Shown here: positions 1 to 64,000 of the stretch, piece after piece | Layout: each line of letters opens with the position of its first letter | Position numbering within the stretch: the first letter of the stretch is position 1 | Origin: Mytilus trossulus | Taxonomy: Eukaryota | NCBI RefSeq assembly: GCF_036588685.1 | Contig: NC_086380.1 | Location: forward strand, 79,670,001-79,734,000 | Length of the DNA stretch: 64,000 nt | Reading direction: 5' to 3' | Made by a program: the position numbers and the translations under genes | The notes under the pieces: generated by a model | Database searches by the model: none | Seen by the model: only the letters and a program-made list of their open reading frames with translations | What the model was told of the DNA's origin: nothing

Positions 1-15
1 TTAGGTTGTAATGAC

Positions 16-504
16 TTGAGTAGAAACAAGCACGACAGTGATCAGGTGAATGTGTACGCAACACAGGCTATTGTCAAAGTTAAACAAGCATTTCCGAATG
101 CAGATATTGGTGTGTGTGGTATTATTCCAAGAAAAGGTAACAGTAACCACATTCACACAGTCAATGAAACAGCTACACATATTAATAAATTCTTGGAAAA
201 ATTGTGTCTCAAAGATGAAATGCTGACCTATATTGATGTAGAAAATATCTTCATAAAAAATGGAAACGTGGTTAAGGCGTATTACGATAAAACAGATGCT
301 AGTGGAGTTCACATCACAATTGAAGGGGCCCAAACAATTCGTGTCAAACTACGTGAATTTCTTCACCCTAAGATGTCACCAAACCAGAACACTCCTCGTC
401 CTTGTGACACCAAGCGCAAACTTAGTAACATATCGCTGACGCCAATGTCTGCAGAGAAAGACAGTGAGCAAAGTAAACCAGGTTCCCCAGATGATTATGA
501 GTAA
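16..504 (+). CDS. Partial ORF, C-terminal part of an SGNH/GDSL-like esterase domain, possibly transposon-derived; 5' part lies outside the window or is disrupted
   Basis: GVCGIIPR...VNETATHINKFLEKLC...YIDVENIF...DASGVHITIEGAQTI resembles the C-terminal SGNH blocks (D-x-x-(x)-H then G). No convincing start codon. Confidence 0.45.
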   Translation: MSRNKHDSDQVNVYATQAIVKVKQAFPNADIGVCGIIPRKGNSNHIHTVNETATHINKFLEKLCLKDEMLTYIDVENIFIKNGNVVKAYYDKTDASGVHITIEGAQTIRVKLREFLHPKMSPNQNTPRPCDTKRKLSNISLTPMSAEKDSEQSKPGSPDDYE

Positions 505-1563
505 CAATACACAAACCGAAATTTGCTATTTGCTACTTTTTATGTAAACAAAATAAAAAAAAAATAAAAAGTCAAAATGGAGAAATCGATGGGTCTCTGC
601 GAAAACTGTTAAAATATGGAAAAATAAAGGTTGGCAGGTAGGTGAAACTTACATAAATGAAGAGATAAATGAAAAATGAACCGATTGATGTCCGATTTAT
701 ATAATTCCAATGCCCTCAGTCGGCACCAGAAGCGACGAAGCAGCGCATCTATTTTGGGTGGGCAAATGGTGGTCCCATGGCCTCAGCTTGTCTGGTAAAA
801 CAGCCGTCGGACGTCAGAGTAATCTCGGACTAATCTCAACCCTCCCCTATTCCTCAATGTAGAAAAAAGAAACACATAGCAATACGCACTATTAACAAAA
901 GCAAAATCACAATGATACATAAATCAACAAAGGACTACTAGCAGTTACTGACATGCCAGCTCCAGACCTCATTAGACTGATTGAAAGATTATGTCTTCAT
1001 CATATAAAAATCAAGTTCAATCTCTCCCGTTAGGGGTTTAGTATCATACTATCATAACTTGTATGGGATGAACATATTTACATGTATCATACCAACAACT
1101 GATTTTAGAATAATTGTGTGTTTTTCCGAAGCAAAGACCCTCTTAGCTATATAGTGAATCAATATTAATACCAAAATATTTCATCCTAAATGACCTGACA
1201 ACAGTATCGTAGCTATATCCTTACCTAATAAGTCTGTTTAGAGGTTATGTTAGCTTTTGGGGTGAATGCTGACATTTTTGTGCTTTGTAAAGAATATTGT
1301 TATAACATATTGGATGTGAAATGTCTAAGCGTATAAGATGTTTGCATGTTATGATACAGAACGAATGTGGTCAATGAATTGAAAAAAATAGAAATTGGAC
1401 TATTAAGGTCCAAAATCCAAAATGTATATATACATAGTTGGATTAAGCAAATCTAAGTACACCAATATATAATAATTTATTAATTTACTAATGGACAATA
1501 TTAGCGCAGGTTTTAAAAATGTTCCATAAAGGAATTAAAATTCAGCTGTACTTGATAGGAAAG

Positions 1564-1722
1564 AAACTCATCATAGATACCAGGACTTAATTTAGTATAT
1601 ACGTCAGACGCGCGTGTTTTCTACAAAAGACTCATCAGTGACGCTCAAATCCCCCCCCCCCCCCCCCCCCAAAAAAAAAGAATTAAAAAGGCCAAATAAA
1701 GTACGAAGTTGAAGAGCATTGA
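1564..1722 (-). repeat. Dispersed repeat carrying a degenerate minimal hammerhead ribozyme motif
   Basis: Reverse complement of 1601-1646 is gagcgtca-CTGATGA-gtcttttgtagaaaac-acgcgcGTC-tgacgt. Same family at ~12220-12352, 25154-25230, 58605-58745, 60200-60300, 62485-62575 and 63120-63230. Confidence 0.7.
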
Positions 1723-3199
1723 AACCTTCCATTACATTAATTTATATGTTTTTGTGGTTGAATATCGTTACATTGTACAAGTGGGATACATATACGTATG
1801 TATGGTAGCGGGGATGTATTTGTCATCAGGTAAATTATGATTAAATGTTTAAACATATTGTGACTTTCGGTGATAGGAAAAGGTAGGAAACTCATTTTCT
1901 TGAAAATGTTCACCTGTTAGCATTAGGGAATCTGGAATGATGATTAATAATTTAGCAATTTTAGAAAAAATGATATAGAGGAATGGAAATGCAGAATAAA
2001 ATTATATATCAGAATTAAAACTATTGCCTATCTATAATATAAAGAACTGAAATTTTGGCAAAATAGGATAATAATAATATGGAATGAAATTGTGGCATGC
2101 AATTGAAATTGTGTTTTATGTGTTGTAATTCCAAGTGTTTTGGATTTTATTTTCATTATGTTGGCAAATTTGTGGTTAGAGTGATATCAAAAGGTGACAT
2201 AAATGTTGTGTTTTAATACATTCAATTGGGTTTGTGTTATTTCCCTTTGAAGGGAAATGTGAATAACTATATGGAGAAAATTGTGTTTTAGTTTTAAAGT
2301 GGATAAAGTTAAAATTATTGTTTGAGAGATGTGATATATTGTAAAGAGAATGCTATTTTTATTTCAGTTTCAAATCAAATTTCTACCAGACTAATAATCT
2401 GAATTAATAATTACTGATAACAATTACCATGATAGCAAAATTCTTAGTTACATTTTAAAATGAAACGATAGCAACCAACTGCATATTACTGTAAGATAAG
2501 ACATACTTAATAAGCTAAAACATTGTAAGCGAGGTAACTCCTAATGTTAAACAAAACCCAAACAACAAGCAACAAATAAAATAACAAAAACACCAAACTC
2601 TAAGGTAAAATTCAAAACGGAAAGTCCTTGGCAAAATGAAAAACTGAAACACATCTAACCAATAGAAAACAACTGTTATACTCCTGACTTGGTACAACAT
2701 GCAAACGAAAAGCAACTTATATCTTAATAATTATTCTGAAGTTTAGAAAATAATTATTTGGAATATCTCAATCCAAGTACAGAGAAAGAAGGAAACTGTA
2801 GCCATCTCATTATAAAAAATCAAGCCAAATTTCACAGAACTCTTGACGATATGCTACTAATATCCAACTTAGGCGGGATATTACTAATAAACGAAGATGA
2901 TAACTTTGTTTTGGGTAGAAATAAATAGAAATTAAATAAATTCATAATTTGGTTCAATAAGAAGACTTTTCGCGCAAATAGCAAAACTTAGATTGCATGA
3001 ACTTACGAAGATCAAACAGGAAACTGGCTCGGACGTTGCCCAGTATAAAAAGGTCCGAAACAGACGTTCACCATGGACACGGTGTCGTCTGATATGGCAG
3101 GTGTCCCCTTATCACCAGACATGACAAAATGACTTATTCAGATCTTCTTTCTAGTGAAAATAGCAATATTACACATATACAGCCATGTTCAGTTTCCTT

Positions 3200-6100
3200 A
3201 CAGACATTTTGATTTTGATGACTCAGAACAACACTGTCGCATTTCGAAATGTAAGACCAATAAAGGCTGCAAAACTTATGAATTTTTTATAACAAATGCT
3301 GAATTCAATAGCAATTTAACATTAAGTCATATTTTACCAGAAGTTACGATGATCTGAATTGTAACTCGATTAATGTCGTCTACGGATTAGAGTGCAACCT
3401 TTGCGGATTGGTAAACAAACGTATGTGCAGTCATAGATCAGACATATAAACCTCAATGCTAATTACGACATTCCTTACCAGTATTTCAACCAGCCCGATC
3501 ATTTCATTTTTTTCTATGACAGTGCGCAGTATCGAAAAAAATATACCATAGTTCCAACAATCCTTATCTTGCAACTCCTCTCCGTAGACAAAAAGAGGAC
3601 TACTGGATAAAACAATTGGGAACTGCGACACCATATGGTTGCAATGACAAAATTTATGGTATAGGTATTCTATATAGTCCTTCGTGTAGTTCGGTGAATA
3701 TGATGAATATTTTAAACTTTACTCTTCGACGTAGACGCAGTCATGATCATCGTCATTACACATCAACTACTCTGCTTGATGTATCTATTAATGACTTGCT
3801 GCCATTTATACAAAAGCCGTTAAGTATTCATCACATTCGCACGAAACTTTATTCATTACCCCTTTCAAAACTTCATTCTCTGTTCAATTTATGTTTGAAA
3901 ACCAATGTTACAAACCCTCATGTAAACCAATGCAAACTTACAGCTATAATTTCAGATATTGCAAGTCACAGACTTTTCAAGACAATCGGCATAGGAAAAG
4001 ATGAAAAAGAGAAAAAGATATTTCTTTAATCTTTCCCTTGCCAACAAAGGTCTCGATGGCGTCAACTAAGGCAATATCCTTCATCATAAACTAGTTCAAT
4101 CGAAAATACTTCCTTATTTCAAAGACCAGTCTGAACCAATCATTTCTTATACCTTTACCAAACCTATTGCAACTAAAATTTTCATTTACAAACACGTTTT
4201 GCAGGATCTCATGATGGACGACTTCAAGTCAGAACCTCCAGATTGCACTTGTGCTAGTTCCCAATTCACAAATAATTCACATGGCCACGTTATTACCGGC
4301 GACCTCAACATTGTTAATAACACTTCTCTACGAAACGTGTTATCGAAAGGTCCAAAATACCATGAGCCGAAATCCATCAATTGGAAATACAACTTTAAAA
4401 TTTTGATGGATTCAGTCGAGGATTATGCTAGCGACTGGGCTAAGCGTGAGAAGGAATACGTAGACACTCTTTCCGAATGAATTAAGGCAGTGAGGTCATT
4501 GGTAGAAATAAGAATTAAGAAACTAATGGGTCTATAAATGCCCATACTACGTCAATCTTTAAAGACCCTAATGTTGCAAAACACTTATCCTACCTTCATG
4601 ACAAATATGTTGTTGTCCCCGAAGATAAAGCCACAAACAATATATACATTTTAACTACTTGATAAACGAATAAGGTACTGACAATTCTGACAATTCACTT
4701 GGAAACCCAACATATACCCTCACGACACTTACCAAAGATAAGAAAGCCTGGATAATCATGGGTCTGTTCTATGTTCCTTTGGAATTTCAACCATAGATGA
4801 TGAACTGGATCTTCCATCACTGTATTGGATACCATACCACATAAGTGTCCTTACAAACAGCGGTGTATTGTCTTCCAAGTGCTCCACGAAACCTCCTTTT
4901 AAATTATTAACATATATTTTATCAGCAATCAAAAACGGGCTTCACAGTTATTGTAAAATTGCCTATTCTAGAGGTTGCATGAATCAGATGCGGATACATA
5001 ATAATTCCAAAGATCTTTTAGAGTACATAGAATCTAACTGTCTTTTATCTTGTAATATTATTAAAACATTTGACATTTCTACACTTTATGCAAATATTCC
5101 ACATTCCAAACTAAAAGGCAAATTGAAGATGTTTGTTTCATAAAAAAAGAATGGCCATCGAAGATACAAGTATCTTGTCTTAGGAAGGGATACATCCTAC
5201 TTTATAAAGGATCACTCTGATTTAAACAAAAAAATCACTGAAACTGACATTATCAAGATGCTTGATTTCTTGATCAACAACATATTTGTTACATTCGGAG
5301 GACATGTTTTTCAACAGACTATCGGCATTCCAATGGGAACGAATTGTGCCCCTCTTCTTGCCGACTTGTTCCTTTATTATAATGAGGCTGACGTCATACA
5401 GGAACTCTTAGGAAGAAATATAAGACGTTAGCAATATCCTTTAACTCTACTTTCCGCTATATAGAAGCTGTTCTTTCACTAAATATTTCAAAATTTTGTG
5501 ACTATGTCGAACGCATCTATCCTATTGAACTAGAGATAAGGGATACAACAGATATAGTTAAGTCGGCCACATATCTTGACTCACATCTAAAAATTGACCA
5601 TGAGGGTCGATTGAAACAAAACTTTACGACATAAGAGATGATTTCAGCTTTCCAAGTGTGAACGTTCCATTTCTAAATAGCAACATTCCTGCAGCACCTG
5701 CATACGGTGTATATATCTCCCAATTGATACGATATTCCCGTGCTTGCATTTCCTCTCATGATTTTCATGATAGAGGGTTGTTGCTCACAAGGAAGCTATC
5801 AAATTAAGGGTTCCACATTTTACGGACGCCATCACGAGTTGGTTGACCGTTATGGAATTATCGTTTCACAAATGATATCGGATATGTTCCTTACTTCGTA
5901 ACTATAATCGCATTTCCTATCATAAATATGACCTATCGAATTAGACTATTTACCGGATTTGTTATCTCATAAGCAACACGACGGGTGCCACATGTGGAGC
6001 AGAATCTGTTTACCCTTCCGGAGCACCTGCGATCATCTCAAGTTTTTGGTGGGGTTCGTGTTGTTTATTCTTTAGTTTTCTATGTTGTGTCATGTGCACT

Positions 6101-6205
6101 ATTGTTTGTCTGTTTGTCCTTGTCGTCTTTAGCCATGGCGTTGTCAGTTTTTTTCCCGAATTATGAGTTTGACTGTTCCTCTGGTATCTTTCGTCCGTCA
6201 TTTAT
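3200..6205 (+). mobile_element. Decayed Penelope-like retroelement with GIY-YIG endonuclease upstream of the RT (Naiad/Chlamys-type order)
   Basis: Frameshifted fragments in order: CRISKCKT, CNSINVVYGLECNLCGLV (~3360-3415), RRQKEDYWIKQLGTATPYGCND (~3580-3650), GHVITGDLNIV..LSKGPKY, TFDISTLYANIPH (~5065), QTIGIPMGTNCAPLLADLFLY (~5315), FRYIEA (decayed YIDD), NSNIPAAPAYGVYISQLIRYSRAC (~5680-5750). Many stops and frameshifts. Confidence 0.85.
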
Positions 6206-6665
6206 ACCTATAGCTTTGAAAGTTATGTTGCTCAGAAGTGGCATTGGCTAACATAAGTTGAAGCGCAAATGAGTTAATTTTTGAACAAAAAGATATCACC
6301 TCTTCATACAGGCATTTCACTACGCAGTATATTGTAGATTATACACCTGATTTTATAGCGAGCTAAACCTCCTACTTGTGTGACAGTCGCAGTGGATTCC
6401 ATTATATTGACAACGATGTGTGGGCAATTAAACACAGTGATACAATATAAGCATTCAGCAAAGCAAACACTCCATAATTCAGTTTTTAATTTTGTTCAAA
6501 TCAAAATTATTTTGTTAACCTTTGGACCAATTTCAAAATAGACCCAAAATTAAAAGTCTAATTTAGACCTCAGTATATGGAATCAATATAATTTTAATTT
6601 TGCATCCTTCTTCGGGCGCACTAAAAACCACGGTCCAAAATCAAAGGTCTGTTTACACGGTAGGG

Positions 6666-7112
6666 TTAAGGTTGCAGTCTGGTAATTGACTGCTCCATAG
6701 GCTTACATGCGAAACAGCTCATCTTAGAAAAAAAAGCTACATACAAAAAAAATTCATGTTCATATCATGTATGTACAAATGTGAAATTGGAATTTAATAG
6801 AGAAAAAAGTGGTTCATGCCACGAAGAATAAAAAGTCACGTAACCCTGAAGTCAAAACATTTGTATCTACTTTCTGTTTTCTGTTTTAACTAGGCCGCGC
6901 CACTTTCAGTTAAAATGATATCCTTCCATTTTCTTGAAATGCTATCCCCCAAAAGATGATAGATTTTTTTGAAATCTATATTTATGTTTCAATTCAGCAT
7001 AAACCTATAATCAAACAGAAATAATTGAGTCCAGTAAAAACATCAGAAACATGGATTGTTTTGTTTCTCTCCATGTTTGCACCGGAAACTGGAGTTGTAA
7101 TACAAGACTGTA
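6666..7112. mobile_element. TTAA-flanked non-autonomous TIR element (Kolobok-like), copy 1
   Basis: Starts ttaa|ggttgcagtctggtaattgactgctccataggcttacatgc and aligns over its length, inverted, to 14111-14583. Confidence 0.65.
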
Positions 7113-8120
7113 ATGAGTATAACACGTTGATTGGTTTTACCACTTCTTAGCACCTTATTCCTAAGCAGACACGTTCATATCTCTTTCATTCAATCAAACC
7201 TTCCTTTGATGAAGCAGTTAGCTTATGGTACAATTTCGTTAAAATCAAATTTTGTTACATAAACAAGTAAATCGAACAAGTTGAGATAGTATTATACACA
7301 CCTTCACTATACTTAAGACCAGTACTGGTACTGTAGGGTGCAATTATATGCTGACATGAGTATATCTTTGACCGTAAATGTTTTGTTTCTAAACTGTACA
7401 ATTTGGATTAAATTTGTTTATTGATAAAGGCCATACGTTCCCATATAATTTGTTTACAGCATCCTTCTTTTGTCCTGGAAGGTTTCTTTTTTGCACTAAA
7501 AATGTCCTTGAGGAATATTAAGTCTTTTCAGTTAAAAAAACACAAGTATCTCCAAGTTTTTAACATGTATAAAATTATTTGTCCGTGCGTAAAACTTTAA
7601 AATAATTTGATAAAAATAAACAACGACATTTGTACAGGATGTATATTAGTAAAGCTACATCCTTTGGTTATTAACTTTTTTCCAATGTTACTTTTCTGCG
7701 TCTTATTTTGTTGTTTTAAACATGTTTATAATATAATTTTTACTAATTTTGTTACTGTTAGCATAAAAACTACGATATGAAGTTTGTTTGATGAATGTGG
7801 TTTAAAATATTTTGTGCGTATTTCCTGTCTGAATAAGCTTGATAAATAGTCGGTACTTATCAGTTGGAAAGTAAAACACTGTAAAGCACCACTTGGATCA
7901 GGCAAGTAACACAAAATATACTTTAAAATATCTAGGTTAACACCATCGAGATCAAGCTTACACAAACTTAAAAGATGAGTTTATTTAAATTCAAATACTT
8001 TGAACAAACAAAATCGAAGCATTTAATACACTCATAACTTGAATGTTGTGTCTTGAAGTTAGTTGTATATTATTTTTTTTAGATTTACCGTAGAAAGTAA
8101 TTCTGCATACTGACTTTAAA

Positions 8121-11100
8121 ATGGAAATTAAAATTCTGTTGTTTTGCATTGCTATGGCATTGAACACTGTTTTAGGAGGTAATTATAAACACTTATCATT
8201 TTTTTTCAATTTAATAAAGTGAACACAATATTTGAAATTTGAGTATGGTTTTAAACAGATGATGCATAATGAGGCAATGCCATGTTATAAATTATTCAAA
8301 TGCAGGTTCAATTACTTTCAATGTAATTAATAAGTAAATTCAACATAGATACCAGGATAAAATTACAATTATTTTGTCATTTGTACGATTAAATTAAATT
8401 ATTGATTAAATCATTTCTGAAAGTGTCTAAATAAATTATAATGATTACATTGGCAAATTAATCATGATTACACCTGATTACAATGAATTAAAACAAAAAC
8501 ACATTTTGAATGATTAAGGTTTAATAAAACCATACCACTCCTTTAATAGAAAGGATTTTATTTATATATTTTAAAATAACTACTTCAGAATCCATCTATT
8601 TAATAAACCGAAAAAGTACATAACATACAAAAATGAACATTGTGTCACCAACTTTTTCATCAATGATTTGGGATTTTTGCTAACTTCAATTGCATATGGC
8701 TTTATAAAGAGTTTGCTGTTTTTCTTCTGACCTCTTACAGACATTATATGTATTCCAAGTGCAGTTTTAATGGAATTTAGAATATGGATGAAATAAAATT
8801 ACCAGATAAAAACTATGTACAATTTTGATACAATTGTTTAAACAAATTGTAAACAAAATACAAGTAATATAATTCAATGCATTTGGCTTTCTACGGTCAA
8901 GTCTAAGTACATACACACATTTGCTTATTTTAAAGAAGATGTTTGTCCAACTTTTAATTTAGTTTGTGTTAATTGGATAAATTTTCAGATGTCTGATTAA
9001 TATTTTATTTTATAAATATTGTCCTACAGCTATACTTGATTTGAAATTGCAATAAAAACAAACCTTATTTTGTTTCCTACCTGTCAATTTAAAGTTGACA
9101 AAAATTACAATTTAACAAAAGATTAAAATTCAGGGTAAAAAAAAGTATTATATTACTTGATTATAACAATTTTTTTTTTATCAAATATATATATATATAT
9201 ATGTACATCTTTAAATTGAGAATATATTTACAATATATTTTACTAAGGCTGGAGACATAAAATTGTATTATACGTCTCTTTGTAGGCTTATGATGACTTT
9301 TCAATACTGTAACAGTTTATTTTTTTACTGAAGTAAACATATCAATTTACATGCTTTATAAAGTAAACCAAACGATCTGTACTTGTTAAATATTTATTAA
9401 ATAAGAATAACAACGAGGTTCATTTATTGACCATAAACACAGTTCTAAAAAAAAATCCCTTGTTATCAGAATGTAATAAAAAAATAACCAGCATTACATT
9501 TTGAAAAGTAATTGATTAAATTAAATTACATGTTATCAGATTTTTGGCTGATTAATTATTACAATGATTGCATGAACAATTGTAATCAATTAAAGCTCAT
9601 GCACTTGGCCTGAAAAAAACGTGACAACAAGTGACTTATATAAGGTTTGAAACTTAATACTAAGATCGTATAATATATGTATAATGGATTATCCTGCAAT
9701 CATCCAACTATTGAACAAAACACAGGTATACAAATAATGTTTTGCTTTATTTGTACTTGTACAAATAAAGTCTCCTGTTACCCAACTTCCACGTTGAGCA
9801 AGTGGTAATATAAATATTTCTGTTTCCTAACAAGTTCATTTGGGGTCCTCTTCGCGGTCAGTGTTTCACCTAAGTCGGTTTCTCTGAGAAATTAGAGACA
9901 ATGATTTGATTTAATAACTAAAGTTTCAAGCGTTGGGAGTAATTTCAGGACACACACAATATATGTACATTGTCTGAAAATATACATATATTGTATATTG
10001 GAAAGTTTGATGATAATGTGTGTGTGCGTGCTACTTATACAATTTCGAATTTTAATTCTTAGTAGTAGCTAGTGATTGTTGATATATTATAGTACACAAC
10101 AACAACAACACCAATTTAACAAAATGTTTTCTTTTAGAATATTTTTATGGCTTGATATTTATGTTTTAAATTGTAAATGCATACTAGAAAAAAGCATATA
10201 AACCAAAGAAATAAAAAGAACAAAATAAGATTGTATACATTCCAATAGAAGAGGGACGAAAGACACCAAAGGGACAGTCAAACTCGTAAATCTAAAACAA
10301 ACTGACAACGCCATGGCTAAAAATGAAAAGACAAACAGCAAAACAATAGTACACATGACACAACATAGAAAACTAAAGAATAAACAACACGAACCCCACC
10401 AAAAACTAGGGGTGATCTCAGGTGCTCCGGAAGGGTAAGCAGATCCTGCTCCACATGCGGCACTAAAAGTAAGACGACGTTTTCTAAAAGTAAGACGACT
10501 AAAATATCTTCTCACCTTTGAGTTAATTAAAGTTTTGTTTATTTTTGTTTATAGATAATTGCAAATCACCTTATGTGAGGGTAGGAGATGGTTGTTACTT
10601 CATCAGTAATGACATGGTGTCTGGGGATGAAGCATTTGTACGTATGAAAAACTAACCAACAGTACTAATGTATCTTCCTTTCAAATTCACTGACCTTTAA
10701 GGTTGAATTCAAACGTAACTTTACAAGCATTGATCATGGATAGATAATAGTATATTAACGCGCTGGTCATGCGTAAAATTGGTGTCTTAGACTAGTCGTA
10801 GATTATTTTTGTGTTTATATGAATCCCATTATAATGAATTGTTTTTTCTTTCAATTATGTGATTTTATGTCCACGTGGAAATTTTGTGGATGACATGTTA
10901 TAAACCATACCTTTTAAATACTATTATATTAAGGCATACGTCAAGAAACGTTATGTTGGGCATTACGAATCTCAAGGGAAACAATCCAGTGTCAACAACG
11001 ACTCTTACAGAAAACAGAACAAAAAGCAATTTTTTGATATCGTATATAATCAAACATTAATAAAATCGACCTCTTAGAAGACGTGTTGTGTAACATTTTT

Positions 11101-12894
11101 ATTGATACAGACAAAGATATTGGTCATTGTTGTCAAACGGTGGCCTTCAGTTGTTAAATTTAATGTCACATGTTCTCTGGTTTAAAGTTGTATCACTGAT
11201 ACTAATAGCACATCTTCTATAAATCATTTTAAAAATGTCCAATCAACATCGTGTTTCTAAATGTGCACCTTACCATTTATTTACTAGATTGTTTCTGCAT
11301 ATTTATGATGTAGGATCAACATACTCGTTCTAAGCATCCTGTGTACCTGTAAACATTTCCCCCTGAAATGGTTTAGTATATTTAAATGAAAAAAAATATA
11401 CAAGGCTTACAAATCATAAAGACACTCACTACCTATAAAAAAAGGAATGAAAAGGAAAATCCTGCAAACATACAGCACTTGATGTCGTTTAATCTCGCAA
11501 CTAATATATGGGCATGTCACAGGCGATGGACCTCATTTGTTGTTATGTTTATAGCGTCTTTCAATTATTTAGTTGAAAAATTTATTATTTCATCTCCAAC
11601 GATGAAAACAACGCTCACGATTGAAATGATTAATTCTTTTCTAGTTCTTTAAATTATGTTAAACTAAAACTTTGTTGTACATTTACCTTGTATATAGGCA
11701 ATCTGTGCAAAGAGGGGTGCTTACCTGGCTAATTTTGAAACCCTTGAGGAAGCCATGATAATGAAAGCGGAACTTACGCAAAATAAATCAGGTAGGAAAA
11801 AACTAGTTACACACATAATGCACGCAAATATCCTACTAAGAAAAATAAATATAACTACTATAAATAACGGCAACAGTAGTATAACGATGTTCAAAACTTA
11901 ATGATCGATAGAAAAAAAAACAAATCCGTGTTACAAACCAAAACCGAGGGAAGCGCATCAAATATAAACGATAATTTGAACTTTAGTTTCTATACTTGAC
12001 TTAATAACTAGATTTGAATTCCTTTATCCAGATCTCTTGACAATGTCATGTTGTATAAAACATAGAAGGCTGTGTATTCATAAGGCCGGTTCCATACCCG
12101 GATTACTGTTTTAGTATTGTCAAAGGTGAAATTTGATAGATGGTATTGCAGATAATAAGAATAGTTGTTTACCTATAATATAAAAAACGAGTTAATGCAT
12201 TGTTTTGCTGGTTAATATTCTCTCTTCAACTTCGTACTTTATTTGGCCTTTTGAACTTTTTTGGATTCGAGCGTCACTGATGTGTCTTTTCTAGACGAAA
12301 CATGCGTCTGGCGTATATACAAAATTTGGTCCTGGTATCTATGATGAGTTTATTCTATATTGGTTTACTAATACATACGAAGGAAGAACGGAATGCAAAC
12401 CAGCTATAACTGAAACATCTGAAATACAAAATACTAAAAATCAACAGGAAAAAACACAATATGGTCTACTTTTATAAAAGAATAGATAATAAATACCGAT
12501 ATTCTTTAAGTATACAATGTATGAGTTACAATTGTATCATTATTATGCACTGACGTCTGAAGAATAAACCACGTGCTTTTTCAATTTTCATATCAAATAT
12601 TGAGATTTGTTCTGTTCGTTTGTTTTCTAAATTTGTCAATGTCAAACAGGTCTACACTATTACGTTGGAGGAAGAAATATAGATCGATATATTCCTGGTG
12701 GTGATTGGAGGTGGATTAGAAATGGACAGATGACAAAAATAGCATACAAAGCCTTCGGATCAGGACAACCGGATGGATCAAATGCATCACCACAAGATTG
12801 TATGTTCTTCTATGCTGCGGAAAGATATATATTCCATGATGTCTATTGTGATAATGGAAGCTATCGTGGAGGATACATTTGTGAGAAATATTGA
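8121..12894 (+). CDS. Secreted single-domain C-type lectin (perlucin-like, QPD motif), 4 coding exons
   Basis: Exons 8121-8178 (MEIKILLFCIAMALNTVLG, signal peptide), 10555-10637 (DNCKSPYVRVGDGCYFISNDMVSGDEAF), 11698-11791 (AICAKRGAYLANFETLEEAMIMKAELTQNKS), 12650-12894 (GLHYYVGG...WRW...GQPDG...QDCMFF...FHDVYCDNGSYRGGYICEKY*). All introns GT-AG with consistent phases; six long-form CTLD cysteines. Confidence 0.92.
10248..10462 (-). repeat. 3'-end fragment of the Penelope-like element family
   Basis: Reverse complement matches ~5985-6200 (ccacatgtggagcag...cccttccggagcacctg...gccatggcgttgtcagt...ctttcgtcc). Other copies at ~21830-22020, 45400-45520, 48755-48930, 52330-52680, 55670-55820 plus 57160-57255, and 57960-58070. 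Confidence 0.8.
12220..12352 (+). repeat. Hammerhead-bearing dispersed repeat in intron 3 of the lectin gene
   Basis: gagcgtcactgatgtgtcttttctagacgaaacatgcgtctggcg at 12269-12313. Confidence 0.7.
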
Positions 12895-13154
12895 GCCATT
12901 GAATTAACTTTCGTGTGTTCTTTCCAAATAAAATATGTTTGCTGATTTGTGTTTTATATATACATGTACACGTATTTGATTCAAAATTCTATGCTCCAAA
13001 CAGATATTATTTCTATAATATAATGTGTAATAGTAAAATCCAACTTGTAAATAGAGTTATGTTTAATTCAAGGCATAACACAAATACTTTTAAATATTAC
13101 TTTGATTATGTAATCCTTGGTAGAATTCCTGCCCTCCCATCTTTTGCAATGTAA

Positions 13155-13355
13155 TACTGTTGATTCATTTATTTTCTTGGTAACCAATTTTTGCGGATTA
13201 AGAGAAACTTGGATTTTCGTGGATATCTTATTCGTTCATATGGCGTTGTCTGCATTTAATCCTGTAGTTAATTTGTCATTTGTTGAACATTTAATTTCGT
13301 GGTTCACCTTTACCCACGAAGATTTGTAGCAAATTAATAATAATGAATTCACAGA
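13155..13355. mobile_element. TA-flanked MITE family (ta-ctgt...acag-ta); better copy at 44526-44737, another at ~58950-59200
   Basis: Shared tactgtggattca...ccaattt..gtggat left end and ccacgaaaat...acagta right end. Confidence 0.55.
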
Positions 13356-14110
13356 AATTGGTCTGAATTTTAAGAAGTCAATTTAATATACTCAGATGAA
13401 TGAGTTCAAATTACTTGTCGACAGGACTCATGGCGTGAATACAACACCCTAGTTTGCTGTTATGTTTGCCTTTATTAATTCTTAGTCAGATTTTAAGGAT
13501 ACAATCAATATTGTATATTATACCTGCACACAAGTAAAACAAATGATACGATAATTTTGATTGACATATTGAAAAAGCCGCATTCTAAGCCTACATATTC
13601 TAGTCGTTACTGTGAACTTGTATTGAAGCATTGCACAAGGTCATACATATCTTAGTTTCTCAGCGGCGAAATAACGCAGACCTTTGCGAAAGAACCCAAG
13701 CTTGTGCAAAATAACGCCAAAATTTGCGTTTTACTAAAAACATTTACCGTATCATATTATCATAAATTACCAACGATTTTACTGACTAAATAACCGAATT
13801 CCCGTGAATTAACTGGTCCTCTCACGACGTTTGTAAAAAGGTCCTTCCTTCTGTTCTCATTCAACAAAACAATACCGCGTACCTGCAACAATTATGAAAG
13901 ATTCAACATTCAAACCAAAACTAGTTATGCCATTATATTTTATTTATCTTACATAGTACTTCAATCAAAATGTTTGTAAAATGTTATCTGTGTACATTTT
14001 TTTACATCAACGCCTTCATTGCAGAACTAGGAGAATATTTCTTATAAAATAAGTATTTTATTATGGTGCAAAAAGATAAAATCACAACAATACTGAACTT
14101 TGAGAAAACG

Positions 14111-14583
14111 TTAAGGTACCAGTCTTGTATTACAACTCCAATTTCCGGTGCATGTCAAAACATGGAGGGAAACAAAATAGTGCATTTTTTCTGAATTTTT
14201 TTCTGAACTCAATTTTTTCTGTTTGATTATAGGTTTATGCTGAATTGAAACATATATATAGACTTTAAAAAAAATCTTGCATCTTTTGGGGATATCAATC
14301 CAGGAAAGTGGAAGAATATCATGTTTACTGGAAGTGGTGCGGCCTAGTAAAAATAGCAAACAGAAAGTAGAAAAAAATGTTTTGACTTCAGGATTGCGTA
14401 ACTTTTTATTCTTCGTGGCAACACCCTCTTTTTTTCGATTAAATCACAATTTCACATTAGTACATACATGACATGAACATGAATTTTTTTTTCTATGTGG
14501 CATTTTTTATTTTTTTATTTTCAAAGATCAGCTGTTTAGCATGTAAGCCTATGGAGCAGTCAATTACAAGACTGCAACCTTAA
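14111..14583. mobile_element. TTAA-flanked non-autonomous TIR element (Kolobok-like), complete copy 2
   Basis: ttaa|ggtaccagtcttgta ... tacaagactgcaacc|ttaa: imperfect TIR with TTAA on both sides. Confidence 0.75.
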
Positions 14584-14789
14584 GAAGGAAAGTCCGTAAA
14601 TATGTCGCTATCAGAGACAGGTCGTAAGTTGTAGTTTTGAAGATAGATGTTAGTTTATTTACAACGTTATTTGCACTTTGGTCGTTTCCATTCTCAATTT
14701 TATCACAACATATTTGTGTTGTTGGAATAGGCAACTATTATTTATGTTTATTCAAATAAAGGCAACAGTAGTATACCACTTTTCAAAAC

Positions 14790-16097
14790 GGTGTCTTCTC
14801 ATTTATCCAACTTTTTAAAATAAGGTATTCTCATTTAACCAACTTTTTATTTTTGTTAATTATTGGGTTGTTTGTTTAGTAATAGTAAGGTGTCTTTCTA
14901 AAATTTGACAGTAAATTTGTTCCTGCATGTTTTTAAACTATTTAAAAAAAATATATAAAATGGGCGATAGTAAACTATTTTTAAATAAAATTTAGAGTAT
15001 TTTAGATATCAAATAAATGTTTCATCATTTATATAGAAGAAACCCACAAATCAGTAATATTTGTTCATTAGAGGATTTGCGTTAATTTATATTTATACTA
15101 GTAACATGAATATTTTGTATAGAATTTTTACTTCCCAATTTTGATAGCCTTTGGTAGTATCATATTGTTTCAATATCCATTAGTTAGTACATAAGTCACA
15201 TCATCCGACCTACATTTTGCCATCAAGTTCAAGCAGCATATTTATTCATGTACCAAATACCACCTATCGGAAATAAACAGTGACATGATTGCTTTAATTT
15301 AGCACTGTTGTACATTAAAGTCAATTTACTATATTCAATCATGTATTCCACATTAAAGCCAACAATATTCAAAACGAACGCACTTTATACTTCAGTGTTT
15401 GTTTGTCTTGCTTCGTGTATAATTGTTCAAAGAAACTAGAATCTAATCTATTATAAGTCTAGCTTCTTCATAATTTGATGCTAATTGTTGCAACCCAGGA
15501 GCTTTTGAGCTTCCCCATGGACCCTCTTAACCAGGGCAACCATAATTACGCCTTTCATTCGTAAATCATGGCCTAGGACTATTGAAATGTCTAGTAACGC
15601 CTTATACCGTATGTTTGGAATTTCTCGTTATTGGTCTTCTGCTGTTAAGATCAATCCAATCATTTTAACAAACCATAGACAATTAATGGAGGAAGTTCGG
15701 CATAGAAAATTGCCGTATTTTTTTCATTCTCCACCCCCTCTTTCAAATATCATGGAAACGCCCCTAAACCTACATAGACAATAGACTGACCCAACTTAAT
15801 GATAGACTACAGCAAGGACAGATCAATTATATCACTACACTGATGCAGTATCCCACCTACTTAAACGAGGATGAACATTAAATGTCAGTTGCACATTTTA
15901 ATATGCTATGCTAAATAATACTACAGAAAATTTAATCCGGGTATAATTTTCAGTCTTATTTGTCACCTGTCATTCAACCCAAACTCTAATTAAAAAAACC
16001 TTTGTTCTTGATTACCTTTGATCTCATCTATCCAACTTCTTTTTTTACCTGTACTATCTATAATTTTAAAAAAGTTGGATAAATGAGAATGAACCTT
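14790..16097. mobile_element. ~1.3 kb TIR element inserted into another dispersed repeat
   Basis: ttctcatttatccaactttttaaaat (~14797) is inverted at aattttaaaaaagttggataaatgagaa (~16062-16089). The host repeat (aaataaaggcaacagtagtatacc...tcaaaac|tcataaatcc..., intact on the - strand at ~52820-53030 and at ~61040-61400) is split around it. Confidence 0.6.
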
Positions 16098-17617
16098 CAA
16101 AACTCATAAATCCCTGGACAAAAAACAAAATCGGGGTAACAAACTAAAACCGAGGGAAACGCATTAAATACAAGAGGAGAACAACGATACAACACTTAAA
16201 TGTAACACACACAGAAACGAACCAAGCATTAGACAGAATCCCACTAGAATAACAAATATAACATCAAAACCAAATACATGAATTTGGGATAGACAAGTAA
16301 CGTGACACAACGTTGTGTTTTTAATGAGACAATCTTGCATACATGTATACGATCAACATGTTTTTCTAGCTTATATTTAAAGTTTTCCTTTGAAACAGAA
16401 CAAGTGTGGTTTGAAGACTTGAGAAATATGAAATTGGACTATTATGGTCCAATATTCAAAATGTAAATGCATGTTTTCATCCAGATAATCGAAGTACTCC
16501 AATAAATAAGGATAATCAATTGCTAATGGACAATATAAGCTCAATTATGTTAAAATGGTCAATAAAAGAAATTTAGTTTAAAGTCATAAGAAACCTCAAA
16601 TTAAAAAAAAAATATGCATATGTTTTTTATAACTAAATGGATAGTTTTCATTATACAACTTATGTACATAATTATACTTTTTTCTGAGGAAAAATCTTTA
16701 ATATGTCCACATTTAGAAGAAGTTTACTTATTTTTAATTGTTTGCTACCAGGAAGCAATTCGCCGACATAGTATCCGTATGCATATATAGTGACCCAACG
16801 TAACCCTCCTCGTAAAATTCCGGTGACCACAATACGCATGGATCTGTCATTGGAATAAACAAAATATCTGATTATACATGTTAAACACGTGCCCAATACC
16901 CATGCTTTTTGTGATTTTTTTACTATAAGGTGACAATCGGTAAAACTCGGCTTCAAAACATGGCATTTAATGAGCAGCCATATTTGTTAAATCATAACAA
17001 ACAGAGAAAAAAAATGGCGATTATATGATATATTTGCGAAAATAATGATAAAATCGTGCACAGAGGACTACGTTTATGATGTATGCATGCATTGGTTCAG
17101 GAATTGGACAAACATTATTTTTCACCACTCACTTGTTTCATATGAATTTTGGGTCATCAAAACAAATGGACAAATATGGCCGTATTTTTTGGGCATTTTT
17201 TTTCCTTTCTTGAGAAGGTGCAAAAATAAACAAACACCTGAATAACTTTGATACTGTCCACTTTCTGACTCAGATAAACTCTTTAACTCACCTATAGTTG
17301 TGAAGATACCTGGTGTCCATGTCAATTAAGGACAATGAAAACAATACAAACCGGTTTTTTTTTTACCCGAGGGAGCATCTCATAGTTATACCACAACTTA
17401 GTCAATTTTCACACCTTTTGCATGAAGGAAAAAAAAATGGCCATCAAAATCCAAAAGAGATTTTATCTTTCTGAAACACAAAATGCATTTAACGTTAGTA
17501 TATATATCTAGTAGATGCTAGGCATTAAAACTTTTCCAACTTTACAGGTAAGTCTGTACTCAGAGCATTTTTTGGCATGTAAATACAGCCATATTTATCC
17601 GTTTGTTATGCTGAACC

Positions 17618-19124
17618 TTAAGGTTTATCATAACCTTTTGGCTAATATGACCGTATTTACACCACAAATGTTAACCCGAGTACAGACAAACCTATTCACC
17701 TGCAAAAGATTAAGGGATGGCAGGAACCAGATATATAAATTGTAACTGTATTTTATGTTTAAGACAATTATAAACTTTACTAGATTTTGCTTTCCAGTTT
17801 TTTTCGTTCCTGCAGAAGGTGCCAAAATAAACTAAGTCGGGAAAGAGGTTTGAGAATCTCCCCTCATATAATACTGTTGTGAGTAGTGTTGATTTAAAAG
17901 GACAAAAGATGGACAATTGACATCTGCAGACAATAGGTGATTTAAACTGTGTAAATGAGTGGGCCGTATCAAATGAAACTCGGGTGTTTCTTTATGTTTC
18001 TATCTTCTGCAGACTGGAAAAAACTGGACATCAAAATTCAGGTAAGTTTTTAATTTTCTGAAACATATACTTACACTGGTTAGAGGTATAGGGGGAGGGT
18101 TGAGATCTCACAAACATGTTTAACCCCGCCGCATTTTTGCGCCTGTCCCAAGTCAGGAGCCTCTGGCCTTTGTTAGTCTTGTATTATTTAAATTTTAGTT
18201 TCTTGTGTACAATTTGGAAATTAGTATGGCGTTCATTATCACTGAACTAGTATATATTTGTTTAGGGGCCAGCTGAAGGACGCCTCCGGGTGCGGGAATT
18301 TCTCGCTACATTGAAGACCTGTTGGTGACCTTCTGCTGTTGTGTGTTTTTTTATTTTGGTCGGGTTGTTGTCTCTTTGACACATTCCCCATTTCCATTCT
18401 CAATTTTATTTATATAACTTTTATATATCTAGTTCCTGTCATACCTTAAAACTTTCCTAGACGTACCAGTTTCTCTGTACTCATAGTAAATTTTGAGGGG
18501 TGAAAACGGCCATATTTTTAAATTCCTTATGATGAACCTTAAGGTTCATGTGGACCCTATGGCTAAAATGGCCGTATTTTCACCTCAAAATTTACTCTGA
18601 GTACAGACAAACCTGGACATCTGTAAAAACAATCAGGCATAGCATGCCCTAGATAAATGAATGTTTTATGTTTTAGAAAAATAAAAACTTACCAGGATTT
18701 TGCCGTGCACTTTTTTCATTCCTCCAGAAGGTACCAAAATAAACTAAGTTGGGAAGCAGGTTTGAGAACTTCCCCACAGGTAAAAATTAAAGTGAGCATT
18801 TTTTTAATTGACATGGACATTAGATGGACAATAGATACCTGACAATAATTGGTTATGTAAACTGTGTACCTGAGTGGACCATATCAAGGTAAACTCAACT
18901 GTTTGTTCATTTTATCATCTTCTGCAGAGACGAAAAAAAGTGTACGGCAAAATCCAGTTAAGTTATGATTTTTTTTAATCATACAATGCATTTGAATTCT
19001 GTTTATCTAGGGCATACTGTGCCTTAAAACTTTCCCAGATGCACATGTTTGCCTGTACTCAGAGAAAATTTTGAGGTGAAAATACGGCCATTTAGCCCCT
19101 ATATAGGGTCCACATGAACCTTAA
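17618..19124. mobile_element. Tandem ~580-bp TIR elements joined at shared TTAA sites
   Basis: gaacc|ttaa|ggtt junctions at 17618-17621 and 18539-18542; terminal gaacc|ttaa at 19121-19124. The first unit carries a ~340-bp insertion. A related partial unit lies at ~17190-17617. Confidence 0.65.
18075..18412 (+). repeat. Dispersed repeat inserted in the MITE tandem
   Basis: Ends ttgtctctttgacacattccccatttccattctcaattttatt. The same terminus occurs inverted at ~40228-40280, ~42195-42235 and ~57443-57482. Confidence 0.6.
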
Positions 19125-22100
19125 GATGTAATTGTTTGGAAGCCTTTTATTGAAATAATTCATATGTTTTGATGTTTGAATATTGCTACAAATAGTGTAC
19201 GTGTGGTTGTGTATGGTGGTAAGTGTTTATTTGTCATCAAACGTTTAAATTTTAAAACATTATTTTACTTTGGGTCATGGGAAAGAGGGGAAGTGGGGAA
19301 AGGGGGGGGGGGGGGTTAATTTGTTTTTTCATTGCTTTGCGGTTAGTAGTTATAAATGACTATAGATAATTTAGCAATTTTAGGACAAACTGATGTAGTG
19401 AAAATGAAATGCAGAATACAATTATTCCTAGTATTAACGTTAAAACGATAGTAGTGCTATGTAATAATGACATAAGTGTTATCGTAGTTTTTGCAAAAAA
19501 GATCAATAATGTGGAAACAAATTGTGGCTTGAAATTATATGAATTTGTTAATGTGTTATTGGGATTGTTTATTTTTTATTATATTGGTGAATTTATACGA
19601 AGTGGTATCAAACGGGGACATTAATGTTGTGTGTTGTAGAGAGCATTATCATTAAATTGTTGTTAGGTAGATTTAGTCAAAATGAAGAAAACTGTTTTTA
19701 AGTAAAGAGTGGGGAAAATATTTGGAATTATTTTGAAGCAGGGTGATATATAACTTTACGTACAAATAAAGTAAAATGTTTATTTCCAGTAAAATGTTTA
19801 TTTCTATTTCAAATAACACAGACTATTAATAACTAAAACTGCTATATTAAGCAAAATGTTTAGTAACATATTAAAATGAAATGATAGCAACCAATTGCAT
19901 ACCACCTCAAAGATGAGACAATTCATCAGCTAAAACACTGTAAGCGAGGTAACTCTTCTTGCCAAAAAAAAAACCCAAACAACCTAACCTTAACAACTGA
20001 TAGAGTCTCCTGAATTAATCATGTTTTCTCCCATCTTAACCCTCACCTATACCTGTAGTCAATGTAGAATAAACAAAAACCTAGAATCATGAACAGTAAT
20101 TAACAACAACTATCTTTAAAAAAGATATCCGACGTATTTTTTCAGTATATGTTTAAAACTATCATTTCGATAATCTTCAAAAACACAATTTCTGTGTCCT
20201 CGTATATTTCTGTTTACATTCACCAAAAACCCCGCGGAAATCCAACATGCGTAGGTGCGCGTTCTAAAAGTCATGTACCTTCGCACATCAAAGTTTACAT
20301 TAAAATTATATAATTGACCCGAATAAACAGCTGTCATGGATGCAAAGAGCTATTGGAGAAACAACAATTTTAATAAAAATATAAATCTTTGTAAGATCTA
20401 GTTCAAATATTTATAGTTTTTCACTTGCTTTCCATCACAATATAATTTACGAGACGTTTTTTCAAACACAACCAAATCACCCTCCATGACAGCATTTTGT
20501 CAAATCACAGAAAGGATTTTCGAGCATTCGTATTCTGTTGCCATAGTTAAGCGTCCTTAAGCTCAAAGGGCACAAACCGAAACTATACCGACTACGTCGG
20601 AAAAACTCAAATTTAAAGAGTTCGATGTCAGAAGAGGTTACAAAAGAAAATAAGCAAAATGACAATGATACATAAATTATCAAAGGTCTACAGACCTCAA
20701 TTAAACTGATTGAAGACTATGCCTTCATCACATGCAAAGTCGATCACAATCCCCTTGTTAGAGGTTTAGTATCATACCATCATATAATATATGAGAAGAA
20801 CAACTAGTTTATTTTTCATGCAAAACCATAAGATTGAATCTATATTATAAGCCAAAATATGCCATTATGATATGTAATGACCTAACAACAGTATCGTAAC
20901 TATGGACCGAATATTTCAATCTAGTTTTTTCTGTTCATCGAGGTTTTATTTCCTACGAAGCGTTCCTTACTCATATTTAAAGAGGGATGTAAAATTGAAA
21001 AATGCTTTAAATAAAAGATTTTAGTGCAATATTTTTCAACAGCGATTTTGCTTAATATTGTCAAATCTTTTTTTTTTCTCATAATTTTCGCAAAATTTGG
21101 AATTTTTGGGGGCGTTTTTTTTTTTAATTTGGGGAAAAAATATATTTTTGATTCTTAAACATTTTTTTTTAATTTTGTGTCAATCAGATTGCAGATTTTT
21201 TGCTGCGTCATAAATAAATGTTTTAATTATAACAGTTTGTTAGTTCTTATCCCGAACAATCATGTGCGTGAAATATTTTCCACTGGACTAAACATAACTT
21301 CTATCAGTCAATCTTTTGATTATTAAAATATCAGTATTTCTATCTATTTAGTTCACATTATAGCGTTATCAAAGATAAAGGGTGTAGTGATAATACATAA
21401 CGGGTGACAAACATAAATAAAAATAAATATTTATGCAAATTAAAAACTTAACCATCTCGTGACTTAACTCTCTTGAATGGAACGCTTAACAAATATATTT
21501 CATGGAATGAACATTCGTCTAGAGGACTGATAAGAAATATTATTCGTGAAAAGAGCTTTTCATGTGTTATAAATGTACTATGCTTTATCAATGATCAATG
21601 TAAGTACACATCTACCGAATGTATAACTGATATTAATTACAACAAAAACATGATAAGAAAATGGACATGTAAATAAATGCATGGGACAAATTGCAATAGC
21701 TCAATTCTCTTAAAAATAAATGACAATTATTGCAAATGCAAAGCACCAGAGTGCAAGTACTTATAATTAAAATAGCACCGCTAGGACTACAGAAGATATC
21801 GGAACGTAAAAACATGAAGATTCATAGAGGAAGAGAAGCTAAAGATACGAAATGGACAAAACAACTATTTAGTCTGAAATAATCTAATAACGTTATGGTA
21901 AACAAGGGGAAAAAACAGACAAACAAACGACAAACAACAGTACACAAATCAAATATAGAAAACGCAACTAAAACTCCACCAAAAACTAGGTGGAAAAAAG
22001 GGGGGGGGGAGGGTGATCCACAGTGATCATTTGAGCTATATTCTCTCTTATATTTTATCTTAAAATTTCTTTGGGCAGTTTTCTTTTTATCACCCAAATT

Positions 22101-22585
22101 TATGAAAATTAACGTGATGTACTTGATGAAGAAAATGATTACCTAAAATATCTTAAATTTAACTGGTATCTCAATAAATATTTAGCATATAAGATGAGGT
22201 CTAAAATACTTATTCTATATTCAGTAATGTATTTCCTTGCGTATTGCCAAGTGTCAAATATTTTATGCATCTTGAGGGCGAGAACACATAAAAACGTACT
22301 ACAAGAAGGACTTTTGTGAAGATACATGTATGTCAGGCAGCATAACTTACGGGCCAATCAGAGAGTGAGGCACTACACTACAGATCAGACAAACCGGACA
22401 ATAGAAAGAAGTAATAGTAATGTATAACGAAAACATAAAACTACTAAGCTTTAATTATTAACAAAATGAGAAAGAGATTAATATAAATTTAAATAACTTG
22501 TTTCCCAATCCACTATAAAAAAAATATGTTTAAATTAAAATGTGAAGAAACAATTCAATCTTTTCAACTCACTCATATATTTTAG

Positions 22586-25500
22586 ATGACGTCAGATGTG
22601 AATGAATATTTAGAGAATATACTAGACGACATTGGTGGACTCGGACTTTTTCAATGGATTCTAATTACAATAGTCCTAGGTAGTAAAATATCTGTATCAT
22701 GGAGTACTTTAATGATGACGTTTGGCGGGGCAGTACCTGACTGGCATTGTTTCTGGACTACGGTCAATGGTACAGAGTACTATACTAACCAGACGTTTAT
22801 GAAGACATGTGAACTATACAATACCTCAGAACCTGTAATGTGCCAGTCTCAGATCTATGATCCGGACATGGCTACGGTTGTCAGTGAGGTAAGCTGTCTA
22901 TATTTATAGGAATGGCAGTTTCCGAATCTAATGCATCATGGGTAATATTTCAAAAGCGCACGACAAAATGTTATGAGTTGTTTAAAATTTGATAAAAAAG
23001 GACATTCAACCAATAACGGAGCGGTATTTTTTATTTTGGTGTACGAACAATAAGATTACCCATAGTCCTTTTTATTCTGAAAAGGCGAATTGCTCAATAT
23101 TTAAGACTACTTAATATTAGCGTAGCTTTTAAACAAGGTTCTTTTCTTATCCTTCAGTGGTTCTTTTATTGTAATTATCAAGGTTTTGTAATAAGGAAAA
23201 TGCCGATAGACTCTCTTATTGCTAGTTCATTGCTAAAAACCGGTTTGTGTGGGGTTCATCATTAATCTTATTAAAATATTAATCTCTGATATACTTAATA
23301 GGAGATTCATATGTAGTTTAACGAAATCAGAGATCAATATTTTAATTAGGTTGTTTCATCGTGACAGTCTTGACTTTTTTGTGTTTTGTATAATGTTGCT
23401 TGTTTATCGGTGGTTTTTCGGTTTTTCATGTCTTTGACAGTTTGAAATAAGGAGATGTAGTATACATTATTGCCAATGAGACAACTATCCACCAAGGGTC
23501 AAATGAAGTGAGCGTAAGCAGTTTTAGGCAACAACAAACAATATGACACACATAAAGAGATCCGACAACCATCTAACTCCAGGCTTCTGACTTGGTACAG
23601 ACGAGGGTCAATTTCGAGCTCCTTATTATCGTTTAAGATTAGAACGTATATGAATAGGATTATTCTATGCACAATTCTATTATTTTCTGATTGAAAGAGT
23701 AAGGATGATTTTTGTTTAAAAGGCAAGGTTGTAACGTATTTAGTAAAAAGAAAATATCCGAAATTCTATCCTTTCGAAAAAATTTCATCGACTAAATCCC
23801 TTAATGTATATACATTGTAATGTGCTTTGATACCAAAATCCACACATGTTTAACATAATTACTCACATACATTTTATCTATATTACAGTGGGATCTGGTT
23901 TGTGAAAAAGACTGGATAGCATCTACAATAACTACTATACAAATGGGAGGGCTTTTATTCGGTGGATTTGTGTCCGGACAATTAGCAGACGTTCTAGGCA
24001 GAAAATTTACGTACTTCTCGGCGCTCTTCATTTTGTTGGTCTTCAATGGAGCAGCAGCATTTTCGACATCATGGGAAATGTTTGCGGTTTTTAGATTCTT
24101 CATTGGCATTGGATGTGGGTTTTACTTAACTGTATATTTTACTTTTTTAATTGAATTTACACCTCGGACATACAGATCTATGTTAGTAGCACTTCCGTTT
24201 TGGCCAATATTTTGTATCATCTACGCATGTCTGTGCTGGTGGTTACACGAATGGAAGTATATACAATTAGCTATCGCAGCAACTAACATACCTTTTATTT
24301 TAGCAATATTGTAAGTTGGCTCTATATATTTATAATGGTAATGCTACGATTCACACTTAAGGGCATACGATACAGTTTTGATCCTGTATTTACAAGTTCA
24401 TGAAGATTTGCATATAGGCTATTTTTTACCTGATTAAATTAAATATGTAATAAAAAATATACCTTTATGTGGTACTTTTTGAGTAAAATTAGGTCAAAAT
24501 TTTGTATATTTGCCCAAAATTCAGATTTGTGGCCGTATAATTTCTTTTTCGAAATGAAGACATAACTTTTTTATTACAAAAGATAAACACAAATTGTTTT
24601 TTGTTAAATAATTGGTAATTCTGTTTTTTATAAGTATCTCTAAAAATTATGCACTTTTTATTCAGAAATAACTCATATGTATCAAATGTTCGTGAATTGA
24701 GGAAAAAACGTAATTTTTTGCTGCATGTTTATCAAAATTTAAAAAAATCCTCTATTTACAGTTTTATAAAATTTGGGTCACATAATCTCCCTGCAAAATG
24801 AAACAAATTGCCGTTTAAAAAAATGGGGGTCCATGAACACGTTTTCAAATTAAATCAGTTTGAATGATAAAAATCAGACGAAAAAGGCATCTTTTCCCGA
24901 TATGTCACAGTTTGACGTCGCGAAAATAACATTTTACGTTAGCAACGTCATTACCTCCCCTGTAACTGTATCGTTTGCCCTTAAAAGCAGCTTTAATCCA
25001 AAGAATGTGATTCATTTTTTTTTATATTTAAAAAAAAAACCATGGTAAAATCTACCTTTTGGCAAAATATTAGAAACATCAATACCGATGATCCCTTTTC
25101 AGAGGAATAACACGTCTGCTTTCTATTGTGCTTAAAATGAAAATTGTGTACACCAGACGAGCGTTTCGTCTACAAAAGATTCAATGACGATCTTCGAAAA
25201 AAAGTTTAAAGTCTAAATAATGTACGATTTTGGAGAGAATACAGATAAAACTTAAATGTTTACTTACATTGTCTTTGTCCGTATTATACAAAGATCAATA
25301 TAATATATAACGATAAACCCGATTATACTTATTTGTATAACTACAATAATTATACTAGTTATTATCGCTATTTTGTGCATTTTTCCTTTGATCCTTTTTT
25401 GCGATAATTTTCATGTCATGCTTCCCGCTTGAGATGGAAAAATTATCGCTAGAAACTAAGGAGGCCACGTGGCGTTGCTAAAGAAATTGACAACGTCGTC

Positions 25501-28500
25501 ATAGGTAAAATAGCGATAAACAAATTATCATTGGTCATCTCAACCTCGATTGCTTTTCTCACTTTCGCTGTACCAGCTCAAGCGAGAAAATCAATCTCGT
25601 TGAGATAATCAAAGATAATCTAATCTATAATTACAATGAGGTTGAATTCCCTGTCATTTATTTATCATCCACGCACGAACTTGTCTCAGGAAAAAAAAAC
25701 GATATATGTACATTAACCTCACTTTCAGGTATAGAGATGTGTTTATTTTCTGAGACAAGTGCTTGTGACCATCAACAAGAACTTGCGGTCATCCGATGTT
25801 CAGTACTTCAGTACTTTGATTATATACATTCTTTTGAAGCGTTCTCATATTTACTTTTTATTGTCAACTATTCATTTTACGATTCCATATTATAACATGT
25901 ATTTCCTTTCGTATAGTTTTGTTCCAGAGAGTTATAGATGGCTAGTTTCAAATGGAAAGATTGCAAAAGCACACAGCGTTATTACAAAAATTGCTAAAAT
26001 CAATGGCAAACCTCCACCTGATTTTAAGACGTTTTATGAAATGGCATCGCAAGCAACGAAGCAGAAATCAACAGAGAAAAGATATACAATTTTAGATGTC
26101 ATTAAAAACAGACGTTTACTGAGATATAACGTTCTATTATCAGTTGGATGGTACGTGAAATACGTTTACCTTCTTCGTCATACTCCTGTTCTCGTCCAGG
26201 TTTGAATATTTTTCTATCAAAATGGTTGAAACGCATGTATCCGTAACGTACCAACAAATATAGGAAAACACCCAACACACATTGATACATGTATAGGCAT
26301 GATACATCTACTGACTTGGCAATAGCAAAAAAAGAACATCTTGCGGAGTTAAACTTGACGTTAATGCGATCGTTTCATGGACTCACCGTTAGCTATATAA
26401 AAGGCACACAACAGAAACAAATTAAAGTTAATTGTAGTCAATGACTGTTTAAAGGGCTCATGATTAATATTCATTTAGTTGGTAATTCTGGCCATTTAAA
26501 GATAAATAAATTTAATTCTAGAATGCTAAGCTGCATTTCCGTTAATTTTTAAAAAAATGTGTGTATTGCACATAAAGATGTCCAAATATTTTTTTGTCGC
26601 TACAGGTTAAGTTGCGGATACGGATATTATGCTATATCATTCGGAGTACAACAACTCTCGGGAAATCTCTATGTTAACCTGATTCTCATCAATGCAATGG
26701 ATATTATAGGAATAGTGGTGTGGTATCTAGCAAACTGGTGAGTAAGGGATATATATATTATAGGAATATTGGTGTGGTATCTCGCTAACTGGTGAGTAAG
26801 GGATAGACATTATAGGAAAAGTGGTGTGGTATCTCGCTAACTGGTGAGTAAGGGATAGATATTATAGGAATAGTGGTGTGGTATCTCGCTAACTGGTGAG
26901 TAAGAGATAGATATTATAGGAATAGTGGTGTGGTATCTCGCTAACTGGTGAGTATGAGATAGACATCATAGGAATAGTGGTGTGGTATCTCGCTAACTGG
27001 TGAGTATGAGATAGACATTATAGGAATAGTGGTGTGGTATCTCGCTAACTGGTGAGTATGAGATAGACATTAGAGGAATAGTGGTGTGGTATCTCACTTA
27101 CTGGTGAGTAAGGTATAGATATTATAGGAATAGTGGTGTGGTATCTCGCTAACTGGTGAGTAAGAGATAGACATTAGAGGAATAGTGGTGTAGTATTTCG
27201 CTAACTGGTGAGTAAGGTATAGCTATTATAGGAATAGTGGTGTGGTACCTCGCTAACTGGTGAGTAAGAGATAGACATTAGAGGAATAGTGGTGTGGTAT
27301 CTCGCTAACTGGTGAGTAAGGTATAGATATTATGGGAATAGTGGTGTGGTACCTCGCCAACTGGTGAGTATGAGATAGATATTATAGGAATAGTGGTGTG
27401 GTATCTCGCCAACTGGTGAGTATGAGATAGATATTATAGGAATAGTGGTGTGGTATCTCGCTAACTGGTGAGTAAGGTATAGATATTATAGTAATAGTGG
27501 TGTGGTATCTCGCTAACTGGTGAGTAAGAGATAGATATTATAGGAATAGTGGTGTGGTATCTCGCTAACTGGTGAGTAAGAGATAGATATTATAGGAATA
27601 GTGGTGTGGTATCTCGCTAACTGGTGAGTATGAGATAGATATTATAGGAATAGTGGTGTGGTATCTCGCTAACTGGTGAGTAAGAGATAGGTATTATAGG
27701 AATAGTGGTGTGGTACCTCGCCAACTGGTGAGTATGAGATAGATATTATAGGAATAGTGGTGTGATATCTCGCTAACTGGTGAGTAAGAGATAGATATTA
27801 TAGGAATAGTGGTGTGGTATCTCGCTAACTGGTGAGTAAGAGATAGATATTATAGGAATAGTGGTGTGGTATCTCGCTAACTGGTGAGTAAGAGATAGAT
27901 ATTATAGGAATAGTGGTGTGGTATCTCGCTAACTGGTGAGTAAGGGATATATATATATTATAGGAATATTGGTGTGGTATCTCGCTAACTGGTGAGTAAG
28001 GGATAGACATTATAGGAATAGTGGTGTGGTATCTCGCTAACTGGTGAGTAAGGGATAGATATTATAGGAATAGTGGTGTGGTATCTCGCTAACTGGTGAG
28101 TAAGGGATAGACATTATAGGAAAAGTGGTGTGGTATCTCGCTAACTGGTGAGTAAGGGATAGATATTATAGGAATAGTGGTGTGGTATCTCGCTAACTGG
28201 TGAGTAAGAGATAGATATTATAGAAATAGTGGTGTGGTATCTCGCTAACTGGTGAGTATGAGATAGATATTATAGGAATAGTGGTGTGGTATCTCGCTAA
28301 CTGGTGAGTAAGAGATAGGTATTATAGGAATAGTGGTGTGGTACCTCGCCAACTGGTGAGTATGAGATAGATATTATAGGAATAGTGGTGTGATATCTCG
28401 CTAACTGGTGAGTAAGAGATAGATATTATAGGAATAGTGGTATGGTATCTCGCTAACTGGTGAGTAAGAGATAGATATTATAGGAATAGTGGTGTGGTAT

Positions 28501-31500
28501 CTCGCTAACTGGTGAGTAAGAGATAGATATTATAGGAATAGTGGTGTGGTATCTCGCTAACTGGTGAGTAAGGGATATATATATTATAGGAATATTGGTG
28601 TGGTATCTCGCTAACTGGTGAGTAAGGGATAGACATTATAGGAATAGTGGTGTGGTATCTCGCTAACTGGTGAGTAAGGGATAGATATTATAGGAATAGT
28701 GGTGTGGTATCTCGCTAACTGGTGAGTAAGAGATAGATATAATAGGAATAGTGGTGTGGTATCTCGCTAACTGGTGAGTATGAGATAGACATCATAGGAA
28801 TAGTGGTGTGGTATCTCGCTAACTGGTGAGTATGAGATAGACATTATAGGAATAGTGGTGTGGTATCTCGCTAACTGGTGAGTATGAGATAGACATTAGA
28901 GGAATAGTGGTGTGGTATCTCACTAACTGGTGAGTAAGGTATAGATATTATAGGAATAGTGGTGTGGTATCTCGCTAACTGGTGAGTAAGAGATAGACAT
29001 TAGAGGAATAGTGGTGTATTATTTCGCTAACTGGTGAGTAAGGTATAGATATTATAGGAATAGTGGTGTGGTACCTCGCTAACTGGTGAGTAAGAGATAG
29101 ACATTAGAGGAATAGTGGTGTGGTATCTCGCTAACTGGTGAGTAAGGTATAGATATTATAGGAATAGTGGTGTGGTACCTCGCCAACTGGTGAGTATGAG
29201 ATAGATATTATAGGAATAGTGGTGTGGTATCTCGCCAACTGGTGAGTATGAGATAGATATTATAGGAATAGTGGTGTGGTATCTCGCTAACTGGTGAGTA
29301 AGGTATAGATATTATAGGAATAGTGGTGTGGTATCTCGCTAACTGGTGAGTAAGAGATAGATATTATAGGAATAGTGGTGTGGTATCTCGCTAACTGGTG
29401 AGTAAGAGATAGATATTATAGGAATAGTGGTGTGGTATCTCGCTAACTGGTGAGTATGAGATAGATATTATAGGAATAGTGGTGTGGTATCTCGCTAACT
29501 GGTGAGTAAGAGATAGGTATTATAGGAATAGTGGTGTTGTACCTCGCCAACTGGTGAGTATGAGATAGATATTATAGGAATAGTGGTGTGATATCTCGCT
29601 AACTGGTGAATAAGAGATAGATATTATAGGAATAGTGGTGTGGTATCTCGCTAACTGGTGAGTAAGAGATAGATATTATAGGAATAGTGGTGTGGTATCT
29701 CGCTAACTGGTGAGTAAGAGATAGATATTATAGGAATAGTGGTGTGGTATCTCGCTAACTGGTGAGTAAAAGATAGGTATTATAGGAATAGTGGTGTGGT
29801 ACCTCGCCAACTGGTGAGTATGAGATAGATATTATAGGAATAGTGGTGTGGTATCTCGCTAACTGGTGAATATGAGATATATATTATAGGAATAGTGGTG
29901 TGATATCTCGCTAACTGGTGAGTAAGGGATAGACATTATAGGAAAAGTGGTGTGGTATCTCGCTAACTGGTGAGTAAGGGATAGATATTATAGGAATAGT
30001 GGTGTGGTATCTCGCTAACTGGTGAGTAAGATATAGATATTATAGGAATAGTGGTGTGGTATCTCGCTAACTGGTGAGTATGAGATAGATATTATAGGAA
30101 TAGTGGTGTGGTATCTCGCTAACTGGTGAGTAAGAGATAGGTATTATAGGAATAGTGGTGTGGTACCTCGCCAACTGGTGAGTATGAGATAGATATTATA
30201 GGAATAGTGGTGTGATATCTCGCTAACTGGTGAGTAAGAGATAGATATTATAGGAATAGTGGTGTGGTATCTCGCTAACTGGTGAGTAAGAGATAGATAT
30301 TATAGGAATAGTGGTGTGGTATCTCGCTAACTGGTGAGTAAGAGATAGATATTATAGGAATAGTGGTGTGGTATCTCGCTAACTGGTGAGTAAGGGATAT
30401 ATATATATATTATAGGAATATTGGTGTGGTATCTCGCTAACTGGTGAGTAAGGGATAGACATTATAGGAATAGTGGTGTGGTATCTCGCTAACTGGTGAG
30501 TAAGGGATAGATATTATAGGAATAGTGGTGTGGTATCTCGCTAACTGGTGAGTAAGGGATAGACATTATAGGAAAAGTGGTGTGGTATCTCGCTAACTGG
30601 TGAGTAAGGGATAGATATTATAAGAATAGTGGTGTGGTATCTCGCTAACTGGTGAGTAAGAGATAGATATTATAGAAATAGTGGTGTGGTATCTCGCTAA
30701 CTGGTGAGTATGAGATAGATATTATAGGAATAGTGGTGTGGTATCTCGCTAACTGGTGAGTAAGAGATAGGTATTATAGGAATAGTGGTGTGGTACCTCG
30801 CCAACTGGTGAGTATGAGATAGATATTATAGGAATAGTGGTGTGATATCTCGCTAACTGGTGAGTAAGAGATAGATATTATAGGAATAGTGGTGTGGTAT
30901 CTCGCTAACTGGTGAGTATGAGATAGATATTATAGGAATAGTGGTGTGGTATCTCGCTAACTGGTGAGTAAGAGATAGGTATTATAGGAATAGTGGTGTT
31001 GTACCTCGCCAACTGGTGAGTATGAGATAGATATTATAGGAATAGTGGTGTGATATCTCGCTAACTGGTGAATAAGAGATAGATATTATAGGAATAGTGG
31101 TGTGGTATCTCGCTAACTGGTGAGTAAGAGATAGATATTATAGGAATAGTGGTGTGGTATCTCGCTAACTGGTGAGTAAGAGATAGATATTATAGGAATA
31201 GTGGTGTGGTATCTCGCTAACTGGTGAGTAAAAGATAGGTATTATAGGAATAGTGGTGTGGTACCTCGCCAACTGGTGAGTATGAGATAGATATTATAGG
31301 AATAGTGGTGTGGTATCTCGCTAACTGGTGAATATGAGATATATATTATAGGAATAGTGGTGTGATATCTCGCTAACTGGTGAGTAAGGGATAGACATTA
31401 TAGGAAAAGTGGTGTGGTATCTCGCTAACTGGTGAGTAAGGGATAGATATTATAGGAATAGTGGTGTGGTATCTCGCTAACTGGTGAGTAAGATATAGAT

Positions 31501-34500
31501 ATTATAGGAATAGTGGTGTGGTATCTCGCTAACTGGTGAGTATGAGATAGATATTATAGGAATAGTGGTGTGGTATCTCGCTAACTGGTGAGTAAGAGAT
31601 AGGTATTATAGGAATAGTGGTGTGGTACCTCGCCAACTGGTGAGTATGAGATAGATATTATAGGAATAGTGGTGTGATATCTCGCTAACTGGTGAGTAAG
31701 AGATAGATATTATAGGAATAGTGGTGTGGTATCTCGCTAACTGGTGAGTAAGAGATAGATATTATAGGAATAGTGGTGTGGTATCTCGCTAACTGGTGAG
31801 TAAGAGATAGATATTATAGGAATAGTGGTGTGGTATCTCGCTAACTGGTGAGTAAGGGATATATATATTATAGGAATATTGGTGTGGTATCTCGCTAACT
31901 GGTGAGTAAGGGATAGACATTATAGGAATAGTGGTGTGGTATCTCGCTAACTGGTGAGTAAGGGATAGATATTATAGGAATAGTGGTGTGGTATCTCGCT
32001 AACTGGTGAGTAAGAGATAGATATTATAGGAATAGTGGTGTGGTATCTCGCTAACTGGTGAGTATGAGATAGACATCATAGGAATAGTGGTGTGGTATCT
32101 CGCTAACTGGTGAGTATGAGATAGACATTATAGGAATAGTGGTGTGGTATCTCGCTAACTGGTGAGTATGAGATAGACATTAGAGGAATAGTGGTGTGGT
32201 ATCTCACTAACTGGTGAGTAAGGTATAGATATTATAGGAATAGTGGTGTGGTATCTCGCTAACTGGTGAGTAAGAGATAGACATTAGAGGAATAGTGGTG
32301 TAGTATTTCGCTAACTGGTGAGTAAGGTATAGATATTATAGGAATAGTGGTGTGGTACCTCGCTAACTGGTGAGTAAGAGATAGACATTAGAGGAATAGT
32401 GGTGTGGTATCTCGCTAACTGGTGAGTAAGGTATAGATATTATAGGAATAGTGGTGTGGTACCTCGCCAACTGGTGAGTATGAGATAGATATTATAGGAA
32501 TAGTGGTGTGGTATCTCGCCAACTGGTGAGTATGAGATAGATATTATAGGAATAGTGGTGTGGTATCTCGCTAACTGGTGAGTAAGTTATAGATATTATA
32601 GGAATAGTGGTGTGGTATCTCGCTAACTGGTGAGTAAGAGATAGATATTATAGGAATAGTGGTGTGGTATCTCGCTAACTGGTGAGTAAGCGATAGATAT
32701 TATAGGAATAGTGGTGTGGTATCTCGCTAACTGGTGAGTATGAGATAGATATTATAGGAATAGTGGTGTGGTATCTCGCTAACTGGTGAGTAAGAGATAG
32801 GTATTATAGGAATAGTGGTGTTGTACCTCGCCAACTGGTGAGTATGAGATAGATATTATAGGAATAGTGGTGTGATATCTCGCTAACTGGTGAGTAAGAG
32901 ATAGATATTATAGGAATAGTGGTGTGGTATCTCGCTAACTGGTGAGTAAGAGATAGATATTATAGGAATAGTGGTGTGGTATCTCGCTAACTGGTGAGTA
33001 AGAGATAGATATTATAGGAATAGTGGTGTGGTATCTCGCTAACTGGTGAGTAAAAGATAGGTATTATAGGAATAGTGGTGTGGTACCTCGCCAACTGGTG
33101 AGTATGAGATAGATATTATAGGAATAGTGGTGTGGTATCTCGCTAACTGGTGAATATGAGATATATATTATAGGAATAGTGGTGTGGTACCTCGCCAACT
33201 GGTGAGTATGAGATAGATATTATAGAAATAGTGGTGTGGTATCTCGCTAACTGGTGAGTAAGGTATAGATATTATAGGAATAGTGGTGTGGTATCTCGCT
33301 AACTGGTGAGTAAGAGATATATATTATAGGAATAGTGGTGTGGTATCTCGCCAACTGGTGAGTAAGAGATAGATATTATAGGAATAGTGGTGTGGTATCT
33401 CGCTAACTGGTGAGTAAGGGAGTATTAAAATATTTAAGGAAAGTACGTGAGGCATTATCCTCATCACATGTTTTCAGTACAGAATACATGTCTAACTTTA
33501 GCATACTGTTTTGTTGTTCTGCTTTATTGTATTTATAATTGTTTGTAACTTTATATTGTCATTTATGTATATGCACTATGCCCCTTGAGGGTACTTCTTA
33601 TGGAAATAAAAGATATTCTATTCTATTCAATTCTATAATGCACCACAAGTGTTGTTCAAATACGGTAGTCCTATTCCGCATCACATACGTTTGAGTACGT
33701 CAGGTATTTTTTGCTTCACATGTGCTCCAGTACGAAAGGTACGTGTATTTTCGCATCACATGGGTTCCATTAGTGACAACTTTTTGAACCAAGAAAAAAC
33801 AATTCATTCAATATTATCGCAGTCATACACAGAAAACAAACCAAATAATCCATTTGTGTCTTTTTATACAATCTATTAATGAATAGTGGCAGATTAATCT
33901 GTATTTAGTGTTTCAACTAAGATAATATTCTAATTTTCAGCCTTGGTAGGAAGTGGACAACTTTTATGTTATTTCTGATTGGTGGATCTATGGGCATTGT
34001 TGTTGGAATAATTCAGTTCATAGGTTAGATATATGAATATATATGTAGCTTTTACTATTTGAAAATTATGCTAGTATAATCTTATAGTTCTCTTTCTTGT
34101 ATAACACACAAAAGTATGGCAAGCCGTTCTCGTCAAAACTATGTTTAAACCCTTTTTTTCGAAAAAAAATACACACTAAGATTTAAAAACCTAAAATAAC
34201 ACACTGAGAAATCGAAATTACACACTGAGATTTAAAAAAATAAAAAACACACACTGAGAATTCAAAATTACACACTGAGATTTTAAAAAGACACACTGAG
34301 ATGAAATAAATTTAAAAACACACACTGAGAATTGTTAATTACACACTGAGATTTCAAAAATACACACTGAGATTAATATGCAAATTACTAATGAATATTC
34401 ATGAGATGGATGATTCAACAGATTAATATCTTGATCTCAAGAACTCTTGTCATTATAATGAAATGCGATTCCTTCAACCAACATTCGTAATAAATTTCAA

Positions 34501-37400
34501 GACTTAACATCGCTCATATTCATAAGTTTGTTGCCTATAATTCAGATCATTACTACCAGTGTATCGGGATGATTTTTTTTAACTTAAAACCGTGGGTCCC
34601 TTTTCAAAAGTCTTCCAACTGTTTCCCTGGTTTCGCTAGTTAATCTTTTATATTTTTGTTACGTTGATATGCTATAATAGACACTTGGGTAAAAATTTCA
34701 CTGCATTCTTATGCAGATTGTTCCAATGCTTTCTTATAATTTTGATAAAGTTTTTCACCATTTGGTTATATTTTGTAATAAGAGTATTAAGTGGGTATTT
34801 TTCTTGTTGTTGTATTTCTAAAGTTTTTTTATTAATAATTTGGAACCAAATCGAAGGACTAACGAGTTCTGTCCCCTTGTTGTTTTAAGCTTGTAATAGA
34901 TTCAGATCAAGTATGCTAATTAGATATGTGCGCATAAAAAGTGCGCACAAATCTCAGTGTGTAATTTTAAATTCTCAGTGTGTAATTTCAAATTCTCAGT
35001 GTGTGTTTTCAGTTTATTTGTTCTCAGTGTGCCTTTTTGAAATCTCAGTGTGTAATTTTCAATTCTCAGTGTGCGTTTTTCATTTTCGTAATCTCAGTGC
35101 GTCTTTATGAAATCTCAGTGTGTAATTTTTAATTCTCAGTGTGTAATTTTCAATTCTCAGTGTGTAATTTTCAATTCTCAGTGTGCGTTTTGAAGTTTTT
35201 AAATCTCAGTGTGCTTTGTTGTAATTCTCAGTGTGTAAATTTTTCGAAAAATGGTTTAAACATAGTTTTGACGAGAACGGCTTGCCATACAAAAGCCTGT
35301 AAAAATTGAACATGATCAAATTTGAAACGACTCTTAAGCTTTTGTCCAATGCCGCAAATGTGAATACAAAAATAGGAAAATGTAGTATGGTTGCAGTAAA
35401 GAGACAACTCTCCACAAGTGACCGAATGACACAGAAATTAACAACTATAGGTCACCAAACGGCCTTCAACTACGAACAAAACCCATTCAACACAGAAATG
35501 ACAAATGTAAAACAACTCAAACGAGAAAAAAATAATGTTTATATATTTATGTAAATCAAGTATTTGGAAAAGTTTTTGTGTTTCATCGCTAGAACATATT
35601 GGTGATTGCATGCTCACATTTTTCGCGCATATTTACAAATTTTGTTAAAAAATATATATATATATTGGCAATGCCTTATAATAGAATTTAAGAATAGGTG
35701 TTGAGGCACAAACTTATACCGTTAAATATGTAGATGTGTCATGTTTGATTCAACTGATGATATATATATATAATATATATAAAAAGTTAAAAACACTTTT
35801 TTTGTTTCATTTCAGACCTATCAGATAAAGACGAGTTGGTCAATGGCTTTGCCTTAGCATCAAAACTTTGTGTGTCGTCAGGGTGGTCTGCACTTATGAT
35901 TTTGACCTCTGAACTATATCCAACTGTAGTAAGGTTAGTTACTGTTTAAGTTTGTTTAACTCACGATTTGACCGAGATGTAAAAATAGAGTCACTTGTAT
36001 TTTTTTCATTCTTCAAATAAACCCATGAGTACATGTATGAGTTGGGGTGTATAAATGAGGGTAGAAATGCCCTTTACCGTCAGTCGTTAAACGGTCAATT
36101 TCGGCTACCATAAGCGTCAAATTGGTTATAATTTTACTGTCATTCGTCAAAATATCCTTATCGTGACTCGTCAGCGGTCTGAAATAATAATCGTTACCAT
36201 TATTTTGGGGGAAAATTTAACGTGATTGGTCAAAATCAGTCAATATTTTTACCGTCTAAAAGATAGTGTACATTTTATCGTCGTGCATCAAAAATTACCG
36301 TTAACGTCATTTGGCAAGAAATTTTACCGTTATTCGTCATGAAGTTACCCCCATTACCACCCTCGTAAATACGCAGCAACGTCTGGTCGAAATATGAACT
36401 CGCGATAGTAAGAAATTAAATCATGTGTCTTAAGACTTATGGAGACTACTGCTATATCTAATATCTATCGATAGTTATATATATGTATGTATGTTATTTT
36501 GCAGAAACATTGGATACGGCATAAACAACGCCGTGGCAAGATTGGGTGCAATGGTGGCACCACAGTTAGTATTTGCGGTATGCTTTTTTTATTTTTACTT
36601 TTCGGATTCTGTCATAGCTTTCAAGAAAAATCAGTTTCGTTCAAAGTCCTTTGAATATTCGTACACATATAGATTTTGCATCACAAACCCAATGAACCGT
36701 TTCCTGATGTCAAATAAAACAATTTTTTTTTTTAAAGTTGGCATTGGTCTATTTTTTCTCGCGTTTATGCTTTGGCTCATTGACATAAAACAAGTCCCAA
36801 CTGAAAATGTATGGGGCTACTACAGATAAAAAGTATACAGTATAAATATATACGTTAGGATCGGGAATTGAGTAAGCATGGTTCATTGATAGGATAGACT
36901 TAATTTATTTCATAAAAATAAGGGAGCTATCATTTTATTTTTAGGAAGGGGGGCTTGGATGAAAAAAGGGAGGACAAGAGTTGCGATTAAGAAAAGGCAG
37001 GCAATTTACAATTTATGTAAAATTAATCAGTAAAAGCTAATAAAAAAGGGTCGAAAACATTGAGAGAAAAATAAAAATGCAGGACAGAGATTAAAACAAC
37101 AAAAAAGGCAGGACAAAATGTTTCATCCTATAGCCCACCTTTCCCCCCAATTGAAAAATCCAATAGAAGCTCCCTAAATTAATTTTTATTGCATTTCAGA
37201 GTGAGAAGATTGATGGTCTGTCATATTTATCGTTTGCTGGGATGATGTTTTTGTCCGCCATTTTAGTTGTCACTTTACCGGAAACAAACAAAACTGCATT
37301 GCAAGACACGATGGATATTACCATAAGTCAGAAAGAGTCAGATAAACAAAGTATTATGAATCCCGGATACGAAAAAGAGAATTACGGAACAATAGATTAG
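22586..37400 (+). CDS. SLC22 / organic cation transporter-like MFS protein, 8 coding exons, ~521 aa
   Basis: Exons 22586-22888, 23889-24310, 25917-26150, 26606-26737, 33941-34023, 35816-35933, 36505-36577, 37200-37400 (sum 1566 nt, in frame, all GT-AG). Family motifs: IGGLGLFQW, TVVSE|WDLVC, GQLADVLGRK, VPESYRWL, NCLGRK, ELYPTVVRNIGYG, ARLGAMVAP, LPET. Confidence 0.95.
24357..24984. mobile_element. TTAA-flanked MITE (Kolobok-like) in SLC22 intron 2
   Basis: ttaa|gggcatacgatacagtt ... aactgtatcgtttgccc|ttaa. Confidence 0.75.
26700..33421 (+). repeat. 52-bp minisatellite, ~129 copies, made of the SLC22 exon-4 3' end plus splice donor
   Basis: Unit gatattataggaatagtggtgtggtatctcgctaactg|gtgagtaagagata. 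The first copy overlaps the exon (DIIGIVVWYLAN); unique intron resumes after 33421. Confidence 0.98.
34114..35290. mobile_element. Foldback-type element with long TIRs built from subterminal acacactgaga repeats
   Basis: gtatggcaagccgttctcgtcaaaactatgtttaaacc is exactly inverted at the right end; aaaa flanks both sides; ~20-bp tandem motifs are mirrored in both arms. Confidence 0.85.
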
Positions 37401-37792
37401 TTTTAAAAACTTGATCATGCGTTAAGTGTTTTATTTACGTGTGTTGTTAGTTACACACGAAAAGATAACAAAAAAATTAATGCATTATTCCTCTAATTGA
37501 GTGGCAGCTGTTGTGGTGTTTGTACTCTGAATATACCCAATACCAACTTCCCAGTCCCAATCGGTTAATATGGTAATAAACGAGGAAAGTTTAACCTATA
37601 TTTCATTCAAGCTTGATAAACTTTACATACATAGCACTAAATACTCATATTTTGTCATGAATGCTATTTGAACTGAATAATAAAGAATGCATAGCATGTA
37701 TAAACATTAAATTTAGAAGAACATACTGAAAACACTTAAAATTATTACACAAGGGTATGCAGATGCATCGCAAGGTTCGAATGAACAAAATC

Positions 37793-40534
37793 CTAATCTC
37801 TTGCATAGTCTCTTGATAAAAGAAACGCTGAAATAAGAGGTAATCGTAAACCATTAATAACTTCTAATACTCCATCATGAAAATCATAGAGAGCACCAGA
37901 TGCCAAGGTTTTTCTACCGGAATCACTAACAAGAACTTCCGGGAAAACATATTTCGTTGAAAAGTTACCCATAAGCCTAAACTCCCGGAAGTACAAATTC
38001 GATTCTTCCGTTAGTATCCCACAAGTCTGTGGACTACTTCCGGCACATTCTAAAACAACGCACACTTGTAAATACATTCTATGTAAATACGTATGAAGAC
38101 CATCAAAGGCGCCAAAAGCAACGAGCTTTCCCGATCCTTCCATCATCTGATAGTCAAATTCGCAACACAAACTATTATCACACACAGTTACAATGTCGCC
38201 AGAGTTTTCTAATATTTTCATAGTGTAGGTATCGTTGAATATTTCCCCCTGAAAAGTTCCAGATGTTTTTGATGGAGTATCATGCTCATCATTTTCAGAA
38301 GATGTCTTTTTAACCGAATCGTGTTTTGAATGTGAGGTTGCGTTTTGTTTACGATTTATCTCTGTTTCCTCTTTGGCATGAACATCTTCTTTGTAATTTG
38401 AATTCAAATCGGCCACTAGAAGTTTAGGTTGGTTACTTTTATCATTATAAAAAGTTTTGTAACCGTTTGCTGTATAAATGCCTGAACCGTAGATTGAATC
38501 TTCCGGAACTTGGAGATTGGCTGCAAGCAAGTTTATCCCCATTCCCATGGCAAATGCAGAGTGGAACTGTATTGAAGAAAATAAAGGTGGAGTATCAGTC
38601 CAAGCTGCCGGGTAAACAACATCTGTTATATTGTATTTTTCGATTAAACTGATTGCTGGCGTCTTATAAACCATATCCAAACTGGTAAACAGTCCGAATC
38701 TTCCGAATGGAGTATCGAAATATATGTGTTCCGGTTCCGCTGGTGCGTCAAACTGATCCTCATTGTATAAATGTGTTTTATGATATCGAGCTATCAGTGT
38801 TCCGTTGTGGTCAAAAACAACATCTGTATTGAATTGATAGTGACTATCAGTTGGACAATTAGAATCACTTGATTTATTGCATGTTTGGAAACTTCCCATA
38901 TTAACAACCATGTAAATGTTATTGGCCTGCGCAATACAACTTAAATTCCACAAAATGTCACTGTTATTGTTATATTTTTGGGGATTAGTACATGGATTCC
39001 ACGTGTCTTTGGTGGGGTCGGGGATATATTCTAGATACGGTTCAATTCCTTGCCTTGTGAAGTCATTCCCGTATAGACCATCATCAGAAAAAACAAGTAT
39101 TTGAACACCCTGCAAAAAAACCCAGCTATTAAAGAAGATGATTAGTTGCAATAGCATTACCGTTAAATGTTTTACTGCATTGATGTTTATGGCCAAAATA
39201 TTTGAAAATCTACAACCTAATACAAACTTGTTAATTTCTGTGTGTTTTGGCCACGTGAAGAGTAGTCTCATTGGCAATCATATCATATCTTCTTTTTTAT
39301 ATTTACAAACCCTGATAAACGCCAAAATGGACCCCTCTCCCATATCCAGACCAAAAAGTAATGCTATGTTAACAGGCTATCAGCAGGGTAGTAAGACAGG
39401 CGGATCGGATTGACAGAGTTGACCAAATTTGCTCAATCGGTGTATACATAGTATTTTAAAGTCTTCTCTATTAAGCCGGAGCTTGTGATAGTTTTGAACC
39501 TGTAGTGAGTTGAGATTTGTTTTGGTCGGTGTTGATGTCCTACTGTGCCTTTAGGATGAAGAACAGTAATAAAATACATAAAAGTGCTGTTTCTTTGCTT
39601 TTTTGTGTGTTTGTTTATGTTACGCATTTACCGATTTTATGTCATGGATTGATACCCCATTCCTTTGTTTTTTTCTATTATAATAAATCTACTGATTGAT
39701 ATTTGAACTGATGATCCTATTACCAGAGCGTGTCAATCACAATTAAAAATAAAAAAGAAACGCCCTTTTATAAAAAAAAAAGTGTATGTTGTTAAAGATG
39801 TTCTAGGACTTTTAAAACCTTACGCTGATCGTTATTGATGTCGTTTGGTTGCAATTATCTACTATCTTGGACGTATATCATCTCTGAACACACATTGTAC
39901 GTAAGATGGTACATATTTGATAAAGGCACCTTACTTTGCTATCCTAATGAAGAAGTTTACGTAAACTAGAAATCAGACACGTGTTTCGTTTTACTCCAGA
40001 TTTTCTGATTTAACAATTTTAATCTAAAGCAAGAACTAAAGTTATAACCTTCATCCGGGACACTCAAAGTGAATACTGTAAGCAAATGATGTATAAGAAC
40101 CGTATAGCTGAATGACCATGTGACCAAAAACATACAAAAGGATCTAAAAAAAATAGCCGAATCCATCTAGTGTTAACATTGCCTGAAAGAGTTGATTCAG
40201 AATCTTGAGATTCTTAATAATTCATAAGTAAAATTGAGAATGGAAATGGGGAACGTGTCAAAGAGACAACAACCCGACTATTAAAGAGCGAAAGACAGCC
40301 GAAGAATATATATAAGCAACCTACTTGATTCTTTGCCTCTGAAGCTACATTGTTATAGATATCTATATTATTCATCATATTATCTAACGCCCTCTGTCTG
40401 CTAACATTTGTGTGTGTTCCATTTGGCTGGATAACACGATGGGCGTAGACTCCTGCTCTGTACTGTTTCTGAGTATAAACGACAGAGCATAACATCAAAC
40501 AATTGAACACAATTATCCAATCGACAAAAGTCAT
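37793..40534 (-). CDS. Vanin/biotinidase (pantetheinase) family carbon-nitrogen hydrolase-like protein, 2 exons, ~508 aa, catalytic residues altered
   Basis: Exon 1 40534-40325 (signal peptide + YRAGVYAH...NIDIY...AKNQ, donor gtaggt); exon 2 39109-37793 (acceptor ttttttgcag). Motifs: GVQILVFSDDGLYG, YLEYIPDP..WNPC, LSCIA, YQFNTDVVFD..G.LIARYHK.HLY, FDTPFGRFGLFTSLD, NLLAAN, GSGIY, VCDNSLCCEF, AFGAFDGLH, GNFSTKYVFPEV, ending SRDYARD. Confidence 0.93.
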
Positions 40535-40574
40535 CGTCAGGGACTATATTCTATATCTGAACACACTCTACACA

Positions 40575-40580
40575 TTTATA
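40575..40580 (-). promoter_or_regulatory. Candidate TATA box of the vanin-like gene
   Basis: TATAAA on the - strand ~40 nt upstream of the ATG at 40534. The AT-rich context makes a chance match plausible. Confidence 0.3.
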
Positions 40581-42057
40581 TTATATACATATATATTTAT
40601 CAAGGTCATTTTCACTTTGGATTTACTTTAATCAGCTATGGCACACATATATAAATCTGTGTAAATAGTCATACAGGTCATTGAGACCAACAGTACAAAT
40701 ATCACATTAATATAAGCCTAAAATATATGTACATGCAGTATATATTTCTGAAATGTATAGAGATAGTGGGTCCACACCCATTGTAAGCACCTGTAGTCGG
40801 GCTATAATTTTCATAGGGAGCTAACATTTGATGATGGGTTTTATTTTTGGGGGAGGCTAGGATGACAAATTGTATCCTGCATTTTAGCCCCTCTCCCCAT
40901 AAAAATCCAATCGTAGTTCTCTTATAAAAAATCTCTGTATTTAAGAGGAAAACAAATATTTAATTTCAGCTCCAAAACAGACAAGAGTGTAAAGGCTTAG
41001 ATGTCTCTCCTTGTGATTTGATAATACTATAGCTACATTATTTTGATCAAGGTTTAATTTACTAGAGATGTGATATAAACTTTATCAAGATCGTTGAAAA
41101 CAAGAACAAGGTCACACAAACCAAGACATAATACATGCTTATCTTACAAACATTCCATTCACCTAAAGCAATCGACTTAATTCTTGTAGTAAGGCGTAAG
41201 CACTTAAATGAATGTAGACAAATAAAACATGGAAAATTATATCAAGGTCATCTGAACCCTACAGACAAACATATACACCTTACAATTCCATAAGCCTAAT
41301 AAGTTGACATACAAGGAATGCCAAGGACAAAGGAATGGTGTCAGACGGACATGTACATTGTCGAACGATAAAAAAAAACACAACCTTATCGTACATATGG
41401 AAATTAACCAATGTAGCCTTAAAATTCAATATTAACCTCATATGATAGATACACGGTTTCCACGAAGTTGCATCACACCAATTATATTCCTAGAAATGTG
41501 TAAGATATAAGTTAAATGTTAAATGTGCTAGGATGAAAATGTTGTCCTGCTCTTTCTTTTAGTTGTAATCTCTGTCCTGCCTTTTGTTTTTACTCTTTTC
41601 TGTCCTGCCTTTTATTTCTTAGTGTATCCTGCTTTTTTTTTGGGGTCCAAGTTGCAAATCAGCCTTTTTTTTACTCAAAACTCCTGTTCTGCCTTTTTTT
41701 CAAATTTCATCCTAGCTCCACCCCCCCCCCCCCCCCCCCCCCCTCCGCAAAATCAAATGGCAGCTCCCTCATCTCCTATACTCCTTCCCCATTCATATTG
41801 AGACTGAATGTTGTTTGTTTTTGTTTGTTACCTATATATATAATATGTTCTCCGTATGGTATATATTCTCTTACATGTCATTAACATTTCTTTGATATGA
41901 GATTGTACTGACAATCGTAAGTGCCAATGTTAACCTAGGCATTACATGTATACAACCGAAGGTCATTATCTATGAATTCTGTATGTAGGTGTATAGGTTC
42001 TCCAAGGACAAGATAATTGTTCTAACACGATAGTAGTTTCAATGCCTTAATGAAATC

Positions 42058-45000
42058 ATGACACTGATTTATGGACTTACTCTCATTGTTTGTGGTAAGA
42101 ACTCATTTTCTTCATTATCAACAGTTATAAACGAAATCAATATACAACAGAATGGAGTATGGTATTCAATGAGAAAACTTTCTACCACATATAATTGAGA
42201 GTGTAAATAGGGAATATGTCAAAGAGACAACTCGACCAAACGTCAGATAACAGCCATATGCCATCAATGGATCTTCAACGTAGTGAGAAAATCCCGCACC
42301 GGGAGGTGGTCCTCAGCTGGTCTCTAAATACAAATAAGTGCTAGTCCAGTGACAATGGACGTCACAATAAACTTCAAAACATATAAAAGAACTCAAATGG
42401 ACGTCATACTTAACTCCATAACATATAAATGGACTAAAATTGTATAGTCAGATCGACATACATAAAAATTTGTAAAGGTTCCGCGGAACCCAGTGTCTTG
42501 CCTACTTTTGCTGTTAATCGCAGGCTTAACATCAACGAGGGAAAACATCAATAAAATATTCCTCTTAAAACTATCGTTTGATTGTATTTTTAAAGCTTCT
42601 GTCCAAGTTTGGTAAAAATCCAGGATAGTTTATGAATCTTATAAATGTTTTAAAACTTTAACTGCAGACTGTATGTAATGTTAACTGAAAGAAAAACTAA
42701 GTCCATCTTTTATAAGTTAAATACAGATAAACAGGTACAAAATTTTAACAAATTTTTTTTTCTAGGTACTAGCTTTTCATAATAAACAAACTTCTTTCAG
42801 AGTTTAGTACAGATCCAAAATAGAATAAGAAAGTTATAAAAAATTTAAAACTTTAACCACAGAGTGAATTTGTTATAGGTAAAATACGGAAAAAATGCAA
42901 TTTTATTTTTACATAATTTACTTTTGGATACAATCCTATGATCATAAACAAGCTTCTGTCCAAGTTTAGTAGAAAATCAAAGGTAGTTTAAGAAAGTTAT
43001 TAAAATGCCAAAAACGTTAACCGCAGAGTTAATATTTGTGGACGTCGCCGCCGCCGACACCACTTTTTCGACTAAAGTCGAAGGCTCGACAAAAACAGTG
43101 TCTATTGTCAATGGCATTTATCATAAGTCTAAGAATGATAGTTTTACCAGTAACAATGACACTGTTACAAGATTGTTTGACTCCAGAAACGGATTTAAGG
43201 TGAGGTGAGGAGGGGTAGGTAGACATAGGGTCAGTTGCCAGGGACCCTTCTTTTATGGAAAAAAATTGAAGCATCACTAGAACGGTCCCACTCTTGAGCA
43301 GTCAGCTGGCCTTCCTTATGCAATTTCATGATCCACCAACGGATTCTCCAAAACACACGTGACCAACCAGTGAATATAATGCTAATATTGTTCTAATGTG
43401 TTTAGTTTCAGTAATTTATGCTGCAAGTGTATGTGAAGATCACAGCACACAAGCATGTCAAAGACTAGCTGCCATTAAACCAGACATGTGTCAGGACAAC
43501 TGTACATCTAGTCTATGTCCCAGAACATGTGGCCGCTGTCGTACGTACAAACTAAATACATATAAATATAGGAAGATGTGGTATAAGTCAATCAGACAAC
43601 TACGACTATGTGTATGGGCTATGCTCATTGTTAAAGGCCGTACGGTGACCTATAGTTGTTAATGTTTGTGTCATTTTGGTCTTTTGTGGATAGTTGTCTC
43701 ATTGGTAATCATACCACATCTTCTTTTTTATAACTCTTCATCCAAGTCACAATTACTAAAAGTAAACCATTACATACGTCAATATACGGTCTTCAACACG
43801 GAGCCTTGGCTCACCACCGAACAGCAAAGTAATAGGGCTAAAAAAATAATACTACTGTAAAACCGTTCAAACAGAAAACCAACGATCGAATCTACATGAC
43901 ATAAACAACGAGAATTCGACACATGTATGAACCACACCACCAAACGACAACTACTTGATTATCATATTCCTGACTTAGGACAGGTGGAAACAATTGCAGC
44001 AGGATTCAATTTTTTAACGGAACCAAACCTTCTTCCTTATCTGAAACAACAATGTAAAATCACAACATAGAAAGACACACTATAAAATATCAATTGAAAT
44101 GGTTCAATAAAAAACGTAGTTACAAAAATGAGCATATACATTTTTGATGAGTTATGTAACCATCAATCTACTTACTCGTGCACAACACTATCTCTTATGA
44201 GTATTTTGCATGAACTGTTTTTAAGTGAAGTGAGTTTAAAACATTATTTCTTTCCATGTGGATTTCGTCAATGTATTATGGATTTCACGATTTTGTGATT
44301 ATATTGATACAAGTATTCCAATTGTGTTTATGGTAGATACAATATAGCAAAAAGCATACTGTTTTTTTTAAAGATTTATATGAAAATGTTAGATAATAGT
44401 ATTATTAGTTAGATTCTAATCAAATATACAACGGCTTCTATGATGTTTGATTTTGCAAATACAGCGTAATCTGCTTAAGAGACAACCGACCACTAATTGT
44501 ATGTCCTATTTAATGCATTTGATATACTGTGGATTCAATATTATTCATTAGATACCAATTTTGTGGATTTCGTGGACACAGTCAAACCACGAAATTAAAT
44601 ATTCAACGAATGATAATTTTTTTTATAGGTTTGTATGCAGACTTCAGCAATACCTCGAAATCAAATATCCACGAATATGCATTTTTTTCTCAATCCACGA
44701 ACATTGGTATCCACGAAAATAAATGAATCTACAGTAGATTGAACATGCATTAAAAGACCACCTGCCTTATACGACCATATTTTTGCTCTAGCCTACGTAA
44801 TCTTTTAAAACAGGTTGTGCTGTGACATTGATTGCTTGTTACATACATGTGTATATGCAAATTTATGCTTAGTATATTAAATTGTTGAGAAGTAGATGTT
44901 GTTATCCTTTCAGCTCTGAAATGTTTCTCGTGTGAAAATGTCGACCATCCATCAGAGTGTAACCAAACAATCCAATGTGGTAGTATGGCTATGGTAAAAT

Positions 45001-48000
45001 ATTGACATTTTAACTAAAGATAGTATATAACACTACAGGGAGATAACTCTGTAAATATCAGCGATCGTTTTAATCACGTTCTATTGTTAAGGAAATGTAA
45101 ATCTCAAAATAAGTGTTTGTCTAACTGCTATAATTTATCCGATGAAATCTTTCCAATGAAGTGTGGGGTTCAAGTATTTTGAAACCTTTATTTTTTGGTT
45201 GAACCAAAGTAAATATGCTGTCCAACTTTAATGAAAATTAAACGAGCCAAATTAATTTTAGTCAAGGTGTTTGGTACCACCTTAACTAATAAAAAAGCTT
45301 TTCTTCAATGACAAATTAACTAATGAAGTGTATGTGTGCTGTTGCTGAGATCAACTTTTTGTTGCGTTCTAGTTGCTCAGGCTTTTAATTTTCTATAATT
45401 GTGTTTTTTCTATAAATATTTTATAGTTGATCCTTTTTTTTTCTTAACCGTAGCATTGTCAGTTTATTTTTCTACTTAGAAATGTTACATAAATGTTCCT
45501 CTGGTATCTTACGTCTCACTTTTATAAAAATTTCCAGCCGTTTGACTTGTCAATTATAATTTTCATTATGTACGAAACGTTATTCCGATTTCATATAGTA
45601 GAATAGTGGTTTATATTTATTGCCAGTACCTTCTAGATTTGAATCACTGACATGAAAAATCTCGAATGCCTTACGATGAAATAGTAGTGTAGTACTTTTC
45701 ATTGTTTTCCTTTTTCAATTTGACGTACAAATCTTTTTTAAAAACTCCCTAAAAAATCCCTAAAAAATCAACAGCTTGTAAATATTTAACAAATAAACTG
45801 ATTGGTTTGAGAAATAATTATTCACAATACAGTTTTATTTCTCTCCAGGCATGTATCGCGACACAAACAGTAACAACACAGCTCCAGAAAAAGTACCAAC
45901 TAAACTGTGTAGATAATAAAGCAAGTACATGTATACTAATTTTATTATAGAGATGATAGTATATTACTTTATCCCCGGCTTAGTATATATCTAGGATTGG
46001 TTAACGCACGTCGTTACAAAACCCATAGCCCCTGGGTGTTGCTAACTCATATCCCCGGACGTTGCTAACCATTATCCCGGGGAACTTTACGCAAGTTTTC
46101 CTTTGTCCCATGATCGCTCCTTGTGAAATATTGAATTCAGTACATTATCCATGATGTTTGTAATTAAATATTTGATTCATTAACGGTTGTGTCCTATTAT
46201 GCTGATCATTTACACTCATTTCATTAAATGTATCTCTTGACTGCCACATTTTCAAGGAATGGGACTACTGGGTTGCGTTCAATATCGTAGAGGCTATCTA
46301 GTGCTACATCGATTTATGACTATTGAACGTGTATTTAGCCCAGCTGCTACATAGATATTGATAGCAGCTACGTAGCTGCTACGTAGCCGCTACGATATTG
46401 AACACGACCCTGACCTAGCTATGCAAATTACCCACGTTGACGTCACACCATCTATGGCATAATTCGCTCACAACTTTCAGTGGGCGCCAAATTTGACTCA
46501 ATCCAGTTTCTCTGTCTCCGTATTAAAAACGTCTTATATTTGATTACCTGTAGGGTTCTACCAAAGGTAGTACAGACCCTACACCCCGTAAAAAATATAT
46601 GTAAAATTTCCAAATTTCAATAAAACTTTTTTAGAGAATGAAAAAAAACGTTGTTTTTGCGTTACTTTTTGTACCCGAGTTTCCATAAAACTCACCCGAT
46701 TCGGACTAAGACCGGGGATAAATTCGTTATCTACGTTCATATCCGTAGATATGAACGTAGATAACTTATAATATCCTGAATAGGGCTCTTCACGGTTAGT
46801 TCAGTCATATTGGATAGGGGGCAGATTTTCATAATGGAGGTGGAAATGGTATGAAAAATACGGGAAAACATCATTAAAACAGGGCAGTTGCTTGGAAACA
46901 CACATAGGATTTCCCAAAATTCATACTATTTTCACCTCTTTCAAAAAAATCTGCCTCCTATCAAATAATGCCGAACTAACCGTGAAGAGCCCTATTGTTT
47001 GATGTTCAATGACTTTGAAATAGGTGAATACACTTTTTCGTCGATTCGGGATGATTTAAAGCTTGACACTTTGGTTTTTATTGTAGATAAAGTCTAAGAC
47101 CATTTGTTTGGCTTGACACATTTTATCGCCTGTTGTATATTTTTATAAAACATGTGTTGATCTCATCCGTTGGAAGTCCGTATGAAGATTTGAACTTGCT
47201 CAAAATTTTCCACCGATCAGAACGGACGTCGACGGATAAAACATACTCTAAACGGACATTAAATGGATATGGACGGACGTCTAACGGATAAGAACACACG
47301 TGTAAAGGATTGAAAAAACACCCGTTAAGCCTCGGTCACACCTTACCGGATAGCACGAACGGACGCCTAACGGACGAAAATAAAAGTTGTCCGTTGACAA
47401 AATTGTTATCCGTTAGGAGTCCGTTGATGAAATGTACGGAAGCGTATTAGCGCCACACATTTTTTTTTTTTATTTTTCTTCTTATGTTTGCGTTATATCG
47501 CAAAGGTTTGCGTTATATCGCAAAGGTTTGCGTTATAACGCAAAGGTTTGCGTTATATCGCAAAGGTTTGCGTTACAACGCAAAGGTTTGCGTTATAACG
47601 CAAAAGGTTTGCGTTACAACGAAAAGGTTTGCGTTATAACAAATATAACGCAAAGGTTTGCGTTTAACGCAAACATAGGAAGAAAAATAACAAAAAAAAA
47701 TGTGTGGCGCTAATACGCTTCCGTAGAAATGCCCAAATAAAACGGACGCGTATAACAAATGCTTAACGGACATACACCGGATATGCAACGTACATGTACG
47801 AGAGACCGAAACGTACTGGACAGAACGGGTGTCGAACGTACATCCAACGGACGAGTACATTCGTTACGCGTCCATTTTATTTGGTCAGTACATCATCGGA
47901 CTCCCAACGGATAACAATTTTGTCAACGGACAACTTTTATTGTCATACGTTAGGCGTCCGTTCGTGCTATCCGGTAAGGTGTGACCACAGCTTTTCATTA

Positions 48001-51000
48001 GAAAAATCATATCATAACCTTTTAGGGAATATGTGTACTATCTTCACGTTGATTCACATCAAAATCTACCTTGACCAAAACCTTTAACCGGACGCGGGAC
48101 AGACGGACACGAACGGATGAACAAACGAACATACCGAAAAACATAATGCCCCTAATTTACAACTATAAATAGCATACTTACTTCACTATCTAACAGTTGC
48201 ACATACAAATGTACTTATATTCTACAAAGAAACTGATAACTTTATAATCAATAAATTATGATGATGGCAGTTTTATACGACCTTGACTGGCCATACAGCC
48301 CTCGCAAGCTCGGTAATAAGTTATTAAATGGATGATATCTCTAAAAGAGAATTCAGATAGATACATGTATCTTATTTAATTTGGGTTCTTTTTTGTTTTT
48401 GCATAGATATGCACAGACCTTTATGGCGTTGTTCCGAACCGTACTGTTCCGAATGTCAGGCGGGAAGTTGATTTGTTTGGAGGTTGCTGTGCGACAGACC
48501 TCTGCAACAAGTATGATGAACCTGATAAAATACCGGCGCCTACTGCGCATGCACATCATGGTATGTATCACTTTTTTTTTAAATAATTTACAGACTGTTT
48601 AAAAAATCGTCGGAAAGGATATAATATTCAAACTTATGGATCTGGGATTCATACACATCTAGTTTGTGAAGAGATATTTGATTTAGTAAAATGATATCAC
48701 AAATGATATCACATTGATATCGTTATTGTTTTATTCATTATATTTTTATCATCAGGGGGATATTCAAACTCATAGATAAAAATAAACTGACAACATCATG
48801 GCTTATAAAGATAAAGATAAAAAGACAAACAAATATTACACAAGATACAGCATAGAAAACTACAGACAAAGCAATACACACCCTCCCAAAAGCTGGGGTG
48901 AACTCAGGTGCTCTGGAAGGGTAAGCAGATGAAATAATTGATTAATGTACGTGTAAAAATGTGTATCGCTTTGTTTTAATTCGTCAACATGCCATATTAT
49001 TCATGAAAGAGGTGGAATACACTATTTTATTGTTTGGAATGAACATTTTATGCTATCGTATTAAATTTCACTTGAAAGAATCGCTCGTGCATGTAACAAC
49101 ATACTAGATTTTGACGAAAGAAATGTATGTATTACTGAAAAATTATTACACAAGTGTTTTCGAAGTCACAAACTAGTCAAAACATTTACTAAATGTCATC
49201 ATCAGTACAAGGACATCATTAGTACATGTAACTATAAATTAACATGCAAATGATTATTCAATGCCCGACAGGAGAGAGCATTCTGTAATACATAATATAT
49301 ATATTTCAGTTCACACTAACGGTAATATTCATCTAAGCACACATTGTCATGTAATAGACTATATATTTCAGTTCACACTAACGGTAATATCCATCTCAGC
49401 ACACATTGTCATGTAATAGACTATATATTTCAGTTCATACTAACGGTAATATTCATCTTAGCACACATTGTCATGTAATAGACTATATATTTCAGTTCAC
49501 ACTAACGGTAATATTCATCTCAGCACACATTGTCATGTAATAGACTATATATTTCAGTTCACACTAACGGTAATATTCATCTCAGCACACATTGTCATGT
49601 AATAGACTATATATTTCAGTTCACACTAACGGTAATATTCATCTCAGCACACATTGTCATGTAATAGACTATATATTTCAGTTCACACTAACGGTAATAT
49701 TCATCTCAGCACACATTGTCATGTAATAGACTATATATTACAGTTCACACTAACGGTAATATTCATCTCAGCACACATTGTCATGTAATAGACTATATAT
49801 ATTTCAGTTCACACTAACGGTAATATTCATCTCAGCACACATTGTCATGTAATAGACTATATATTTCAGTTCACACTAACGGTAATATTCATCTCAGCAC
49901 ACATTGTCATGTAATAGACTATATATTTCAGTTCACACTAACGGTAATATTCATCTCAGCACACATTGTCATGTAATAGACTATATATTACAGTTTACAC
50001 TAACGGTAATATTCATCTCAGCACACATTGTCATGTAATAGACTATATATATTTCAGTTCACACTAACGGTAATATTCATCTCAGCACACATTGTCATGT
50101 AATAGACTATATATTTCAGTTCACACTAACGGTAATATTCATCTTAGCACACATTGTCATGTAATAGACTATATATTTCAGTACACACTAACGGTAATAT
50201 TCATCTCAGCACACATTGTCATGTAATAAACTATATATTTCAGTTCACACTAACGGTAATAGTCATCTTAGCACACATTGTCATGTAATAGACTATATAT
50301 TTCAGTTCACACTAACGGTAATAGTCATCTTAGCACACATTGTCATGTAATAGACTATATATTTCAGTTCACACTAACGGTAATATCCATCTCAGCACAC
50401 ATTGTCATGTAATAGACTATATATTACAGTTCAAACTAACGGTAATATTCATCTTAGCACACATTGTCATGTAATAGACTATATATTTCAGTTCACACTA
50501 ACGGTAATATTCATCTCAGCACACATTGTCATGTAATAGACTATATATTTCAGTTCACACTAACAGTAATATTCATCTAAGCACACATTGTCATGTAATA
50601 GACTATATATTTCAGTTCACACTAACGGTAATATTCATCTCAGCACACATTGTCATGTAATAGACTATATATTTCAGTACACACTAACGGTAATATTCAT
50701 CTCAGCACACATTGTCATGTAATAGACTATATATTTCAGTTCACACTAACGGTAATATTCATCTCAGTACACATTGTCATGTAATAGACTATATATTTCA
50801 GTTCACACTAACGGTAATATTCATCTCAGTACACATTGTCATGTAATAGACTATATATTTCAGTTCACACTAACGGTAATATTCATCTCAGCACACAATG
50901 TCATGTAATAGACTATATATTTCAGTTCACACTAACGGTAATATTCATCTCAGCACACATTGTCATGTAATAGACTATATATTTCAGTTCACACTAACGG

Positions 51001-54000
51001 TAATATTCCTCTCAGCACACATTGTCAAATAATAGACTATATATTTCAGTTCACACTAACGGTAATATTCATCTCAGCACACATTGTCATGTAATAGACT
51101 ATATATTTCAGTTCACACTAACGGTAATATTCATCTCAGCACACATTGTCATGTAATAGACACAGTCGTCTGCCAATATTTAGCCACAAACAGTGGTTGT
51201 CATCTGCCATGCGTGTCGACCTTGTGTCCCACAACCTGTGGAATGTGTTGTAAGTTAAATTTTTAACCATACAACAACATATTTGATATATTAATTGATA
51301 TTTCTGGAAAATATAATTATGTTATAGATTGCATCACGTAAAAACTAGTAAATTTCATTAGACTGTTTCCTTTCTTTTCTCTGCTTGGCTCTGACAGCTG
51401 GACAACGAGGTTGGAGAAGACTAACGCATGTTTCAAGGGAGTCTATGTGTCAAAGTTTATTTTAGCCAGTGCGAATATTTTGTCAACAAACTAACCATAA
51501 TACCACTATCAAGTTCATTAATAGATAACTACATTAAAATAATTATGACATTCGGATAGTAGTTATAAAGCATCACATGGAGTCGAATAGATCACACATA
51601 ATTATGCATTTTATGTATTGGATAACCTCCCATATATCAGGGGAAAGAATCATAAACAAAAAAAATATTTTGATGTAAAATATGTTCCTTCATATTTTGC
51701 GATTCCCTTTTAATGACTTCATGTCTCAATATATTCCGTCAATTTTGCTTTAACCAGTTTTTATCCGTATAAGGCTAAGACTACTTATATAAAGCATCAG
51801 TTCACGGAATATGCAGTAGTTTTAATTTTCCGCATAAAATATGCAAGCAGACAAACAAATTCAAAACAAATAGAAAGAAAAAAGAAGACGTATCTACGGG
51901 ATGTTATAATCGGTATACTCAAGGTACACATATACACAACCGGATACTAACAAAATAAGCACACATTATTTATCAATTATGACCAAAACATAAAAAAATC
52001 CAACCAGTAATAAACCATAAAAATGCATAAAAATTAGAAAGACTCATACATTGTAAATCTTTGGCGGATCCCGGGGGTGGGGGAGGGGGTGGGGGTTGGG
52101 GTGGGGGGTCGGACCCCCTTTTTCGGTCGATCAATGTATTTGAATGGAGACATATAGTTGGACCCCCCTTTTTAAAATGGCTGGATCCGCCCCTAAAAAT
52201 AGACTTAAATGTATAACACTTTACAATGTCGAAAGTCGAATCACACTTATCTGTCTACGAGATCAAAAATGAATATTGCCTGTTATCATGCAGTTTTTAT
52301 TAAGTAAAATTTTCTTTTAAAGACTCAAAAGAGTGACGAAAGATACCAGAGGAACAGTCACTCATAAATCGAAAATAAACTGACAACGCAATGGCTAAAA
52401 ATGAAAAAAAGACGAACAGACAAAAAATAGTACACATGACACAACATAGAAAACTAAAGAATAAGCAACACGAACCCCACACAAAACTGGGGGTGACCTC
52501 AGGTGCTCCGGAAGGGTATGCAGATCCTGCTCCACGTGCATTTGGCACCCGTCGGGTTGCTCATGTTATTATAACAAATCCTGTTAATAGTCTCATTCAA
52601 TAGGTCACATTCATGAAAGGGAAGGGAATTGTATTTACGACGTAAGGAGCATATCTGATATCATCTGTGAAACTGATATTCTATTACATTTTTAATATGT
52701 TTAACATTATCGTAACCCACTGATGGTTTGTAAAATAGTAGCAATAAACGATAAAGAGTTGGACTCATTTGAATGTAAATTGGTTTTATTATAAATTGCT
52801 GGGTGATGTATTTGCATGTATTTGGTTTTGATGTTATATTTGTTATTCTCGTGGTGTTTTGTCTGATGCTTGGTCCGTTTCTATGTGTGTTACGTTTCGG
52901 TGTTGTGTCTTTGTTCTCCTCTTATATTTAATGCGTTTACCTCGGTTTTAGTTTGTTACCCCGATTTTGTTTTTTTGTCCATGGATTTATGAGTTTTGAA
53001 CAGCGGTATACTACTGTTGCCTTTATTTACAAACATTAGATATGTATATGTAACAAATCACTTTTATTGTTATAGCACTTACGTGTTATGAATGTTCGGC
53101 AACTAATAACCCAGGGAATTGTTCCAGCAGAGTCCATTGCAATAGTGATAAGGTACGGTAAATTTCGAGTAATTAATCGGAGATTTTTTTGGCAGAAGTC
53201 GAATCCTCAGCGGATCTTTCCATTAATTTCATTATTCTCACGAACACAATTTCTTTTCCTCACATCAACATTATCATCGTCTGCATTGAAGGAATGAATA
53301 TCGACACTCGTTCATCTAATAATGAAATATAGCAAAAGAAAAAAAATCTGTTGTTTCGAGGTAATTTGTGGCAAATTTTAAATTTTAGATAGGTATAACG
53401 TTAAAATTTTCTACTTCATTTGAGGTGTTAAGGCTTTTGTTTACTTTCGCAGAACACTCCCGAACATTCTTATATCGTGTTTGGCTTGCCTAAGCTTTAT
53501 ATCTGCATGTGTGGATAACTATTGAATTATATGCGACTGTCATATAAGTGAGAGGTTTAGCTAGCTTTACAACCAGGTTTAATCCACAATTTTCTACATA
53601 AGACAATGTCTTTGCCAAGTCAGAAATATGAAAGTTCTTTGCAATGCGATGAATGTGTTTAAGTTTTATAATTTGACATTTGATTATAGACGTTCCTTTT
53701 TGAATTTCATTTGAGTTCGGTATTTATGTTATTTTACTTTTAACTTGTTGAATATTCAGGTGTTTTTTTTTTTATTTCTTTAAGTGTTGTGATGCCAGTA
53801 AGATGTTTTGATATTTATGCAGCATTTCAGTCTTCTATCATACACTATTTTAATAATGAAAAAATCATGATGCTAAACATGTTGCGTCTAGTCTAGTTAT
53901 ACATTCTTTAGCATTTAATTCCTTTTGGATTTGTTGTTTGAAGACAAAGTTTTCTTTTAGCTGCCTATATAAATATAGGTAGAAAAATCTAACAATTATT

Positions 54001-57000
54001 AATATATAGTCACAGTTTTCAAAAAAAATACGACTTCACTGAATATATTTTATTTTTAATTCTAATATGACGTCCTTATTACGCATTGTAAACAAAGCCG
54101 TGTTCCGTGGTTTTTTAACTTATCAAATATGAATTATAATACAGAGACTCCTCGGGGAGGAAACGGGAAACGCCAAACGTTTTTACTGTATTTTCTTACG
54201 CTTCGACCTATACAAATACTGAATTTGTCATAATAGAATCGAAATAATTCCTTCATGTCATGCTCTATGCTCATTTTAACATGGGTAGGCATTATAGTTG
54301 ACCACATTTTACACCTCGCTAACGCTCAGTGTAAAATATCGATAAATATAATGCCTACCCATGTTAAAATGAGCATAGAGCATGACATGAAGGAATTATT
54401 TCTTAATTTGAAATATGCACTTGGTGCCAACCCTGATAATTTATACCGAACCAGTTAAGATTTGATAAACGATCTCAAATGTTTTATATTTCGTGCTATA
54501 GGAAGTGTGCATTGCTATAGAAACCCATCAATTTGATTTTCACGGAGGATACAAGCTTGGTTGTGCACCAAAAGAGGTATGTTACTCAGGTCATTTTAAA
54601 AGAACAGCAGAAGAATACCCGATTAAATATTTCAACACAATCTAGGATTTCATACTTGACACGGATTAAATGCTTTTTGAATTTTTCATTTTGGACAACG
54701 AATTCTAATGCTCGATGGAGTTCAAATATTTTATAGACTTGTAAGTGGAATAAAAGGGGCGTGATATACCGAATGGGAATATTCAACTCAGACTTTGGCA
54801 AATCCACGAAATTAAGTTTAGTTTAAACATATTTTATTTGTTAAAGTACAAATTGGATAAGACACAAGTCAAACAGACTTATGAAGTCTTCTCCATTTAA
54901 CATTTATAGCAATATAATACAAAAATATATGTATGAGCATGCATGTAAAGAATGGTATATCTAAATATATATATAAATATGGATCAAAAGACGGAAAATT
55001 GAAGATTGAAGAAAAAGAAAACAATAATAATACAGAAAAAATAAATAAAAAATAAAAATAAAAATAAAAATATATAATATATAAANNNNNNNNNNNNNNN
55101 NNNNNNNNNNNNNNNNNNNNNNNNNNNNNNNNNNNNNNNNNNNNNNNNNNNNNNNNNNNNNNNNNNNNNNNNNNNNNNNNNNNNNNNNNNNNNNNNNNNN
55201 NNNNNNNNNNNNNNNNNNNNNNNNNNNNNNNNNNNNGTGTGTGCGATCATGGTTTGCTACCTAGACAATTTGAAATCTTTCCGAACTTTTAATAAACTCA
55301 AAGACATTTTTGAAAATGTTTCGGTTTTGCTCTAAAGTAAGAAGACAACTACCCGAGGTAAGTAGTTCTATGTTAATTTTACAATCATTTGGAAGCCAGC
55401 GAAGACTTTCAAACATTTTATTTCGTATGTTTGAATATAATATACATTTAAAAAAGAAATGATAGGAATCTTCACGATTAACACCACAGCGGCAGGAAGG
55501 GTCAGAAATAATGTTGACCCTATATAGATCATAGTTTAAGGATGATGCAAAACATCGAAGTTGGGTGAGAATTATATTCAATTTTCGATTTCCAAATTCA
55601 TATTGCTTCGAAATTAAGTATCCACTAAAATACGATTTCTCCTACATGGACGAATATAAGTAAATCTATTTACCAGAATTGTTATCACATCAGCAACACG
55701 ACGGGTTCCACATATGGAGCAGGATATGCTTACCCTTCCAGAGCACATGAAATCACCCCTAGTTTTGGTAGGGTTCGTGTTGTTTATTCTTTAGTTTTCT
55801 ATGTTGTGTCATGTGTACTATTAGACATGTTACGAAAAGGTATATTCACGACGCTGAGGTTGACAATTTACACTTTAAATGAGGGGAACATGTCAAAATA
55901 CAAAAGAGATTAGCTGTATATAGATATTATAAATATTGCGTATGGAACGAATATTCAATAATATTTGAACCACAAGAAATATAAGAAAAAGATATTCAAA
56001 AATTCTTTGATATTTTTTAATAAACTCTAATGCGGAAAGTTTTGGGGGAAGGGTGCAGATAAATGTGGAAGATGTGCAGAGCACGGAGACACGGGGTACA
56101 CACTTAGGGAACTACCATTTGATTTTTATGGGAAGGGGGGGGGGGCTAGGACGAAATTTGAAAAAAAGTTGGCAGGACCGGAGTTTTGAGTAAAAAAAAT
56201 GCAGGCTGATACACTTGCCAAAACAAAAAGTCAGGACGACAATTTAGTTTAAAAAAATGTACAAATGTGTCTTATCTAGGGGTATGCAAGCCCTTAAAAG
56301 ACTTTGCAAGTATCCTTAGGTTTTACCAATTTATCTACTCGGGATATATATGTAACGGTAATTTTCATATACTTTGTTATGAAACAAAACAAAGAAGTGA
56401 CCACATGTATTTTAATCCAGTTATTTGCACCCTAATTGTATCTAACGTGGTCTATTTTAAAACAACCAAAGAGCGTTTTTATATACGTTTTAGAAAAAAA
56501 TACTGCCGGTCTTTTTTCTATTTCAGGTACAATGCTAGGGAGGTACCAGTTGTTGTTAGGGGGAGGGGAGGGGCATAAAAAAGTCAGAATAAACTTATTA
56601 AAAAGGATGAACCGAATAGAGTGATAAATAAAACAGGACAGTGAGAGATTACAAAACAAATGCAGACCAAAATTTGTCATCTCCACCCCCACCCCCCACC
56701 CCCCACCCCAACCCAACCAGACTATAGAGCACTGTGCAGGATTAGTGGAGCGACAGATTGGATTGTTCAGGAACTGTAATAATAAAATAACTAATCTATA
56801 AATGCATGGCTTACTATGTAAATATTATCAATCTAGAATCGAACGAACTTGTATAACTCTTAGACCCCCTTTTTTCCAGCCCCCTTTTTCGAGCCCCCTT
56901 TTTGTCCGGCTCGCTCACTCCTGCACGCGTACACCTTTCACGTCCTATATAATCGCCAGCAATGATACCCAAAAAGCAATTGTCATATTCGATGTAACAC

Positions 57001-60000
57001 TATGATGTTCTAGATAATGTGATTTATATTAACCACGAAGCACATGATTTGAAGTTTACCTGTTCAAATCTATAATCAATGTTTTGACACCGTCCCCACA
57101 TTTAAAGTCTTATTTGTCAACCTCAGCGTCGAGAATATACCTTTTCGTAACATGTCTATTAGTTGTATGTTTGTCTTTTTCATTTCTAGCCATGGCGTTA
57201 TCAGTTTTATTTATGAGTTTGACTGTCCCTTGGGTATATTTAGTCCTTCTTTTTTAGACATGCAATAATTTACTGACGCGGGATATAGATGGGATATGTT
57301 GTGACACTAACTTTTGCAATGGAAACTATGTACCATCAACAACTGTGATTCCTTCTACCTCAACTGTATATGACAACAATCTCGGGATGCCTACAGGTAC
57401 CATTATCACTTCTTATATTCAATAAACGATTTGCTTAATAACATTGAGAATTGAAATGGGGAATATGTCAACGAGACAACCACCATCAGCAAAACATAGT
57501 CGAATGCCATCAATGGGTCTCAACACACCAAGAAAATCCAGCAACTGGAAGCGTGCTTCAGCTGGCCCCTAAACAAAAATGTGTACTAGTTCAGTGATAA
57601 TGAGGTCATATTAAACAACAAAGCAAGTAAGTTGTGGTATTTTTGTAAAGAAAGAAACCCGCTTAACTTATTATTGATAATTAATGTTAAAGTCGCATAT
57701 TTTAATATTTATTTCTGAAAAGTTTAAACGTGTCAACTTTGTTTTACACTTTCATAAATAGTCGCATCAATCGTTTAAAAGATGTTTAACATGCCATTAC
57801 TATTTTGTAATGCTGAAAATAACAAAATATTCAAATTTATATACATATAAAATATAATGTAAAGGTTAAAACAAATGCAACTATAACCATTAAGAGATAA
57901 GACATAGCACCAATACCATATTTCAATCTTAAAATGTCAATGAAATTGAGTGACAACAATCTATCTAATTACCCGCTTCGTAAAAACACGAGCAACACGA
58001 TGGGTGCTACATGTGAAGCACCACCTGAAACCAACCCAAGGTTTTGGTGGGGTCCATGTTGTTGTTGTGTCCCTATTTTTGCGTTTGTTCACACGCATCT
58101 TTGACTATGTTAATATAATGAAATTTGATGCTTCTGTCGTACAAGTGAGAGGTTCAGCGCTATAAAACTTGGTTAATCTCACCATTTTCTACATTTGAAA
58201 ATGCCTGTACTAAGTCAGGAATATGACAGTTGTTTTTTGGTCATTTGATTAGGGACTTTCTGTTTTGATATTCCTCGGATTTCAGTATTTCTTTGATTTT
58301 ACTTTTCACGGTTTTAGTGGTATAATTGATAATTGTTAATTGTAGAGATTATACATCAAATCTAGTACTAGTATGTGAAATTATATGAAAACGCCCATTT
58401 TAATTATTTAGATGTGGGATATTTTATTATTTCCCCGAGGGTATCACTAGCCCAGTAGTCAGCACTTCTGTGTTGACTTGATTTATCATTGATATGTTTA
58501 TAATTATAAATTAACTGTTAACAACACTTTTTTGAATTACTAAGGCTTTTCTACCTCATGATACCTTAGCTGTATTTGGCAAATTTCTTTGGTTATTTTC
58601 GGTCCTTTATGCTCTTCAACTTCGTACTTTATTTGGTCTTTAAAACATTTTTGATTCGAGCGTCATTGATTAGTCTTTTGTAGACGAAACGCGCGTCTGG
58701 CTGTCGCATATGTAAAATTTGAATCAATGTATCAATGATGAGTTTATTATGTCTACAAAGGTTGTTATCCAGATCTTATAAATGGCTGCCCTGTTGGATT
58801 TTCTAGAGAACGAAACAGTTGCTATAGTATTGGACGAAAATGGAAAACTATGACAGACGCCAGAGTAAGTATAACAATATATAGGACGTTTAAAAATATC
58901 TTAATCTCGAAGCTAAATACAGAGTGCAACATATCATGTTAGGAAACTTTTGTGGATTTATTATTATTTATTGGATGCCAATTTTCGTGGATACAGGTGA
59001 ACGAGTTACTGTGGATTAATTACTATGCATTGGATACCAATTTTCGTGGATACAGGTGATTTTTAAATATTCAACAAATTGCACATTTTCTATAAGCTTG
59101 TATACAGACATTGGAAAACAGCGAAATTAAATATCACCGAAATGTTTTCCCTCAATCCACGAAAATTAGTTCCCATTTAAATGATTGATTTTACAGTAAA
59201 AGCTTTATGATTAAAGTTCAGGTATAAACCTTATTCAAAATTTACAATTCCTTGCTTGAACCTATAGGAGCATTCAACCGGATGGACCATGTACCTCGAA
59301 TGCATTATTTCACCACCGGCAAAGTAATACAACATACTATAAAGTTTTCGCTCAAAAACTGTATGTAGAAAAAACATGTCCCTATGAAAAAACGGACGGA
59401 GGGACAGTGGTAGCAAGAATATGTCCTGCAAAAGCTGCATGAATTTTAATTTTAAAATTTGGGACTGCATATCTGATATAACTGTATTATGAATTGCCTT
59501 ATCAATAAAATTATATTTACTGGTAATTCATATCTACGACACCAACTTATTTCATTCTAAAGCAAAAATGCACTAAACACCAAATTAATAAAGCAGTGTA
59601 AAACATAGATAGATACTGAATCATAAAAACAGATAAAAACAATGGAGCAAAAAAGCAATACCAAGATTTTATACCGGGGTATTAGCCTCACGTATTTATG
59701 TTAACATTGCTAACTTTTATTGACCAAATGGTTGCGCTTCAAACGGAAACAAGTTTCTAGAATTATTTTCTATTGTAGACGGAATGTTTGAGAAATTGCA
59801 GCAGACTTGCAATTATAAGCAGCGAAAGGGAAAACGAAGACATTACACATTTTTTACAACGTGTTTCACACCATGCAAATGCTTTCCATGGAGTGAATGA
59901 AGGTTGTATTATCTTATCCCAGGCATAGATGAGAGGGGGAATGACCTTTATCGGGACTCCGGGATCGGGTGTTTATAAGCTCGGAATTTCGGGAATGATC

Positions 60001-62444
60001 CTTTCGGAATCCGGGAATTATTTTTTTTCAAATTTCGGGGTGTCGGGATTTAAATTCGGGATTACGTGATTTCATGTTTGTAAGTCCTGGATTTCTGGAT
60101 TAGGATCCCGCCGATCACCCCCCCCCCCCCCCTTTTCCTCTAGATTACCTAAGCCGATATTTGGCACTTTTTGGGAAATTTCAGGTCCTCAAATCGCTAC
60201 AATATTGTACTTCTTTTGGCTTTGTTACTATTTTGATCTGAGCGTCACTTATGAGACGAAATGCGCGTCTGGCGTATCAAATTAAAATCCTGGTACCTTT
60301 AACTATTGTATTATATGTCCTTAACATATCTTTCTATTGTATAAAATGGTATCAAATGCATTTTTCTAAATGAAATATATTGTTTTGCAGAACAAGGAAA
60401 CGAAACTTTTTTATAAACGCGCATACTTAAGTTCCGATCAGTCCAGCAAGATTAAGCTCATTAGATTCATTTGACATTTTTTCTGATTAGACTGTTATGT
60501 ATGTAATATGCTAAACTGATTTTCATATGTGTATGTAAAATACTAAGATGTCGTATTATTGCTAATGAGACGACCATCATCTACACAGCAACTTTTGCAT
60601 AGGTACTATTTATGTACTATTTATGTACCACAAATCTGTAGTACGAAATCTACTATTGTGTTACTTACGAATTATTGTAATATTTAAGTATCTGTATTTT
60701 ACAGTACTTGATTTGTACTTGAAATTTAAGTACTACAGTTTTTTGGTTGCATGGTTACATTTTCAGGATTTTGGACGTTTGTCCTTTTTCAAATTTCATG
60801 AAGTTATGATGTTCAAATATGGAATACTGTGATCATTGTTGGTATTATTTTGGTACCAATATTTTGAGTACAAATCAAGTACTGGAAAATACAAGTACCT
60901 AAATATTACAATAATTTTAAAGTAAAGAAATATATAGTACTAAATATTACAAGTAAATTTCCAGTACTACAGATTTTAAGTACAGAAATAGTACCTATGC
61001 AAAAGTAGCTGTGTAGAATCCAAATGACGGCGATGTAAATATAGGCAACAGTAGTATGCAACTGTTCGAAATTCACAAATCGATTGAGAGAAAAACAAGC
61101 CGGGGTACGAACCAAAACTGTGGGAAATACATCAACTATAAGAGGAGAACAACGACACAACAGAAACATTAAAATGCAACACACACAGAAACGATTTATT
61201 AGATAATAAAAGGCATTTTCCTAACTTGACACAGGACATTTTAAGAGAAAATGGTGAGTTGAACCTGTTTTTGAGGCTAGCAAAACCTCCCGTTTTAATT
61301 GCAATGTTAAATACTAGTATAACACTAAAATGACAACATTACATGGCAGGAAAAGATACAAATAAATTGAAGAACATATATAGGTTCACTGTTTATAATA
61401 CACCACATCGACTGGCACTGTTTACATTGTTGTTTTCGATTCATCCACACGCCATAGTAGCTATATTTTGTGTTTTGTTTTCGAGTCATCCACACGCCAT
61501 AGTACCTATATTTTGTGTTTTGTTTTCGAGTCACCCACACGCCATAGTACCTATATTTTTGTTTTGTTTTCTAATAGAAGGTACTATATATTTGGAAAGT
61601 AGTTGACCATTTAACCAAATATTTTTTAATGGTTTTTATGTTTCGGTATTTTCTCAACAGCATCATTAGTTGTTTTGTATTGCACTATTTGTTTGCAAAT
61701 ACGCTAGATAAGACTACAACGGTGATGATCATTAAAACTACATGGTTGATATTAAGTGTTCAAACTCTAATATTTTCATTATTATTTGTCGCCTCTGATG
61801 GCAAGGGTATCACGTTTTCTGCATGAAACTTAATAAATAATGAAAATCATTCAAAGACACTATATTGTATTTCTATCATGACAATCGATGCTTGTATAAT
61901 ATATAACTGGGTGAAGGGGCTCAGTAGTGCAGTGTCCTAAGTAGTCGAACGACTATTTACTTAACGTATCAACGAGGTTGTGAGTACTAATCTAGCAAAT
62001 GAAATGTACGCTCGACTCTAATCTACTTTGACTAGGAGTTTCAGATTTTATACTTAAGGTGGATGGGTCCCCTAGCACTCTGGCTTCCGCAATCAATAAA
62101 AACTGACCGCCATGAAGTGGCGTTTTACACTAATCAATCAATCAATTAATCATTCAATCGAGGTTTGTTTGTAACTTTTTTCAGATTATCACTATTGGAT
62201 TGAAGCTTATAGAAATCACGGTGGTAACAGCCCATGGCATTGGCCCAGTATTGGTTCTAGTTTGACCTACTCTCATTGGAGAAACGGATCGCACCCTCAC
62301 CAAAGTCATTATTTGGAACGTTGTGCCAGCATAGGTAAAGGGGAATGGAATCATCATTCTCCTCATGGATATTACTGGGATCATCATAGCTGTAATGCAA
62401 AATTTGCTGCACTATGTGAATTTCCCCTAGGGAATGATCCTTAA
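42058..62444 (+). CDS. Secreted mosaic protein: signal peptide - ShKT - Ly6/uPAR-like - ShKT - Ly6/uPAR-like - Ser/Thr linker - His-rich C-type lectin domain; 12 exons, ~464 aa
   Basis: Exons 42058-42094 (MTLIYGLTLIVC), 43406-43540 (VSVIYAASVCEDH...CPRTCGRC), 44914-44993 (PLKCFSC..EC..C), 45849-45920 (ACIATQ...YQLNCVDNK, GC donor), 48407-48560 (ICTDL...CCATDLCN), 51112-51249 (VHTN...CPTTCGMC), 53076-53152 (SLTCYEC..NC..C), 54502-54576 (EVCIAIE...YKLGCAPKE), 57258-57396 (TC...CCDTNFCN), 58761-58864 (GC..GCPVGF..NSCY..MTDAR), 59779-59902 (TECLRNCSRLAIISSERENE), 62185-62444 (YWIEA..WHW..YSHW..ERCA..WDHHSC..ALCE). Sum 1395 nt, phases consistent; AATAAA at 62454. An assembly gap lies in one intron. 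Confidence 0.82.
42455..43096. mobile_element. Probable non-autonomous Helentron/Helitron-like repeat in intron 1
   Basis: Internal ~180-bp imperfect repeats (aagcttctgtccaagttt..., aaactttaac), a gcc microsatellite, and a terminal hairpin ttcgactaaagtcgaa followed by ggctcgacaaaaa. Confidence 0.45.
45968..46722. mobile_element. TIR element with a nested 140-bp MITE (46270-46410)
   Basis: Outer tttatccccggcttagt ... actaagaccggggataaa; inner gggttgcgttcaatatcgtag ... ctacgatattgaacacgaccc. Confidence 0.6.
46779..46996. mobile_element. Palindromic MITE
   Basis: aatagggctcttcacggttagttc ... gaactaaccgtgaagagccctatt, with mirrored interior. Confidence 0.75.
47329..47991. mobile_element. Long-TIR MITE containing a nested element (47435-47725) with internal ~20-bp tandem repeats
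   Basis: Outer ggtcacaccttaccggatagcacgaacggacgcctaacg is inverted at ~47948-47986. Inner tacggaagcgtattagcgccacacattttt ... aaaaatgtgtggcgctaatacgcttccgta is flanked by direct gaaatg. Confidence 0.85.
49296..51161 (+). repeat. 62-bp minisatellite, ~30 copies, made of a splice acceptor plus the start of the second ShKT exon
   Basis: Unit ctatatatttcag|ttcacactaacggtaatattcatctcagcacacattgtcatgtaataga. The last copy runs into unique exon sequence (..HCHVIDTVVCQYL..). Confidence 0.98.
54241..54402. mobile_element. 162-bp hairpin MITE with a perfect ~56-bp inverted repeat
   Basis: gaaataattccttcatgtcatgctctatgctcattttaacatgggtaggcattata and its exact reverse complement. Confidence 0.8.
55086..55236. 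other. Assembly gap (151 N)
   Basis: Run of n. Confidence 1.
55261..55610 (-). mobile_element. 3' fragment of a non-LTR retrotransposon ORF2 (C-terminal CCHC-type region, CR1/L2-like)
   Basis: LTQLRC..SSLNYDLYRVNIISDPSCRCG..EDSYHFFFKC..YSNIR....LLTSG...IFK.V.EFIKSSERF*; 5'-truncated. Confidence 0.7.
55822..57158. mobile_element. ~1.3-kb TIR element inserted into a Penelope 3' fragment
   Basis: tagacatgttacgaaaaggtatattcacgacgctgaggttgacaa ... ttgtcaacctcagcgtcgagaatataccttttcgtaacatgtcta. The host repeat breaks at ...atgtgtacta and resumes ...gtttgtctttttcatttctagccatggcg. Confidence 0.8.
58605..58745 (+). repeat. Hammerhead-bearing dispersed repeat
   Basis: gagcgtcattgattagtcttttgtagacGAAAcgcgcGTCtggc at 58658-58701. 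Confidence 0.7.
60581..61016. mobile_element. Palindromic TIR element (ta|cacagc...gctgtg|ta)
   Basis: ctacacagcaacttttgcataggtactattt ... aaatagtacctatgcaaaagtagctgtgtag. Confidence 0.7.
61430..61572 (+). repeat. 45-bp tandem repeat, 3 copies
   Basis: tcatccacacgccatagta recurs at 61441, 61486 and 61531. Confidence 0.85.
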
Positions 62445-64000
62445 CTTTCCTTTAATAAAACTTCCAACAAGGTTGCCTATTTAACATTTTGATTCGAGCG
62501 TCACTAATGAGTCTTTTGTAGACTAAACGCGCTTCTGGCGTAAATATATTTCTTTTATCCTGGTATCTATTATGCGTGTATTTGTAAGATTGTTTGTATG
62601 TTTTTAACGTTCAAGGATATTGATGTCAATTTAATGGAATTGTATACAATTGTTATACTAATCCTGGTACCTCTGATAACAAATTATACAAGTGATATGT
62701 TAAGCTTGCTATAAAACTAGGTTTAACGAACAATTTTCTATAAGACAAAATGCGTGTGCCAAGTCATGAATATAAAAAAGAAAAGTCACAAAAATACTCA
62801 ACTCCGAGAAAAATTCAAAACGGAAAGAAATGGAAAAATTAAAAACTCAAACAACTCAAACGAATGGATAACAGCTGTCATATCCCTAACCTAGTGTATG
62901 AATTGTTCTCCATTCATTTGATGAGTTTGAGCATATGCTTTTGCAATTTGGTAAGGGACTTAAATAATTATCTATTTGTATACCCCGGAGTTCGTTTTTG
63001 TTTTTAATATTTCACTTTGTATCATCAGAAATGCAGAAAATGTATTGATGTCTTCCTCTTATGCAATTAGCTACATTTGTTGAAAAGCCTTCGGAATTTT
63101 GCGTGATTCAATCTCGGCAACTTCGTTGGTTTTTTTTATTTTCAACTCTTTCGATTTGAGCGTAAAACATTACATTTTTGTAAAACAAACGCGTGTTTGT
63201 TGTGCAAAAGTTGAATTCTGGTATCAATGATCGCATTTACTTGCAAATGACGTACAATAGATAGTATTTAAATGAATACACGCAACCAGGACATTCACTA
63301 TTACGTATTCTGTTTCTACACCTCAAACGGCACAGAACAACATGTTTTACTTCATCCAACAAATGGACCAGAACATGTTTTCTTTTTGTATTAATATATG
63401 TTTGTGTTTTCATGATACGAATGAAATAATATAAGTTAAGCTTTGGCTATTTTCATTGGATTTAAGATTGTGTCTGGAAAAAAAAACAAAAAACAAAAAC
63501 AAAAACTGAACTTATATGTACACATAGCAAATTCCACGTTTGTAATGTAGGATGCTGATACTGAGATTGTTTTCAAATTAAATTTATTTTGTTTATATTT
63601 TATCTGTTTTGCAACTCTTATTTACACGTGAAAACGTGAATATGTTACATATTTAAATACCATTATTAGTGTCACAGAAAAAACGAGCTCCAATGCAAAT
63701 TTAAAAAATCTATAAAAATTACCAAATTTAATTTTACACTGACCAATTTCAATATATACCAACTTATTATTGGAATAAAACTTAATATACTGCAATACCG
63801 TAGTGCCTAAATGTTCTCTCTGATTGTTTTTTATTCGACCACAACGTTCTCTACGTGTCTTTGCCACTTGTATGTTGTATGTTTTCATACTGCTAGAATC
63901 CATCTATAATAAATTGTTCTGTATTTCTGAAGTTACATTGTTACAGTTTTTTTTATTTGAATATTGATTTTAAAAACTTTATTTGTTATAAAAACAAGTT

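Follow-up and report, generated by a model that had tools for sequence, protein, structure and literature searches.

A mussel gene encoding a secretion signal, two ShKT–three-finger modules and a C-type lectin-like domain, with a likely convertase site in finger 3

The window analysed here, a 64,000-nucleotide stretch of Mytilus trossulus (contig NC_086380.1, forward-strand positions 79,670,001–79,734,000), raises the question of whether exons lying on both sides of a 151-N stretch belong to one gene, encoding two modules of a ShKT and a three-finger domain of Ly6/uPAR (LU) type followed by a C-type lectin-like domain (CTLD), and of what such a protein would do. The first part can be answered plainly: it is one gene. 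For the second, the reading that we prefer, with a probability of about 0.45, is an extracellular binding adaptor rather than a toxin, which would be cut at finger 3 of the first LU domain (LU1), stapled by disulfides and ended by a lectin-like domain.

The gene model has 12 exons on the + strand between 42058 and 62444 (Table 1), and splicing them gives an open frame of 464 aa. The translation was identical (464/464) to that of an uncharacterised Mytilus RefSeq protein, XP_063397807.1 (P0011), confirming the claim of an earlier note that this is a single gene with two parallel modules of matching phases. All exons have AG acceptors and GT donors with the sole exception of intron 4, which is GC-AG; its GC donor was conserved in 4/4 paralogous genes examined. 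The signal exon is of phase 0-1, the ShKT exons 1-1, the LU exons 1-0, 0-0 and 0-1 in both modules, and the CTLD exons 1-0, 0-1 and 1-stop. Class 1-1 ShKT exons and phase-1 LU flanks are compatible with exon shuffling, as the earlier note had proposed. Of the alternative donors of exon 11, four would disrupt the frame. Reading continues in frame from 59860 and 59905, but RefSeq agrees with 59902. Intron 10 holds an orphan ORF of 58 codons; it has no Pfam match and was rejected as part of the gene.

A gene fusion across the 151-N stretch was also considered and rejected. Orthologues in other Mytilus records share 426–430 of the 464 residues and run colinearly through the stretch, and paralogous or homologous full-length ORFs of 445–473 aa were found on Logan contigs of 1.4–1.5 kb; continuity from exon 8 to exon 9 rests on these two observations. 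In a check of read contigs that covered exons 6–8 only, in 4/13 small-share runs whose RNA type is a guess, the exon 7–exon 8 join was present in contigs of 4/4 runs and the exon 6–exon 7 join in 3/4. Hydrophobic 19-residue windows above 1.3 begin only at residues 1–7, in keeping with the proposal of a secreted protein with a signal peptide and no transmembrane segment. The two modules align with 40/121 identical residues and a score of 191, whereas 1000 shuffles with fixed cysteines averaged 77 and did not exceed 148, which upholds the proposed internal duplication of ShKT plus LU. One gene is thus confirmed to encode a secretion signal, two ShKT–LU modules and a CTLD. The GC-AG intron, and three further features described below (a dibasic loop in finger 3, a paired seventh cysteine and a 30-copy acceptor array), had not been noticed earlier.

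In the array, each unit copies the exon-6 acceptor and the first 50 exonic bases (62 bp × 30). The 29 upstream acceptors would yield a stop at aa 184–195, and the full ORF is obtained only from the last. Contigs X1 and X7 begin matching at this last acceptor, not in the repeat, and the alleles of these runs may lack the array. The repeat spans the intron–exon boundary, with the authentic copy in the mRNA. The arrangement is like that of the ‘mirage’ minisatellites of amphioxus, tandem copies of intron–exon boundaries that supply spare splice signals while the authentic copy is used; only the host differs (PMC3087553). The array is a side feature of the locus, and mirage arrays were also seen on two paralogues and on one neighbouring gene.

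Table 1. Features of the gene, in positions of the window.
Feature	Position	Strand	Remark
Exon 1: start codon and aa 1–12 of the signal peptide, phase-1 end	42058..42094	+	
Exon 2: signal peptide end and ShKT1 (C22–C57), class 1-1 exon	43406..43540	+	Pfam ShK E 0.071, under cutoff; ShK-fold matches on paralogue model
Cys45 codon, seventh (extra) Cys of ShKT1	43501..43503	+	Predicted partner Cys193
Exon 3: LU1 first part (C61, C64, C73, C79)	44914..44993	+	Toxin_TOLIP E 0.0021
Exon 4: LU1 middle (C86, C104), then GC donor	45849..45920	+	
Exon 5: LU1 finger 3 and its long loop, then CCxxxxCN and a Pro/His linker	48407..48560	+	
Arg126-Arg127 codons, dibasic site in LU1 finger 3	48458..48463	+	Likely proprotein-convertase site
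62-bp × 30 tandem ‘mirage’ array	49298..51161	+	
Exon 6: His-rich linker and ShKT2 (C172–C205), class 1-1 exon	51112..51249	+	Pfam ShK E 0.073
Cys193 codon, seventh (extra) Cys of ShKT2	51210..51212	+	
Exon 7: LU2 first part	53076..53152	+	
Exon 8: LU2 middle	54502..54576	+	
151-N stretch within intron 8; model exons all present around it	55086..55236	.	
Exon 9: LU2 finger 3 (loop short, 11 residues, lacking KR/RR), then CCxxxxCN and a Thr/Ser linker	57258..57396	+	
Exon 10: CTLD N-terminal part (C304, C312, C323)	58761..58864	+	
Exon 11: CTLD helices (C340, C344)	59779..59902	+	
Exon 12: His-rich CTLD C-terminal part, stop codon	62185..62444	+	Lectin_C E 1.9e-5
AATAAA, possible polyadenylation signal, ten bases past stop	62454..62459	+	Putative

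The identity of the domains was assessed on sequence patterns and on predicted models, which match solved structures for all three folds named in the earlier note. Matches to the CTLD took up the fold searches made with the full-length protein, and the ShKT and LU folds were therefore tested on P0021, a 56% identical paralogue (model pLDDT 83.8; the full-length P0011 model was moderately confident, pLDDT 63, pTM 0.38). The pTM of 0.66 for the two-module model of P0021 is compatible with packed modules and is not counted as support. Both ShKTs carry the six-cysteine pattern with a terminal C-x3-C-x2-C (C22, 30, 41, 50, 54, 57 and C172, 180, 189, 198, 202, 205). They missed the gathering score of Pfam PF01549 (14.1 bits versus 20.9; E 0.07 per exon), and the best PDB sequence match was a ShKT protein at E 0.82. 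On the model, the ShK fold superposed with an rmsd of 1.7–2.0 Å over 34–36 residues on four ShKT structures, the MMP23 ShKT, a Brugia ShK-like peptide, OspTx2a and Nak1; the Z-scores were low (2.2–2.6), as expected because the domains have only 35 residues.

An LU domain is defined by 10 cysteines in 60–90 residues with an Asn following the tenth (PMC6600238), and this pattern was found in LU1 (C61–C141, N142) and LU2 (C209–C276, N277). Toxin_TOLIP scored 27.4 bits, above the cutoff of 21.2. The top 39 of 50 VIA matches of the P0021 model were three-finger domains, the highest-scoring being GPIHBP1 at Z 7.9 (rmsd 3.2, 74 aa) and CD59 at Z 7.8; Foldseek agreed, and the P0011 model shows the same strand pattern. 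The disulfides would run 1-5, 2-3, 4-6, 7-8 and 9-10. ESM Atlas gave no usable match for residues 18–150 and, for the homologue P0053, one match at 0.75 to a mollusc UPAR_LY6 cluster, which we treat as a lead only. The typical LU gene has two exons, phase-1 flanks and an intron at the tip of loop 2, a typical rather than a defining layout; here the phase-1 flanks are present, but each LU occupies three exons. The CTLD model matched codakine (Z 15.3, rmsd 2.3 over 126 residues), and Lectin_C scored 25.8 bits on exon 12. The canonical CTLD cysteines are C312/323, C340/456 and C425/448, with C304 and C344 as extras.

The earlier note took this domain set for recognition plus effector. A toxin-like effector, blocking K+ channels or nAChRs and aimed by the lectin at parasites or predators, would suit the use of ShK and three-finger folds as toxin scaffolds and the Pfam label ‘Toxin_TOLIP’. 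This reading is weak because the Lys-Tyr dyad of channel blockers is missing from both ShKTs, as are the EPN/QPD and WND motifs for Ca2+ and sugar from the CTLD. Moreover, the best structural matches of the LU are non-toxin (GPIHBP1, CD59, PSCA, Lynx1), and the ShKTs are embedded, fused to LU, with no flanking sites that would free the domains. The dyad is by itself neither necessary nor sufficient for channel block (PMC6409789); taking all this together, we consider a toxin highly improbable.

In place of the dyad, each ShKT has an extra cysteine (C45, C193) five residues ahead of the fourth canonical one, presumably where ShK carries the dyad Tyr. This seventh cysteine was present in 47/47 parsed ShKTs of 25 two-module representatives and in 0/18 single-module representatives, a count that left out four short rows, all 7-Cys (P0067, P0069, P0079 and P0086), three of which look like fragments while P0069 may be a true single module. 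P0015 lost the cysteine in both modules, which nest inside seventh-Cys-bearing mussel clades (support 99/96 and 99/88). Single-module proteins cluster together in the tree; the case for pairing amounts to about two independent events because the contrast between one and two modules is largely one evolutionary event. Association of the seventh cysteine with the two-module state, and its joint loss in P0015, therefore predict an inter-module disulfide, C45–C193, that would staple the two modules.

A further feature overlooked earlier is an elongated loop in finger 3, where KR or RR was found in 66/85 parsed LU domains (59 of 93 representatives). The corresponding numbers out of 85 were 4 for loops I+II, which are longer, 12.2 for random windows (maximum 23) and 18.8 for loop shuffles (maximum 32). 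LU2, which was outside the search query, had the pair in 17/22. The pair falls in a fixed window 4–17 residues before CC, with variable flanks, and Gly precedes the basic run in 50 of the 66 domains. In LU1 of this gene the site is R126-R127, in the context N-V-R-R, which is not a furin R-X-X-R consensus; R127 is invariant in 11 homologues. The loop is modelled with low confidence and appears exposed (pLDDT below 50 at residues 115–131 of P0011, 51 for block 121–130 of P0021). Convertase substrates are secreted proteins that present a conserved dibasic site where the chain is exposed and flexible, and the loop is likely a proprotein-convertase site. Processing is not universal because 19/85 LU domains, including LU2 of P0011, lack KR/RR.

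Gly-Lys/Arg-Arg is the classic prohormone processing and amidation signal, and Phe-Gly-Lys/Arg-Arg is frequent among the loops. The protein might then be a convertase-activated signalling ligand or pheromone, with the cut exposing, in the manner of insulin-type two-chain hormones, a receptor-binding terminus on a disulfide-held scaffold, the CTLD localising it, and relatives possibly amidating a new ...Phe-Gly end. In other animals, three-finger proteins do include pheromones and modulators of receptors (PMC13719153). Against such a role, Phe is the one residue before Gly that is not poorly conserved, the mussel clade of this gene lacks the Gly and has lost the LU2 dibasic site, and the same loop is found on VWA- and Ig-fused LU proteins that resemble matrix or adhesion proteins. 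We regard a ligand as unlikely. It is quite improbable that the loop stays uncut in a single chain and acts as a basic patch for acidic partners such as sulfated glycans, microbial surfaces or acidic proteins: LU domains usually bind through their loops (PMC6600238) and many finger-3 loops hold runs of 3–5 basic residues, but the Gly preference, fixed window, variable flanks and predicted disorder fit a protease site better.

At the other end of the protein, S-H(-P) replaces EPN/QPD and W-D-H replaces WND in the CTLD, and neither an EPN/QPD nor a WND-type motif occurs in any of the (ShKT-LU)2-CTLD proteins listed; bivalve lectins with odd motifs may remain Ca2+-dependent (PMC12842671). With 11% His and lithostathine and struthiocalcin among its top Foldseek and VIA matches, this domain might bind mineral or metal in shell, byssus or another matrix, cleavage triggering assembly, by analogy with lithostathine, struthiocalcin and perlucin-type proteins. 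The occurrence of the cassette on VWA and mucin-like proteins would suit a matrix role, as would the automatic name ‘perlucin-like’ of a truncated paralogue. Many immune lectins nevertheless score as well as those structural matches (Z within 1), and the literature search found no shell- or byssus-proteome record of the family accessions; a matrix component is rather improbable.

We infer convertase cleavage, amidation and the C45–C193 bond from these sequence patterns, and the adaptor that we prefer would arise as follows. A subtilisin-like proprotein convertase, acting in the secretory pathway, would cut after R126-R127 at the exposed tip of LU1 finger 3; most relatives would be cut after Gly-Lys/Arg-Arg in one or both LUs, with C-terminal amidation possible. 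The two chains would be held by the LU 7-8 disulfide (C110–C135) and the predicted C45–C193 bond, which would make the ShKTs a dimerising hub rather than toxins. The mature protein would present two three-finger protein-binding faces and, via the Thr/Ser linker, a Ca2+-independent His-rich CTLD, and so might link a target protein with a second ligand. Its most likely place would be in the defence of mucus or haemolymph, the mucosal setting being taken over from what is described for other C-type lectins of bivalves (PMC10140915).

The architecture, which the earlier note took to be probably lineage-restricted, is not confined to mussels. It was found in 15/93 representatives (50%-identity clusters), including scallop and oyster proteins (Argopecten, Mizuhopecten, Magallana, Saccostrea and Ostrea), and clams carry the ShKT–LU pair on VWA and EGF proteins and on further CTLD proteins. 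The pair is a shuffled cassette of bivalve secreted proteins. In open-access PMC and bioRxiv we found no paper on the (ShKT-LU)2-CTLD architecture or the finger-3 dibasic site and no match for six family accessions; a supplement of PMC10140915 held no match. Pfam-based lectin surveys would miss the family because, in the full-length protein, the CTLD has diverged too far for Pfam to recognise it.

Three-finger domains are usually viewed as single-chain binders that are rarely mobile, and ShKTs as autonomous appendages or toxins. In this family the ShKT–LU cassette is shuffled, one of its fingers holds a conserved site of convertase type, and a pair of co-evolving cysteines makes the ShKT a likely dimerising hub; cleavage, if true, would be a novel switch for activating a three-finger protein. 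The findings also name a whole pteriomorph family (mussels, oysters, scallops) passed over by Pfam-based lectin and Ly6 surveys. Tentatively, and at somewhat less than even odds, we propose a large undescribed class of bivalve, probably wider mollusc, three-finger domains matured like prohormones. A Gly-Lys/Arg-Arg cut in finger 3, often with amidation, would switch on two-chain LU binding; ShKT–LU would be a mobile class 1-1 cassette on CTLD, VWA, EGF and mucin proteins, and a seventh cysteine acquired after duplication would staple a covalent pseudo-dimer.

The LU domains resemble those of Ly6/uPAR proteins (among them multi-LU uPAR/C4.4A and mollusc three-finger proteins) in the 10-Cys pattern ending C-N, the fold, the phase-1 flanks, the tandem gene cluster and the mosaic use in molluscs. 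They differ in that a ShKT precedes each LU, the LU spreads over three exons instead of two, finger 3 has a long dibasic loop, and the protein is secreted with a CTLD. Mollusc mosaics of LU with C1q, FReD, Ig, MAM and 7TM are described in PMC13719153, the main text of which does not name ShKT–LU or LU–CTLD; its full list may hold them unlabelled. LU has been judged probably not a bona fide mobile module (PMC6600238), contrary to the behaviour of ShKT–LU here. The ShKTs are like ShK, the MMP23 ShKT and mollusc CAP-ShKT and astacin-ShKT in six-Cys spacing, two short helices and a close backbone (PMC6409789). Unlike known ShKT proteins, they lack the dyad, carry a seventh cysteine in two-module proteins and are fused directly (1–2 residues) to LU. 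Secreted, lineage-specific, uncharacterised mosaics with one CTLD are known, and the two texts compared contain 0 occurrences of ShK, Ly6 or uPAR; the present CTLD is set apart from theirs by S-H and W-D-H at the EPN/QPD and WND positions. Members of the insulin/relaxin family are two-chain, disulfide-linked convertase products with a fold unrelated to LU, and sodefrin precursor-like factors are cleaved outside the three-finger core. The likeness to both would be one of working, in that a secreted precursor rich in disulfides bears a dibasic site on an exposed loop or tail; unlike in either, the candidate site here lies inside finger 3.

The window's gene comprises 12 exons on the + strand (42058–62444), as established by reading the window sequence and locating its splice sites. 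Splicing yields a 464-aa open frame identical at 464/464 positions to P0011 (XP_063397807.1), an uncharacterised RefSeq protein of Mytilus trossulus. The gene described in the earlier note is thus real, was described correctly and was already in the databases. Orthologues of M. galloprovincialis and M. edulis match at 426–430 of 464 positions and are colinear with the gene model over a 151-N stretch in intron 8. The exon phases claimed in the earlier note were also borne out: 1-1 for ShKT exons, 1-0/0-0/0-1 for exons of the Ly6/uPAR three-finger (LU) domains, alike in modules 1 and 2, and 1-0/0-1/1-stop for those encoding a C-type lectin-like domain (CTLD). The modules share 40/121 identities (score 191; maximum 148 in 1000 Cys-fixed shuffles), and the N-terminus is the sole hydrophobic stretch of the protein. 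Intron 4 has a GC donor, kept in 4/4 paralogous genes examined; the absence of exon 4 from two M. coruscus gene models likely stems from this donor. Contigs from 4 of 13 listed public runs, whose type we guess to be RNA, joined exon 7 to exon 8 in 4/4 runs and exon 6 to exon 7 in 3/4. Full-length family ORFs (445–473 aa) on Logan contigs of 1.4–1.5 kb show that the entire architecture is a single spliced message in relatives.

The ShKT, three-finger and CTLD folds proposed earlier were all supported. In full P0011, the Pfam entry Toxin_TOLIP/UPAR_LY6 matched twice; Lectin_C matched exon 12 (E 1.9e-5), and ShK matched exons 2 and 6 weakly, under the cutoff (E 0.07). The full-length model (pLDDT 63) matched CTLDs (codakine, Z 15.3, rmsd 2.3, 126 aa). 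A model of P0021, a 56% identical paralogue (56-sequence alignment, pLDDT 83.8, pTM 0.66), had three-finger domains filling its first 39 rows out of 50 (best GPIHBP1 at Z 7.9, then CD59 at 7.8) and fitted four ShKT structures over 34–36 residues (rmsd 1.7–2.0 Å, Z 2.2–2.6). The CTLD, 11% His, carries S-H in the EPN/QPD position and W-D-H in the WND position. P0011 has 10 cysteines per LU, 8 in the CTLD and 7 per ShKT. The extra CTLD pair, C304 and C344 (window 58761–59902), lies beyond the three canonical pairs; C344 falls within an N-C-S sequon, and C45 within an N-C-T sequon.

The seventh ShKT cysteines are C45 in module 1 and C193 in module 2. An extra Cys was present in all 47 parsed ShKTs of 25 two-module representatives of 50%-identity clusters (three domains were unparsed). 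It occurred in 0/18 single-module proteins, a list that omits four short rows, each of them with 7 Cys, of which three look fragmentary and P0069 may be genuine; as the single-module proteins are clustered in the tree, the contrast amounts to about two independent events. P0015 has lost the extra Cys from both modules, each nested within 7-Cys mussel clades (support 99/96 and 99/88). The simplest reading of these sequences is that C45 and C193 would form an inter-module bond. The extra Cys lies 5 residues N-terminal of the fourth canonical Cys, a position that in ShK we take to be occupied by the dyad Tyr, and a Lys-Tyr dyad was absent from both ShKTs of P0011. Channel block by the ShKTs is disfavoured by this position, and that P0011 is a toxin-like effector is very improbable.

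The LU domains have a long Cys7–Cys8 loop in finger 3 (mean 22 residues). A 10-Cys pattern parsed 85 LU domains from 59 of 93 representatives, the other 34 giving none. KR or RR was present in the loop in 66/85, counts from related sequences and hence not independent events, and was preceded by Gly in 50 of the 66. The controls gave 4/85 for the longer loops I+II, 12.2 (maximum 23) for same-length random windows and 18.8 (maximum 32) for shuffled finger-3 loops. Second LU domains, which lie outside query coverage, had the pair in 17/22. Classically, prohormones are cut by convertases, and amidated, at Gly-Lys/Arg-Arg. In LU1 of P0011, R126-R127 is retained without the preceding Gly, R127 being invariant among the 11 closest homologues; the LU2 loop of its clade is shortened to 11 residues and lacks the site. 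The pair is absent from 19/85 LU domains. The loop is the low-confidence region in P0011 and P0021 models alike. That P0011 is a signal or pheromone activated by cleavage is unlikely, and that the basic loop is uncut and serves binding seems improbable. Given the LU disulfide pattern, with its 7–8 bond (PMC6600238), cut LU1 pieces would stay together through C110–C135.

Basic finger-3 loops, often Gly-Lys/Arg-Arg, were also seen in the ShKT-less LU-repeat proteins P0077, P0087, P0092, P0111, P0112, P0116, P0117 and P0121, some bearing Ig, SRCR or VWA domains. Their presence there suggests that the dibasic loop may predate the ShKT-LU cassette.

The 93 matches came from 1.84 billion representatives searched by phmmer, the query being the ShKT-LU paralogue; their architectures were assigned with HMMs built from the family. 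ShKT-LU-ShKT-LU-CTLD accounted for 15/93, the form without CTLD for 10/93 and ShKT-LU-VWA for 14/93; others were ShKT-LU-CTLD(s) and LU repeats with Ig/SRCR. Among 10 representatives looked up, the two-module CTLD form occurred in Mytilus, Argopecten, Mizuhopecten, Magallana, Saccostrea and Ostrea, so that the architecture search proposed in the earlier note finds it in mussel, scallop and oyster genera, pteriomorph-wide at least. One Logan protein had three EGF domains inserted, and clam single-module forms carried VWA (Mactra) or two CTLDs (Mya). ShKT-LU is thus a shuffled class 1-1 cassette. The P0062 database model, in which a glycosyltransferase-61 region is joined to (ShKT-LU)2, is probably an annotation fusion.

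Within the genome, the CTLD exon gave five matches. Three are tandem genes on C8, the window's gene and two paralogues that follow it downstream within 110 kb; C10 has the other two. Further ShKT-LU genes lie at C10:47088001–47118000 and 47298001–47328000 (L018–L023), where exons match P0056 identically and one gene resembles P0014; weaker ShKT-exon matches lie at C10 54.07, 66.8–66.9 and 69.1 Mb and C12 38.8 Mb. The family in this genome exceeds the five CTLD matches.

Four arrays are mirages, tandem arrays copying an intron–exon boundary, as known from amphioxus (PMC3087553). One falls on a ShKT exon in 3/3 genes of the C8 cluster. Any of the 29 upstream exon-6 acceptor copies, if used, would give a stop at aa 184–195, and two contigs begin matching at the last acceptor. 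In the 52-bp array, 109 of 129 units read AG-28 nt-GTRAGT. The exon it copies presumably encodes an SLC22-like protein; a 43-aa piece had zero matches in Pfam and PDB. The intron 10 frame, without a Pfam match, may be a relic or may serve as an alternative last exon.

Arrays and other features near the gene
Feature	Position	Strand	Remark
62-bp x 30 array	49298–51161		copies exon-6 acceptor, 96% matches
100-bp x 5 array	C8:79791486–79791998 (L011)		copies 3' half and donor, first ShKT exon of downstream paralogue
86-bp x 3 array	C8:79830208–79830460 (L015)		copies 3' half and donor, first ShKT exon of downstream paralogue
52-bp x 129 array	window 26700–33418	+	copies exon 3' end and GT donor
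Exon, hydrophobic transporter-like protein	window 26606–26737	+	unrelated to P0011; upstream of gene; 52-bp array copies its end
60-bp x 84 tandem array	C8:79752245–79757274 (L007–L008)		between window's gene and next paralogue
58-codon stop-free frame	window 59260–59437, intron 10	+	preceded by AG; AATAAA ~65 bases downstream

The anatomy of P0011 is observed, and its processing, stapling, ligands and tissue are inferred. The pro-protein would be secreted and likely clipped within LU1 finger 3, disulfides keeping its ShKT-LU cassettes stapled together as a pseudo-dimer; the mature form may offer two three-finger binding faces and a Ca2+-independent CTLD, and may thereby link ligands to one another in the defence of mucus or haemolymph. 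We give this reading a probability of about 45%; that P0011 is a shell or byssus matrix protein is doubtful.

ShK, Ly6 and uPAR had zero mentions in two bivalve lectin papers, and the open literature searched held no precedent for the finger-3 dibasic site or seventh-Cys predictions. In a review (PMC6600238), the LU domain is judged probably no bona fide mobile module. A 2026 invertebrate survey names mollusc three-finger fusions with C1q, FReD, Ig, MAM and 7TM (PMC13719153); ShKT or CTLD fusions are unnamed in its text. The domain kinds of P0011 are known, and the dibasic-site and Cys-pairing predictions are concrete and testable.

Follow-up and report, generated by a model that had tools for sequence, protein, structure and literature searches.

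The border between intron 5 and exon 6 of a mussel lectin gene is repeated 30 times in tandem, and with it the splice acceptor of this exon. The window in which this minisatellite lies is the whole stretch of DNA that was analysed, 64,000 nucleotides long. Its structure is that of an already described class, the so-called mirages, and the mussel array is a further instance of it. Probably, exon 5 is spliced to a single copy, the 29 others leave with the intron as neutral clutter, and the last acceptor is picked as the one nearest to the GTAAGT donor. As it stands, the array looks like a mirage of little consequence in a host gene that is normally spliced.

The host gene could be modelled on the forward strand with 12 exons (42058-62445); with exon 6 starting at 51112, it encodes 464 amino acids identical to the RefSeq protein XP_063397807.1, listed by NCBI under the name M. 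trossulus. The predicted architecture comprises a signal peptide followed by ShK-like, Ly6/uPAR, ShK-like, Ly6/uPAR and C-type lectin domains. Exon 1 (42058..42094) carries the start codon and the signal peptide, predicted by eye. The first ShK-like domain lies in exon 2 (43406..43540) and falls short of the Pfam cut-off (E 0.055). The first Ly6/uPAR domain (44914..45920) is shared between exon 3 (44914-44993) and exon 4 (45849-45920), intron 4 having a GC donor. Exon 5 (48407..48560), seen in both the model and the contigs described below, ends at a GTATGT donor and is the upstream partner of the array. Exon 6 (51112..51249, 138 nt) encodes a His-rich linker and the second ShK-like domain, and is followed by the GTAAGT donor at 51250. 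Exons 7, 8 and 9 (53076-53152, 54502-54576 and 57258-57396) provide the second Ly6/uPAR domain and a Thr-rich linker, and exons 10, 11 and 12 (58761-58864, 59779-59902 and 62185-62445) the C-type lectin domain and the stop codon.

These assignments are of unequal firmness. The Lectin_C match exceeds its Pfam cut-off (25.8 versus 22.6 bits), Ly6-type families were matched in the domain search and C-type lectins were matched in the PDB. Both ShK (PF01549) domains remain below the cut-off, with 14.5 and 14.1 bits versus 20.9. An initial reading made from the sequence only had labelled exon 6 as ShKT; it is indeed ShK-like, but at 14.1 bits (E 0.073) the Pfam label itself does not hold, and the AlphaFold pLDDT of about 40-50 in this region is too weak to help. 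The model of the protein-family alignment as a whole has a mean pLDDT of 53.3 and a pTM of 0.37. The exon 6 peptide, used as query among proteins of 80-2000 amino acids, retrieved one cluster of five Mytilus proteins. The orthologues in M. galloprovincialis and M. edulis, which are predicted models, have 464-465 amino acids and keep exon 6; one M. edulis model of 253 amino acids is a fragment. Paralogues of the lectin gene are found nearby on C8 and also on C10. Among the papers retrieved on ShKT and C-type lectin proteins of Mytilus, none deals with the lectin gene, as judged by title or by the start of the abstract.

The acceptor-side minisatellite extends from 49298 to 51161 on the forward strand, with 30.0 copies of a 62-bp unit and 96% matches according to Tandem Repeats Finder. 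Each unit consists of the last 12 nt of intron 5 and the first 50 nt of exon 6, so that a short unit is arrayed head to tail across an exon-intron border of its host gene, as is characteristic of mirages. The splice signals are kept in the copies, another mirage feature: CAG ends the intron part in 30/30 copies, as TTTCAG in 27 and as TTACAG in three (copies 8, 12 and 19). The first acceptor (49298..49309) has unique intron sequence upstream, and the last, the 30th (51100..51111), is the one used by the RefSeq model and matched by the spliced contigs. The acceptors had been described as about 30 and identical; the number was right, but the copies are only nearly identical. Thirteen of the 30 have the consensus sequence, the array comprises 15 different versions, 27 substitutions are spread over 1860 positions, and two copies have 64 nt through an extra TA. 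No substitution affects an acceptor AG, for 0.87 expected (P 0.42). The AGs of the array are neither eroded nor specially protected, and there is no selection signal either way. When the mussel's own genome was searched with the unit, all 29 matches lay inside the array, which indicates that the unit arose from the exon 6 edge. Intron gain by tandem duplication (the Rogers model) was also considered and rejected: scanning of the 62-bp unit revealed neither an AG|GT nor an AG|GC proto-splice site, and the array can therefore not be spliced away as a new intron lying inside the exon.

The choice of the acceptor determines the reading frame. Joined in silico to exon 5, 29 of the 30 acceptors lead to a stop codon 93-1833 nt upstream of the 51250 donor, and the exon start at 51112 (copy 30) is the only one that stays open by simple read-through. 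The peptide that had been announced for read-through from the first acceptor was reproduced letter for letter. The accompanying statement that only the last acceptor gives a full-length protein stands for simple read-through, but the frame is also kept in silico by skipping of exon 6 (418 amino acids), by a cryptic AG at +48 (448 amino acids) and by a 12-nt micro-exon ending at a weak internal GT (468 amino acids); none of these three forms was seen among the spliced contigs. The internal exons of the gene measure 72-154 nt. Acceptors 29 and 28 would give exons of 200 and 262 nt, little above this range, and size alone excludes neither.

Acceptor usage was followed in assembled contigs from sequencing runs whose labels, 'RNA?' or 'DNA?', were assigned by guess, and in which read depth does not amount to copy number. 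In three of the four RNA-like runs (X2, X9 and X13, from three studies), spliced contigs join exon 5 to one unit; in the fourth, X14, exon 5 and the unit have no cover. The X9 contig (1463 nt, depth 42.6) passes without gap from the tail of exon 5 through 51111-51249 to the start of exon 7, and so does the X13 contig (731 nt, depth 2), from a run labelled 'DNA?' but spliced. In-frame continuation into exon 7 is thus seen in two contigs. All the transcript evidence comes from such contigs, of animals whose exon is unlike that of the window; for X9 and X13 the difference is 5 letters in 139 nt. In X2, 48559 is connected to the unit over a GT..AG skip by a contig of 644 nt (depth 19.6), which follows the unit for 51 letters and leaves it short of the next acceptor. 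A regular mRNA is therefore still made, as is typical of mirages, at least for the dominant form (X9 and X13, with a matching joint in X2). The RefSeq model and the spliced contigs of three runs from three studies are thus in line with the expectation that the acceptor nearest to the gtaagt donor would be favoured. The same sequence-only reading had proposed that upstream acceptors would yield either nonsense-mediated decay (NMD) or a short isoform. This proposal gained no positive support: no contig of X2, X9 or X13 joins exon 5 to at least two units, keeping in mind that contigs drop rare forms and that NMD would hide low-level use. The dominant contigs instead show a single product at 51112, the outcome that had been named beforehand as speaking against upstream use.

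One further contig of X9 deserves attention. This run also holds a closed repeat-junction contig of 92 nt (depth 28.8), and the unique parts of the intron on the two sides have no contig. Spread over 8-30 copies, the repeat-junction contig represents by rough arithmetic about 2-8% of the spliced depth; unspliced RNA, DNA carry-over and a minor form spliced to an upstream acceptor would each account for it equally well. As regards the fraction of upstream acceptors used, this contig leaves room for a low level. This repeat contig has a C at unit position +26 that the X9 spliced contig lacks; the latter may stem from another allele, or from a last copy that has diverged. For organism B, the C at +26 is found both where the array DNA exits (X6) and in the spliced contig (X2).

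The array is not confined to the window. It was present in all three DNA runs examined (X1, X3 and X6), from two organisms. In X1, the depth reaches 435-508 on the unit versus 5.6-8.3 on exon 5, and the TA insertion of the window copies is found there as well. X3 contains a closed repeat contig of 92 nt with a depth of 42.5 versus 4.3-5.6 for single-copy sequence, and X6 contains repeat contigs with depths of 556-562 versus 26.7-54.6. The resulting ratios, about 8-10 in X3 and about 10-21 in X6, compare with 30 copies in the window, although depth is no measure of copy number. Since two organisms whose exon letters are unlike those of the window carry the array, it is neither private to one haplotype nor an artefact of assembly.

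How a single copy could be chosen among so many is constrained by the array itself. From 40 nt upstream to 50 nt downstream of the acceptor, copies 5, 6, 7, 10 and 11 equal copy 30, hence the signal that marks copy 30 must lie further off. Scanning for the first AG from the 5' side would take copy 1, and is an unlikely chooser. Most simply, the deciding signal is the unique part of the exon (51162-51249) together with its donor. We infer that the array would have started as one local duplication at the intron 5/exon 6 border, with growth and homogenisation presumably driven by slippage or unequal exchange, and that cross-exon definition would then take the acceptor nearest to the GTAAGT donor at 51250.

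The alternative that survives best, although improbable, is that a substantial part of the transcripts is spliced to upstream acceptors and then destroyed by NMD, the copy number tuning the amount of lectin. A stop codon triggers NMD when an exon junction follows at a distance of more than 50-55 nt, and the in silico mRNAs from all 29 upstream acceptors, each of them intact, exceed this distance. The repeat-junction contig of X9 is compatible with such leaky decoys, and the depth ratios of X3 and X6 hint at a variable copy number. On the other hand, no joint from exon 5 to two units was found in X2, X9 or X13, the X9 spliced contig runs unbroken through the unit, and the small share of depth taken by the repeat contig would be the same for unspliced RNA or DNA carry-over. 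Undisturbed splicing is also what the amphioxus paper reports in its accessible part (PMC3087553).

It is quite unlikely that the array allele is null or weak and that the in-frame contigs derive from array-free alleles. The difference at position +26 between the spliced and repeat contigs of X9 goes in this direction, and the presence of array-free alleles is beyond what contigs can show. Against this, the array is found in the window and in all three DNA runs, the 12 exons of the window are intact and match the full RefSeq protein, and in organism B the C at +26 is shared by the DNA exit of X6 and the spliced contig of X2.

Slightly less likely still, the array could provide an alternative last exon: splicing to an upstream acceptor combined with an internal poly(A) site would give a ShK-like/Ly6 protein of 194 amino acids, the read-through product of the first acceptor, with a hydrophobic, GPI-like tail as a possible membrane anchor. 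If so, copy number would change the proportions of membrane-bound Ly6 form and secreted lectin. GPI anchors are common among Ly6 proteins. The tail of 17 residues has a mean Kyte-Doolittle value of 1.96, reached by only 5 of the 1987 base shuffles that were long enough, and a possible poly(A) signal, AATAAA, lies at 50225..50230 on the forward strand; the absence of intron flanks around the X9 repeat contig would also fit. However, the tail test was picked after the tail had been seen, and the same score is reached in 1073 of the 13538 synonymous-codon draws that were long enough (8%), in which the exon protein is fixed. With synonymous draws matching it so often, the tail probably arises as a side effect of the shift in frame. 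Among 341 simulated duplications covering the gene's other exon starts and lengths, 12 attained the tail score, all from exon 6 itself. Moreover, the AATAAA results from a substitution in copy 15 and exists in 1/30 copies, the others reading AATAGA, and none of the five members of the exon 6 cluster is such an isoform, which is weak evidence in a set of 80-2000-residue proteins. With the 34-residue read-through peptide as query, phmmer had no match at E<=0.001 among 1.84 billion representatives; a query this short also missed the full-length relatives. Such an isoform would make of the array a mirage with a function, unlike those described in the accessible parts of PMC3087553 and PMC3902484.

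An assembly artefact, in which a collapsed or looped read inflates a single exon edge, is hardly credible despite the high likeness of the copies (96%), given the 15 distinct versions within the array, the closed repeat contigs of high depth in independent DNA runs and the TA-insertion variant in X1; as to the existence of the array, it is refuted by these independent runs.

The preferred reading, a mirage from which the last acceptor is chosen, has its closest known counterpart in amphioxus. The 'mirages' of the globin gene BflGb6 are tandem repeats of an intron 3' end together with the 5' portion of exon 2, in 3-6 copies, with regular splicing, as described in the accessible text of PMC3087553; similar ones occur in Adh, troponin C and PGBD5, according to the part available of PMC3902484. 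In both BflGb6 and the mussel gene, what is repeated within the upstream intron is an intron's end with the beginning of the next exon, and BflGb6 likewise has many copies with intact splice signals, splicing being reported as undisturbed and copy number as variable (PMC3087553, same part). As far as this text goes, the differences are of scale and host: 30 copies of 62 bp in the mussel versus 3-6 copies of 150-160 bp, copies 96% alike with 30/30 AGs intact versus copies 81-100% alike, and a mollusc in place of a cephalochordate.

Human genes offer two further comparisons, again from partial texts. In the CBS 844ins68 variant (c.844_845ins68), the junction of intron 7 with exon 8 is doubled and the downstream site wins (PMC2630376, PMC7490669, in the sections accessible). 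CBS has two copies of a mostly intronic unit (52+16 nt), in contrast to the 30 copies of a mostly exonic one (12+50 nt) in the mussel, and the CBS skip rescues a point mutation. The 37-bp VNTR in intron 7 of human F7 is an exon-edge minisatellite whose identical, functional pseudo-sites stay silent, the site nearest to the exon body being used, as stated in the portion available of PMC1557585. No paper on mussel repeats of the mirage kind was found in the literature searched, which lies mostly outside subscription journals.

With five decoys equal to the real site over 90 nt, and with carriers among several related mussels, the array lends itself to studying in a natural setting how an invertebrate selects an acceptor. 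It is not the only one in this region. Two paralogues of the lectin gene have donor-side arrays at their first ShK-like exon, of 5 units of 100 bp and 3 units of 86 bp. Mirages were observed in four of the five mapped genes, a small sample chosen around the finding, all four lying within about 140 kb; the paralogue on C10 has none. Four of 31 tandem arrays overlap mapped coding sequence, and the putative exon that precedes a 60-bp array in L010 matched no Pfam family. Four mirages in four genes so close together suggest that they are common in mussel genomes, which would matter for gene annotation and for short-read mapping. The F7 VNTR, being donor-side in the text available, has its counterpart not in the acceptor array but in the neighbouring SLC22 gene, where 129 copies of a 52-bp unit (26700-33418) carry GTGAGT in 124/129 cases and GTGAAT in 5/129. 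All five database models of this SLC22 gene use the first donor.

A donor-side mirage, that is a tandem array whose unit spans an exon–intron border and keeps the splice signal, is also present in the neighbouring SLC22 transporter gene (window 26700-33418), where it reaches 129 copies. Its unit joins 38 nt from the end of exon 26606-26737 to 14 nt of intron, and GTGAGT is present in 124 of these copies, the first donor of the array being the one used by the database models, which are predicted gene models.

Two paralogues of the lectin gene carry donor-side mirages at their first ShK-like exon, one of 100 bp × 5 (L014:7486-7998) and the other of 86 bp × 3 (L018:6208-6460). The difference in unit length suggests that these arrays arose independently at one and the same exon. 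The unit of another array, of 60 bp in about 84 copies (L010:8245 to L011:3274), looks like a putative exon end followed by a GTGAGC donor; no family was matched in a Pfam scan of this putative exon.

Regarding the exon 6 acceptor of the lectin gene, one 103-nt contig from the DNA run X3 maps to window 49263-49335 and, as a single contig of low depth (4.85), gives a weak hint of a second, distinct duplication, with a longer intron part and a unit of about 73 nt. Elsewhere in this gene, exon 2 has two in-frame acceptors 6 nt apart (window 43406 and 43412), the upstream one being used in the RefSeq model. The intron following exon 4 is of the GC-AG type, with its GCAAGT donor at 45921-45926. Exon 4 is absent from P0006 and P0011, two database models of relatives, which is likely a gene-calling miss. 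Intron 4 contains a 20-bp × 7.7 tandem repeat (47486-47640), flanked, as seen by eye, by the long inverted arms of a small element (47330-47980), likely a MITE-like insertion.

An intronless stop-to-stop frame of 494 amino acids on the reverse strand (37793-39277), vanin/biotinidase-like with Vanin_C and CN_hydrolase domains, sits between the transporter and lectin genes. As labelled by eye, broken frames at 3520-5634 resemble a decayed LINE reverse transcriptase, and 12631-12894 looks like a candidate exon of another C-type lectin.
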